Shown here: positions 1 to 64,000 of the stretch, in pieces
Numbering within the stretch: the stretch's first letter is position 1
Layout: every line of letters starts with the position of its first letter
NCBI GenBank assembly: GCA_903813345.2
Contig: CAIIXF020000001.1
Span: 1,364,001 to 1,428,000 of the forward strand
Direction: 5' to 3'
Length of the DNA stretch: 64,000 bases
Source of the DNA: Owenia fusiformis
Taxonomy: Eukaryota
Translations under genes and position numbers: made by a program
Notes under the pieces: model-generated
The model's database searches: none
What the model was told of the DNA's origin: nothing
The model's input: the letters and a program-made list of their open reading frames with translations, nothing else

Positions 1-667
1 CTTATCTGTCTGAAAACACAACATTCTCCGATAATGCCGTTTAATGTCATGATAAGACTGGCATAATCGCATATATCATTGCCATTGCTGTAAAAACATA
101 GCCTCTTATTTCACAGCATTGATATATCGGAGAAAGGCACTAGACATTTCATGGAAAAAGATCGAAAACCGAAAATCGGGATCAGAATCCTTGACGCTGT
201 TTGCATAGTTGGTGTAAATGAGACTCCCAAGTGTGAAAATTGTTTTTGTGATGTCGACATGAAAATATTAAAAGGTTTTTAAAAAGCTGGTGCCGAGTAA
301 ACCGATCAGTCTGTTAATTTGCATTGATTGGCTGACGTACACCAACTGCTGGGGTAAAGTTTGCAAACTGTCTGTGGTTATAAACAAAAGTTTACGTTCA
401 ATATATTCGAATATAAGTTAACGTTGAACCGATCATTTTCCTAAGAAAATTCTAGAATTGAAAAATATGAATACTTTACTTATCAATTAATTAATTAATT
501 GATAATAAGTGTACTTCAAAGTGCTATCGTTATTTGTGTAAATATGGGTACTAGTTTGGTTATTCGAAGGATTATCCAGCTTCATTTCACTATAAAGCAG
601 ACAGAGGTTATCCACATGATCAAGGGTCTTAGCACTGATCTTGTCTTCGTTATCTTATCTCTATACT

Positions 668-1423
668 AGGGAGTTTAAGATTAGCGTAAATAACCCATTT
701 ACCTATACCTATACGTAGTTTGTTATTACACTAAGCGGTATTTTACCAAAGTTACAGGGTTTACCATACGTAATTACCTATAAATGGCCGAAGATAGGTA
801 ATTCGAAAACGTATGTTTTTATCCAACAAATTATGTCATTTTTAGATGAAATATCATCCATTAAACTTTAAAATAGTAACAACAAACATTTCTCATTCGA
901 TCTGCATAGAAATTAAGTGGTCGAACACATTCATCGATGCGATAAACGATGCCATGTGATGGTGCATGAAATTGTTGAATTTACACATTCTTCATCAGTT
1001 TTGCTTATTGTAAATGTATGAAATCAGCCATTTCCTCGTGGTTTTAATTGTTTAACTTTACTATTTGGTCACTCTCATTGCTGGATCATGCTAGAAATTT
1101 AACATTTCGCCTTAAGTCACTGCCCCATTAGAGGACCAACAAGCAATACTCCCTCCCAACAACAGAAGCTACACCACATTCTCTCTGAAGTATATAACAG
1201 TTCTTGGAGATGACATGTACTGGTATATGCCATATAAGCCATCGCATGGTTTTCATTCTATAGTTAGGATGTTAATTTTATCATAAATTGTAGCATACGG
1301 TTTTGTAGCCTTTTACGTTAATCTTAAACTCATTTTGCAATACGCATTACCTATACGTATCCGTAACAAACATACGGATAGGGATAGGTACACGTATATT
1401 TTTACGCTAATCTTAACCTCCCT
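668..1423. mobile_element. Non-autonomous DNA transposon (MITE), possibly PIF/Harbinger-related
   Basis: Left end AGGGAGTTTAAGATTAGCGTAAA (668) is an inverted match of TTTACGCTAATCTTAACCTCCCT (ends 1423); flanks ACT/AAT; a second partial right end at ~1311-1331. Confidence 0.65.
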
Positions 1424-2540
1424 AATATGTTTATGTGGTCCTACCAGGCTAAGACCCACGTATGTGCAACAAACGGCACCAACTTCACTGATTTGGACCG
1501 CCGATTTTGGTATTTTATCTTTTTGACCCTACATTTTTAAGCTGATTCACTCTGGCCAGTACTTTCTGAATCAGAACACTCGATCTCGAATCCGGGTTCA
1601 GAATTTAATATTTATAATGGATCTTTGTACATTGTCCTACACACAAGGGATGACCAATCCCTAGTGGCTATATCGTTATTAGATAACCGCTTTAGTTTTA
1701 ATTACTATTTGGGAACCTTACGCAACAAGGAACCTGACACCATGAAACCGACAGTTGGCATATTGTGTTCTCTCTGATGCTACACGATAATCGCCCATGC
1801 AGGATCTAGCTAAGATGCCATCTCGATATAACAAGCTCATACACTAGATCCAGTTGGTGTATTTCAAACAGCTGTACGATCATTAGGATGCAACTTAATA
1901 CAATAGAGATCTGGGAACTGATAACTAAAATTCAAACTTTTCACTTATCGGATTTCATCTATCAAAAGTTACGAGCGAAGTCAAAATCACGTGACTGAAG
2001 TAAGCCAGTCATGTTGTTCCTTTTCAAATTTTGGACCGTTTTTTCTCCGGGAAAATCCTATATCTTAGGCTTGTCTAGTTTCATCTGACATGTTCTCTGA
2101 TGTTCGATCAACACAGGTTTTTATGTTCGCCCCATTATGATTTACTTAACTGAAACCTGCTCCGAAAGTACAACATATGGAATCATTCCGCGTCGATAGC
2201 TTGATATAAACCTTCAAACAGATCAAGATTTGCTTTCATTTTACAAAAATAAACGAAAATCATCGACATATGGCGGAATCGCCAGATGAAATTTCACAAA
2301 TATTCTGACAATAGGTGCGTTCAACTTGAGCGACTGCGTTGTGTTCAAATCTGGTGAAGGTTCCGTGGGATCCCGGCGATCACCCCTGGATATTTAGCGG
2401 TTGGCAGATGGACCTGACGGGAAGAACTGCAGGTGAACGCCGGAAAAAACATTTTGCAGAAAACAATGTGTTGTTCAGTATGTTTATCAATTAGTGTCTC
2501 GATTCAATATGTTGTTATTACCACAAGCGTCTATAAATTG

Positions 2541-2610
2541 ATGTGTCGGCATGGAAACGTACCAGCAGAACTTGTCTTATGTTCTCTCATCTTCCCACTT
2601 GTAGTAAATG
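2541..2610 (+). CDS. Candidate signal-peptide first exon of the iGluR-LBD gene
   Basis: ATG at 2541 encodes MCRHGNVPAELVLCSLIFPLVVN+G, then GTATAA; a phase-1 end fits the phase-1 acceptor at 4075 (G+CA=Ala). Inferred, not proven. Confidence 0.4.
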
Positions 2611-2643
2611 GTATAATTGAATATCGTAGTAGAAGATGGGCTA

Positions 2644-2974
2644 CAGGGGCGGATCTGGGAACCAACAAGGGGGGGGGGCCCAAACTTCTGGTCTGTGGAA
2701 AAAACTTCCGCGCTTGCGCGGAAAAAAATTTTGGGCCCCTAAACCCCAAAAGTGGGCCCAAATTTTGAAATTTTGAGGCCCATTTTCTACAAAATTTGGC
2801 CAAAAATTAAAAAATAAGGCCTTAGAAGGCCCATTTAGGACCAAAAAGGCCTACTTTTTGGGGCCTAAAGGCCTTTTCTGGCTCAAAAATTTTTTTGGGC
2901 ATAATTTTTTTTTCTGGGCCCACCCAAGGGGGGGAGGGCCCGGGCCCCTGGGCCCCCCCCCAGATCCGCCAGTG
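2644..2974. mobile_element. GC-rich-ended MITE with 5-bp target-site duplication
   Basis: Ends CAGGGGCGGATCTGG / CCAGATCCGCCAGTG; GGCTA directly flanks both sides (2639-2643, 2975-2979). Confidence 0.75.
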
Positions 2975-4074
2975 GGCTAGTAAGTAAACAAAGAGGGCTA
3001 GGGTTACACAAATATTATTTGTTTTAGCCAGAAACTTATCTTAACAAAACATTTAATTATGATCTGTTCAGTTGAATGGACTACTACGTGGCAAATATCC
3101 TAAGCGGAATTTTAATTTTTTAAAACAGTTTAATGTTTCCAAAGTTTCGTTCCTCTTTGATTATTGTACAACAAATTTCTATCATCATATCTCCATTCGA
3201 TCGACCAAGGTTTTTGATAATAGTACCTTGTTTAATTCTGTGGTCTTAGTATTGGTTGAAGCATCTGGATCAAAATTGACTATTTACACCAGGCCGAGGA
3301 GAGCACTTTTGTATTATTCTAGAAAGCAGATATTATCATATTGTCTGCACAAGTCTATACGATTGTAGGTGTTATTTCGGGGTGTTTACTATGTATGATA
3401 CGATTGATTCGGCGTGGGAATAGAAGATCCGGGCTTTTCCTTCGTATGATAGTTTAGATGGTGCAAAACACTAGCTACTTGAGGATCCCTGGCTCTTCAA
3501 GTCTCAATGGCTCACTGTTAGACAAATGCACTTCAGTACTCTTGAAGATTGGGCGATGTTGAGTCATAACCGCATCATTGATGCTGCACGTAAATCTTCC
3601 ATCTCTTTTCTCCTTCAGATAGGGTTGCTTTCTTTCATCTTGGATGGTTGGCCCTGGGCTTTTCCACTTCACACCTTGGCTTTTAACATTAACCCTTAAT
3701 TGTGTAGGTTCTTGTGGTACGGTAACTTTTGTACCGAACTCTGCAGTCAAGTATAGTATACTATGCTGAACACATTCTTTATTTTTACTTTTACATGATT
3801 TCAGTAATGAATAAAAGCTTAAAGCTTACAAGAAATTGAGCCTAGAAGCTTGTCTTATCACTGTTCAGTTATCTACCCATTATGTTCTTATGTTTGCTCT
3901 TTATATCTCTTCTACCGACATTACCCTTGTTGTAAATGATGGTGGGACTTTATATGATGTACTATAAAGCGATAGTACGTGCAAACTTGCCAACTGGCCG
4001 GCGTGGAAATGTTTTCGTGTCCATTGTCATAATATCATTTATTGGTTTTAATGGATTATCTCTTATACTTTCAG

Positions 4075-5711
4075 CAATGCCGGACTATAGTGGATCAGTG
4101 ATTGTGACGTCAGTGTTGGAGCCGCCATTTCTCATGAGACGCCAGCAAAGTGATGATAACAGATCTGACAATATACCAGGTGACAAAGACAATAATGCAC
4201 AATACGAGGGATTTATAGTAGATTTGATAAATGCAATTGGACGGTAAGTTTCTAACGAAGCAAAAGAAAAAAGTAAAACAAAGGAGTAACAATATTTGTT
4301 TCATTCGACAAGTAGAAAATGTTTATCTGACTGGTTTTCATTTTTTGTTTTCTGTTTATTCCATATAAATGAGATATAATCTTTACTATATAGTTGCAAA
4401 TAACCTTGGTATGAATATATTCTTGGCGTATGTTTTCGATTTTATGAAACATATCAAATGATATTTAATAAATAAACGCAATACATTTCAGCATAACACA
4501 AACTCGCTTTGTTATAAGAGAGGCCGAGGACAGAAGGCACGGAGCGCGAGATGACGAAGGGCGTTGGAGCGGGATGATCGGTGAGGTCCTTGGGGACAGT
4601 GGCGTGATTCAGGAGGTTCTACGTGGAGTAAGTCAATTCTTAATCAACCGATCAAATTGACCATGTATTTTGGTTTGTTATTCCTGTTTATTGTCAATGT
4701 CCTGTTATTGTTGATGTCATGTTGTTGATATAGATGCCATTGTTTCTAATAAACCATACGTCACAGATTCAAAATATACAAAAAAAATAAATATAGAATT
4801 CAATCCGTGGCACAATGGAGTGAATGCAGTACACGGTTTCAAGTGGATTTCATATTGTTAAAGGCGAAACACTCTCCGAAGCATCTCACAAAAAAGAATA
4901 TAAAGTAAAACATGATAAGATTATTTTGTAAGAAAAACGAATCTAATCCTATATCATGACATTTGCCTTTACCTTTCAGAAAGCAGATATGGCTGCAGGG
5001 CCACTTCTAATTACAAAATACAGAAAAATGGACGTCGACTTTTCCATGCCTTTCATGAGGTTTGGATACAGCATAGTCTTCAAGGATTCCCCACAGTTCA
5101 AGAACATCATTTCTCTCGAAGGCCTGCTTAACATGACAAAGGCTGGTGTGACTGACGATGTCAATAATACGATTCGTGACATTGTATTCAACTATTTGCA
5201 TCACGACACGATTGTTGGAGGTCTCATGGAGCACATGTACAAGAACGAAAAACAAAACGTGCTCAAACAACTTTGGGCATATATGAGCCGCGAGCAAGTA
5301 TTAAAACCGAGTAAAATCTTGGTTGATGATATCAACGTTGCCCTGAAAAGGATAAGGGATGACGGTGTTATTATGATCATGGAAACACCTTCCGCTGAAT
5401 ACATAACCGAAAGTCTGCCGTGTGATTTAAGATCCATTAGAATTACTGATGTTGGTACCAACTGGACTGAATATGCTTATGGCTTTGCAACCGAGCCGTC
5501 TTCTCCGCTACAGATGGATCTGAACCAGGCGTTATCGATGCTGGAGTTCAGTGGAGAACTACAACTTCTGAGAGAACGCTGGTGGCAAACACCTTGTCTC
5601 GACATCACAATAAATTTTGCAGCATCAATTGAGAATGGTGCAATATTTTTCAATAAATTGATACTTCTAAAAACTTTGTTTATATGCATTTTAGTGACGT
5701 ATATCACATAG
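4075..5711 (+). CDS. Ionotropic glutamate receptor-family ligand-binding-domain protein lacking the channel (S1 fused to S2, C-terminal hydrophobic tail)
   Basis: Exons 4075-4243, 4492-4627, 4980-5711 with GT-AG sites and consistent phases. S1 motifs: VTSVLEPPFLM, YEGFIVDL, HGARDDEGRWSGMIGEV, ADMAAGPLLITKYR, VDFSMPFM. S2 motifs: LWAYM, METPSAEY, PCDL, YGFATEPSSPL, GELQLLRERWW..C. Confidence 0.85.
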
Positions 5712-7123
5712 GAGTGACTGTTAACAATAGAATTTATAAGACAAATGTTTATATGTATATATTTGGTCTAATTGTACATACTTTAGAGATATATTTTTGA
5801 GAAACATTAATTTATTGTAAAAACAATACTATGTTCACAATTGAAGGATCCAAATGTGTTAACCATTTTTGCCACATTCAAATGCAAACATGTATGCAAT
5901 ATGCATACACAATTCGTGACCAATCAGAGCTCAGTAAAACCATATGTTATCAGTTTAATGCACGGCTGACTCTTGAACGATTACTAAAAATAATTTGTCA
6001 ATTTTTTTAGCGCACTGGAAAAATGATAACATGGTTGAGTTGACATGCTTAATCTGTTAGTGTTAGAATAACAGGGAAAATGTGCTAGTATTTTTGTTTT
6101 TGTGTCGTATATTTTTGTATAACATATTTTCATCTTTGCCATCATAATAACATTTTAGCTTTTAATCTGTTATTTAGTAGTCAATATTTTATAACTTTCT
6201 CATGATTGCGATTTCATCCTTGGCACATGATATACGAGTTGACTTTTTCCTTGTTTATGCATATTTTGCTATGCGTGGAAAGGATTACACCAAATGAGCC
6301 CGTCACGAATAAGATAGAGCATATTGCACTTGACTTCGTCTCGTGTTAAACTGCATACTGTGTATCTTGTGCATTATTTGACTTATAATTGAAGGACTCG
6401 TATGGGTTAATCCGTCATAATTCTTTCATATTTGGATCCTTTAATTGTTTTCAGGGTCATATTTATTTGAATACGACAGTTAGGCCTAGAGAATTAATTT
6501 TCTGTTTTACGTTTAGGTGATGCAATAACTACGCATTCTCACATTTTCTTTTGTAAATAAGTCAAACTACAAACAGAAATTTAATTCGAAAAGACTAACA
6601 TATAAGAATGAGAGTTGACGAATGACTAGTGAAAGGGTATTGTGCTTCAAATTGTATGCGTGCACGATAATTCAGTTAAACGCATTTTATTATTAGTTGT
6701 AATAGATAAACCATTGACTGTATCGCGGAAATATCTGCATTGACAATAAATCAATTACAAATTAAACATGTATCTTATTAAGTGAAGTATATCAGCATTA
6801 TCGCATAAGCAATTTCCGTTTTCAAGGTGCCTTATTTCCCAGATAAGTAAAATGGAATTACTTCCGATACTTAAACTTTTGAAGGAGAGCGAACCACCAT
6901 AATTACATCATATCATTAGATGATGTCTTACTAAGATTCAAAATGTTACAACTTTAATTTAAGCAGGTTATCCCACATCCTAAAATGTATTTTTAAATAA
7001 CAGTAGGGACAAATTCTATTGAGTCCATTCAATGTAGTTGTTACTATGTTTATATTTTATATAGGGGTTTGCCTCTTTTTTGTTCTTCATATGTTTTCCA
7101 GTAGTCGCGCGGTGGTTTTCTTT

Positions 7124-10100
7124 CTAACTATTGCTAGACACATTATTAGGTGGATCCTTTTGAGTCCTCAACAGCATTGTTATGTAGATTGGAAATCCAA
7201 ACAACGTCAAATTCAACACCAAGATCACTACATTCATCTAGAATGAACACGTCTGAATTAATTTGTAAGACTTTACAAGTCTGATTGTAACATAAATCGG
7301 AGGAAAGAATCTTAACTGTTATAGATGCAAGAAGGATTTCGACAAATGTGATTTAGTGAAAGGAGGAAGTATAGTGTGTGCCACCTATATTCATGCATTT
7401 GTGCAAACAGCATCATCATGGACCAATGCAAGCTGGACTTGAATATAGATGGCAGTTCACTTTCTCTAGTGGGCTATCCTTCACATCTGTACTCCCATTG
7501 GTTTGTATGTAACATAGTTGTATCAAAACTTCCAATATAGTACACAGAACAAATCAATATCACAATTTCTCTTCATACTTATTTACGTAATGCTTTAATA
7601 TGATTAAATTCTTTGCCATCTATTGACAGTACCAATGCCATTCAGACTTGTAACACTACGTATTTACTTACAATTAGGAAGCCATTGTCAAACGATTCGG
7701 CACCAATAAATATAGGTTGTTGCAATGCGCTAGCAGCGGTGCCTGAAGCAAATGTTGCACTCAACAACTTGCCGAAATGCTTCTGTGGAAATCTATGAAA
7801 GAGAACAAACACATACATTGCTGTGATGCAAACTATCTAGTATATTTTGCGTCTCGATAAAAGCCAGGAAGCGCATTGTGTCTACAATACAAAACAATAT
7901 ATGGTCGTGGCCAGAGGGGAAGCAGTTTACAATACCACAGGAAAGCACTTAAGAGTTCATTCATAGTATTTTATTTTAAAAGTAGGGCTAATGGTTTTTC
8001 AATATCTACATATGCATGCAGTTTATGACTACTCACGCTTCTGAGATGAACGCAGCATTGACGGCATAAAGGAATCCCCGTGATGCCACAAACGCAATAT
8101 ATGTAAAGTACTGCGCGTGCAGACTTGGTATCATCGTACTTATGCTGAGGACAAAGTTCATGGCAGCCTCCGTTGTGAATATATAAATGTAGGGTCGCAG
8201 GTATTCTATAATTATTTTATGGCGATAATTCACATTAAACATTCTTGACAAAAACAAATTATCAAGTGTATATCTACGCCTTACGTTACATAGCGCTTCT
8301 ACAATAAACTGATCACAAACAGCATGACAAACTAACTTGTGTGTGGACTGTCGCCATCTTCTCTTTTCCTCCATGTATCGATGAATATACCCGCCAGGGG
8401 GCTGACAAGGAAGCCGCAAGCCAACATCCCAGTGAACACGGACGTGTGCAAGGTAACTGAAATTGAACGACAATTGGTAAATGTACACGAGTATGGTATG
8501 GAAAGTGATTTTAAGGCAACCATTTATCTTTTGATATTAACATTTCATCTGAGTAAGGTCTTCGCGATACTAAACTTATCAATCATAATATCTAAAAAAA
8601 CATGCATTAGGAGCTTACCTCAATATACTTTTCAGAAAGTCGGGCTTGCGCAATTACATAACAAGAGATGTATACCTTCCTTGAAGGCAGAGTGGTGTTG
8701 AGCATATCTTAGTTACCAAAATATTGGACTCAAAGCAATAGATAGAATGCGTATTGGAATATAAGAAGGGACACATTGTTTCATCACCGCTCCCTCTTTC
8801 ACCGCTCCCTCATTCAAAAGTACATTTTGATTTGGAAAAATGAGAAAATGGATGTCCTATTTTTAGAAGTCCGAGATTTTGAAAAACGCGGATCATTTTC
8901 TGAGGGTTGGATTTATATTTCTGTTATCCTGATACTGTACCTTTACTTCGACAACAACATATAATCACAACTAAAAAGATGTATAAGTGGTCCAAATATA
9001 CATGATGACCAATATATCTAAATTATATTTGGAAGATAATAGCATGATTGAAATACCCAGAGAGCTCAAGATGATTTAATGACAAGTTGTATGCTAAAAT
9101 AACTAAAATTATGTGATATATTAGTTAAAACAATTAGCACCTACCTAGTATTTCATCACCTGCGCTCAGGTCGGTAATCCATGAGTTGAAAGAGACGAAG
9201 AAATATTTACTCCTTAAATTCAATACAGAAAACGTCCATGTGTTCCACAGAAATAATGGCGAAAATAGTGTTTTAGTCAGCCCATCTGTTTCAATATAAG
9301 TTGTATTAATTTTGGATGTGGCTTTGTTTGGCAAGCCATTACAATCCGTGATCGTTTCTTTACTATTGATTCTCGGATCTTCAGCCGCCGAGTCTTTTGG
9401 TCGACACTCACTTATCGTTTTTATATCATCGGTTGTTGATTCAGTTGGACGGATATCACGACCACTCAGATTTGGTTCATTTGGTGCTTCAAATGCTTTA
9501 TTCGTGTATCCTTGGAGTTCAACCTTACTCTCACTAGGAGCACAATCCTTTGGTTCAGCTGTCGAATAGTTTTTTCGGACCTCCTCATCATGCGCAACAT
9601 TTGTGGCTATATATCTGACCCCTTTCAATCGTTGTAAGATGATAAATGCCATTGGATATCTTCCATTGTTGTCCGAATGTATATGCTTCCAAGGTTGAAA
9701 TATGAATGTCCCCAGGAGTGTGATTGGCAATAAGACAGACAGGAACACATACAAGGAAGAAGACAAGGGAACCCCATTCTCGTACTGAAGCTTAAATTAT
9801 AACGACAACTAAAGGTATAATTTGTATATTAAACGAAATGGTGTTACAGAATGCATTTTCAATATACGTTTTCAAATATGATACATTTTGTTTTGATACT
9901 TAAAGTATTTATGAAACCACCATCGTATATGATGAGTAATTACTAATTGAATGAAATAAAATTCTTTCAAACCTGTGTTTATATTTTTGAACATTACATT
10001 GAAAGGCCATCTCGTACTTTTACGATGTTGGTTTTAAAGAAATGAAAATGACAAGGATGCCTCAATACCCACCTTAAATACTATGGCGACAGAAGCGCTT

Positions 10101-13093
10101 GCATCATACAGACCATTGTATGCAGCTAGTATGGTTGATCTGCTTCTTGGAAACAACGCGGAAGTCTGTAAACTCGTTACAAATAAAAAGAGTCCACCGT
10201 ATTGTAGAAAGAAGAAAGCTGGGAATAGTAAATAATTTGTCCAAGCATCTGTAATCAAGATGTCAATAATATGTATTTAGAAAAAAATAGGATACCTCAA
10301 ACACGATTTAAGTTTTCCTGTAAAAGACCATTCGATATCAATCTTTATTCGAGGTATTTTTGAGAAAATGGAAATGCACTTGCATTGTCTACAGCTCAGC
10401 GGGCCCATACGAACACGGGGATGGTAAGCAACATATTACATTTGTGATTGCAAAAGACAAGTCAACCATTTTGTTTGCTAAAGTTAAGGAATTTATGCTG
10501 CCCTTGATGCCTCTAGTAAAAGTGGTACTACATAAAGTAGTGCTACAATATATGAGTAGTGCTAAATAAGTACATAGTCTCACTTTATAAGAGTTTCTTA
10601 ACAAAGTGGTTAAATAAAATGAGGCAACACAAGGTAGTTATGCTATACAACGTGGTCCTATTCAAAGTTGTGTCTCTGCTATACAGAGTGGTACGAATTG
10701 AAGTAGTACTGTACACTATGTTATTGAATAAAGTGTTCCTTTACAAGGTGGTACGAAATAAAAAATTGTCCTGGAAAAATTTGTAACTAGATTAACTAGA
10801 AAAACAGCAACTCCAGGGAGTAGCAAATCCAACTGAACAAAGCATATTTTGATATTTAGTGGCCATCTTGAAAATTACTTCTTGAACAGAGCATATGAGC
10901 ATATAAACCAAATTGAACCAAGTCCATCCACTGGTATTTGAGATAAAAAAGATGTGATGTTTCTTTCCAAAAATGGCGGCCATTTTAAAATTTGACCGCC
11001 ATCTTGAAACTTTCTTCTTGAGCAAAGATCTTTTGTCCTTAAGTAGCATATAAAGTTGTAACCAAAACTGTCAACTGGTATTTGAGCTATCAAAGATTTC
11101 ATTTAAAAAGATAAATGACAGCCATTTTGATAAATAGCAGCCATCTTGAAAATATGCAGACCTCCTTCATCTCTAAGCATCAGCATATAAAATCAAATTC
11201 ATCCACTGGTATTTGATTTATCAAAGATAACATTTTTAAATAAAAATGCGGCCATTTTGAAATTCAGCTTTCATCTTTAAAATTACCATATAACCTAGTT
11301 CCTTTGTCTCCTTAGTTTCTTCTTCTTTGTTTCACTTGTTGTTATTCTTTGCCCTCTTTCGGTTCTTCTTTCTTGGTTTTCTTTCTTGCTATACTTTTTC
11401 TCTTTGGTCTTGTTTGGTGTCGGGTCTGCAGACTTGTGACTACACGTCGGTGGGTTGAAGCTTTTTCTACCGGTAACACCCCCTTTCCCTTTTAGACCGG
11501 GTGCTTTTCTGCAAAAGGTCTCTCTGTAAAATGTGGTAGGCGTTTAGTGTTAAAGTGTTCTGACAAGTGTTTCTCATGTAACTTTTTATGCTGAATCCAA
11601 AAAACCATGTTGGCAAGCTGAAATATGATTATTTAACCCTTAAGATACCATGTTAGTCCCCCTACCCCCATAATTCACCCCTATCAGGGGGAAAAAATTC
11701 TTCAACCTAAAATAAATTATAAATAAATTAAGGGTTAAATAATCATATTTCAACTTGCCAACATGGTTTTTTGGATTCAGCATAAAAAGTTACATAAGAA
11801 ACACTTGTCAGAACACTTTTAACACTAAACGCCTACCACATTTCCTCTAGATGAAAATGCACCTTGTCTATTTGTCTTTATCGATGTTTGTTTTTGTTGC
11901 TGTTTTTCTTATATAGTTTACCCTCATTTTGGAGACTGATATCTAAATTTTGAATTAAGGGCCATTTTGGACGACTTCTCCATATCCCTACGAACTTCGT
12001 TCGGTGGAATAATAAACTATAGTGGTGCTATTCACATTTGTACTAAATACCGTAGTGCCATAAAGTTACTTATAATTATAAAATGATGCTATGCAACTTA
12101 GCACTAAATAAAACTGTACTATTCAAAATGGTAACAATTATAAATAGTACTTACCTTGGTTTGAGAAGGCAATTGCTAGTAAAGCGCAGGCGTACATCGA
12201 CCTACATAGTGTGAATAAATGTGTATTTCAATTTTGCATCTTCTTTGCTAAGAGCTATTACTATGAACAAGCAAGTTTACATTACTCTTTTCAAGACTAG
12301 GACCGAGACGTCTTGAGAAACTGTGGATTTAAAGGACAATCTTAAGACGCCTCGACTCTTTAACGTTTTACATAAGAGGTCTTAAGAGTGTAGTGAAAAT
12401 CAAGCTTATATTCTGATTGGAGTTTTCAACGGACAAAAAGACAATGAAGAAGACAATGCAAGGATACTTGCCTGAAAATGCAAGGAAATACATGCCTCCC
12501 TACTTAATATTGAGACAATAGGCCATGTAGCCTGGTACATAACATTTTTCAAACCCGTAATTATAAATATGAACATGCGACTTGATTTTTACTCAATTTG
12601 CTTCGCCATTTTCATAACCAAACGAGCTTTATCATTTCAATATTGATTATTTTCATTGTTTGAGAAGGTGATTGTTATAAGCAACTCACAAAGACAAGAT
12701 ACGACATACCATCGTACCAAACCTATCGTAAATGTAGCCATTAATAATGGATAGAATGCCCGTGAGCACAGTTGTTGTAGTAAATACCAAACTGAACATG
12801 TCGTTCCTTTCTCTGCAATCAATGACTGCGTTATTTTCAACATCGCTTGCATTGACTCCAATTGACACATTATTATCAAACGATGTTACATCAGTGCGTG
12901 TGTCTGTTAACGGGCCTTCATCATATGTAGCATTGCCTCTTGTTTTCATGTACTTCGTTAAGCAGATGTCGGCGAATATCCCATCGTCTTTAAAAACATA
13001 GATCCAAGAAGACCATCCAAATGGAATACCACAAAACAAGCCTATTTCTATTCCAGTCCATATCAATCTGGCAACGTTCATGTAATTCAACAT
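7124..13093 (-). CDS. SLC43-family MFS transporter (SLC43A3/LAT3-like), copy A
   Basis: Exons 13093-12690, 12201-12155, 10248-10073, 9790-9145, 8456-8337, 8205-8037, 7792-7672, 7237-7124 (TAG); motifs GIPFGWSSWIYVFK..C, GYIYDRFG, YNGLYDASASV, SPLFLW, AFPQKHFG. Confidence 0.88.
10794..11290 (+). repeat. Interspersed repeat with AAAATGGCGGCCATTTT-type subrepeats in an SLC43 copy A intron
   Basis: Begins AACTAGAAAAACAGC; repeated GGCCATTTT/GCCATCTTGAAA and CCACTGGTATTTGA units. Confidence 0.5.
11493..11870. mobile_element. Palindromic MITE
   Basis: ~120-bp near-perfect inverted arms (11528-11642 vs 11728-11843) and outer ends TAGACCGGGTGC / GCACCTTGTCTA. Confidence 0.75.
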
Positions 13094-13579
13094 TTTTTGC
13101 TAATGTCCTTGCAAATTCACAAACTTGAAAGAACTATAAAAATCACTGCGATTAGCAGACGTTGATACAACATATGTAGTAATTGTTTGTGTCAATCTCC
13201 TTAAAGATGCAGTGACTCCAAGGTTTTTCTCTGAGACAATGCAATAGGTGATGTCCCATTATAATTTCTCATACAATATCTTACATATCTTGAGACCAAC
13301 CCTTGGGTAAAGTATTGCCTAGTATATATTTATTTTCAAATTTCCGACCGTCATTTCTGAGTACAAGCATACAATTACTACAGTCACCGTAGGACTCGGG
13401 ATCTAACAATTGCAAAAATATATATGTTAATGTGTATTCTTTGTATTGGACTCCTATCAAACACTGCCTCTTTAACGAGCAATTTTTCAGTTGAAGCAAG
13501 CTTTCACGAATTCAACTATCAGCGACTGGTGACGATTTGATTGCTTTTTTATGGCCGACTCATTTAAATGAGGCAAGTA

Positions 13580-14135
13580 CAGGGTGGTCAAAAATGGAAA
13601 CCCTAATAACATTGTCCTCATATCTTTGTCATTCCCTGATATTTTATACATTTGTACATCATTCAATTTGCTACCAGCCTACTTTATTTCATGACTATCA
13701 AACTGATAGTCACAATGTTACAGCAATTTAAAGAACATGCCCAGTGGCCACTATTGCGTTGTGGGGAAACCTGTACTCATCGTCTAAAATGCCCCTACTT
13801 GTGGGTAAACGACAAAGATAGTGTGTATGAGAATGACCTCAGGGCAATAGCAGACCTCAAAAGTGAGACGATTCGTGTCATTCAGGCCATACCTGCTGGG
13901 GAATGCATTCGGGTCATTGACAACTGTGCTGTTTTGCCTACAGCGCGATAATGGCCAAATCTGAAGCATGTTATTCTAAGTGCTGTGAAATTGTGACTAT
14001 CAGTCTGATGGTCATGAAATATGGTAGGGTGGTAGGAAATTGAATGATGTACAAATGTGCGAAATATCAGGGAGTATTTTCTTAAATTGACAAAGATATA
14101 AGGAAAATGCAGGGTTTCAATTTTTTACCACCCTG
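13580..14135 (+). mobile_element. Internally deleted Tc1/mariner element with a transposase C-terminal remnant
   Basis: TA|CAGGGTGGTCAAAAATGGAAACCC ... GGGTTTCAATTTTTTACCACCCTG|TA with long inverted arms; interior reads WPL..YLWVNDKDSVYENDLRAIADLKSETIRVIQAIPAGECIRVIDN, resembling a mariner-type transposase C-terminus. Confidence 0.75.
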
Positions 14136-14955
14136 TACTTGCTGCGCATCTTAATAGCGGCTAGCTATCGTAGAAAACCTGTCGCTGACCTACATAAAGG
14201 TTTAATCTGTTTATTCAAGTAGCAACTAACAGTGACTAACGATCTGCTTGCTATTTCAACGGGTGGCTTTATCATAATCCATCATACTGATTACAATTGC
14301 ATTAAAGTCATGTGAAAGTCAATGATAGTTATTATTAGCGGCTTGATCATTATTTGAAGTTCAAAATGACGATTTTGATTTATGTTGATTACACATGATT
14401 ATGTAACCGCCAGCCGGTAATTGATACCAACAAATGATAGTTTAGACTGTTGAATGATCAAGGTAGCTTAATACTTAAATTGTGTTAATTAAAAAGGCCC
14501 TGTGGTAAGTTTGAAAATTGTGAATTTTTTAATGTTTTATAATTTTCAAATGTTTGAATTTCTCGCCATTTTGAATCAAAAAATTCACCAAATATAACAC
14601 TCTACACTGCAAAAAAAACATATTTTTATCTGCTCCATTGGATAGATCAAACAAACGTTATATCACTTAAACCATTCAATCTATGAATCATGCATGTACA
14701 CTGTATATATATTTTATACAAACTTTAAAAGCATTTTTAAATGTGATGTCACGCGTGCGCTGTTCAATCATTCAGGTGTTAAATCATTTTTATTTACTAT
14801 GCGATCCCTCATATTAAAATGTGTTTTTCAGTAACAGTAGTATAGTAGGGACATATTTTAAAGTTCGTTCAATGTAGTTGTTTCTATGTTTTTATATTAG
14901 AGGCTTGCTTCTTTTCGTTCTTCAAGCGTTTCTACAGTTGTCGGTGATTTTCTTT

Positions 14956-17900
14956 CTAACTATTGCTAGACACATTATTAGGTGGATCCTTTTGAGTCTT
15001 CAACTGCCTGGTAATGTAGATTGGGAATCCAAACAACGTCAAATTCAACGCCAAGAGGACTCCATTCATCTAGGTACAGAAGGTATATAGTATTAATTCA
15101 AACATTTAAATAAAACTTGAAATTAATCATCGTTAGGTCTGTTCCCGTTGTGATTATTCTGTGAGGCCTGAACTAAAAAATACAAGACTGGAAACATTTT
15201 AACATGAAATCATGTAAATATCTTTGCCGTTATTTAGATGACAATGTGGTTTTGATAAATGTTATTTTGTAATTGTAAAGGGGTTTACGTGTACTTTAAA
15301 GTATCTCGACAAACGTAAATTTAAAAGGTCTATTGATGGATGTCTCAGTAACGACTTTCTTAATATGAAAGTCCGCCCGGATACTACGTTTTACTTACTA
15401 TTAGGAAGCCATTGTCAAACGATTCGGCACCAATAAATATAGGTTGTTGCAATGCGCTAGCAAAGGTGCCTGATGCAAACGTCGCACTCAACAACTTGCC
15501 GAAATGCTTCTGTGGAAATCTGTTGAAGAAAACAAACACATACATTGCTGTGATGCAAACTATCTAGTATATTTTGCGTCTCGATAAGGGCCAATAAGCG
15601 AATTGTGTCTACTTACAAAATATATGAGAAACAGTTTACAATACCACATAACAGGGAAAGCATTTATGAGTATATTCATAACATATTAAAAGTAGGCATA
15701 TATGTACATATTTATACAACTTTTGACAAAGTGATAGCCACAAAATCTAAACAAATTTGCAAATATTTCACTTTGGGGGCTAAGGGACATATTTTGGAGG
15801 TCAAATTGAGAAGATTTTGAGATATAAATACTGTTTCCATGGTAACCATATAAGTTAGAGATTGGACATTTCTGGCACTGACTAACCATGGTATGCCTCC
15901 GATCGCCTACTATAAAACTATGAATGTATGACATGCATTAGTATTCGTTTTATCAGGTGGTATTAAAGTACCCCCAAGGTTTTCTTGGGGTGGGGTATGA
16001 ATTGGCCCGAGGGCCGTCTGCCACCCCTACATGAAGTCCGACTACCCAGAAAGTGCCCAGCATAACCATACAGACTGTTTGAAATATGCTGGAATGTGTG
16101 ACCTTCCATGAAAAGAAGAAGTTGCAATTATCAGAGTAGTCCATAGACTAGCAACGGATTTTTCAATATGTACATACATTGTATGTGCCGTTTTAATTTA
16201 TAACTACTCACGCTTCTGAGATGAACGCAGCATTGACAGCATAAAGGAATCCCCTAGATGTTACAAACGCAATATATGTAAAGTACTGCGCGTTCAGACT
16301 TGGTATCATCGAACTTACGTTGAAGACAGCGTTCAAGGCAAACTCCGTTGTGAATATATAAATGTAGGGTCGTAGGTGTTCTACAATTTCATGGGAAAAT
16401 TTAATTAAAAGTTTTTGTCGAAACCTAAGACAAATAAAATATAAATTATAGACAACCTGTATATCTGTATCGGATGTAATATAAAATATCATAAAATCCC
16501 TTCTCTTGAGAAGAATAACAGAATAACAAACTAACTTGTGTGTGGACTGCCCCGATCTTCTCTTTTCCTCCATGTATCGATGAATATACCTGCCAGGGGG
16601 CTGACAAGGAAGCCGAAAGCCAACATTCCAGTGAACACGGACGTGTGCAAGGTGACTGAAATTGAACGGATCTTTGTGGACTATTTTAGATTCTAAGGCG
16701 TCTTTCAAATGAACAAATAAAAAATTGACAAATGATTTTAGACAGTCGTACCTTTGACCATGAGTGTTTTCGTATCATTTCCGCCCCATTTAGAAAGTAC
16801 CTCGCAAAGTGCAGAAGAAACGTATGATTTTGTAAAAATGAGAAACTAGAAAAAACTAAATGTCGATATGTTAGATGATATGTATTAGTTAAAATAAAAC
16901 TTCTACCCTCCTACCTAGTTTTCTGTCACCTGCACTCAGGTCGGTAATCCACGAGTTGAACGAGACGAAAAAGTATTGATTCCTCAAATTCAGGAAAGAA
17001 AATGTCCATATATTCCACAGAAATAATGGTGAAAACAGAATTTTAGTAAGCCTATCTGTTTCAATATCAGATGTATTATTTTTGAGTGTATCTTTATTTT
17101 GTAAACTGCTACAGTCCTTGGTCGTTTCTTGACTACTGGCTGTTGAATCTTTGTGCGCAAAGTCTTTTGGTCGACACCCACTGATCGTTTTAATTTCATC
17201 CGTTTTTGAATCAGTTTGAATGTTGCCATGACCACTCAGATTTGTTTTATTTGGCGATTCAAATACTTCGTTCGTGTACCCTTGGAGTTCACCCCGACTC
17301 TGCTTACTAGGCGTAATATCCATAGAAACATGTCGTACGGCTATTGAATATTTTCTTCTCATCCGTTCGTCGTTCTCTATATTTGTGGCTATATATTTGG
17401 CGACTTTCAATCGTTGGAAGATGATAAATGCCATTGGATGTCTTCCATTGTTGTCCGAATGTATGTGCTTCCAAGGTTGAAATATGAATGTCCCAAGGAG
17501 TGTGATTGGCAAGAAGACAGACAGGAACACATACAAGGAAGAAGACAAGGGAATCCCATTCTCGTATTGAAGCTGAAAGTATTACAACGACTGTAAATGT
17601 GTAAAAATCGTGTCGATCGATCTATCGGTCTGTCTGTTGGTTTGTCGGTCTGTGCAATAACGTTTAAATGTAAATGCTTGTTTTTGAATTAGTCAATTAA
17701 ATAACAACTACATCTTACAGCCCAAACAAATGTCCTTATTGTTGCTTTTAGTATATAAACGGGAAGATGCTACCCATTGTATTAAGTATCAGGCCCCATG
17801 TAAAGTTTGGAAATAAGTTTTATCATTCATTTACTATTTTTAAAAAATAATTTGGGAGATTTTCGGAGAGTTGGTTTTAATCACTAAAATTACAAAATGT

Positions 17901-20900
17901 ATCTTTCTCTGAACCACTCCAATACATGGATGAGTTCATTTTTCAATAATTTATCAACAACTCTTCTTAATTTTTCGACAAAAGACACGTGGGGATGAAT
18001 GTTATGCATTGTTGTGAATAACCGCTCATTAAAATATAAGTGTGAGCTCTATAATTTAGTTTTAAATAGATTAACGATTTTCGAACTAAAAGTCCTTCAA
18101 AAAACACATTTTGAATTTAGAATATTTACATATTACATTCTGATAACATTGGGTAACAGTGTACAATATAAGGCACTACAATATAAGGTTTAAACTGTAT
18201 ATGGGGCCTTTAAAGGATCTATGTAAAGACTAAACCCATTTGTTGGTCCTCATTTCCACTTATATGAAATATAATAAAGGAACATAATACGATTTAAACA
18301 TAAACTGGCTTCAGACGATATCACAAGACTTTGATTCTGGTTGTTCGACTATAATTTAGGGGTGTAAAGATACAATTATTTGGAAAGAAGCGATGTAATG
18401 TCTAGGTCACATTTGCTACGACTCATCGGCCGGCACCCGGCCAATTGCAGTATTTTGTTCAAAACTGATTTCAACGTTCGATTGACCAAATTTTTTGTTA
18501 AATAATGTACAAGTTCTCAGTAGTTCACATCTGATATCAAATTTGTCTCGATGAATCGGAGCAAATGTGGCCTCATAAGTTAAATATAAATGGAAATACT
18601 AAGAATGCTTCCGTACCCACCTTAAATACTATAGCAACAGAAGCGCTTGCATCATACAGACCATTGTATGCAGCTAGTATGGTTGATCTGCTTCTTGGAA
18701 ACAACGCTGACGTCTGTAAACTCGTTACAAACAAAAAGAGTCCGCCATATCGGAGAAAGAAGAAAGCTGGGAATAGTAAATAATTTGCCCAAGCACCTGT
18801 AAATTAAGATAACAATAAATGCACTGTAGAAAAACATGTTTAATATAAAATGTGTGTCGAACAAATTACGAAAGTTCGAATTGAGAAGTCCTGGAGAAGA
18901 CCCCTCGATATTTCAAACATTATTATTAAACTATTTTCGGAGAGAATATTGGAATGCAACTGCAAGAGTATATAACAAATGAGCGAGCCTACAGCTTAAA
19001 TGAACGCTGAAATATCGTGTCATGGGTGTCTCACATAAAACTGTTGCTTTAAAAGTCTTTAAAAGAGATGTGGTACTAAATAATAAAAGTGGTACTAAAT
19101 AAAGTGTCGCTATGTGCTATAGAAAGTGGTACTAAATATAGATTGCTATTCAGTAAGTTATTTAACAATATGATTTTCTTCAACGTGGCTCTGAATATAA
19201 TTGTGCTTCTGGCAAAATATGGTAAAGTAGTACTAACTTTGCTTTGAGAAGGCAATTGCTATCAGAGCACTGGCATACATCGACCTATAAGTGAATTAAT
19301 GTGTATTGCCGTTTTGTCCTGTCAGAGTATATTCTACATTTAGTAATAATCGATTCAAACGATCCTTCCAACGGTTTAGAATAATGTCGCATAAATGAAT
19401 AAACAGAAGGAGCACACACGTATCGAACTCGCAACCTCGTGGTTACGGCGCTCAAGCTAGAATGCTCAAATATTTGAACAGAAGAGAGCAGTGAGATAAA
19501 AATAAGGGGACACTAAAACAATAAAGATCGCTCTAAGATAAGGAGAACACCAAGATATTATGGAATTTATTTTGTATCAAAATTGGACAATACACAATAT
19601 GATGCGACACTCGAACTATATGAATCGAGACTCGCATCTTAATATGCGAAATACGCATCTTCATATGCAAAACTTGCATCATGGTATACAATTTTCAATC
19701 TACGTTATACCAATTAGTTTTCTTACATAACTTATTTTCATTCACATACGCACTGGTTGTATCAAGCGTCACACAAAGAGTTAGCACTAACTCCGATTAC
19801 TTTCCAAAAATCCAAAAACAATGTTGAAATGTCACACGGATTGTGTTATAAGTAGAATAGAATAGTGAAAGAATTACACAGAGATCAAAGTAAATTTCGA
19901 ACGAACGTGTCAGTTTGACTGTCCGTCCGTCCATCCGTCCGTGCCAATTGTGGCACGTTTTAAAACCTCTGTCGATAGGATTCCCATTTTAAGCTATTTT
20001 TGTTCAATGTCAATACAGAAAACTCCCCTATGACTCCTGGTTCAAAAGCTTGCCTATTTTGTTACAAAAAATCAGCAAAAAGTTATATCCGTTTTTTTTA
20101 TTTCAGCCATATAGTTAACATTGATTTGTCCATCTGTCTCGCGAAATCCACTTTTGTACCATTTGCCTTGAAACCTCTCTCAATAGGATTCCCGTTTTAA
20201 GAAAGTTTTGTTCAACATCAATACAAAAAACTCCGCTATGACTCCTGGTTCAAAAGCTCACCTATTTTCAGAATGGTGGCCATTTTTGTCTCGCGAAATT
20301 CACTTTGGCCCATTTCCTAGCATTACAAATAATTTCAGGTGTCCTGCATTGTAAAAAGCCATGTCTTTGTAAAGAGTGTTGTATGAAATAATTTTGTTAC
20401 AAAAAATCCCCAAAATTATATCCGCTTTTTTATTTGTTGTCATTTTAGCCATTATTCACTTTTGAACAACACCTTGTGAGCCCAGTACCCACGGTACTAT
20501 TTTATTAAACACTGCATACACAGATACGCGTGTACAAGTGTAATTTTACCAACATAGAGTGTGCAAACAAACGGTGTATGACATCACACGGATTTTGTAT
20601 GTATTCTGCTAGACGCTATTCAATGTCTTAGAGATATCACATAAATAAAATATGTCCAATTTTGATACAGTTTAAACACCATAAGATTTGAGATGAGAGC
20701 GCCAAAAACAAAAAAGGGGCGTATATATAATACATGGTTTGGTTTAAGATATATTATATCACTTCCTTTTCCATTTGAACACGGAGTACAAAATATTAAA
20801 CATAACATTTAGACATAACTGGGAGAACAAAATGAAGACAAATTTCAAACAAAACGCAGAAAAACAATTCACGTTTAAAATATCAATTAAAATAGCACAA

Positions 20901-21663
20901 AAATAGCACTGAATTTTGCATTTGAGATATTGAAGGCAAAAAATACTTTTTTAAACTTGCTTGAAATTGACAGATTTTCTTCTAAATCATCCCAGAAGTT
21001 CAGACCTGACCTTAGATTTGATACTTGACCTTTGGTTGACCTTCGGTGATCAAAAGGTAAGAAAATTGATTTTTCAAAGTGAACAAATCATTTTTAAATA
21101 TTATCTACATATCCCGGGAGATCTGATATTTGACTTTCCTTAAAATTGTGAAACGTGCCTTCGAGGGCCTACTTAAGATTGCTTGTAATCTTGATTTCTA
21201 ATAATTTTCATCGTTTAAGAATGTTATTGTAAATGGCAACTTACAAAGACAAGAGACGACATACCAGCGTACCAAACCTATCGTAAATGTAGCCGTTAAT
21301 AATGGATAGAATGCCCGTGAGCACAGATGTTGTAGTAAATACCAAACTTAACATGTCGTTCCTTCCTCTGCATTCAATGGCTGCGTTCTTTTCAAAATTG
21401 CTTGCATTGACTCCAGTTGGTACGTCATCATAATACGTTGTAGTAGCATTGGTGAATGTGTCTGTTGACGGGGTTGCTCCATTATATGTAGCATTATCTA
21501 TTAATTCTACGTTATGGTCAAGGCAGATGTCAGCAAATATTCCATTATCTTTAAAAACATAGATCCAAGAAGACCATCCATATGAAATACCACAAAACAA
21601 TCCTATTTCTATCCCAGTCCATATCAATCTGGCCACATTCATGCTGTTTGACTTGCATTTCAT
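14956..21663 (-). CDS. SLC43-family MFS transporter (SLC43A3/LAT3-like), copy B
   Basis: Exons 21663-21245, 19284-19238, 18796-18621, 17572-16915, 16655-16536, 16380-16212, 15519-15399, 15069-14956 (TAG); same exon structure as, and high similarity to, copy A. Confidence 0.88.
17791..18209. mobile_element. MITE (possibly Kolobok-like)
   Basis: AGGCCCCATGTAAAGTTT vs AAACTGTATATGGGGCCT; right flank TTAA. Confidence 0.5.
18397..18575. repeat. Short palindromic repeat family, copy 1 (degenerate)
   Basis: GGTCACATTTGCT..ATCGGCCGGC ... ATCGGAGCAAATGTG; matches copies at 40785 and 61297. Confidence 0.6.
19905..20505 (-). mobile_element. Helentron-associated (HINE/DINE-like) repeat
   Basis: Reverse-complement homologue of 30607-31042, including the GTCC microsatellite and GTACCCACGGTACTATTT end; internal ~200-bp duplication. 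Confidence 0.6.
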
Positions 21664-23548
21664 TTTGGTTCAAGTGAAAACTAATTTTTCTTGGTTATGC
21701 TACCCGGATTAGAAAAACATACAAGTTGTATAAAATATCATCGAATTCAATGTGCTGTCATTAATAGGTTAGTATGCGTGATGTCCTTTTGAATTTTAAA
21801 GCTTGAAAGAACTATTTAAGTGCGACTCAATAGGGCTGTGTGTCATTCACCTTAAAACAAGCAACACAAGGACGACAATACATTATGATATTGAAAAATA
21901 AATTATCTATATCTTAGATGGAGAACATTTTTACACGTGTTTTCAGATTATTTATTATTTATTTTTATGAAAAAAATAAGAACAAAAATGGAGTTCTAGG
22001 CTGGGCCAAGTTGAACTTCTCATGAAGACAGAAGAGTAAGTTCGAAAATGTTTAAGAAGGCGAGCCAAGATCAAACACAAAACTTGATTTTTTATTCAAT
22101 CAATTACAATCGGGTTTTAAAGTAATATAGATAACGAAGGAATATACGTTAAACTGTAAGGAAATAATACAAATTCAACTGCGAAATTGAATTTTTCTAA
22201 TAGACAACGTCATCTACATCCGGGTCATCGTCAAATTTGAGAAATGCCAATATGAAGATAAAATCGAAACATATCATATATCTTAAAGGCGAAACGACCA
22301 AAACGTTTGTCATGTTGAAATCTATTCACCCCTCGGGCTTAGGATTGGATGCTTGCGATGAAAAATTAACGGCATCCATCACGTAAAACGAACAAGAACG
22401 AAATTAAAATACATTATATTTAATAAGCAGCTAGAATACAAAACGTCGCGAACTTTTCAAACATTTGCAAACAAAGGCTGCTTTTGTGCTAAAGAAGCTA
22501 TGACTGGTTTATACTAGTTCACAAGTGCATCTTTAAGAAATATTAAAAAGGTTCTAGCCTGCAAACTGTAACCACCTTCCATTAACTTCGTCACAGATGC
22601 CGACCGCCAAAAGCCAACCTCCGAACATAGTCCACAAAAAAGTTGTAGACAATAATTTCTAGTTGTTCGTATTTCCATTGCAGGTTATGTAAATAAAATT
22701 CAAACATAGTGAGGCCTTTAACAGGGTTTACAGTCAATGACCGGTCGCACGGGTCGGTGCACGTGAAGCCACTGTTTTTGGTAGCATCACAAACATGATA
22801 AACAGGATGTATATGGGCAAATACGGTAATTGATATTTTCAAACATAGTCAAATTCTGTTGTTCTACCAACGTCCGCGCCATGTGTGTTGATATCAACGA
22901 CATTTAATGTGTGCTGTTTTGATGTCAACACAAACATAAAACAGAATACGTTTTATTAAGTCCATATGACGTCGCAGAAAATCCTAGGAGCCTTTCGACT
23001 TGCGACAATGCGATAACTTGGTGATATAAAAAGTGGTGACATAGAAAAAGATCAAAGTCATGTTTTCTTTCTGTGGTACATCTTTTTGTTTAATCATAAA
23101 CAGTCATATGAATGAGTCTGCGCAAATCGGACACACCCCTTAGTTTTTCAAGTGAAACTCGACATAAATTCTAGCTGAAGTGTCATGTATTCAGATTTTA
23201 TACAAGTCAATGTTAATTTGTGGTTTAAAATACTGAAGGCATTCCAAGCTATGCAGACGTAGCCTGTGGGAAATATTTGATGCGGCAGGAATGAGCGTTT
23301 GGTGCGGAGGCAACGGTCATTTTTAATCTAAATTTGGGATATTTCTGAAACTAAGCCGTTTGGGACAAATATACTCATACCTGTGTAATTGACACCTGAT
23401 ATCGATAAAATTGTGAAAATAGTAGTGTAATTCATTCTATAGCGACGCAGTATGCGCTAAACCTTTATTTTTTGGAATTGTCGTTTTTAAACAGCGTCTA
23501 ACAAAACAAAATATCATTATATCATCAAACGATAAAGTTGTTTTGTTT

Positions 23549-24220
23549 ACAACCCAGTCACAATTCCTACGGCGACCGTGCGGTCTACCGTTTCTGCGGT
23601 CAGTAACATTTCTACGCTCGCCGTGGAATTTCTGCGATCGGATACTTTTCCAGTCACATTTCCTACGGCAGCCGCACAGCGAGTTTTTGAATTTCTGTTG
23701 ATTAAGCGTTAATTCTTCTTTTTATTTTATCTACATCAGTACAATATAGATGTTTTTGTTTGTAGTGTTAGGATATAGAATCGAATAAAAAGTGCAAGTG
23801 AAATATAAGTTGCTGTGGTATCAGTTACCATACGTCAAACAGTATACGTATTATGTTGTGTCTACAGCAAATAATGACCGAAAACTGACATAAAAATTGT
23901 TTCCAAAGGTACATTACCCATCAAACCCTACAATAGACGCAAGTCAACGGCAAACCCGACGTGCGGCCACCGTTGGACCATTCTGCGGTCTGGCAACGGC
24001 CTGTTGATTTCTACGGGGACCGCAGAAATGAACAATTATTATAACTCCGAGTTATAATTTCTACGGCTACCCTGCGGTCTGTGAAAAAAACTGGATACAC
24101 CGTTCGGAGACCTCAAGGCGAGCCTAGGCGAGCGTTTTCTACGCTCGTCGCAGAAATTCCCTGATTTAATTGATCTGCGGTCGACGCACGGCCTCCGCAC
24201 TACAAATGTGACTGGGGTGT
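23549..24220. mobile_element. MITE with TTTCTACGG/TTTCTGCGG subterminal repeats
   Basis: ACAACCCAGTCACA vs TGTGACTGGGGTGT. Confidence 0.6.
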
Positions 24221-24424
24221 TATTAAGCTCTGCCGCACCAAATATTTAGAGGGGGCTCAAGATATCTGATGAACATTTCCGAATTTTTATAAAATCACAC
24301 AGAAACTGTCTGGCTTCCAAGATGCAAAAATAACTTATATAGTGTATCTTAAACACCATTTTTCATGAATGCAAGGGACGCTGTATAAAAACGACATAAA
24401 AAATTGATCAACTTAAAATAGTAC

Positions 24425-25084
24425 AATAACGTCATTTTTCTAAGGGCAATACTAAACAAATACTGGATGATCAGGAGCTGGATATGGCAGAATACCTATT
24501 CGAGACAAAATATTGGGCGAGGCGGCGTTTTATTATGCACCTCCCAATCAAAGTTAAGTGGAGTACTTACTGGAGTACAGGCTTAAACTGTCGTTTAGTT
24601 GACATTATTTTGACATTTATTTATTTTTTCTTCCGGCGACTTCCGGCCAGTTTATTCGCTACACTGGACGAAGATATTTGCCCCGGGAATTAAATTTTTA
24701 TTTATTCGAGACGTTCTTGCAGAATTATATGTAACTTTTGAATGATAAGGGTAATTGTGATTGATTAAGTGCCTTTTTTTCTTCTATTTTCCGCCAGTTT
24801 CAGATGTAAGCTTTAAGTAGTACTCCAGTTATTAAGAAATAAAACTCTGAAGTGGGAACGTTGCAAAAACATTGAAAAAATATCCAACCCTTTTTCTCGA
24901 AAGGGTCAGATATCAAAAAAATATCCGGCAGTTTTCAGAAAAAAAGCAGAGTATTGCCAAATTACAAGCAACTAAGAACCAATCAGATTTGAGTATTTTA
25001 ATGAGGTGCATAATAAAGTGAAATATTGGACCGAGGGCCCTCGGTCCAAAATTTCACAATATTGCCCGCAGAAATGACGTTATT
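24425..25084. mobile_element. MITE with nested inverted repeats
   Basis: AATAACGTCATTTTTCTAAGGGCAATA vs TATTGCCCGCAGAAATGACGTTATT; inner pair ATTATGCACCTC / GAGGTGCATAAT; palindrome TTGGACCGAGGGCCCTCGGTCCAA near 25026-25049. Confidence 0.55.
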
Positions 25085-26055
25085 AGTAGTATTATAACCA
25101 CCGTTTATGACCAGGGCTGAAATAGCAAGAAAATCTTACGCACTGAACGATATCTATTTCCCGGGGGAAATTGCCGGTCGTTAATTGCATTATTGACCGG
25201 CAATATGGCCCGCCACTATGACGTCACATACTGCTCAAGTCGATATAGTAAAATAAATGCCTTCTAAACTAGCACTAATACCCCTAGAACAGGCCCGGTA
25301 AGGTGGTAATAATCAGGGTTAATACTAAATACAAGTAGAATAAACAGGGAAATACAATTGAAGTGACGATTGCGTTTTTCGCTAGTCTGTGTTGAAATAC
25401 CCACAACGTCAAATGATATGCAGATGGGAGAATCCCGTAATTTTAATTTTTTGCAATCAGAGTGGCGATGTTTACCTCAACATCTCTTTCCTTATTCCTA
25501 TTTTATCAAAATGTTTGGATGTGACCATGTTTATCAGTCAGCTGAACTGAAAAATCGTTTAAAACTCCTAATTCTATACAAGGTGTCCCATTTATGAGAT
25601 TTTTCAAATTCTTTTAGTCGACGTGGAAACACCTAGCGGATTGAATTGAAACAATTCTTTTTCATTTCGTCTTGTCCAATTTTATAAAACCATATTTTTC
25701 TGATTATTAGATGGGAACACCTGGATTTACAGTCATTCTGCACCTTGTGAACAACGAAATTCGGTCTGGTGTTGAAATCATCATAAAAACTATACATCAA
25801 ACATTGCTTTTAAAACATTTTTTGCCAAAAACGATTGCAAAGAAGATTGGAGTGGACACCTAGGTGTATTTCAGCAGAACACAACAGGAAATGAATATTT
25901 GAGTCAGAAAACTTTGATAACATGAGTGTTATTATGAAAACGTTTCCAGTAAACCCCGGGCCAATAGTAATCATTTGAAGATTATTAGGAAGCATTTAGA
26001 GTCGAATCCAAAGAGAAATTGGAAATAAAAGTGAATCAATTTCGCGCGTACGTTT

Positions 26056-26760
26056 AACCCTACTGTCACACCAAACTAGTTCTCACTACGTTCTCGAAAA
26101 CTGGCTTAAAACTGTGTATGAACGGATTAAATGTACTTAGAACTGGTTGGGGTCTGTTTACAAACGTCATGAACGTACTCGAAGGTGTACATATAGGTCC
26201 TCTAGAACGCGAAGCGTCTTCACGTTCTGCAATCAGAACGAGTGGCAACGTACTTAAGATGAGCTAGACGCACTACGAACGGAACTGTCGTTTTTCAACG
26301 AGTGACAACGTACTAATATGGGCTGGACGTATAACGAACGGAATTGTCGTTGTTCAATCCTACTAGGGACATATTCAGAACGAGGAAGAACTAATTGCCA
26401 GCGGTTTTAAACTGATTAAAGACGTAATTGAACTGCTTGGATACATTGTGTAGAAGGTGATTTAGATTTTGAACCATTTCAAAATCCCATTGCGACCATA
26501 CCGTTCTGTAATTAGATCGTGTGACAACATATTTCAAACGAGATGACCTACTAGACTACGAACGTAAATACTGCGGTATGTGTGCACACTGTGACTTTGT
26601 TCGACCTGAACGAACTGGGAATGAGATGGACGTATTGAAGACTGTTCATGGACGAATTAGGTAATTATTTTAGTACATGTTTAAATTTAGCTCCCGTGGA
26701 GTAAGCCCGTTTGGCAATATATTTAATTAAGAACATCATGTTGTGACAGTTAGTTTGGTG
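26056..26760. mobile_element. Copy of the MITE family also present at 37274-38085
   Basis: Begins AACCCTACTGTCACACCAAACTAGTTCTC, an inverted homologue of ~37700-38085. Confidence 0.6.
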
Positions 26761-27254
26761 CAACAGTTTTATGCTCTATGTATGTTGTAACAGTCTTCAC
26801 AGTATACAGACAACGTTTCCAAGCAGTTCAAGTCAGTCCGTTAAGTCATTTAAAACCTCTTTAACTAGGTCTATTTCGTTCCAATGTGTATTAACCCGTC
26901 TCTTTTAGTATTGAAGGACGGCAATTCCGTCCTTAGTAGACCCATCTCGTTTTAAGTACATTATCACTCGGTCTAACTGAAGAACGGCCTTGCGGCCAAA
27001 ACATTTCTTGAAGGATCAAAGTTATGGAGCACCTTCACGCAAGAGGTCGTCCATTCTGTGCATACATATTTTCAATGTAAATGCATTTTCTTAAAAAGTG
27101 ATAAACCAAACGTTTCAAAAATACCCATTAAGATCACGATTTGATGAGTTAAGAATGTAGCCAATCATAGTCGAAGTCATAGTTTTTAGTATTTATTTAA
27201 TCATTTACTTTTTTAATTTGACTGAAATCTTTAGGAATGTTTTTCCTTAGAAGT

Positions 27255-30200
27255 CTATAGAGTAGTAACATTGTCCGTTGATCGTTTCCTGATGTCATTG
27301 GACCCTGCATTCGAAGTGACTTCAACCATAGGGACGTTTCCATTGTTTTCAACGAGTTTATGTGGAACATCTTTATCCATTTCAAATGATTTGTTGTCGT
27401 ACGCCAAGGCTGATTGTGACAGTTTAACAGAATTGTAATAGTTCAAAGCTGGCTTTTTGGATTCTTCGTTGTATGGTTGACTGCAAAATAAGAGTCGGAT
27501 GCAACGTTTTTATGAACAAAAAAAACGTCAATTTCAAGGAAAAGTGCTTCATCTCTTAGTCATGCATATTCTCCAAGTTTATTCACATTGCGCCAAGCAA
27601 CAATTTATGTCAATGTACAATTTTGCATGATTATTTTAAATAAATTTATATTGAAAATTATATTCTTGATGGTATTTCGTATGTTATTTGAAAGGAGCAT
27701 TACCTGCCAAGCCACTCCCCGTCGTTTAGGGTATCGGGAAGATTTAAGTCCATAGTCTCCGGAAGTGCGAGTGTTATGACAGCTACCAGCAGGGCCAGTA
27801 CAGCGTATATGATGGACGGTAGACCACTCCAAGTGGATTCCTAACGAAATCATGAAAACATCAGTCGTTTAAGATTTTCAAACACTTCTATTTTGTATTT
27901 TACTTGTATAATGCGTAATGAAAAAAACAAGCTTAGATCATAATTAACCATTTAGCACACTCTGTGTATCAATCTATATAAACTACAAGTATTTGTACCA
28001 GTCTATTGATCTGTGGTGCAATGAGTCCACCTGCAAAAGCGAACATAGCAGAGGCACAGGCAACGCCAGCCCTTGCGACGGTTGGGAAAGTGTCCACGGT
28101 CCACATAGAGATGGAAGCAAGCATGGAGGTGGCGCATAATTTACCGAACAATGTGACTGCTGTTAATCCTCCTTGCATTGCTAAAAAAATAAATAATTGA
28201 TTTTAATAACAGTGTTCCAAGGCTTATTGTTTAAAGATAATTTATTCTTGGAAATCAGAAATCAAACTACGATGCTTTGTCTCAGAGCCGATCACCTTTT
28301 GTTTGAAAGTTTCTAAATTATAAATATTTGCATTAGGCTGAGACTAAAACCTAAATACTTTGATTAAATCTATCCAAATGAGAGGGCTGAATATATTCTG
28401 TAAAAGAATAGTATAATCAATACGAAATAGGTATTTCCACGGAACGGTATGGTTTTGAGAATACGCACTACTTCGCTATGAGTATAAATGTACATAAACA
28501 TATTCTATTCACTATTGGATGTGAGTATCACAGGAAAACAAACATGTTAATACTCACCATAGGATCAAAGGGACACAAACAACACGTAATTACTCACCAT
28601 TGGATGTGAGTATCACAGGAAAACATACATGTTAATACTCACCATAGGATCAAAGGGACACAAACAACACGTAATTACTCACTATTGGATGTGAATATCA
28701 CAGGAAGACAAACATGTTACTACTCACTATTGGATGTGAGTATCAAAAGGAAATAAACATGTTAATACTCACTATTGGATGTGAGTATCAAAGGTATACA
28801 GATGAAACTTAGAACCGCTGCCATCGCTGCCATAGAGAAACTCCCCAGCTTTCTACCGATGCTTGAGATGAGAAGTATGCTGACAGGGTAGGCCAGTAGC
28901 TCAGTTAAACCAGAGATGAAATCATTAAAATAATCATTATTTCCTACTTTGATTTTATTGGTGAATCCCATGTAAACAAGTCCAGACAACAACCTGAAAA
29001 AAAAGAAAGGAACACAAATGAACGTAGCTAGGCAATCATATTTTTCATAGTTTTAATATTATTGTTGACATCATTTTTTTTGAAGTTTTTACTTCAAGAT
29101 TCAGATTTAATTCTGCACTTTGGGATGTACGGGATACAACTTATCCATTAGTTCGAATATTGATATTAGGTGACCGAAATGCGCTTTATCGATGGACAGC
29201 TTTATTGTATCTTACCAGATTATCCAGAATATTAAGAGACGCTTTCGGAGATTTGGTGTCCGTAACATATCCGCAAGATTTATTCTCCTTTCGTCAGGGT
29301 CCTCTACAGACTAATAATTTAAAACGAATAAATACATTTTTGAAAATTCACCTATTATGACTCACTTCTGTGACATGTATATTTTACTTATTTTGCAAAT
29401 ATTTTCATCCAAAAATTAAACCCAAAATAATTTATCTGCTCAGGTTCTCGTCTTTTCATAGGGCATTGGAAAACACGTGAAAATATTGTGAACGAATTAC
29501 CATCAGTCTCATAAAATTAACAAAAATATTTGGCAAAATAATATACGACTCGCATTTGTATTTAAAGGTAATACATGGAGACATCTTTAAGTAAATCAAT
29601 CCTTTAACTACACAATTATTCTTAATCGGACAAGGTAAGTGTATTGATAAGAGAAACACTTACATTCTCCATGAGTTCTAGGTCCTCAGGTAGATCCGCC
29701 TTATTAACTTTGGCCATGTTGTGAAATAACGCCGTGGCTTGTTCTAAGCGCCCCCGTGTTACAAGCCACCTTGGCGTTTCTGAGATCAAACTGCAAAAAT
29801 AGTTGGTCAGGTCTTACATTTATGCCATATTTTCTTTGGATAAATGTTAAAACACCGAGGTTAGAATCAGAATGTGATATTTCTTTATGTTTATAATGTA
29901 AACCCATTGTGTTTATTCAAGCCCATTTTGTGATAATTCAAAAAGCACTTACAAAAAGTATGTGAGAAAAATTGCTGGAGGTGCTGCGAGTATCATTTGA
30001 AGAGTTTGCACATTCCGAACTTGGTATGCTATTCCCGGAAGTGACATCATTCCAACAGTCATCCATGCGTTCATCAAGACTCCAAATACAGTACGATACG
30101 CAGGACCAACGTGTTCAACAACTGGAATGGATTTAAGAGGGATATATTAATCTGCAAAGTCTGCAGGGAAAGCCAAATAAAGCACATGTTAAGCCCTATG

Positions 30201-33012
30201 GAGTAGTGAACGATGATACCAACTGGTGCTTGGTTCTGTCACGTGGTAACTGACCAACAAATTAACAACATTCTTACCCATAACAAAAGCGATGATGAAC
30301 TTGGCCCCAACGGCCATCCCAAAGAAAAACCTAACGACGACAAAGGCCACATAGTCGGAGGCAAAAGCAGCCCCCACTCCAAATGCTACTTCAACCAGAA
30401 TTGCCACTAGAAGGACTGGCTTACGCCCGATACTACAAGAAAGAGATGAACATATCACTAGTACAATCAAAATACAAAAATAGGCGTATTGCTACTAATT
30501 AATACAAGATTACAAAGTCTGGAGATCTCGGCACATCCCGTGATATTTCTACTTCATTTTCTCAAATGTCGTGAATTATCAGTGTACCTGCTACGTGAAT
30601 TAATAAAAATAGAAATAGTACCGTGGGTACTGGGCGCACATGGTGTTGCTCAAAAGTGAATGATGGCTAAAATGGCAGATAATAAAAAAAATAGACAAAA
30701 TCTTTTGCCGATATTTGTAACAAAATTATTTCATACAACTACTCTACGGCGACATGGCTTTTTACAATGCAGGACACCTGAAATTATTTGTAAAGCAAGG
30801 AAATGGGCAAAAAGTGAATTTCGCGAGACAAAAATGGCGACCATTTTGAAAATAGGCGAGCTTTTGAACCAGGAGTCATAGGGGAGTTTTCTGTATTGAT
30901 GTTGAACAAAAATAACTAAAGACAGGAATCCTATTAACAGAGCTTTTAAAACGGGCCAATTGTTGACAGAGAGACGGACAGACAGACGGACAGACAGACG
31001 GACAAGTACGTGATTGCAATAGCTCACCATGTGAGCCAAAAACGATGAATGTTTTGATTTACATACTTTAGCATGCACTTTTAGGGCAGAGTGGTTTTAA
31101 TTTTCTCTTACCTGTCAGCAATTTGACCAAATACCAGTAAGCCAACTAACAGCCCAGCTATATATAATGTTTCAAGGAGGCTCTTTTTATCGGCGTTGTC
31201 GCATACTAAATCATACTAAAATAAACAAATCGTGCACACTGTTGATGGACAATAAATATTTGCAATTTGCAATAACTTTGAATTAAAGCGTTTCGTTATC
31301 AACAAACATAAGCTTATATTCTGAGATACTCATTTATGTTTGCTTGTGAATACCATATTGGTAACGCATCATTTCAAAACACAAAAAGGAAGTGAAAATT
31401 TCCAGGTGTTCTGTCCAAAGTTGTCAAAAACAGAAATGGAACTTTATGTTAAAGTTATACAGGGTGTCTAATATGTCCCGCACTCCGCTACAGATAAAAC
31501 CTTTACAGGTGATCTTAGTGCAATATACCAGTGGAAAGATCATCAAAAGTTAAATTGTCTCCATTCATCAAGTATTTTCGATGTTTCTCAATGTTTTCAT
31601 GATGTCGTAATTAGTTAGTATGTCATCCTCAAGCAGCTTTTATTGCGTCAAAATATGAAGCGTGAATACTCAGCAATATATCAAAAGTTAAAATTTTCAC
31701 ATTCCACTTCTTACAATGAAGTCTCACCAAAAACCGTTGCCCATCTAAATGCCAAATTGCGAGGTTCATTCTCACTTCAAGTGATATAATGTAGCAATTT
31801 GTGACATACAGATTTATGGAAATCAACGTAACTTTGGATGATCCTTCCAATTATATATCACACTCGGTACCATATTATTTTGGTTTGGGCTGCAGAGACG
31901 GGGACGGGACTTATTTGACACCCTGTAAAGTTTAGGTCTCTTAAAAATGTTATACCGCTTGTCATCGAAGGTAGAGTATTTTTAGCTATGACAGTATCAT
32001 AGTTTCTCTTATCGCATCTGATGATAGATACGTACCCCTTATCAGTATTTGCTATGATTTTGAATTCATTCCGATAATTTAGATATGTACCTGTAAACTG
32101 TAAATGTAGCTTTACATTGTACTGTAGATTGAACTTTGGACAATGGTTAATTTAATACATCGATAACATTGTGTTTGGTTGAAATTTTCTGATACGATAT
32201 CCTAAAAATAAAGGTCAGTAACAGAGCATTGTTGAAACATATGCTGCTTGGAGGCTCAGAGTTAATGAACTACATCTTAAAAAATATTCTAATTTTGTGT
32301 GACATCATAAAAAACAGTTTACACATTATATTAATGAATTGATTTATTAATTAAAGGTAGAAACTTTTTTCCTTTGCTATATGTTTTTGAAAAACATCGG
32401 TTTCAAAAACAGTTGACATTTGTTTTACAAATTTTGACCATCAAACTATGATTTTAATTAAAGATTTTATTATTTTATCTAGTTTTCTCGAACTGTAGTA
32501 TCGATCAAAGCGGGATCGAAATAACATTGGTTTATTTGCAAAATTGGTATATGGACATTTTACTCGAGAAGATGGGCAATCATAATTAACATTAGGTTGG
32601 CTTTCAATTATCTCACCTTACTGATAGCAGTAGAGTGAAACTGACTCTGATCGTAGGACCAACTCGAACAAGAACGTGTTGCGGCATTTGCTGAATCAAA
32701 GGAATCTCTATCCCAAGAATCAAATTGATCTTTTGTAAAGTTTGACCAATCCAAGTCAAACATTTTACAACTGTCATAGACCCAGTTTCCATCATTTCCC
32801 ATTGTCCTTGGGATCGCGATATATTCCTGTCTTTGAAAGGTGTATTCTTCTAATTGAGGTACATAACAATGGTGTTTCATGTCGCCATGGATGTAATTTA
32901 TTGCAACGTTTTGCCATCCTGTTGAAATAGCTACGAGTCCGAGTAAAATAAACGTTGCTACTTGTGCGACACTCGTGTCCCCGATTTTATTAAATATATC
33001 ATCCAATTTCAT
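27255..33012 (-). CDS. SLC22-family organic cation transporter (Orct-like)
   Basis: Exons 33012-32617, 31215-31112, 30432-30278, 30121-29953, 29790-29664, 29310-29216, 28993-28773, 28180-27999, 27840-27704, 27481-27255; motifs YDLVCD, AD.IGRKP, EHVGPAYR, ISETPRWL, DTFPTVAR, LPETMDLNLPDT. Confidence 0.9.
28505..28795 (-). repeat. Tandem 40-45 bp repeat of the SLC22 exon-7 end plus its splice donor
   Basis: CTCAC (GTGAG on - strand) at 28768, 28723, 28678, 28638, 28593, 28553, plus a degenerate copy at 28508. Confidence 0.85.
30607..31042 (+). mobile_element. Helentron-associated (HINE/DINE-like) repeat in an SLC22 intron
   Basis: 5' AATAGAAATAGTACCGTGGGTAC, GACGGACAGACA microsatellite, 3' hairpin GCTCACCATGTGAGC followed by AAAAA. 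Confidence 0.6.
31460..31925. mobile_element. Tc1/mariner-type MITE
   Basis: TA|CAGGGTGTCTAATATGTCCC ... GGGACTTATTTGACACCCTG|TA. Confidence 0.7.
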
Positions 33013-34474
33013 TGTTCCGGTAATCCTATATTATTTGTAAAGTTCAATAAAAATTATTCTAATTGATTGACAATGTGTATTACTGTGTTCGTTATTGAGT
33101 ATCTGTACCGATTCAATCCATTCCTTTTCTATATTGTGAAATTTTATAACGTCGTACGATTGAATCTTATTGTTATCAGCTCGCCAATGTGGGTTTAGTA
33201 TTATCAAATCCACTCTCTTGCTAATGTAGAGCATGCTTCGTCATTATAAACTTCAAATCTAAAGTGTGAGGGTAAACAAATAAAATTTCAAAATCCCCAC
33301 ATTTCGACCGAGAGTTGATAAGGTTATGTTATGGTAACATAATGTATCGAACACAAAATAATTCAACTATAACCACATGGTGTATATATGCAAAACCGTA
33401 TCACCTCAATAATTTAGGAGACTTTGGACAAACGTTTTAAAAAGTACATAATTGCATTGCATTATTTATGGTGGTAAGTGAATCAACCCCGCCTACATCG
33501 GGTTATGAAACATTTTACAGCAAACATATCCGATCTACAATGAACAAAAACATAATTATCTTAAGCAGACATGTCATACATATGATTGTGCCATCTGACA
33601 TAACATTCTTCCACAAAAATTGAAAGCTCTTACAGATGCTATACCTAGAGAAGATACTAATTGATGCATTAAACGTGTCACAATAATTTTGAAAAACGAC
33701 AATGGAAGTCAAACTACAGTAATCGGTTTTTACTAATTTAGCAATTGTTCGTAATTTGAAAATTATTTATTTATTTCTTGTCGATTAGTGAACGATTCAA
33801 ACACTTTGATTTGACAACTATAATATACAAGATAACGACGTGCTCATATAATGTTCCAAATGTAGTTAAATGTATGCACAATAGTTGAGGGAAAACGCCG
33901 AATCATGTTGACATGTCGCTTTCTAGGTCTCATTCACATGAAATGTCGCAGAATTTCTCTTTTTAGCGATCAGTTTTTGCCTGCATAATCTCAACAATGA
34001 CATGATAAATAAATTTGTGGCTTTAAACATAATTGGCCTCTTGACAAAACGATGATGTTATGACAGGTTAAAGGTGAGTGTCTTATCAATTGCACAAATA
34101 CAGTCACGATCGAAAAGCCATATTATTCTGAAAATGTAGCATTGTCACCTGAGGACTGCGATACAACTTTCATGATACACGTTATGTAACTAGACAGGTC
34201 AACAGCTCATTTTTGTATTTCAGATTCTTATTTGACTTCGGATTCGAGCCTAGCAAGTTGAAACATGGTGAAATGGCACAATTCTAAACTGATTTGATAT
34301 CCTGAGTACAAAAGATCTTCAGAGAAGGCGTCGACGAAAAACTTAAGTCCCAGCTCTCGTTTGGACAAATGTTGGTCAGCTTTGCCATCGGATAATTACA
34401 TGATCTTCAGTTCCCACTCTATACTGAAGATGAATTTATGAAACTAAGCTTGTCAATGTACTTCAACACAATTC

Positions 34475-36475
34475 TTAGTTGATATCGTTTAATTCTTTAA
34501 TGCTCAAAATATCTTTCAGTGTTCTTGGCAGAGATAATGATTTAATCTTCCCATGAATATTATTGCCCAGCAACTTCCTCAAAGTATATCTGCAGTGTTC
34601 TTGTAATGGCTTCGGATGACATACGAAGTCACATAGCCAAGATATCTTTCCTGCATATAATGCGTGATGGTGTACATGATCACATGCGTCACTTCCTTTA
34701 CTATTCATCCAATCAGCAGACACATTAATCTTCGCCCCGGATACCGCCAAACAAAGCATGATCTTCATGCTGCCATACGTTGCTGCTACGTCAAATGGTG
34801 AGCATGTAATCCCACATACATTACCATTGATATCAGGGTCTGCATTATGGCTAAGTAATTCTTTAACTATTTCAAGATCACCTTTACCAACTGCATAAAC
34901 CAGTGGCGTATTACCATCCGAGTCAACCTGATTGGGATCAGCGCCTCTGTCTAGTAATAATTTGCAACATATATGGTTTGTTCTAGCAGAAGCAATGTGA
35001 AGGCTTCTACATTGCCACGTAGAGTCTGACGTGAAGCTCAATTCTTTCATAACATTGCTTGCCCCTACTTTGTGTTCATCTAGAGATATAGGAACAAAGT
35101 TACCATCAGAGGTTGACGTGGCGCTACAATCTACAGGAGTTCCAACATCAAGAAGTAATTCAGTGCAAGCTGCGTGGCCTTCAGCAACTGATGCTATCAG
35201 AGCCATTTTCAGATCAAACTGTTGCCTATACGGTAGTCCTTCATACAAGTCCTTCTTTAATTTCGGTTTGGCCTTGGATGATTTAAAAAACATTTCTTCG
35301 TATTTTGTAAGTGTATAATTTAAAACAACACGATGCCCTCTTTCTACTGCTAGGACTAAGGGGGTACGTTTGTCACAATCTCTTGCAGTAATATCAGCCC
35401 CATGTGATAGTAGCATTTCAACACAGGCTTTGTGCCCCCTTCTGGCGGCCCAGTGGCATGCTGTTTTGTTTCTATCATCCACAATGTTCACATCAGCACC
35501 CACATCAACTAGTTGGCTCACCATCTCAACATGACCGTCTATGGAAGCATACATAAGTACCGTCATGCCATCTATATCCTACAAATGATTAAATAATCGG
35601 TTACAGTAACATTTAGTCACTCCAAATTGTGTTCTTCGCGATTTCAATAAGATAATATGTTATTTGATATCAGATTTATTTATTTTATTTTGGATCATTT
35701 TATAAGATGTTATTTGATATATACACTGAAAATATTAGAGCTCCACCTACTCTGGAATTAATTAATGATCCCATAACATGTAGATTTGGAGTCACGTGCT
35801 TTAGCATCTCCGCCATGCAACCAACAGATCCAGATCTTGCTAAAAGATGGAACACAGCTCGTCCTTTCTGGTCTCGGACTGCAACATCTGGGTCTTCCCT
35901 GAGTAACATAGTAATCAGATCCAAACACCCAATTCTTGACGCTATCATGAGGGGAGTTTCCTTTGCATCATTAATTGAGTTAACATCGTATCCATTCTCT
36001 AAGAGGAACTTTGCCATATTTTGCCTTTGGTGCAAGACTGTCGTGTGCAGGAGGGGCTCCGAGTGCCTTTCACTTGTCATTGATAGACTCGGTTCATCCA
36101 AGAGTCTCACGAACAGCTTAAAGCTGTTGACACAATTTGATAGAATGGTGAGTATTGCAAATTGGTGAAGTTCGTGAGAGGATAGCTCGGGATTATCAGA
36201 GATGAAATCATTCAACGAATCAACGTCGTCTGTTGCAAGAGTCGACAGAAATCTAAAAAATAAAAAGTGCAACAAAATGCAAATAAGCAATGCTTAAATA
36301 ATGACTATTCGCACTAATTTTGATAGAATGATGCACATTGCAAACGGCTCAAGTGTTCCTAATAGGTATACAGATGCGTAGAATATAAATAGCATGTAAA
36401 TACATGTATATAGTTTAATGTACTTGCTTTATGGTATACAGGTTCGTTAACCTACCTTGTCGGAACGTCATCCAT
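34475..36475 (-). CDS. Ankyrin repeat and SOCS box (ASB-type) protein
   Basis: Exons 36475-36456 (MDDVPTR, less certain), 36252-35751, 35578-34475; multiple ankyrin repeats (ETPLMIAS, RTPLVLAV, GNTPLVYAV); C-terminal SOCS box PKPLQEHCRYTLRKLL...LSLPRTLKDIL. Confidence 0.88.
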
Positions 36476-36768
36476 ATTTTTAACTCAGTTGCAAATAATG
36501 CCTATTTGATAATCATCATTCCTTTCCATCCAAATCCTTGAGATTGTTCAAACTGCCAATACAAGCTCCTCTGAGTTTAGAAACCAGGAATACATTTACG
36601 ATAACAGAAAGTTGCAGCTTATAGGTAACTTACGTGGATAATCTATCAGGGGGATATAAATAAACCGTACCGATGCGCAGTGGTAGAAACATGGCGTGCT
36701 ATCATTAGTACACTGGCGGTAGATTTTGAGCTACAACACATACTTTGCTCTACAGGTGTTTAGAGGTA

Positions 36769-39091
36769 TACTCCCCTCCAAAAGTTTGGCAACCTTAGCT
36801 CCCTCGTTGAACTACGTGTTGATGCCTCTTTATGTTTGAATTTTCATTTACATAGCCTGCGAGAAAAATACATATTAATCTGCATAAGTTGACGGAAATA
36901 TAACTTGACTTCATTTCCAATGCCTCCAAAGTTTTTACTCAAATACAATAGGTCGGAAATTGATGATACATCTGATGAAGTTTTGAAAATCGACATTCCC
37001 TTGTAAACCAATGGGAAATGGTAGGTTTGCCGCAGCAAGTCATATGACAGTATGACAGAATATTCATCATCCACTCGAGTTCTTGCAAAAAATACAAGTT
37101 AGTTAGTCGATTGAATATGCTAACTTTATTTTATAAAAAAATTGATACGTTTCTTCAGGTTTAAAAAAGTTATAGGTCTTCAAAGTCAAAATTATTTTTC
37201 ACCCCCCCCCTCCGTTGAAATAACACAGGAGGCAAAAAATGATTTTCAAGAATGACTTGAAGCTCTGCAACTTAACCCCCCTATCACACCAAACTAGTTC
37301 TTACCCGTTCTTGCCAGTCCTACGGAAACGTCGTAAAACGGGCTCAATCTGGCTGTGGTCGGGAAATATGTCTGAAATAATTAGCTTCTTTGTTCATAAA
37401 CAGTCTTCAATACGTCCATCTCGTTCGCAGTTCGTTCAGGTCGCACCACGTCGGTGTGCAACGTCGTAGAACGCGTCCCTTAGTCTAGAAGGTCAACATG
37501 ACCTGATTACAGAACGGTATGGTCGCCATCGAATTTTGAATCGATTCAAAATTCTAAAATCACATTCCCGTCTGAGAACGTTCGTAAAGTTCGTAAATAG
37601 ACCTTAGAAAGTTGCAGCTACGTTCATTCCGTTCGCACACAGTTTAAAACCAGTTTTGAAGAACGCAGTGGCAACTTGTTTGGTGTGATAGCTATATTTT
37701 TGCTAACTCGTTCATAAGTAGTGTTAAATACGTTCTTAATCAGTTTAAACCCGTTTGCAATTAGTTCTACCTCGTCCTCAACACGTCCCCAGACAGTTCA
37801 ACTCGTGTTAAAACGTCCCTAGTATGATTGACGTACGACGGTTCCGTTCGTACCACGTCCAGCTCGTCGTTAGTACGTTGATCACTCGTTCTAATTGTAG
37901 AACGTGACGATCACGAGAACATTTTGAGCATTGTCTAAGTTCTAGAGGACCTACCCGTTCGAGTACGTTCGATAAAGTTTGTAAATAGATCCCAAACGGT
38001 TCTTAGTAGGTCCAGTCCGTTCGTACACAGTTGAAGCCCGTTTTCGAAAACGTAGCGAGAACTAGTTTGGTGTGATAGTAGGGTTAGTAGTCATAAAGTA
38101 AACTGAACACTTAATTCAATTTTGTAAAAAAAAATATCCTGAAATCAGATTTGCCCCGAAACCAACCATTTCCCATTGGTTTACATGGGAATGACGATTT
38201 TCAGAAAATGTATTATCAAGTTTCGACCTATCGTAATTGATGAAACAATTGGGAAAAGGATACGTATCGATATGGTGAGCTGAATTCAACAATGTTTTTC
38301 TCTTAAAGCAATTATTGAAAACATTCTGTAAAAAACACAGTCCTTTTTGTAATGTTGACTGATTGGCAACAATTTAGAAATATTTTATATAACTGTTTTT
38401 GTTAAAATTTTGGGTTTTTTAGTACAATTGTTTTTGCTCCTTTCTACCAATTCTTGAGAATGAAATAAAATGTCTTTCCGAACCCTGTTGGAACAAAATA
38501 GCATATACAACATGTTTTTAGACCTCTCAATATTATAGTTATACAAAGGAATTTTGGGTTGATTTTAAAAAAGTATTCAAAAATGTAAAACAAAATCCCC
38601 CCAAAATAGATAAAAATCAAGATAAACCTTTTATTTCATTATAAAGATACTTTTTTAAAATCAACCAGAATTTCCTTTGTTTAATTACAATATTGAGAGA
38701 CCTAAACGTGTTGTGTTTTTGTCGTTTTGTTCCAATGAGGTTCGAAAAGATATTTCATTTCACTCTGGAAACATAATACCAAGAACAAAACAAGTGGTTG
38801 GTGTGTTTTCTAAAACAATATAGATGAAAGTATGTATATTTTTCAAATTATATTGTTACCATTCAAAAGATGACCATTAAATTGACGATGTGCTAAATTT
38901 TTAGATTTTTAATGTGTGTTAAAAAGTTGACCATATCGATACCACTCCTTTGGAGTCAAGTCAAGTCTCATTTCCATCAATATTATATGTATTTTCCTCG
39001 CTGGTTATGTAAATAAAAATTCAAACATAAAGAGGCTTTAATACGTAGTTCAATGAGGGAGCTTAGGTTGGCAAACTTTTGGAGGGGAGTG
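36769..39091. mobile_element. Tc1-like non-autonomous element containing nested palindromes and a nested MITE
   Basis: TA|TACTCCCCTCCAAAAGTTTGGCAACC ... GGTTGGCAAACTTTTGGAGGGGAGTG|TA; inner inverted pairs ~36985-37025/38160-38203 and ~38460-38578/38646-38762. Confidence 0.7.
37274..38085. mobile_element. Nested MITE
   Basis: AACCCCCCTATCACACCAAACTAGTTC vs GAACTAGTTTGGTGTGATAGTAGGGTT; homologue at 26056. Confidence 0.7.
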
Positions 39092-40784
39092 TATGCTAAT
39101 AATCTATTCATCGGTCAAAGTGAGTGTATATCTCTTTCGTTGCAATTGTCTACAAAATCATCAAGACTAGCCTCCGATTTAGTGTATTAGTCTGGTGGAA
39201 TTAATGGGGACGTTCACAGAGGACCATACTCGTAATTCTGCTTTTATTTATTAATTAGGTGATCTGTTTTAATATCATAACTGTGGCAATGTTTTTTTTA
39301 AGCAAAACTTTGTATAAAAAGATTTTAAAGGATTTTAAGACTCAACCATTCTTGATGAACTTATATAGACTTTCAAAATTGGGGGAAATTGTAGATTTTC
39401 ACCTTTAACCGACCGACTTATTCAAGGCTGTCACTTTGTTTTAAAAGAATGTCAAATATAGAAAACAGTTATTCATAGATGTCATGATATACATGTATGT
39501 TTTATTTTGTGCAGTGTGATAATATAAAACCTATGGAGCTGTCTGATTATGCCGTTTTGACTCACCGTTCGCCACCATATGAATACTTTGGGGCAGACGA
39601 CGTGGTATGGCATGGATACACGATCGGCAAAACATATAGATTCATAGCAAGATATTCCCTTTCTCACACCAAGAACAAAAATTAATTAAAAAGTTAATGC
39701 CCAAAATTATTCACACGGTGGCGAACATACGGCCTAATACGGCCCATACGGCCTAATGTGACAGCTACTTTATACATTTCAAGAGAAAAAACTTTTTTGA
39801 AATCATCATATTCAGCAGTATTAATATTTATAAAACGACAAGTAAAAATACAGAACAATATATTCTAACAGAATTCGTGCCTCAGACCAACATAATGAAA
39901 TTAACACCACACAATTTACAATCATTCGAATTGGCCATATAAATTAGTTGAGATATGTTGATATTATTTGTTAAAAGTGTACATATGACAAGTGACAATT
40001 ACTTCTATATAATCTAAGGTATAAAAGCTAGAAGCATTATCAATTTAAACCCATTCGTGAATATATAAGTTCGGCTAAGAATGTTGTTTGTTCCCCTCGC
40101 ATAAAAATAGGCGGTGCTGGGGCTTAAATTATGAAATTCTCGGTTTGAAAGTACTTACGAATAATTATCAAATTTCTTTTAACCTTTGATTGAGACTTTT
40201 CCAAACTAATAGTTTTGACTATGAACATCTCTATAAACAAATTCTTTGAACTAAAGAATATTAGGCTTTATATTTTCACACTAAACTAAACATATCGTAA
40301 ATATAGGCTTTCTATTAATATACATATCGTGTCAAACAGATTGCAATTCAAGAATACAATTGTGTTTTTTGTTCATTTGGAACATGGTGACCTCCTAATA
40401 AAGTTTGGCCTTTGCGTGCAAAACATAAACTTCTACTAGATTTTGAAATTTCATGTTTGAAAAATTGATATGAAGTTTCATATAAATCTGGTTCGAGTTT
40501 CCAACTCTGCTAAAATATTTTTCTTGAATTAGGTGGAGGTGTTCAGGAGGTAAATTGCCCATTAGTAAAAACAACATTTATAAACTCCTTTGCGACCATA
40601 AGTAAAATATGATATTCCCAATAGGCCTATATTAAACAATGAATATAATAAATGAAATGTGTTGTTTTTATATCATTCCTAGAATTTAAGTCATTGCCTA
40701 ATGTAATATGTAACAATTGCATAAATCAATTGGAAATCCACAACTGTATATGAAAAAGATATTTGTATTGAACTTTGAAATAAC

Positions 40785-40930
40785 TAATGCCTGGGTCACA
40801 TTTGCTCCGATCCATCGGCCGGCGGCCGGCCGATTGAGTGTTTTGCTCGATATTGTATTCAATTTTGAACAAAATACTCAATCGGCCGCTCGCCGTAGAG
40901 AAAATCGGAGCAAATGTGACCAAGGCAATA
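40785..40930. repeat. Short palindromic repeat family, copy 2
   Basis: TGCCTGGGTCACATTTGCTCCGAT ... ATCGGAGCAAATGTGACCAAGGCA hairpin of ~145 bp. Confidence 0.75.
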
Positions 40931-41079
40931 ACAAGTGATTGGCGGTTACCGTGAAAACAGATTCATCACTGTTAACAACTTGAACTAAAGATGGCAGTCT
41001 ATTCCAATTCTTTGTCGCTTAGTAAAAGATCAAATTATTTTCTGTTTGAGAATTTTATGATGAAGATGTCTTTGTAAAA

Positions 41080-41999
41080 TTACAATTGATTGTTTGTCCT
41101 TCGTTCTAACCACTCGTATGCCTTTAATGTAGCTGTACTTTCCGTGAGCGTACAATCACTAAGTTTTAAGTTAAATGCTTCGGTGGCTCCTATCAAACGC
41201 CCCGACAAAAGTAAATCTAGAGCATTTTTTCGACCAATCAATTTAACTAATCTTGATGCTCCGCCAAAGGATGAGGATACGCCCAATTTGACATGTGTAA
41301 ATCCTATACACGCATTTTCAGTCATCAGTCTGAAATCGCATGCAGTGGCTAATTCCGCTCCTCCGCCTAAAGCATAGCCTTGCACAAGAGCTAAACTGAC
41401 CAAATGAAGATTAGACAACCTCGTTGTGACTTGCTGCATAAAATTGCACATTTGGATGCCTAGTTCAGGATCCAGGATTTTTCCGACAGTTTCCAGATCC
41501 CCGCCTGAGCAGAATGACCCTTTGGATCCGTACATCAAAACGCCCTTACCCTCGTTCCAGCCTTCAAGTTTAGATACTATTTCTTGTAAGTCTACCATCA
41601 TTTTACCTGAAAACAAGTTATTTACGAGTGAGTTGAACCATGGGCTTTCAACTAGATAAGCGGTATAAACTTTTCTCTCTTAGTAAAGTCATTGAGTTTT
41701 CAATTATTGTTGACATGTGACGTATCATACCCGAGGCTACATTTTTTTCTGGTTGACATGTGGCGAATCATACCTGAGAGTGCATTATTTTTTTGGGAAT
41801 GACATGTGACGTATCATACCTCTGGGTGCATTATTTTTTCTGCTTGACATGTGACGCAACATACCTGAGAGTGCATTCTTTTTTTCTGGTTGATTGAGCA
41901 CGATTGTCGCAATTTTGCTCCTGTCATCTATCTTGAGATCCATTGAACCACCTATGCACGTGACGAGATAGTCACGAATCGTTGAAATATATCGAGAAT
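41080..41999 (-). CDS. ECHDC1: Ethylmalonyl-CoA decarboxylase-like crotonase, apparently C-terminally truncated; first exon not found
   Basis: Exons ~41999-41865 (GGSMDL..LNQPEKKNALSG) and 41607-41080 (FCSGGDL, MCNFMQ..TRL, GYALGGGAELATACDFRLMT, SFGGASRLVKLIG, AYEWL). Confidence 0.72.
41705..41890 (-). repeat. Tandem ~45-bp repeat of the ECHDC1 exon end plus splice donor
   Basis: TGACATGTGACGTATCATACC units; GTATG donors (- strand) at 41864, 41819, 41773, 41730. Confidence 0.8.
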
Positions 42000-43231
42000 C
42001 TGTGTGAATATACAAAATTTACTAAGTTACTATTAATGTACTAACTAATATTCATCTTGGTATAGAACAGTGAGCAAGTGAACGAAGCAAATGGACTTTG
42101 GAAATAACAAGGATCTACTGATAACTGAAGCTGATCAAGACAAGGGAATTACTAATGAAATCATAAAAATAATCAAGCAAGTCGAAATGTCATAGGACCT
42201 AGGAACGTATCCAAGCCACAGCAGAACGGGATTTGGAGTAAAATGTAGAAAGGTACTAACGCTGAAGAGCAAATGTGTAAAATAAATTCGAAAAATTATA
42301 AATTTTAATTATGGTAAAGTGACTCTCACTCCGAAAAGGCTCTTCCCAATGCTTATGAAGGATATACTCTCGTTCGTTACACAGCCCCCATTTATAGCAA
42401 CCTGCGGAGATAATAGAGAGGTTTCGCAAAACGTTTTTTAGCTCCAAGGATCCGTATCCGTAACGCATTTATCACTGAAAACGGCTAAAGTGTGAAACAA
42501 ATTTTGTTAAAAATTCAAAAAAGCATTGAAATGATTTTTTCAAATAGACATGTAGTATGTATCTGTATACATTTATACACACGTCACCCAAAGCATTGAA
42601 GTAAACTCCAAGGAACAATAGGTGGAATTTCAAATTGAAATTAGGGCCCGTCTCAAACGTGACGATTTTCACATTTCAAGTCCTTGATTAATATGCCTAG
42701 ATATTCACATTAGAATGCAACATTTTCAAAAAAACAAGGACTATCCTCATGCTACACTACTGCTCTTTAAAATCATAAATGAATTTGGACTACAAGTATT
42801 TTCCTTTTGATGTACATCACTTGTCGACATGAAACATCCGAATCCATCATTTTTCTCGATTTTTTCATACGTTTTGTTTTTAATTTGAGTAAAATTGAAA
42901 GGGGTCGACTCTAATCGAACATGAATCGATTCGGTCATAAAAAATGATGCTTTAGACGAATAGAAAATTATAAAAAAAATATTTGGGAAGCATTGATCAT
43001 TAGGCTTTCCATTTCCATTTTACATCGATGGTGCAAATGCCAGGTCGTCAAGCACCCATAACCCTAGTTCCCTTTTAATCTCTTATAGTGTGTAAGGTAA
43101 GACACTTTGATTTGTTTTTACAATTTGAGAAACTTTTACTATAGATGTAGACCAGTTGCAGGGTGACGTAGTGAAGTCTGTCCTGCATGCACCGCAAACA
43201 ACAGGGAAACTATACATGTTCATTCCAAATA

Positions 43232-46200
43232 CTCTAAGAGCGAGGAGGAAAATTCTTAATAAATGGAGTATAGTTGGTTTGGCAGCATTTTCAGTTAGAG
43301 AGAAGTCTTCGATGAAAATTCTACCTAGGTGATATCTTCACAGAGTGGTACATAATTCTTTTTTTTCAGGGGTTAGCCCCCCACCCCCCAAAAACACCCC
43401 ACCCCCAGAAAATAATATTTTCATTTGCAATAACTTTAGATATCTTGATGTTTGTAAGTTACATACATAGACATTATATATATGAATCATTTGCAAAATA
43501 AATAATGCCAATCACTCCTACAGAATTTGAAAAATAGTACAAAGTATGTACGCCAGGGGGCAAATTCGTGACCCATTTTCTTACTATTTAGAGCCTCACT
43601 TTTTAATCAGACACTGGAAGACATTGGAAAATTTCATATGAAGTGCCCAGTAGCAGGGCTATAAGCCCTAAAAGGTTCAAACTAATTGAATCAGTAGGAG
43701 CCAAGAAAAAAATTGTTGATTTTTTGAAAAATTTGACATTTTTGAGAGGGGTGATTTTGTGTAGGACTATAGCTGATGCCTATGGTTTCAAGATCTATCC
43801 CTCTTTGATGATAAATATGGTTTTGAAGTATGAAACTAAGATGTAAAAAATAATTAAAATGGGTTTTAAGGAAGTTTAATGTATTAAACAAGTTCAAAAT
43901 TCCAAGAATTGTACAATATCAGGTCTGAATTTACGAATTTTAGGTAAGACCTTGGATGAGCCTTAGATTTTTTACATCTGTCCCCTTTTGATGTTATTTA
44001 TGATTTTGTAGTGTGGAACTAAGATGTACAAAATAATTTAGATAGTTTTTAAGAAGGTTTAAGGATTTTAACAAGTTCAAAATTTGAAGAATTGTACAAT
44101 AGCAGGTCTGAATTTTCGAATTTCAGGTAAGACCTTTGGTGAGCCATATATTTTTCACCTCTGTCCCTCTTTGATGATATGTATGGTTTTGTAGTGTGAA
44201 ACTCATATGTAAGAAATAACTTAGATGGAGTTGAAGAACGTTTAAGGATTTTAAGGGGTCCAAAATTTGAAAAATTGTACAATATCAGGTCTGAATTTAC
44301 GAATTTAAGGTATGACTTTGGATGACCCTTATGTTTTTATATCTGTCCCTCTTTGATGATATTTATGGTTTTACGTATATAGTAACCAACTAAGATGTAA
44401 AATATAATTTAGATGAATTTGAAGAAGGTTTAAGGACTTTAACAAGTTCAAAATTTGAAAAATTGTATAATATCAGGTCTGAATTTACGAATTTCAGGTA
44501 AGACCTTTGGTGAGCCATATATTGTTTACATCTGTCCCTCTTTGATGACATGTATGGTTCTGTAGTGTGGAACTAAGATGTAAAAAACAATTAAGATAGA
44601 TTTTGAGAAGGTTTAAGGATTTTCACATGTTCAAAATCTTGGCGCATTGTACAATATTAGGTCTGCAATGAGCACTACATTTCAAGTATAACCTTGGTTG
44701 TTGACATGGGGTCCCTATTTATCATTTTTTGAATTGTTCAATTCATATTTTTACTATCATGGGGACTTCTCTTGAAAGAAAACATATTGTTTTAATAAAA
44801 AACACTGAATTTATGCCCAGAAAGTACTCATGGTGAAATATATGACCGACTTAAATCAGTTGCCATACTGCACATGGACCTTTTTGAATATTTCTGGCTA
44901 ATGTAATAATCCCCAACGTGCACACTTTATTTCAGGAAAACTAAAGATTTCTACAATAATGTATTGTTTTCATAAGAATGATTACCATTTTTATTATTTT
45001 GGGAGAATTTAAACATTTTTCACCCATTTTTGGTCTTTGATTCCATTCCATTATAACTTCATCAATTTTTAACACATTGTGAATCTTTTTGGAGATATTG
45101 TATTTGAGATTGTAAGGAATAGATTGGTACATGAATTCTACATGTTGCTTGTAATTTTGTCACACCCATAGATCTGATTCTGCCTTTAAACTTAACAAAT
45201 CGTGAATCTTTTTGGAAATATTGTCTTTGGGATTGTAAGGAATAGATTGGTACATGAATTGCACATGTTGCTTGTAATTTTGTCACACCCATAGATCTGA
45301 TTCTGCCTCTAAACTTCCTTAAAACCCATCTAAATTATGTTTTACATCTTAGTTCCATACTACTAAACCATATATATCATCATTGAGAGATACATACATG
45401 AAATTTGTTAATGTCAGAAGATATGATATTGTACAATTTGTCAAGTTTTGAACAGGTTTAAAACCTTAAACCTCCTTAAAACCCATCTAAATTATGTTTT
45501 ACATCTTAGTTTCATACTACAAAACCATAATGTTATCATAGAGAGATATATGTAAAAAACGATTAAGAGCCATCCATAGTTATACCTAAAATTAATAAAT
45601 TCCAGACCTGTCATTGTACAATTCTTCAATTTTTTAACTTGTTTAAACCTTTAGCTTCTTTAAAACCTGTCTAAATTATGTTTAACATCTTAGTTCAACA
45701 CTACTAAAGCATATATGTCATCAAAAAGGGATAGATGTAAGGAACATAAGGCTCATCTTAATACCCAATATTCAATAATATCAGCTCTGATATTGTACAA
45801 TTCGTCAAAAATTGAACTTGTTCAAAACCTTAAACTTCTTTAAAACCCATCTTAATTATGTTTTACCTATCATACAGAGATGTATGTAAAAAACGAATAA
45901 GGGCCATCCAGAGTTATACCTAAAATTAATAAATTCCAGACCTGTTATTGTACAATTCTTCAATTTTTTAACTTGTTTTAACTTGTTTAACTTCTTTCAA
46001 ACCTGTCTATATTTTGTTTAACATCTTAGTTCAACACTACTAAAGCATATATGTCATCAAAAAAGGATAGATGTAAAAAACATAATACCTAAAATTCATT
46101 AATATCAGCTCTGATATTGTACAATTCATCAAAATTTGAACTTTTTTAAAACCTTAAACTTCTTTAAATCACATCTTAATTATGATTTACATATTAGCTC

Positions 46201-48621
46201 CACACTACTAAACCATATACATGTATATCATCAAAAAAGGATAGATGTTAAAAATATAAGGGCCAAGCAAGGTCATACTTTAAATTCATTAATTTCAGAT
46301 CTGATATAGTACAATACGCCAAGATTTTGAACTTGTTTAAAACATTAAGCTTCTTTAAAACCAATGTAAATTATGTTATACATATTTCCACACAACTAAA
46401 CCAAATATATCGTGAAAAGGGGATAGGTGTTAAAATCATATGGGCTAACCAAGGTTATACTTAAAATTCATACATTGCAGACCTGATATTGTACAATTCT
46501 TCAAATTAAAATCCTTAAACCTTCTTAAAATGCATCTAATTTATTTCTACATCTTAGATCCACACACAAAACTATACATATCATCAAAGAGGGACAGGTG
46601 TAAAAAATATAAGGCTCATCCAAGGTCTTACCTAAAATTTGTAAATTGAGACCTGATATTGTACAATTCTTCAAATTTTGAACTTGTTAGAATCCTTGAA
46701 TGTTCTTAAAATTCATCTAAACTATATTTTACATCTTAGTTCCATACCATAAAACTATAACTGTCATTAAAGAGGGACAGATGTAAAAAACAAGAGTCGT
46801 CCAAGGTCATACCTATAATTCAAAAATTCAGACCTGATATTGTACAATTCTTTAAATTTTTTACTCATAAAAATCCCTAAACACTCTTCAAAACCATCTA
46901 AATCATTTTTAACATCTTAGTTTCACATTACAAAACAATACATATCATCAAAGGGTGACAGATGTAAAAACATAAGAGCCCCGTCCAAGGTCTTTCGAGA
47001 AATTCATAGATTCAGACCTGATTTTGTCCAATTTTTCAAATTTCGAACTTGTTAAAATCCTAAAATCTCTTAAATTTATCTAAATTATATCTTACATCTT
47101 AGTTCCACACTATAAAACCATAAATATCATCAAAGAGGAACAGATGTAAAAAACAAAAGGGTCGTCTAAAGCCATACCTGAAATTCGAGAATTCAGAACT
47201 GATATTGTACAATTCTTCAAATTTTGAACTCATTAAAATCCCTAAACACTCTTCAAGACCATCTAAACCATTTTTTTACATCTTAGTTCCACACTACAAA
47301 ACAATACATATCATCATAGAGTGACAGATGTAAAAACATAAGAGCCATCCAAGGTCTTACCTGAAATTCGTAAGTTCAGACCTAATATTGTACAATTCTT
47401 CAAATTTTGGACTTGTTAAAATCCTTAAATCTTCTTAGAATTCATCTAAATTGTATTTTACATCTTAGTTCCACACTATAAAACAATACATATCATCAAA
47501 GAGTGACAGATGTAAAAAATATGTGGCTCACCAAAGGTCTTACCTGAAGTTCGTAAATTCAGACCTGATATTGTACAATTCTTCAAATTTTGAACTTGTT
47601 AAAATCCTTAAACCTTCTTAAAAACTATCTAAATTATTTTGTACATCTTAGTTCCACACTACAAAACCATAAATATCATCAAAGGGGAACAGATGTAAAA
47701 AATCTAAGGCTCATCCAAGGTCTTACCTAAAATTCGTAAATTCAGACCTGATATTGTACAATTCTTCAAATTTTGAACTTGTTAAAATCCTTAAACCTTC
47801 TTAAAAACCATCTAAATTATTTTGTACATCTTAGTTCCACACTACAAAATCATAAATATCATCAAAGGGGGACATATGTAAAAAATCTAAGGCTCATCCA
47901 AGGTCTTACTTAAAATTTGTAAATTCAGACCTGATATTGTACAATTCTTGGAATTTTGAACTTGTTTAAAACATTAAAATTCCTTAAAACCCATTTTAAT
48001 TAATTTTTACATCTTAGTTTCATACTTCAAAACCATATTTATCATCAAAGAGGGATAGATCTGGAAACCATAGGCATCAGCTATAGTCCTACACAAAATC
48101 ACCCCTCTCAAAAATGTCAAATTTTTCAGAAAATCAACAATTTTTTTCTCAGCTCTTACTAATTCAATTAGTTTGAACCTTTTAGGGCTTATAGCCCTAC
48201 TACTGGGTACTTCACATGAAATTTTCCAATGTCTTCCAGTGTCTGATTAAAAAGTGAGGCTCTAAATAGTAAGAAAATGGGTCACGAATTTGCCCCCTGG
48301 CGTACATACTTTGTACTATTTTTCAAATTCTGTAGCAGTGATTGGCATTATTTATTTTGCAAATGATTCATATATATAATGTCTATGTTTGTAACTTACA
48401 AACATCAAGATATCTAAAGATTTTGCAAATGAAAAAATTATTTTCCGGGGGTGGGGTGTTTTTGGGGGGTGGGGGGCTAACCCCTGAAAAAAAAGAATTA
48501 TGTACCACTCTGTGAAGCTATCACCTAGGTAGAATTTTCATCCAAGACTTCCCTCTAACTGAAAATGATGCCAAACCAACTATACTCCATTTATTAAGAA
48601 TTTTCCTCCTCGCTCTTAGAG
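43232..48621. mobile_element. Foldback-type non-autonomous DNA transposon with long modular inverted repeats
   Basis: TA|CTCTAAGAGCGAGGAGGAAAATTC ... GAATTTTCCTCCTCGCTCTTAGAG|TA; ~600-bp near-identical outer arms, then ~183-bp subrepeats (about 5 on the left, about 15 inverted on the right); no transposase ORF. Confidence 0.88.
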
Positions 48622-49584
48622 TAAAATGACATTAACGGCATTCATTATGCATCAGAAAAGTCCGTTTTAAAGATTTCAAATTTAAAGAGAGACTTTTTCA
48701 TTTAAAATATTTTAACGGTATCTCTACTTGATTGTACGTTATCATTTGAAAGGTATAAGAATGATATTTCTGACTTATTTAAGTCTGACGAAGCCAAAGG
48801 ATAAAAATCATCTGCACTGTGAATATGAAATTTTCTTTTGGTCTGCGGTGCGCTTCATCGATGCCCCACCGAAAACGTTCTTATAGTTATGTTTTTCATT
48901 CGAGCTGAGTTAAGTCGCCAGAACGAATTATTTTTTTCAGGGGCTTCTGATATCACATCACAAAACTCTCAGCATAAACTCAATTCATTCCTGTCATTTT
49001 CAGTTTTTCTTTGACGTTCTGGAAGTTTAATTTTCGGTGCAATGGGTTACCCCGGTTTTGCTTTAGAGAGAGAGAGAACCTTGAAAGAATTAATCTCGCT
49101 TTGTTGGCTCCATTCTCGATCGAAGGGTGTATTTTGTGTTTCTGATTTCTTTTTGCTAGTCGGTTGGCGATATATTTCAAAGAGGAGTGTATTTTTGCAT
49201 TGCTTGCCTTACATTTTCTTTAATATTCTTGGGCATTGCTTAGTTTTTTCTTTTCTCTGTCTCTTTTCCAACGAATTGCGTTTCGCGAAGGCATTTTAAT
49301 ATTACAGATTATGTACAGATCGTGCAAATGGAATTCAAGGAAATAATAATTAATTATAACACAAAAACATCGTTGAAAGCGTTAATCGTTCATATTACTT
49401 AATTAGAGTTTTCGGTTTGTGCTGTTCTCCATTAATAATAATTGCATTACTTGAAAAGAAAACAGAATGCAAACATTAACTTTAGGGACTTTATGATTGA
49501 TTTCAGCGATCCCCGGGAATACACTGAACGAAACGTTATTTACTGAGGGTCAACTATTTTTGGCTTTAATGGTCTTCATATAAC

Positions 49585-52500
49585 TTTTTTTTTTTTTCTC
49601 AATTTACATTTTCACTACACAAGGATACAAGTGATTTGCTGTAAGCCGTTTTTACAAATGAAATAGAAATACAAAGAATACCAAATTCGACACACAGACA
49701 CATTCCACTCACACGACATTCATTCATATCATGCATACCACACACATACAATCACTCATCAAAAATATTTTCCAGTCTGAGACCTTCGTTTAAATAGGCT
49801 TGAAATCCAACACAAGTCAGTGGCATGTTGGAATAATAAGCTCTATGAACATAGTATTTTAATATCAAAACGGAAAAGTTAAACTTTCTAAAATGTTTCC
49901 TATCGAAATACCCAACAATGACGTGTTGCTCATTTAAGTGTATATCCTTTTCTCTCCATTGATCTCCGAAATATTTTAAAAGACTTTTGATGTTCTTGCA
50001 CTCCCAAAAACGGTGGACAATCGTCTCTTTTTGGCCGCAAAAATCACATTTATCATTCGTACGTATACCAACAAGTTTAAGGTACAAATTTGAGGCATAA
50101 ATATTATTAATAATCTTATACTGTAATTCCCAAAAAGCGTGGTTTTTGGTTATGTCATATACCATTGAACACATATCTCGAGCGTTAACATTATATTTGC
50201 AACATAAGCGCTTAACGCTTATTGATTCAGAAAAACATTGTTGATTGATGTACAATTGAATCATTTTTGTATTCAAATTTTTGATGTGGACCGTTTTGTT
50301 ACCAATAAAAAACTCTTCGATGCTTTCAGTATATTCGGTTTCACACTTCGCTTTCGGATCGCTTTTTAAAATTGATTTCCATTTCTTTGGAATGGAAGAT
50401 ATTAGGCTAATGTAGTCTAAAAAGTTTATATCCACCTGGAACTTGTATTTAAAATCATTCAGTTCCATAAAACTACCATTCCCATTTAGTAAATCATTTA
50501 TTTGAACAACCCCCATTTCCAAAAGGCTTTTTTGAAATATCTGTTTACCCTCCCTAAGTATGTATTTATTATGCCATAGTATCTCGCTCTTTACCTCAGA
50601 ACTGTTTTTTGGTTCCTCCGTCTCACTTACCGTTGAATAATATGAAAGAGCATTCATATAGAAATCGGGGATTTTTTGTTTAAATAGGCGTACATCATAT
50701 CTACATTGCAGAAGTAGATTAAGACCGCCAAAATGTTCAAAATATATTCGCGGAATCACTTTCCAGTGGCTAAGTTGGTCATCAAGGAATCGTTTAAGCC
50801 ACATAATTTTTAGTGCTTTTTCCATCGATGTCATGTTCACCATACGAATGCCCCCCTGATCATAAGATCCGACCACAGTATTTCGCTTTATTTTATCCCG
50901 TTTCCCTTTCCACAAAAAATTATAAATCAAAGTATTCACCTTTGAAATGATGCTGTCGGGCGTAACAGTCATGGACATAGAATATACGATCTGTGAAACT
51001 GCAAGGGATTTGATTATCATAATACGACCGTAAATGGTGAGATTTCGCTTACCCCAGAGGTTCAGAATCCTCTTCAACGATTCTATTTTCCGGTCAAAAT
51101 TCATCGCCTTATTATGCTCTGGATCGTATGATACACTGATGCCTAAAAACTTACTTGGCCTCTTTACCCAAATACAGCCCCCAATATTCGGATTTACACC
51201 ATCATGGTTGGCACCAACACTAAAACATTCGGTTTTTTCCTTATTAATTTTTAGGCCCGATAATTGATAAAAATTTTCGAAAATGCTTAAGGCAGCTTCA
51301 AGGGAATTTGCATCTTTGAGTATTAGAGACGTGTCATCGGCATACATAATCAATTTCTGAGTGTGGCCATTTAGATCGATTCCTTTCACATTTTCATCTT
51401 GCCTGATCTTAAGGGCAAGTACCTCAATACATATAACAAAAAGGGAGCAACTTAACGGATCTCCTTGACGGACACCCCTATGTACTTTAAACCACCCAGT
51501 AGAATGCCCGTTGTTCAATACGCAGCTATTGATATCAGTGTAAAAGAGCTTAACCCAACGGATTAACTCATCGCCAAAATTAAAGTACCGCAACGCAAAA
51601 TCAATAAAACTCCATTCGATACTGTCATATGCTTTTTCAAAGTCAATTAAAGAAATAATGCCTGGTATTTTCCTTTCTCTAGTATATACTAGTAAATCCT
51701 CCATGAATCGAATGTTTGCGCCAATCAGTCTTCCTTTGACAAAGGCAGTCTGATCGGGTTCAATAATCGCTTCAATTCTCTTACTTACCACTTTAGAAAC
51801 AATTTTATAATCTATATTTAACAATGAAATTGGACGCCAGTTTTAAAGCAGAGATAAATCCTTTCCCGATTTTTCAATCAAAGATATTACGCCCTGCCTT
51901 TGACTAACAGATAAGAGTCCAACTCTAAGTGAGAGGTTAAAACTGTCAACAACACCTGTCGAAATGTCGTTCCAAAATGCTTTATACCATTCGGCCGAAA
52001 GGCCATCACTCCCCGGTGTTTTGTTCGACTTAAACGTTGAGAGAACTTTAAAGCATTCTGCTTCAGTAAGTCTGAGTTCGCACGATGCCTTCTGCGCTTC
52101 AGATAGTTTACGCGACTGTAGATTATTAGTAAAAATGTCAAAATCTTTGAAATCGGGCGAGACCTTTTCAGAGTATAAATCTTGATAAAAGAGTTTAATT
52201 TCATTCAAAATACGAGTATCATTTTCGATACTTACTCCACCAATCGACAAATTTGTTATGTGTTTTTTCTCGTGGTTTGATTTTTCCAAATTAAAGAAAA
52301 AAGACGTACATCTTTCATTTTTTTCATACTGGTCAATTTTTGCTCGGATCAAATGACCTTCCGCCTTATAGATACACATTTTTTCAAGTTTGACTTTTGC
52401 TCTTTCATAGGCTTCGCATACCGAAGAGATTAAGGTAGAGCCGTCACTTGCAATTAAAGATTCAAGATGTTCGATCTCCTTTAGTAACTCAAGTTCAGCT

Positions 52501-53930
52501 TTTCGATTTTCACGACATTTTAACTTTGAAAAATGTATTGTCTTTTCCTTAATTTTGAACTTCATGAATTCCCATAATTCGATCTTGCTGAGATCACGGT
52601 GCTCGTCACGTAATTTTGTTATGAGGCTTCGGATGCTTAAAGAGTACTCCTCGTCTTGTAGCAAACTATTATTAAATTTCCAAAAACCCGCCCCCCTCAT
52701 TTCTGTATCCAAACCAATATTAAGTCGTAATAATTTATGATCAGAAAGAATGGCAGGCTCGATAAAGCACTCATCATTCTTTTTGATCCTCCTGTCAACA
52801 AAAAACATATCAATCCTACTTTTAAATTTTGAATTTTTAAACTCATCCTTCGCAAAGGACTCATAAGTATATTGTACCGCAGAAAGGTTTAACGTTCTCC
52901 AGATATCAAAAAGATTAAAATCATGTATCATTGATCTCACGATACCGGCAGATTCGGATTCTTTATGTTTTGTCATTCCGTAGGAATATCTATCCGTATT
53001 AGGGTCGAGAATCGTGTTACAATCACCTCCTATAATCAAAAAATCTGAAGCAAAGTTCGTTGAAATATGAGTGTGAAGCTTTTCAAAGAAAGTCTTATTT
53101 TCGTGACCATCGTTTGGCGCGTAGATATTCACAAAAGTATAAGAGTGAGTACCTATTTTACATTTAACGATAACATACCTACCTGACGAATGTGTATCGA
53201 TATCCAAAATGTCATATCGCTGATGTTTAGAAAAAAGTATCGCGACTCCACGCTCGCTCCGTTTTTGACCATGCGCAAAATATATATCAGATCCCCATTC
53301 CCTTTTCCACATATTTTCATCGGCTATTGACGAATGGGTTTCTTGTAGAAAAACAACATCAAGTCTTTTTCTTTTCAGAAATAAGAAAATAGACGCCCTC
53401 TTTTTATTTTGTCTCAGTCCCTTCGTATTTAGGGACCCTAAATTTAAGTTACGGATAGGAGCAATATGGTTTCACCAAAGACTTAGCCATGAGACCGCGT
53501 AACACAGGCATACATACATTATACTTGCCCAGGTGGTTAAAAACTTCGGAGGAATATCAGATAAAAGCATGTTATATTTTCTCGGTCTAGTGCATCTACA
53601 GATAGGATATAACACACTACCTCATACCTTACACAATAAAAACTCGTATATGTATTTGAGTTACTCACATAAATCCTGTTCAATACAAAAGACATGGACA
53701 CACAAAAGGCATTCAGGTGCAACACACTCACGCACATCAAAGCACACATTATCGCACATAAATACATGGTATGATTTGCAAAGTCACAAAAACATACATT
53801 CACACCCAAACATACGAGACTCACAGAGTATTTAACAGAAACAATATTCATTTTCAAAATACAAAAAGAAGCCGCTTCAAAACCTTTGCATAGAAGTCCA
53901 GTCGTATGCGTACAGTAGCGGTAATAATTC
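49585..53930 (-). mobile_element. Non-LTR retrotransposon, L1/Tx1-type, probably 5'-truncated (no ORF1 seen; 5' limit approximate)
   Basis: Poly(A) tail at 49585-49597 (T run on +), short 3' UTR, ORF2 with APE endonuclease, RT and cysteine-rich C-terminal motif. Confidence 0.88.
49752..53470 (-). pseudogene. LINE ORF2 (endonuclease + reverse transcriptase) with an in-frame premature stop
   Basis: LGSLNTKGLR, FLQETH, NIYAPN, GGDCN, SRIDMF, SDH; KTPGSDG, L*NWRPISLLNIDYK (TAA 51845-51843), IDFEKAYDSI, GVRQGDPLS, YADD, CDFCGQKETIVHRFWEC. Confidence 0.9.
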
Positions 53931-54274
53931 AATATACAGTTTTAAAAAAATGTGGTTTACAGAACATAAGTTATATACCCTTCTCAACCATTACTTAAAT
54001 TCCTACAATAAATCACCCTGGCTGTTGGGAATAGTCAGTATAGTTACGCCCTGACTATCTAAAAAGATTATTTAAAGGGGCCTACAATTGAAACACTTTT
54101 ATAAATGTTTGAATGTTTGATCGAGAAACACAAAATCGAAAAAATGGCCCCATAAGTATTTGTTAGTAGTAAGCATTGTTTCGAAAATAAGAAAACCTCT
54201 AGCTAGCTACTAGCCATCAGTTACATCCCTCTATTAATAAACCTTGGAATTTATAGATAGGTTTCGCCTTCGCA

Positions 54275-55150
54275 CCCAAGAAACAGGTAACTCACAAAGC
54301 AACCCAATTAACAGGTTACTCAAAAGGCAATTCAAGAAACAGGTAACTCAAATGGCAACCCAAGAAACGGGTTACTCAAAAGGGTCTACATTTAAGAACG
54401 TATAGACATATTTTGATACATGATTGAGATAAACAAGGTTGAGAAAGCTGCCCATAAATCACAATTAAGTAACCAGTGTTGTTTCAAGTAAAAAAAGAAA
54501 ACTAAATTTACATATTGAAAAATATCAATAGGAGTATCATCACATAAGGTAAACCTAAAAAATACATGCTGCCAAAACATCAGTGGCTACATAAGACGCT
54601 AACATATTGTTATTGAAGAGGCTACCTTGCACAACCAGGTTATTGTTTTGACAATGCATCTTTTACAGTACCAAAAATACTCGCTTCCATCATAAGTGGG
54701 TACTGGCAGATCATATAAATCTTTGACCATTTTCAATGGTGTAACTATTCAAAATGCAACCCAAGAAACACGTTAATCAAAAGAGTCTACATTTAAGAAC
54801 GTAATAAACATATTTTTGATACGTGATTGAGATACACAAGATTGAAAAGGCTGTCCCGTGAATCACACTTGAGTAACCAATGTAGTTTCAAAAAGAAAAA
54901 AGAAACACTGAATATACATATTGAGAAATATTAATCATCACATAAGGTAAAAACCTAAAATAATACTTGCTGCCAACATCCGCGGCTACATAAAACGCTT
55001 TACATTTTGTTAGTGTAGAGGCTACATTACACAACCAGATTATTGTTTTAACAAAACATCTTTTACAATACCAAAAATGCTTGTTTCCATCGTAGATGGG
55101 TACTGGAAGATCATATAAATCTTTGACCATTTTCAATGGTGTAACTATAT
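54275..55150. repeat. ~400-bp tandem duplication preceded by short CAAGAAACAGGTAACTCAAA repeats
   Basis: 54355-54748 and 54755-55148 share GTCTACATTTAAGAACGTA ... GATCATATAAATCTTTGACCATTTTCAATGGTGTAACTAT. Confidence 0.8.
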
Positions 55151-56338
55151 CTCTTACGCAGTGTAAATTCATCACAACTTGATCTATCCAAAAAAGGCCA
55201 TTAAATTGTACTGAGAAACATTACAAGTTATTTCTTGAAATATTTGCACATTGCTTTACATGTACTAACTTGAATCGTTTCCTTGTCTATGAGTTGATCT
55301 TTATGCGTTATTACTGAATAACTGTTAAACATGTGTTTTAAGAATATGGGTAATTATATAAAATTAAACCAATCCATCTGGGATTTATAAAAAATGGCTA
55401 ATTACTGCTTTGAGTTCAATGCTATAATCGTGACGTTTTTCACGCGTGACGTTTGTCACAGTTTCGCACAATATCAGTTCATAGATGGGATAATGCTGGT
55501 TATTTCGAAAATCCTCTTTTGTTATGATGGAGTGGACATATTGTTTTCTTGGAAAGTGCCCCATTTCCATCAAGATTACTGTCAATATATGAGTAACATC
55601 AAGGTCGTTTTTCACAAGCAAAACGGTGATTTTTCAGAATTTTTCAGATCATGCTCATTATAATCCAATCACAACTATTATCACGATTTGTTACACGATG
55701 GTCTGATAAACTGAACTTAAGACTTGATAATCACAGATAATTTATTTATCTCGAGTTTCCCTACTGCCGTCTGGGCCCGTTTTAACGACCGTGACGTTTT
55801 TCACAGAATAAATTTTACACTTACTATAATGGGTATATATAATCGGTAATAGGTGAGAAGCAAATACACTGCTGCCATCACACTATGACTGGAAGTTTTC
55901 TATGCCAACAGAACAAAAATGAAAATATGCGACCATTTATAACTGAGATATGGCATGTTTTCACAGGCGTGTTGTCCCGTTTCATCAACAAATTCACGAA
56001 ATTCACATCTTATTCGCGAGTTATTAAAGTTAGTAACAACCGGAATGATCAATAAGTATGCTGACCGAATTTAGATAAAGGCATTTTATTTTAATATTCA
56101 TAAAACAATGAGAAAAAATCATTTTCGTTTTGGCTATTTTCAATTACATGAAATATACCCATTTTTAACATTAATTGGTTTTGAATGACATGCGTAGTCA
56201 GTTCAATTTATACGTGAAATGTTACGGAAAACACGAAAAATGAGGCTTTTGTACGTTGGTCATTTACGTATTCGATTTTACCCTTCGATTATATTGTTTT
56301 TAGTTCTAAAAATATCACTATATGAACAAGCCCAGTGT

Positions 56339-58106
56339 CACGGAGCGGTAGGCAAACTGCGCGCCTACTATGCACGCAGTTTGGAACACTGACAAACTGC
56401 GCGCCTATTCACAAAATGACAGACAGGGAGGACACGACTCCCAAGAGGATGGAAATTACTGGAAATACTAGGCTAGTTTTGGTTTTCAGACAGTACCAAG
56501 ATGCGGAGACTAACTTAGTTTATACGTAGCACTCGATTTTTTTTCCCGATGCATATCTAGTTATCTCAAAATAAGGTTCCCAAGGAGCTTTCGTGTTAAA
56601 ATTATACAGTGTTGCGTCATATAATGTCTGTTTTTCGTAGTTTGACGTTTATTCAGCCCTTGTGTTTGCATATTCTGAAAGATATAGGATTGCTGCACAT
56701 GGTTTAAGTAATATAGTTTGTTTGTTAAACAGTGACAAGCCATTAACGTGATTTTATTTTTTTCGCTGTCAAACTGCGTGCATACTTTCACGTGGATTTC
56801 ACAAACTGCGTGCCTAATATTTACAAACTGCGCGCCTATATTTACAAACTGCGCGCCTAATTTGCAAGCTGTGTGCAAGTTTCTTGTGTATTTTCAGAAA
56901 ACGTAAACGCCACTCACTAAACCTGTCCCTATATAAAAAGAAACCAAAGTCTGACCCTAACAAAAATGTAGATAAAATTGAATTTCTGAATTTTTGCTCG
57001 TCATGCATGCATGGTCACTTATTTATGGTAACATGGGTAATAAGTTTCAAGTCGAAAGAGTGAGATTGTTGTAAATATCTTTTTCTTACTTATTTTGCTA
57101 AAACTGTGAATTTTTATAGCATTTTATAATGAGGAATTCATTGAATTCTAAGAAATGGCTTTTTGGACTGCATCAATCAAAAATATAAATAAAAAAGGAT
57201 TCAATATATATTTACACAATTTTTATGAACGAATTGTATTTATGTTGCACCATGCATCATGCACCATGTTAGTTTACAATAAAGTAGTAAAATAGGCACT
57301 TCGGCACTTCGACGGGGACTAGGCGGGGGCCACATGGGTGTCTTTTAGTAGGACCCCAATAGAACAAAACCATTTTCATGAGATTTTTGAACTCAACTGA
57401 GCTCTATATGATGAAGTCGAATTATTGCATCAATTTTTTATTAAATCATATAGACAAGAACAAAATAAAATATAAATATGTACATTTCCACTGGTTGTCA
57501 ACCATCAACCCAATTTTAGTTTTTGATTTATTTGAACCTTTTCAATCTCTACCTTTTCAACTTACTTACGTACTCCCATGAAATCACATAGGCCTGCATT
57601 ACTGAGAAGTCATCGATAATATGCACGCAGTTTGGAAGAGTAGGCACGCAGTTTGTGATTTCTGGCTAAAATAGGCGCGCAGTTTGTGTTTTATTACTTC
57701 TTTCTGTGATGTTCTTCTATTTTAATACGAAATATTTTGTATTGTACGGGAAAACTGGGTTGAGATTTACCTGTGAATCAATACCCAAGTGTTTTATATT
57801 TCTGTGAAACTTGCGATATCAACTTATGTATCGGTGATCGAAAAATCGATGTCAATTTTTGTATTAATCTGCTTATATTTTTAAACCTACGTTCATCTGG
57901 ACATGCATTTCGCTATCACATGGTTGAATCATATAATCGCCACCGAATGGACGTGTTGAACTATAAAACAATTCAGAATAAATGTCTTAAAATGACGTTT
58001 GAAAACATAGACTCCAACTTTTATGATGCAATGTTGATAGGCGCGCAGTTTGTCAGTCTTTCAAACTGCGTGCATAGTAGGCAAGCAGTTTGGCTACCGC
58101 ACCGTG
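56339..58106. mobile_element. Non-autonomous Transib-like DNA transposon
   Basis: ~70-bp TIRs starting CACGG(A/T)GCGGTAG; perfect 5-bp TSD AGTGT (56334-56338, 58107-58111); AAACTGCGCGCCTA subterminal repeats. Confidence 0.75.
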
Positions 58107-59319
58107 AGTGTGCTGTGTATAATTTGACTAAAATTTGGTGAATGAATTTGTTTATTGTTTGAAATAAATCGAATTTTTCAAATGGTATGTTCAATTCATT
58201 TTACACTGTATGGAATGGTATTGCAATAATTACAGTGTACAAGTTTCGCACAACGTTTTAGCTACCCGTATCAAAATCCGTAACGCATCGATGGAGTAAA
58301 AGTGTACTCAATACGTTTGTGATACCAACAGCAATACCGAAAGTACGTAAACTAACACTTTCTGTGCGTAGTTGTCTCCGTATCTATTTTGTCCTTCAAA
58401 TCTTGATAAATTTTTCCCTAAATGTATAATTTTAGTAACACACATATGTTATCATGTGTGTCGTGCTAATTTTGATGAAGTAATTGCCTTATCTGCCGAT
58501 AAATTTGATTATAAGCGATGGGCCTGCAATTTTTACAAATAAAGCTTTAGTCACATTTGCTAATAGGCAGATGTAAGGTCTATCGTTTCCGGGGTCAATA
58601 GTAATACCGTAGTCAATATCTTAGGGACATCAAACCAATGGTTATCAGCTAGGCCACCTGAATATATATTTTATGCCTTAAGTCACGCTCCGAATTCATA
58701 TAGAGCAGGGTCTTGGGCTTAGTTTGAGTATAGTAGCTTTTTCCTGACCTCGACAATGAATGTTATATTGGGTCTAAAGATGGCGCCCCGCATCACTCTT
58801 GCCCGTATCCAGCTAGTGGCAAGGGGGGGGGGCTTTTTTGGCTTAAAACTCCCGAGAAGTGCTCAGTATGATGAAAAACTGAATGATTTTGAACATTTTT
58901 TTTAGCCAGGTAGCTTCTTCCCGTGGTATGACTTAAACACGCATCAAGTCATGCGATCTATGTCAAATAGTAAGCGGCCTTGTTTGGGGGTCCAGGGAGA
59001 CTAGTGCCCTAAAGTTTAGTGCCCAAGCTTCCCCGAACCACCGTCAGTGATTATGTAACAGGTAGAGTATATTTCTTTGATCCTAGGATTATGATATTGG
59101 CGTATCATTTCCTATTTTCATTTTTGTTAAGACAGTCCTGACATCCAGATCCTGTAACGGATCTTCCCTCTTACATATGAGTCACGGTAGGGGCCCCAGA
59201 TGTTCCTAACTCTTGGGTAGTGGTCCATGATGTGTTCTTCATTAGCAGCCTTGTGACGATAGGGAAGGGGGGTTGTAATTCAAGTACATATTCAGTAGAT
59301 ACCGGGTTGTCCCCGATTG

Positions 59320-60330
59320 TTTTGTGCGATTGTCTCCAGTTGGAATAACTTAGTTGAGTAAATCGGTATCAACGTTTCGTTGTGGTTTATTGGTTGTGCC
59401 TGATTGTGTTTTGATGGGTTGAGTAAATCGATTGAGTATTTGACTAAGCCTGGTTGTGTAATGGTGGGTAAGTGTCAAGTAGGTATAGGTATTGCCGAAA
59501 TGTGTTGTGTACGTTTGAGACTAGGTTCTCTTTTGATGGTTTATAGTCTGGTGATTTAGTATCGGGTTGTGTCCCATTGTGTTATGTTAATCTTATAATG
59601 GGTTGTTTTCTCTTGTGAATATGATCTGTAGGTTGGCTAGCTGGTTGTGGCTAGTCGGGTGAGGTATCTTGTTTTGTCTGATTGTGTTGTGTGATTGGCG
59701 TTGTCTCCAATTGGGTTAAGTTAGTTGTGTATCTTGGTATTACAATTTTAATGTGTTTTTTTGCCTGTGCCTGATTTTGTTTTGATTTTTTGGTTTTGGG
59801 GTTTGAAAAATTGTGTTGTGTTACTTGAACAATGGGCTGTGTTTGCTTTTGTTGGTTTAACATTGGGTTGTGCCAAATTGTGTGGTGATAATTTCACAGT
59901 TCGATGTGTTTTCATGGTTGTTAGTTTAGCTGTGTTTTATTGGTTGTGCCTGATTGTGTTTTTATTGTTCAGTGTTGGATTGTGCACAATTGTGTTAAGT
60001 TAATTCAACAATTGGTTGTGTTTGTCTTTGTTGTCTTAATATTGGGTTGTGACATATTGTGTTAATCTGACAGTTGGTTGTGTTTTGGTGGTTGCAAGTC
60101 AGGTTGCGCCATGCTGGCTTTGGTGCTGGGTTATGCTATATTGCGTTCTGAGTATTTTGACACTGGGCTATGTTCTATTGTACTGTTGTATGATTGGTGA
60201 TCTAGGTTGTGTTTGGTTGTAAAAGGTTATATATTTCGAGTTGTGGGCTGTGTCCGATCAGGCTGTGGTGTTTATTGGGATAAGAAACAAATGGCCGGTT
60301 TAGGGTATTATGTTGTTGGTTTATCAGTTG
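59320..60330. repeat. Degenerate TG-rich low-complexity repeat
   Basis: Recurrent GGTTGTG/ATTGTGTT motifs with strong G+T strand skew. Confidence 0.7.
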
Positions 60331-61296
60331 ATTCTCTGTAGACCCCAAAGGGGATATAGGGTATTATGATGGTGAGATATTCGAATGGCATGGTAGGCGT
60401 TAGCTTCGCGTCGTTCTCTGATGAGCTGGTCCCCTGTTGTTCAATGAATTCAAGAAAAACAATGCTAATTTATCTTTTTACATAATTTATTTTTTGTTGA
60501 TTTCTCATACAAAACATACTTTTATGGCATAACTGATATATTTGTGTCGCTTTCTATGATCAAATATGTTACTTTGCTCCCCTCCTTAGTTTATATGAGG
60601 CATGGGTTTTCAACTAAAGCCCATGTATGAGGAAAGGGGGTGGCTTATGTGAAAACGTATGGTTTCCGAATGCCTTGGCCTTGCCAAAGTCGCTATTACA
60701 AAATTATTACCAAAATATACAGCTGCAAAAACATGAAATTAAAGGTCCATGTGCAGTATGGCAAGTGATTTTAGAAATGTTTACGCATTTTGTGGCATAA
60801 TGCATCACTGCACGTCACTTAATGACCACTATTTCAGCCTATCTGTTTTCAAACCCTTAAATATTCCCAAAGGTATAATTTGACACTGAATTAGTCATTG
60901 TAAACCGAGAAATAATCTTTTCTGGCCTAAAGGATATTCTTCATTTTGAAATTGATGTCATGAAATTAATAAATGACACCTTAGGGATGAAAGGGTTAAT
61001 GTGTATTTTTGCACTCACCAAAAATACTTTTGGAGTTGTGATTCTGAAAGCTGACACTCCCAATGGTGTTTTGAAATCTTAGTGCAGATGAAGCCTTTTA
61101 TTTGACCCTAGTTTTCACTACTATTAAACACACGGATTGAGATGCGTTTATAATTACGTACTTCAAAAAACGAACTGCGAAACGAAAGTTATCGAAATAC
61201 GTATCCGTAAACGTAACGAGATATGGATGCGGATACGTTTTAGCTAATTCGTTTTGCGAAACCTCTCTAATTGCAGGGTTACTTCCATCATTAGCT

Positions 61297-61441
61297 TATG
61301 CCTTGGTCGCTTTTGCCCCGATTCATCGGCCGGCGCCCGGCCGATTGAGTATCCTGTTCACAATTGTATTCAGTTTTGAACAGAATACTCAATCGGCCGA
61401 GCGCCGACCGATGAATCGGAGTAAATGTGATCTAGGCATTA
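61297..61441. repeat. Short palindromic repeat family, copy 3
   Basis: TGCCTTGGTCGCTTTTGCCCCGATTCATCGGCCGG ... CCGATGAATCGGAGTAAATGTGATCTAGGCA. Confidence 0.75.
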
Positions 61442-62084
61442 TTATCTTGAAAAATATACATTAATTCTCTATAAACATTATGGTATTTACCTACATGTAG
61501 ATTTTTTCTTCATTCTATTTACTTTCAAATTGATTCCCGACGCGCAAAAAAGTGCTTCTTAACATTAAAAGATGCACATTAAGTGTCAAAGGGAAAGGAC
61601 CAAAACCAAAAATTTTTACGGACCACAGCAAGAAAAAAAGAAACATCTATGAGTACACAAGTCATAAAGAATGATAAGTCCCATCTACCTCAACTCAAAC
61701 CATAATCTAACGTGAAAAGAAACTACCCCCCCCCCCCTCCACATACATATACATTTCAAGTAATATTATCACAATCAGGAACCAAAACATCAATGGGCAA
61801 AGGTGCATTTCATTCAAACATTACAATACATGTTGAAGAATAAATCTAAATTGGTAACCAATACTCCAAATATCAAAACTAGTTGTAGCGCTAATCGAGT
61901 ATTCATACAAAACAGGATCTTAAAAGGTTATGGACAAATTATTTGATTCTGGACTTGACATCTTTTTTAACGAAACCCCACCTTTGGCTTAGGGTTGATA
62001 TTTTATTAGCTAATTAAAATTAAATAAAATTGAAAGGAAGTCCCATTTGAGAGTTACACATATTTTGTCTTATTTAAATACAAA

Positions 62085-62300
62085 CCCTAACGTGATATGT
62101 TTTCATGAAATCCAATCCAAGGCTCAAGATACAACGAGTTAATTTAAGTGAAATCATAACGTGAAGACGGGTTTTTATGAATTTATTCATAAAATCCCAT
62201 CCAAGGGTCAAGATAAAACGATAAAATGTCAGTGCAAATCCTAATGCGATGATATTTTTTCATGAATATTTTTATAAAATCTCATCCAAGGGTCAAGGTA
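62085..62300. repeat. Three degenerate ~85-bp tandem units
   Basis: AAATC..ATCCAAGG(C/G)TCAAG recurs at ~62108, ~62192 and ~62277. Confidence 0.55.
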
Positions 62301-63379
62301 AAATTTTGGTTTTGATTTGATTAGTATTGGGTCACGTGAATGTCCATGTGATAGATCCATAAAAGGCTCAAATAGATATAAATATACGTAGTATAAATAT
62401 TTACGCGTTTGCTGGTTAAGGAGTTAACAATATACTAAGACAATTTAAGCTAATTAATAAGGAACACACAAATAAAAACAAATAACGCAATCATTACTAA
62501 TAAGCCAAATGGTTTGCTCGTGAACACTAAATGCAAGGTATAATAGTAGAGTGTAGGTACACGCGTATAATGCTACTTAGCAAAACCTACAAGAAACATA
62601 GATACATATACGCCTATTCATATGGCCTTCGCATTGTATCCATTCCGTTGCAATAATTCTTTCACAGTTCCTATGTTTATTGGATATACAAAATCAATCA
62701 TATTAGAATGCGTTGGATGATGAATTGCAATATCTTGACCACTCATTGAGTGAACGTTTTCGATATCGCATATTTGTCGGGTCTCCTGGGGAGGGCAGTA
62801 ACAACTTTTGTCGTTTGATTCCGAGGAGATCCAGAGGCACTGGTCAGACCATATTTCACTGAAACAATAACTGTAAAAAATTGGTATTTTTTATAAAACT
62901 GAAAATAATTGAAACTAAATTAATTCTTGTTCTTTATTTTATGCGTTCGAAAAATATAACGCCTTTATCTGATATCCGTCAGCATATTTTTTGCTCGTTC
63001 CTGTTGTTAATAGATTCGATCAAAGATTATCAATTATGGGTATTTGCTAATGTAACAGTACAACACGCCCATCAAGACATGTCATATCTCAATAATAAGT
63101 AGTCATCTTTTAATTTTGGTTCATTGTATATAGGAATATTCATTCAGAGTTAGTCCATGGTATGACTTCCGAATATGAAGGATCCGTAGCACACTATAGC
63201 GCAGCAACATTTGAAGCAATATTTATGGAGGTGCATATGTCTTGATTCTTTTAAAATACCATTTGATGAAAAAACTTACGGCTTTCGGGTCGAAAAATGT
63301 CTTTCATCACAAGGGATCCAACAAGGCATTAACATGACAAAATGTCACTACCTAGTTGCTCACCATAAATTCAAATCTG

Positions 63380-64000
63380 ACTTAAGTCAGATTTGAATTT
63401 CTGAGAACTTGTAAAGTCAAATTTGAACTTTTGAAAAGATGTAGATGATTTTGAAAAAAAAATTGGGTCAATTTGAAGCAAGTTGAAAACAGACCTTTTT
63501 GACTTTTTTTGACCTTGAGAAGGTCATTAAAGGTCAAATGTCAAATCTAAAGTCAGATTTGAATTTCTTAGAACATGTAGATGATTTTGAAAAAAAAAAT
63601 TAGTCAATTTGAAGCAAGTTGAAAAAAGACCTTTTTGACCCTTTTTGACCTTTTTTAACCTTGAGGTGATTGAAGGTAAAATGTCAAATCTAAAGTCAAA
63701 TCTAAAGTCATATTTGAATTTCTGAGAACATGTAGATGATTTTGAAAAAAAATTTAGTCAATTTGAAGCAAGATGAAAAAATACCTTTTTGACCTTTTTT
63801 GACAAAGAGAAGGTCATTGAAGGTCAAATGTCAAATCTAAAGTCATATTTGAATTTCTGAGAACATGTAGATGATTTTGAAAAAAAATTTAGTCAATTTG
63901 AAGCAAGATGAAAAAATACCTTTTTGACCTTTTTTGACAAAGAGAAGGTCATTGAAGGTCAAATGTCAAATCTAAAGTCAGATTTGAATTTCTGAGAACA
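63380..64000. repeat. ~135-bp tandem repeat array running off the window
   Basis: Unit AGTCA(G/T)ATTTGAATTTCTGAGAACATGTAGATGATTTTG...GAAGGTCAAATGTCAAATCTAA; last copies 135 bp apart (63841, 63976). Confidence 0.85.

What the first reader, a model, noticed from the sequence alone, without database searches (positions are those of the whole stretch)
4075..5711. Channel-less iGluR: a naturally fused S1S2 ligand-binding protein
Seen: the end of S1 (VDFSMPFMRFGYSIVFK, to 5084) is followed after only DSPQFKNI by the start of S2 (ISLEGLLNMTK), all inside the single open exon 4980-5711, so a missed exon cannot explain the gap. Established: in iGluRs and insect IRs the M1, pore loop and M3 (well over 100 residues, including SYTANLAAF in iGluRs) lie here; joining S1 to S2 with a short linker is how soluble S1S2 constructs are engineered. 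The S2 disulfide cysteines (PCDL, WWQTPC) and four N-glycosylation sequons (NRS, NMT, NNT, NWT) are present and the frame is intact. Inference: a ~370-aa extracellular amino-acid-binding protein derived from an iGluR, analogous to molluscan AChBP for Cys-loop receptors; it could act as a ligand buffer, decoy, scavenger or co-receptor. I cannot confirm it is undescribed.
Basis: partly seen in the sequence, partly recalled or inferred. Interest (0 to 1): 0.9.

Follow-up and report, generated by a model that had tools for sequence, protein, structure and literature searches.

The report
Channel-less glutamate-receptor binding domain gene
An annelid worm gene encodes only the ligand-binding clamshell of a glutamate-gated ion channel, with no pore and a short greasy tail that probably tethers it to the cell surface; similar unnamed genes occur in other invertebrates, so it looks like an overlooked class of non-channel receptor relatives.

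Summary
Window exons 4075-4243, 4492-4627 and 4980-5711 encode residues 24-368 of a 368-aa protein annotated only as 'unnamed protein product' of Owenia fusiformis. Exon 4 runs from the end of S1 through an 8-residue linker into S2. It aligns in one stretch with engineered S1S2 crystal constructs. Pfam finds Lig_chan-Glu_bd and SBP_bac_3 but no Lig_chan. A spliced 1188-nt contig from an independent run confirms both junctions and the uninterrupted S1-S2 join. Four of its five differences from the window are synonymous.

Two corrections. The signal peptide lies in an exon upstream of the window. The last 23 residues are hydrophobic with nothing after them, so the protein is probably tethered (GPI or single helix), not free like AChBP.

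It is not unique. About 33 of the 149 best relatives share the pore-less layout: annelids, a mite, a fly, a tardigrade and unnamed roughly 1-2.5 kb (one 3.8 kb) contigs. Published iGluR surveys filter such sequences out.

Ligand and function are untested, and four of seven canonical contact residues are replaced. Verdict: a real, expressed new variant of a known kind. Interest 0.7.

The parts
4075..4243 (+). Exon 2 of the annotated 4-exon gene. It encodes residues 24-80, the start of S1 (strand 31-36, the YEGF motif). Sequon NRS at residue 52.
   Evidence: Sequence and translation. The spliced contig of run X1 starts matching at 4073 and leaves at 4242/4243. Weak PF10613 hit on this piece alone.
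4244..4491 (+). Intron (GT..AG), 248 nt.
   Evidence: Joint 4242->4491 'skips 248, GT..AG (cut +1)' in the X1 contig.
4492..4627 (+). Exon 3. It encodes residues 80-125, the middle of S1. The Tyr-lid position reads His. It carries a private 10-residue insertion before the exon end.
   Evidence: PF10613 positions 45-77. The insertion is visible in alignment A1.
4628..4979 (+). Intron (GT..AG), 352 nt.
   Evidence: Joint 4627->4980 'skips 352, GT..AG' in the X1 contig.
4980..5084 (+). First part of exon 4: the end of S1 (residues 126-160), with invariant Pro133, Arg140, Phe146 and Phe150.
5085..5108 (+). Natural S1-S2 linker DSPQFKNI (residues 161-168), standing where M1, the pore loop and M3 lie in channel subunits.
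   Evidence: Single-stretch alignments across the join with engineered S1S2 constructs. Modelled at pLDDT about 82. Covered without gaps by the X1 contig.
5109..5597 (+). S2 (residues 169-331). It includes a private insertion of about 18 residues (about 178-195), Pro272-Cys273 (5418-5423), Cys331 (5595-5597) and sequons NMT176, NNT187 and NWT286.
5598..5639 (+). Short spacer after the last Cys (residues 332-345), containing small residues (AAS, NGA) that could serve as a GPI attachment site.
   Evidence: Sequence. Compared with the tails of relatives. The site assignment is by eye only.
5640..5708 (+). C-terminal hydrophobic tail (residues 346-368). No residues follow it. It is a membrane tether: a GPI signal or a single helix, in the position of M4.
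   Evidence: Hydropathy. Predicted helix 339-367. Of 42 pore-less relatives tabulated, 17 (this protein included) end the same way.
5709..5739 (+). Stop codon TAG (5709-5711) and the start of the 3' UTR, as far as the transcript contig reaches.

Best explanation
This is a real, transcribed Owenia fusiformis gene. Its product is the ligand-binding clamshell (S1+S2) of an ionotropic glutamate receptor and nothing else. It has no amino-terminal domain, M1, pore loop or M3.

The order of parts is: signal peptide (encoded in an exon upstream of the window), S1, an 8-residue natural linker, S2 with its disulfide pair, then a terminal hydrophobic segment. That segment most likely tethers the domain to the outer face of the plasma membrane, either as a GPI-attachment signal or as a bare single helix left over from M4.

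It cannot conduct ions. The most likely mode of action is as a surface-tethered binding module. The cleft keeps the Arg that holds a ligand carboxylate and the acidic residue that holds an amino group. It has hydrophobic replacements elsewhere. So it may bind a small carboxylate-bearing compound other than glutamate.

Binding would then either lower the local free ligand concentration (buffer or decoy) or be passed to a transmembrane partner (co-receptor). The second mode resembles bacterial solute-binding proteins and GPI-anchored co-receptors such as GFR-alpha.

Shown: architecture, fold, splicing, transcription, and relatives of the same layout. Inferred: tethering mode, ligand class, decoy or co-receptor role.
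For: Architecture:
- Searches give a one-stretch alignment across the join with engineered S1S2 constructs.
- One search finds PF10613 at 8e-27 and PF00497 at 3.4e-13, with no PF00060.

Fold:
- The AlphaFold2 model has pLDDT 76.4 and pTM 0.73.
- Its best PDB matches are S1S2 crystal structures: 4mf3 at E 4e-25 with TM 0.86 by target, and 4u4s with TM 0.87.

Transcription and splicing:
- The X1 contig of 1188 nt shows both GT..AG joints plus 121 nt of an upstream exon.

Constraint:
- The ORF is intact over 4 exons.
- 4 of 5 differences between the window and the X1 contig are synonymous: 4172, 4579, 5186 and 5207 are synonymous, and 5110 changes Ile169 to Asn.
- P(>=4 of 5) is 0.009-0.02 under neutrality.
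- Three of the five differences recur in the one read pair of run X17 that lies on exon 4.
- The protein keeps 12 of 13 positions invariant in the 16 other tail-bearing relatives, including Pro133, Arg140 and Cys273/Cys331.

Not a recent accident:
- The best relative of any layout is only 34% identical.
- Owenia has two further pore-less paralogues at 30% and 26% identity, one of them on another chromosome.

Recurrence:
- 33 natural clusters among the 149 best non-self hits give one uninterrupted S1S2 match with no hydrophobic segment in between.
- Named ones are Helobdella x2, Capitella, Halotydeus, Bradysia, Paramacrobiotus and Owenia x2.
- Many unnamed ones are whole ORFs on contigs of about 0.9-2.5 kb, one of 3.8 kb.
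- All 17 members of alignment A1 hit PF10613 and PF00497, and none hits PF00060.

Tether:
- Among 42 pore-less proteins tabulated, 17 including this one have a strongly hydrophobic 12-mer in the last 30 residues with at most 8 residues after it.
- The tail is usually preceded by runs of Ser/Ala/Gly.
Against: - No ligand, localisation or partner has been tested.
- By the alignment (GluA2 residue roles recalled), the Tyr lid, the S1 Thr and the S2 Ser-Thr pair are replaced by His, Leu, Leu and Met. Classical amino-acid binding is therefore doubtful, and the cleft could be dead.
- This is the most divergent member of its group. Its end branch is 1.15 to 1.74 substitutions per column.
- It keeps only 46 of 70 columns that are >=70% conserved in the others, the lowest of 17 (the others keep 77-90%).
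- It has two private insertions, both modelled at pLDDT below 50.
- Expression looks low. The contig depth is 4.9. One read pair was found in about 6% of run X17, and none in the sampled 6-12% of X18 and X19.
- The polymorphism test rests on five sites from one low-depth contig.
- The tail is 23 residues long with two Lys, longer than in most relatives. No GPI predictor could be run.
- Placement in one clade with the other tail-bearing proteins is allowed but not shown.
Confidence: 0.6

Rival explanations
1. Expressed relic. The gene lost its pore by an old internal deletion and is now a weakly transcribed, functionless remnant drifting towards pseudogene status. The intact frame is luck or recent relaxation.
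For: - Longest branch in both trees.
- Lowest retention of moderately conserved columns, 46 of 70.
- Four of seven canonical ligand contacts replaced.
- Two private low-confidence insertions.
- Low read support in three RNA runs.
Against: - No frameshift or stop in 368 codons over four exons, with canonical splice sites that are used.
- 4 of 5 polymorphic differences are synonymous, P 0.009-0.02.
- 12 of 13 family-invariant residues are kept, including both cysteines.
- At 34% identity to its nearest relative, a neutral sequence would not have kept an open frame and a confidently modelled clamshell.
- Two deeply diverged pore-less paralogues are also intact in the same genome.
Confidence: 0.2
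2. Ligand-independent surface module. The clamshell is kept as a protein-protein interaction or adhesion scaffold. It might pair with the binding domains of channel subunits or with matrix or cell-surface partners, and the cleft has no small-molecule ligand.
For: - Replacement of the Tyr lid, the S1 Thr and the S2 Ser-Thr by His, Leu, Leu and Met.
- Related members of the subgroup also carry hydrophobic residues at the S2 pair, and three replace the acidic residue by Pro (alignment).
- A membrane tether and four sequons fit a surface glycoprotein.
Against: - Arg140, which holds the ligand carboxylate in iGluRs (role recalled), is invariant in all 17 aligned members. Pro133 is invariant too. 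That is hard to explain without a cleft ligand.
- The acidic residue is kept in this protein.
- No partner has been identified or tested.
Confidence: 0.12
3. Artefact. The missing pore reflects an assembly deletion, a skipped exon in the gene model, or a chimeric annotation of a normal iGluR gene.
For: Gene models of about 300 aa in other genomes could in principle be mispredictions. One hit (P0008, 296 aa) keeps fragments of M1 and M3 and looks like a partial model.
Against: - The S1-S2 join lies inside one exon.
- An independent run with its own SNPs covers 4980-5739 without gaps and shows both introns removed.
- The stop codon follows the tail within the same exon.
- No other iGluR-like sequence lies anywhere in the 64-kb window.
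- Many relatives are uninterrupted ORFs on short unnamed contigs.
Confidence: 0.02

Closest known systems
Engineered soluble S1S2 ligand-binding cores of GluA2, GluK1, GluK2 and others (laboratory constructs; PDB 2wky, 4mf3, 4u4s)
   Same: The same two segments are joined by a short linker at the same place. One-stretch sequence alignment. Model TM 0.82-0.87 by target. The disulfide pair is kept.
   Different: This one is natural, with introns, a signal peptide and a hydrophobic C-terminal tail. Its linker is 8 residues instead of the construct's short artificial join. It has two extra loops. It is 25-29% identical. Four of seven canonical ligand contacts differ.
Channel-forming iGluRs without an amino-terminal domain (protostome IRs and IR-like or AKDF-type subunits; closest hit P0006 of the nemertean Lineus longissimus)
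   Same: Best sequence relatives (34% identity, E 1.4e-34). Same S1 and S2, and no amino-terminal domain.
   Different: They carry M1, pore, M3 and M4 (hydrophobic segments listed). This protein has none between S1 and S2, so it cannot form a channel.
Kainate-binding proteins of frog, chick and goldfish (recalled, not examined here)
   Same: Short iGluR relatives lacking the amino-terminal domain, known mainly as binding proteins.
   Different: As recalled, they keep all membrane segments. This protein does not.
Molluscan acetylcholine-binding protein (AChBP) (recalled)
   Same: Works-like analogy: the extracellular ligand-binding part of a ligand-gated channel family encoded as a separate protein without a pore.
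   Different: A different fold and family. AChBP is secreted and soluble. This protein ends in a hydrophobic tether. Some tail-less relatives (mite, fly, tardigrade) would be the closer analogues.
Bacterial periplasmic solute-binding proteins, family 3 (PF00497), and GPI-anchored ligand-binding co-receptors such as GFR-alpha (the latter recalled)
   Same: A stand-alone clamshell that could hand a bound ligand or a conformational signal to a membrane partner. PF00497 hit at 3.4e-13.
   Different: A eukaryotic gene with spliceosomal introns. S1 matches the iGluR-specific model PF10613 at 8e-27, and its nearest relatives are animal iGluRs. It is therefore a secondary reduction of a channel subunit, not a bacterial-type protein. 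No partner is known.

Membership tests
Ionotropic glutamate receptor superfamily (channel subunit) | S1 segment of the ligand-binding domain (Pfam PF10613) | tested here: met
   PF10613 at 8e-27, 94 bits (cut-off 30), residues 32-161.
Ionotropic glutamate receptor superfamily (channel subunit) | S2 segment completing the clamshell, with the conserved disulfide pair | tested here: met
   Aligned to S2 of GluK1 and GluA constructs. Cys273 and Cys331 are invariant in A1. Fold match TM 0.82-0.87.
Ionotropic glutamate receptor superfamily (channel subunit) | M1, pore loop and M3 (with the SYTANLAAF motif) between S1 and S2 | tested here: not met
   Only 8 residues lie between S1 and S2, inside one exon. 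No PF00060 hit. No hydrophobic segment before residue 345. It is therefore a derivative of the family, not a channel subunit.
Ionotropic glutamate receptor superfamily (channel subunit) | M4 helix after S2 followed by a cytoplasmic tail | tested here: inconclusive
   A 23-residue hydrophobic segment stands where M4 would be, but the protein ends with it and has no cytoplasmic tail. Homology to M4 was not tested.
Protostome variant ionotropic receptors (IRs) | Subunit lacking the amino-terminal domain, with a divergent binding pocket and an intact ion channel domain | tested here: not met
   There is no amino-terminal domain and the pocket is divergent, but the channel domain is absent.
Tail-bearing pore-less S1S2 proteins (alignment A1; an unnamed group defined here) | Signal peptide, contiguous S1-S2, Cys pair, terminal hydrophobic tail with no cytoplasmic residues | tested here: met
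   All 17 members hit PF10613 and PF00497, and none hits PF00060.
Tail-bearing pore-less S1S2 proteins (alignment A1; an unnamed group defined here) | Common descent (one clade) | tested here: inconclusive
   The LG+G4 quick tree puts the protein in a 17-row group with SH-aLRT 88. The mixture-model tree leaves it unresolved on a long branch. By the AU test, a tree holding the 17 rows together has lnL 17.8 higher than the free quick tree, p 0.70. The group was named only after the first tree was seen.
GPI-anchored surface proteins | N-terminal signal peptide plus a C-terminal hydrophobic signal preceded by small residues at the attachment site | tested here: inconclusive
   Signal-like N-terminus in the annotated protein. 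Terminal hydrophobic tail with 4 residues after its most hydrophobic 12-mer. AAS and NGA lie upstream, judged by eye.
GPI-anchored surface proteins | Positive call by a dedicated GPI predictor, or release by PI-PLC | not testable with these tools
   No GPI predictor or bench assay was available.
AChBP-like soluble decoys | Secreted, freely soluble binding domain | tested here: not met
   As encoded, the protein ends in a hydrophobic tail. Later release from the membrane was not tested.
Bacterial solute-binding protein family 3 | PF00497 fold | tested here: met
   PF00497 at 3.4e-13.
Bacterial solute-binding protein family 3 | Prokaryotic gene working with an ABC transporter or chemoreceptor | tested here: not met
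   An animal gene with GT..AG introns removed in RNA. Its nearest relatives are animal iGluRs.

The most novel reading that the evidence does not exclude
Protostome animals carry an old, so far unnamed class of pore-less iGluR derivatives. Some are GPI- or helix-tethered (annelids and unnamed marine sequences). Others are freely secreted (mite, fly, tardigrade). In this reading they have returned to the life of a stand-alone solute-binding protein and act as non-ionotropic chemical sensors, co-receptors or transmitter buffers. The Owenia gene in this window would be a fast-evolving member tuned to a ligand other than glutamate. The class escaped notice because iGluR surveys discard sequences without membrane segments.
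Probability: 0.35. Interest if true: 0.85.

Novelty: new variant of a known kind. Interest (0 to 1): 0.7.

Why it matters
iGluRs are textbook fusions of a solute-binding clamshell with a potassium-channel-like pore. A natural, expressed reversal of that fusion, present in several phyla, would show that the binding domain has a life of its own in animals.

It would add a missing counterpart to AChBP for the glutamate-receptor family. It would also give structural biologists naturally stable S1S2 domains with new pockets.

It points to non-ionotropic roles in chemosensation or synaptic physiology of marine invertebrates: ligand buffering, or a tethered co-receptor.

It also exposes a blind spot. 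The three surveys read here require membrane segments, the SYTANLAAF motif or PF00060, so such genes are removed before analysis.

Tried and rejected
Tools that gave nothing:
- The genome search 'own': no whole genome is held for this window.
- The supplements of the papers read were not opened. Sequence lists there (for example the PF10613-only sets of PMC7067487) may hold further pore-less proteins.

Word-index searches:
- With exon 4 alone they found only the protein itself ('near') and one tick GluK2-like protein ('longer').
- This reflects the method's reach. The exhaustive search found 1246 relatives.

Exon 1:
- Motif and 4-mer scans of all six frames of the window found nothing.
- It lies upstream of position 1.
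- The in-frame ORF 3936-4074, which would give an alternative signal-like start, is not used by the X1 contig. That contig enters at 4073 from elsewhere.

Sequencing runs:
- No RNA holder is listed.
- Of the 19 rows, four were laid (X1, X17, X18, X19).
- X1 proved to be spliced RNA.
- X17 gave one read pair on exon 4. X18 and X19 gave none in the 6-12% of each run that was read. That says little about expression level.

Trees:
- The LG+G4 quick tree groups the protein with the annelid tail-bearing proteins, with a warning that long branches meet.
- The mixture-model tree does not reproduce this.
- I therefore do not claim the clade, only that it is not rejected.
- Rows left out of the trees: P0007, P0008, P0010, P0030, P0069, P0079, P0136 and P0153 (tandem, chimeric, partial or engineered).
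- P0006 was entered as two halves.
- The second tree used 62 of 143 rows.

dN/dS: no relative is close enough. The best is 34% identical.

Not run:
- Complex prediction. No Owenia channel subunit was in hand, and a homodimer pass would mainly echo solved S1S2 dimers.
- Any GPI predictor (none available).

ESM Atlas: nearest clusters are iGluR or IR families. A 261-aa 'kainate-like' chordate cluster probably holds laboratory constructs. It added nothing further.

Literature:
- Searches (open-access PMC and bioRxiv only) found no paper describing natural pore-less S1S2 proteins as a class.
- One passage in PMC11939437 lists a mantis-shrimp 'IR' with only Lig_chan-Glu_bd plus a PBP-type-2 domain, without comment.
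- PMC6275457 and PMC2924276 were checked by passages only and held nothing relevant.

Bacterial origin by transfer was considered and rejected, because of the introns, the iGluR-specific S1 model and the animal nearest relatives.
Full report
**What is in the sequence**

The + strand between 4075 and 5711 holds three exons with canonical splice sites: 4075-4243, 4492-4627 and 4980-5711 (stop TAG at 5709-5711). Their joined translation is residues 24-368 of a 368-aa protein. The word-index search returned that protein at 100% identity as 'unnamed protein product [Owenia fusiformis]', on a 62-Mb contig. The window is therefore annelid DNA.

The first 23-24 residues of the annotated protein look like a signal peptide. 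Six-frame scans did not find them anywhere in the window, so exon 1 lies upstream of position 1.

**The observation**

Exon 4 alone encodes the end of S1 (to 5084), the eight residues DSPQFKNI (5085-5108) and then S2, all in one open frame.

- Against PDB sequences, this exon aligns in a single stretch (1-203) with residues 81-252 of engineered GluK1 S1S2 (2wky, E 8e-16). The 60 best hits shown are iGluR ligand-binding cores or full-length receptors.
- Against an engineered GluA-type S1S2 construct that turned up among the hits (P0030), the whole protein is 29% identical (E 1e-36). Its linker lies opposite the artificial join.
- Pfam gives PF10613 (8e-27, residues 32-161) and PF00497 (3.4e-13), with no PF00060 at E <= 0.001.
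- The only strongly hydrophobic 19-residue window starts at residue 345.
- Both Cys motifs and exactly four sequons are present.
- No other iGluR-like sequence lies in the 64 kb.

**Is it real and expressed?**

Four runs were laid on 1-10000. Run X1 holds a 1188-nt contig (depth 4.9) with these features:

- It matches 4073-4242, 4491-4627 and 4980-5739.
- It joins them at GT..AG boundaries.
- It has 121 further nucleotides at its 5' end that match nothing in 1-10000, which fits the upstream exon.
- It crosses the S1-S2 join without gaps, which excludes an assembly deletion or a skipped exon.

The contig differs from the window at five coding positions. Four are synonymous and one changes Ile169 to Asn. 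With 21-27% of random changes expected to be synonymous, four or more of five has P 0.009-0.02. This is a small sample from a low-depth contig. However, three of the five differences recur in the single read pair of run X17 that lies on exon 4.

The three raw RNA runs were read to only 6-12%. They gave one pair (X17) or none (X18, X19), so expression in those samples is at most low.

**Fold**

An AlphaFold2 model was built with an alignment of 17 relatives. It has mean pLDDT 76.4 and pTM 0.73. The linker region is modelled at about 82. Confidence is low only in loops 56-60, 117-123, 182-188, 196-206 and 335-341.

Foldseek against the PDB returns S1S2 crystal structures first: GluK1 4mf3 at E 4e-25 with TM 0.86 by target, and GluA2 4u4s with TM 0.87.

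After the last Cys come 14 residues containing small residues (AAS, NGA). Then come 23 hydrophobic residues that end the protein. The model makes them a helix.

There is no cytoplasmic part. As encoded, the domain is tethered to the membrane. The tether is either a GPI signal (the pattern of signal peptide, small residues and a terminal hydrophobic stretch; my reading by eye, with no predictor available) or a bare helix in the place of M4. It is not a free protein like AChBP.

**Relatives**

The exhaustive HMMER search found 1246 relatives at E <= 1e-3. The best is only 34% identical: P0006, from the nemertean Lineus longissimus, which carries membrane segments.

I built a profile of the pore-less layout and ran it on the 150 listed proteins. 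The results were:

- 35 non-self proteins give one uninterrupted S1S2 match (one of them, P0127, is split by a private insertion) with no hydrophobic segment at the join.
- One of these is a laboratory construct (P0030), and one keeps scraps of M1 and M3 and looks like a partial model (P0008).
- The remaining 33 include named proteins: two more Owenia proteins (329 aa on the same chromosome, 312 aa on another), two Helobdella robusta proteins, one from Capitella teleta, one from the mite Halotydeus destructor, one from the fly Bradysia coprophila and one from the tardigrade Paramacrobiotus metropolitanus.
- The rest are unnamed ORFs on Logan, JGI or marine-catalogue contigs of about 0.9-2.5 kb (one of 3.8 kb). 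That is too short for the layout to be a gene-model error.
- A profile search of the larger database added a few more pore-less proteins of the same domain content.

All 17 members of alignment A1 hit PF10613 and PF00497, and none hits PF00060. Of 42 pore-less proteins tabulated, 17 end in a hydrophobic tail with at most 8 residues after its core, usually preceded by runs of Ser/Ala/Gly. The others stop soon after the Cys and would be secreted.

**Phylogeny**

On a quick LG+G4 tree of 143 rows, the pore-less label is strongly clustered:

- It needs 10 changes, against 30.6 for shuffled labels (0 of 500 shuffles as low).
- Well-supported branches still force at least 4 changes, so pore loss probably happened more than once.
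- There the window's protein sits with the tail-bearing annelid proteins (SH-aLRT 88), with a long-branch warning.

A mixture-model tree of 62 rows leaves it unresolved on an end branch of 1.74. In an AU test, the tree holding the 17 tail-bearing rows together has a log-likelihood 17.8 higher than the free quick tree, p 0.70. One origin for this group is therefore allowed but not shown, and I named the group after seeing the first tree.

**Constraint and decay**

The protein keeps 12 of 13 positions that are invariant in the other 16 members, and 29 of 35 that are >=85% conserved. It keeps only 46 of 70 at >=70%, the lowest of the group. It also has two private insertions.

It is therefore the most derived member, but its core is intact. 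Three intact paralogues at 26-30% identity in one genome argue for long-term retention.

**Pocket**

I used the alignment to the GluA construct and the recalled roles of GluA2 residues.

- Kept: the Pro of S1, the Arg that holds the ligand carboxylate, and the acidic residue that holds the amino group. The Pro and the Arg are invariant in all 17 aligned proteins.
- Replaced: the Tyr lid, the S1 Thr and the S2 Ser-Thr pair, by His, Leu, Leu and Met.

The pattern of a kept Arg with a remodelled, more hydrophobic remainder is what, as I recall, many acid-sensing insect IRs show. It suggests a carboxylate-bearing ligand other than glutamate. Nothing here tests binding.

**Mechanism**

- Shown: a pore-less, signal-peptide-bearing S1S2 clamshell with a terminal hydrophobic tether, transcribed and spliced.
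- Inferred: it sits on the outer cell surface, binds a small ligand, and either lowers the local ligand concentration or signals through a membrane partner.
- Rivals: an expressed relic, a ligand-free scaffold, and an artefact. The last is effectively excluded.

**Comparison with the literature**

Eight full-text searches of open-access papers and preprints found no description of natural pore-less S1S2 proteins as a class. Subscription journals are not covered by these searches.

Passages read in three surveys show why such proteins would be missed:

- One drops sequences with fewer than four SYTANLAAF residues (PMC6307864).
- One drops those with fewer than two predicted membrane helices (PMC12226733).
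- One requires both PF00060 and PF10613 (PMC7067487).

A mantis-shrimp catalogue lists one 'IR' with only the glutamate-binding and PBP-type-2 domains, without comment (PMC11939437, passages).

**Verdict**

The architectural interpretation is supported, and the functional analogy only partly.

The gene is already annotated but unnamed. The layout is a new variant of a known kind and belongs to a wider, apparently unrecognised set of protostome genes.

Interest is 0.7. It is surprising to a specialist and directly testable, but the ligand, the tether and the role are all still inference.

Noticed in passing
window 3936-4074 (+): The frame of exon 2 stays open for 46 codons upstream of the acceptor. 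It begins with Met-Met and contains a hydrophobic, signal-peptide-like stretch. The X1 transcript contig does not use it; it enters at 4073 from an exon outside the window.
   Followed up: partly
window 669-1670 and 2339-3006: These stretches have very high, two-stranded read depth in all four runs, with many mismatches, loose ends piling up at 2642-2678 and small internal skips. They look like multi-copy repeats or mobile-element fragments that are transcribed somewhere in the genome.
   Followed up: no
window 7237-7672: One X1 contig (depth 5.6) joins 7237 to 7672 with CT..AC ends, which is a GT..AG intron on the minus strand. This suggests a spliced minus-strand transcript just downstream of the gene.
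   Followed up: no
window 8033-9796 / 16208-17581 and 12686-13099 / 21241-21669 (-): Two sets of clearly paralogous long ORFs about 8 kb apart indicate a tandemly duplicated multi-exon gene on the minus strand. The two pieces scanned (9137-9796 and 12689-13099) have no Pfam hit.
   Followed up: partly
window 34475-36293 (-): A gene with ankyrin repeats and a SOCS box (Ank 9e-39, SOCS_box 2.4e-8 on 34478-35578). A further long ORF lies at 35700-36293 on the same strand and was not scanned.
   Followed up: partly
window 41080-41679 (-): An exon-sized ORF of the enoyl-CoA hydratase/isomerase family (ECH_1, 3.2e-27).
   Followed up: partly
window 49752-53471 (-): A LINE-like retrotransposon. A 542-aa endonuclease ORF (Exo_endo_phos, 6e-8) is directly followed by a 696-aa reverse-transcriptase ORF (RVT_1, 8e-37), with a single stop between them.
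   Followed up: partly
window about 43617-43843 (+) and 48010-48236 (-): Nearly identical translated stretches occur on opposite strands about 4 kb apart, which suggests an inverted duplication.
   Followed up: no
proteins P0018, P0041, P0043 (relatives, not in the window): Some relatives of 326-397 aa keep only two hydrophobic segments between S1 and S2 and lack M4. They may be intermediate stages of pore reduction.
   Followed up: no
protein P0126 (Owenia fusiformis, another chromosome): The third Owenia pore-less paralogue has histidine-rich stretches at both ends and no hydrophobic tail. This hints at metal binding or a different localisation.
   Followed up: no
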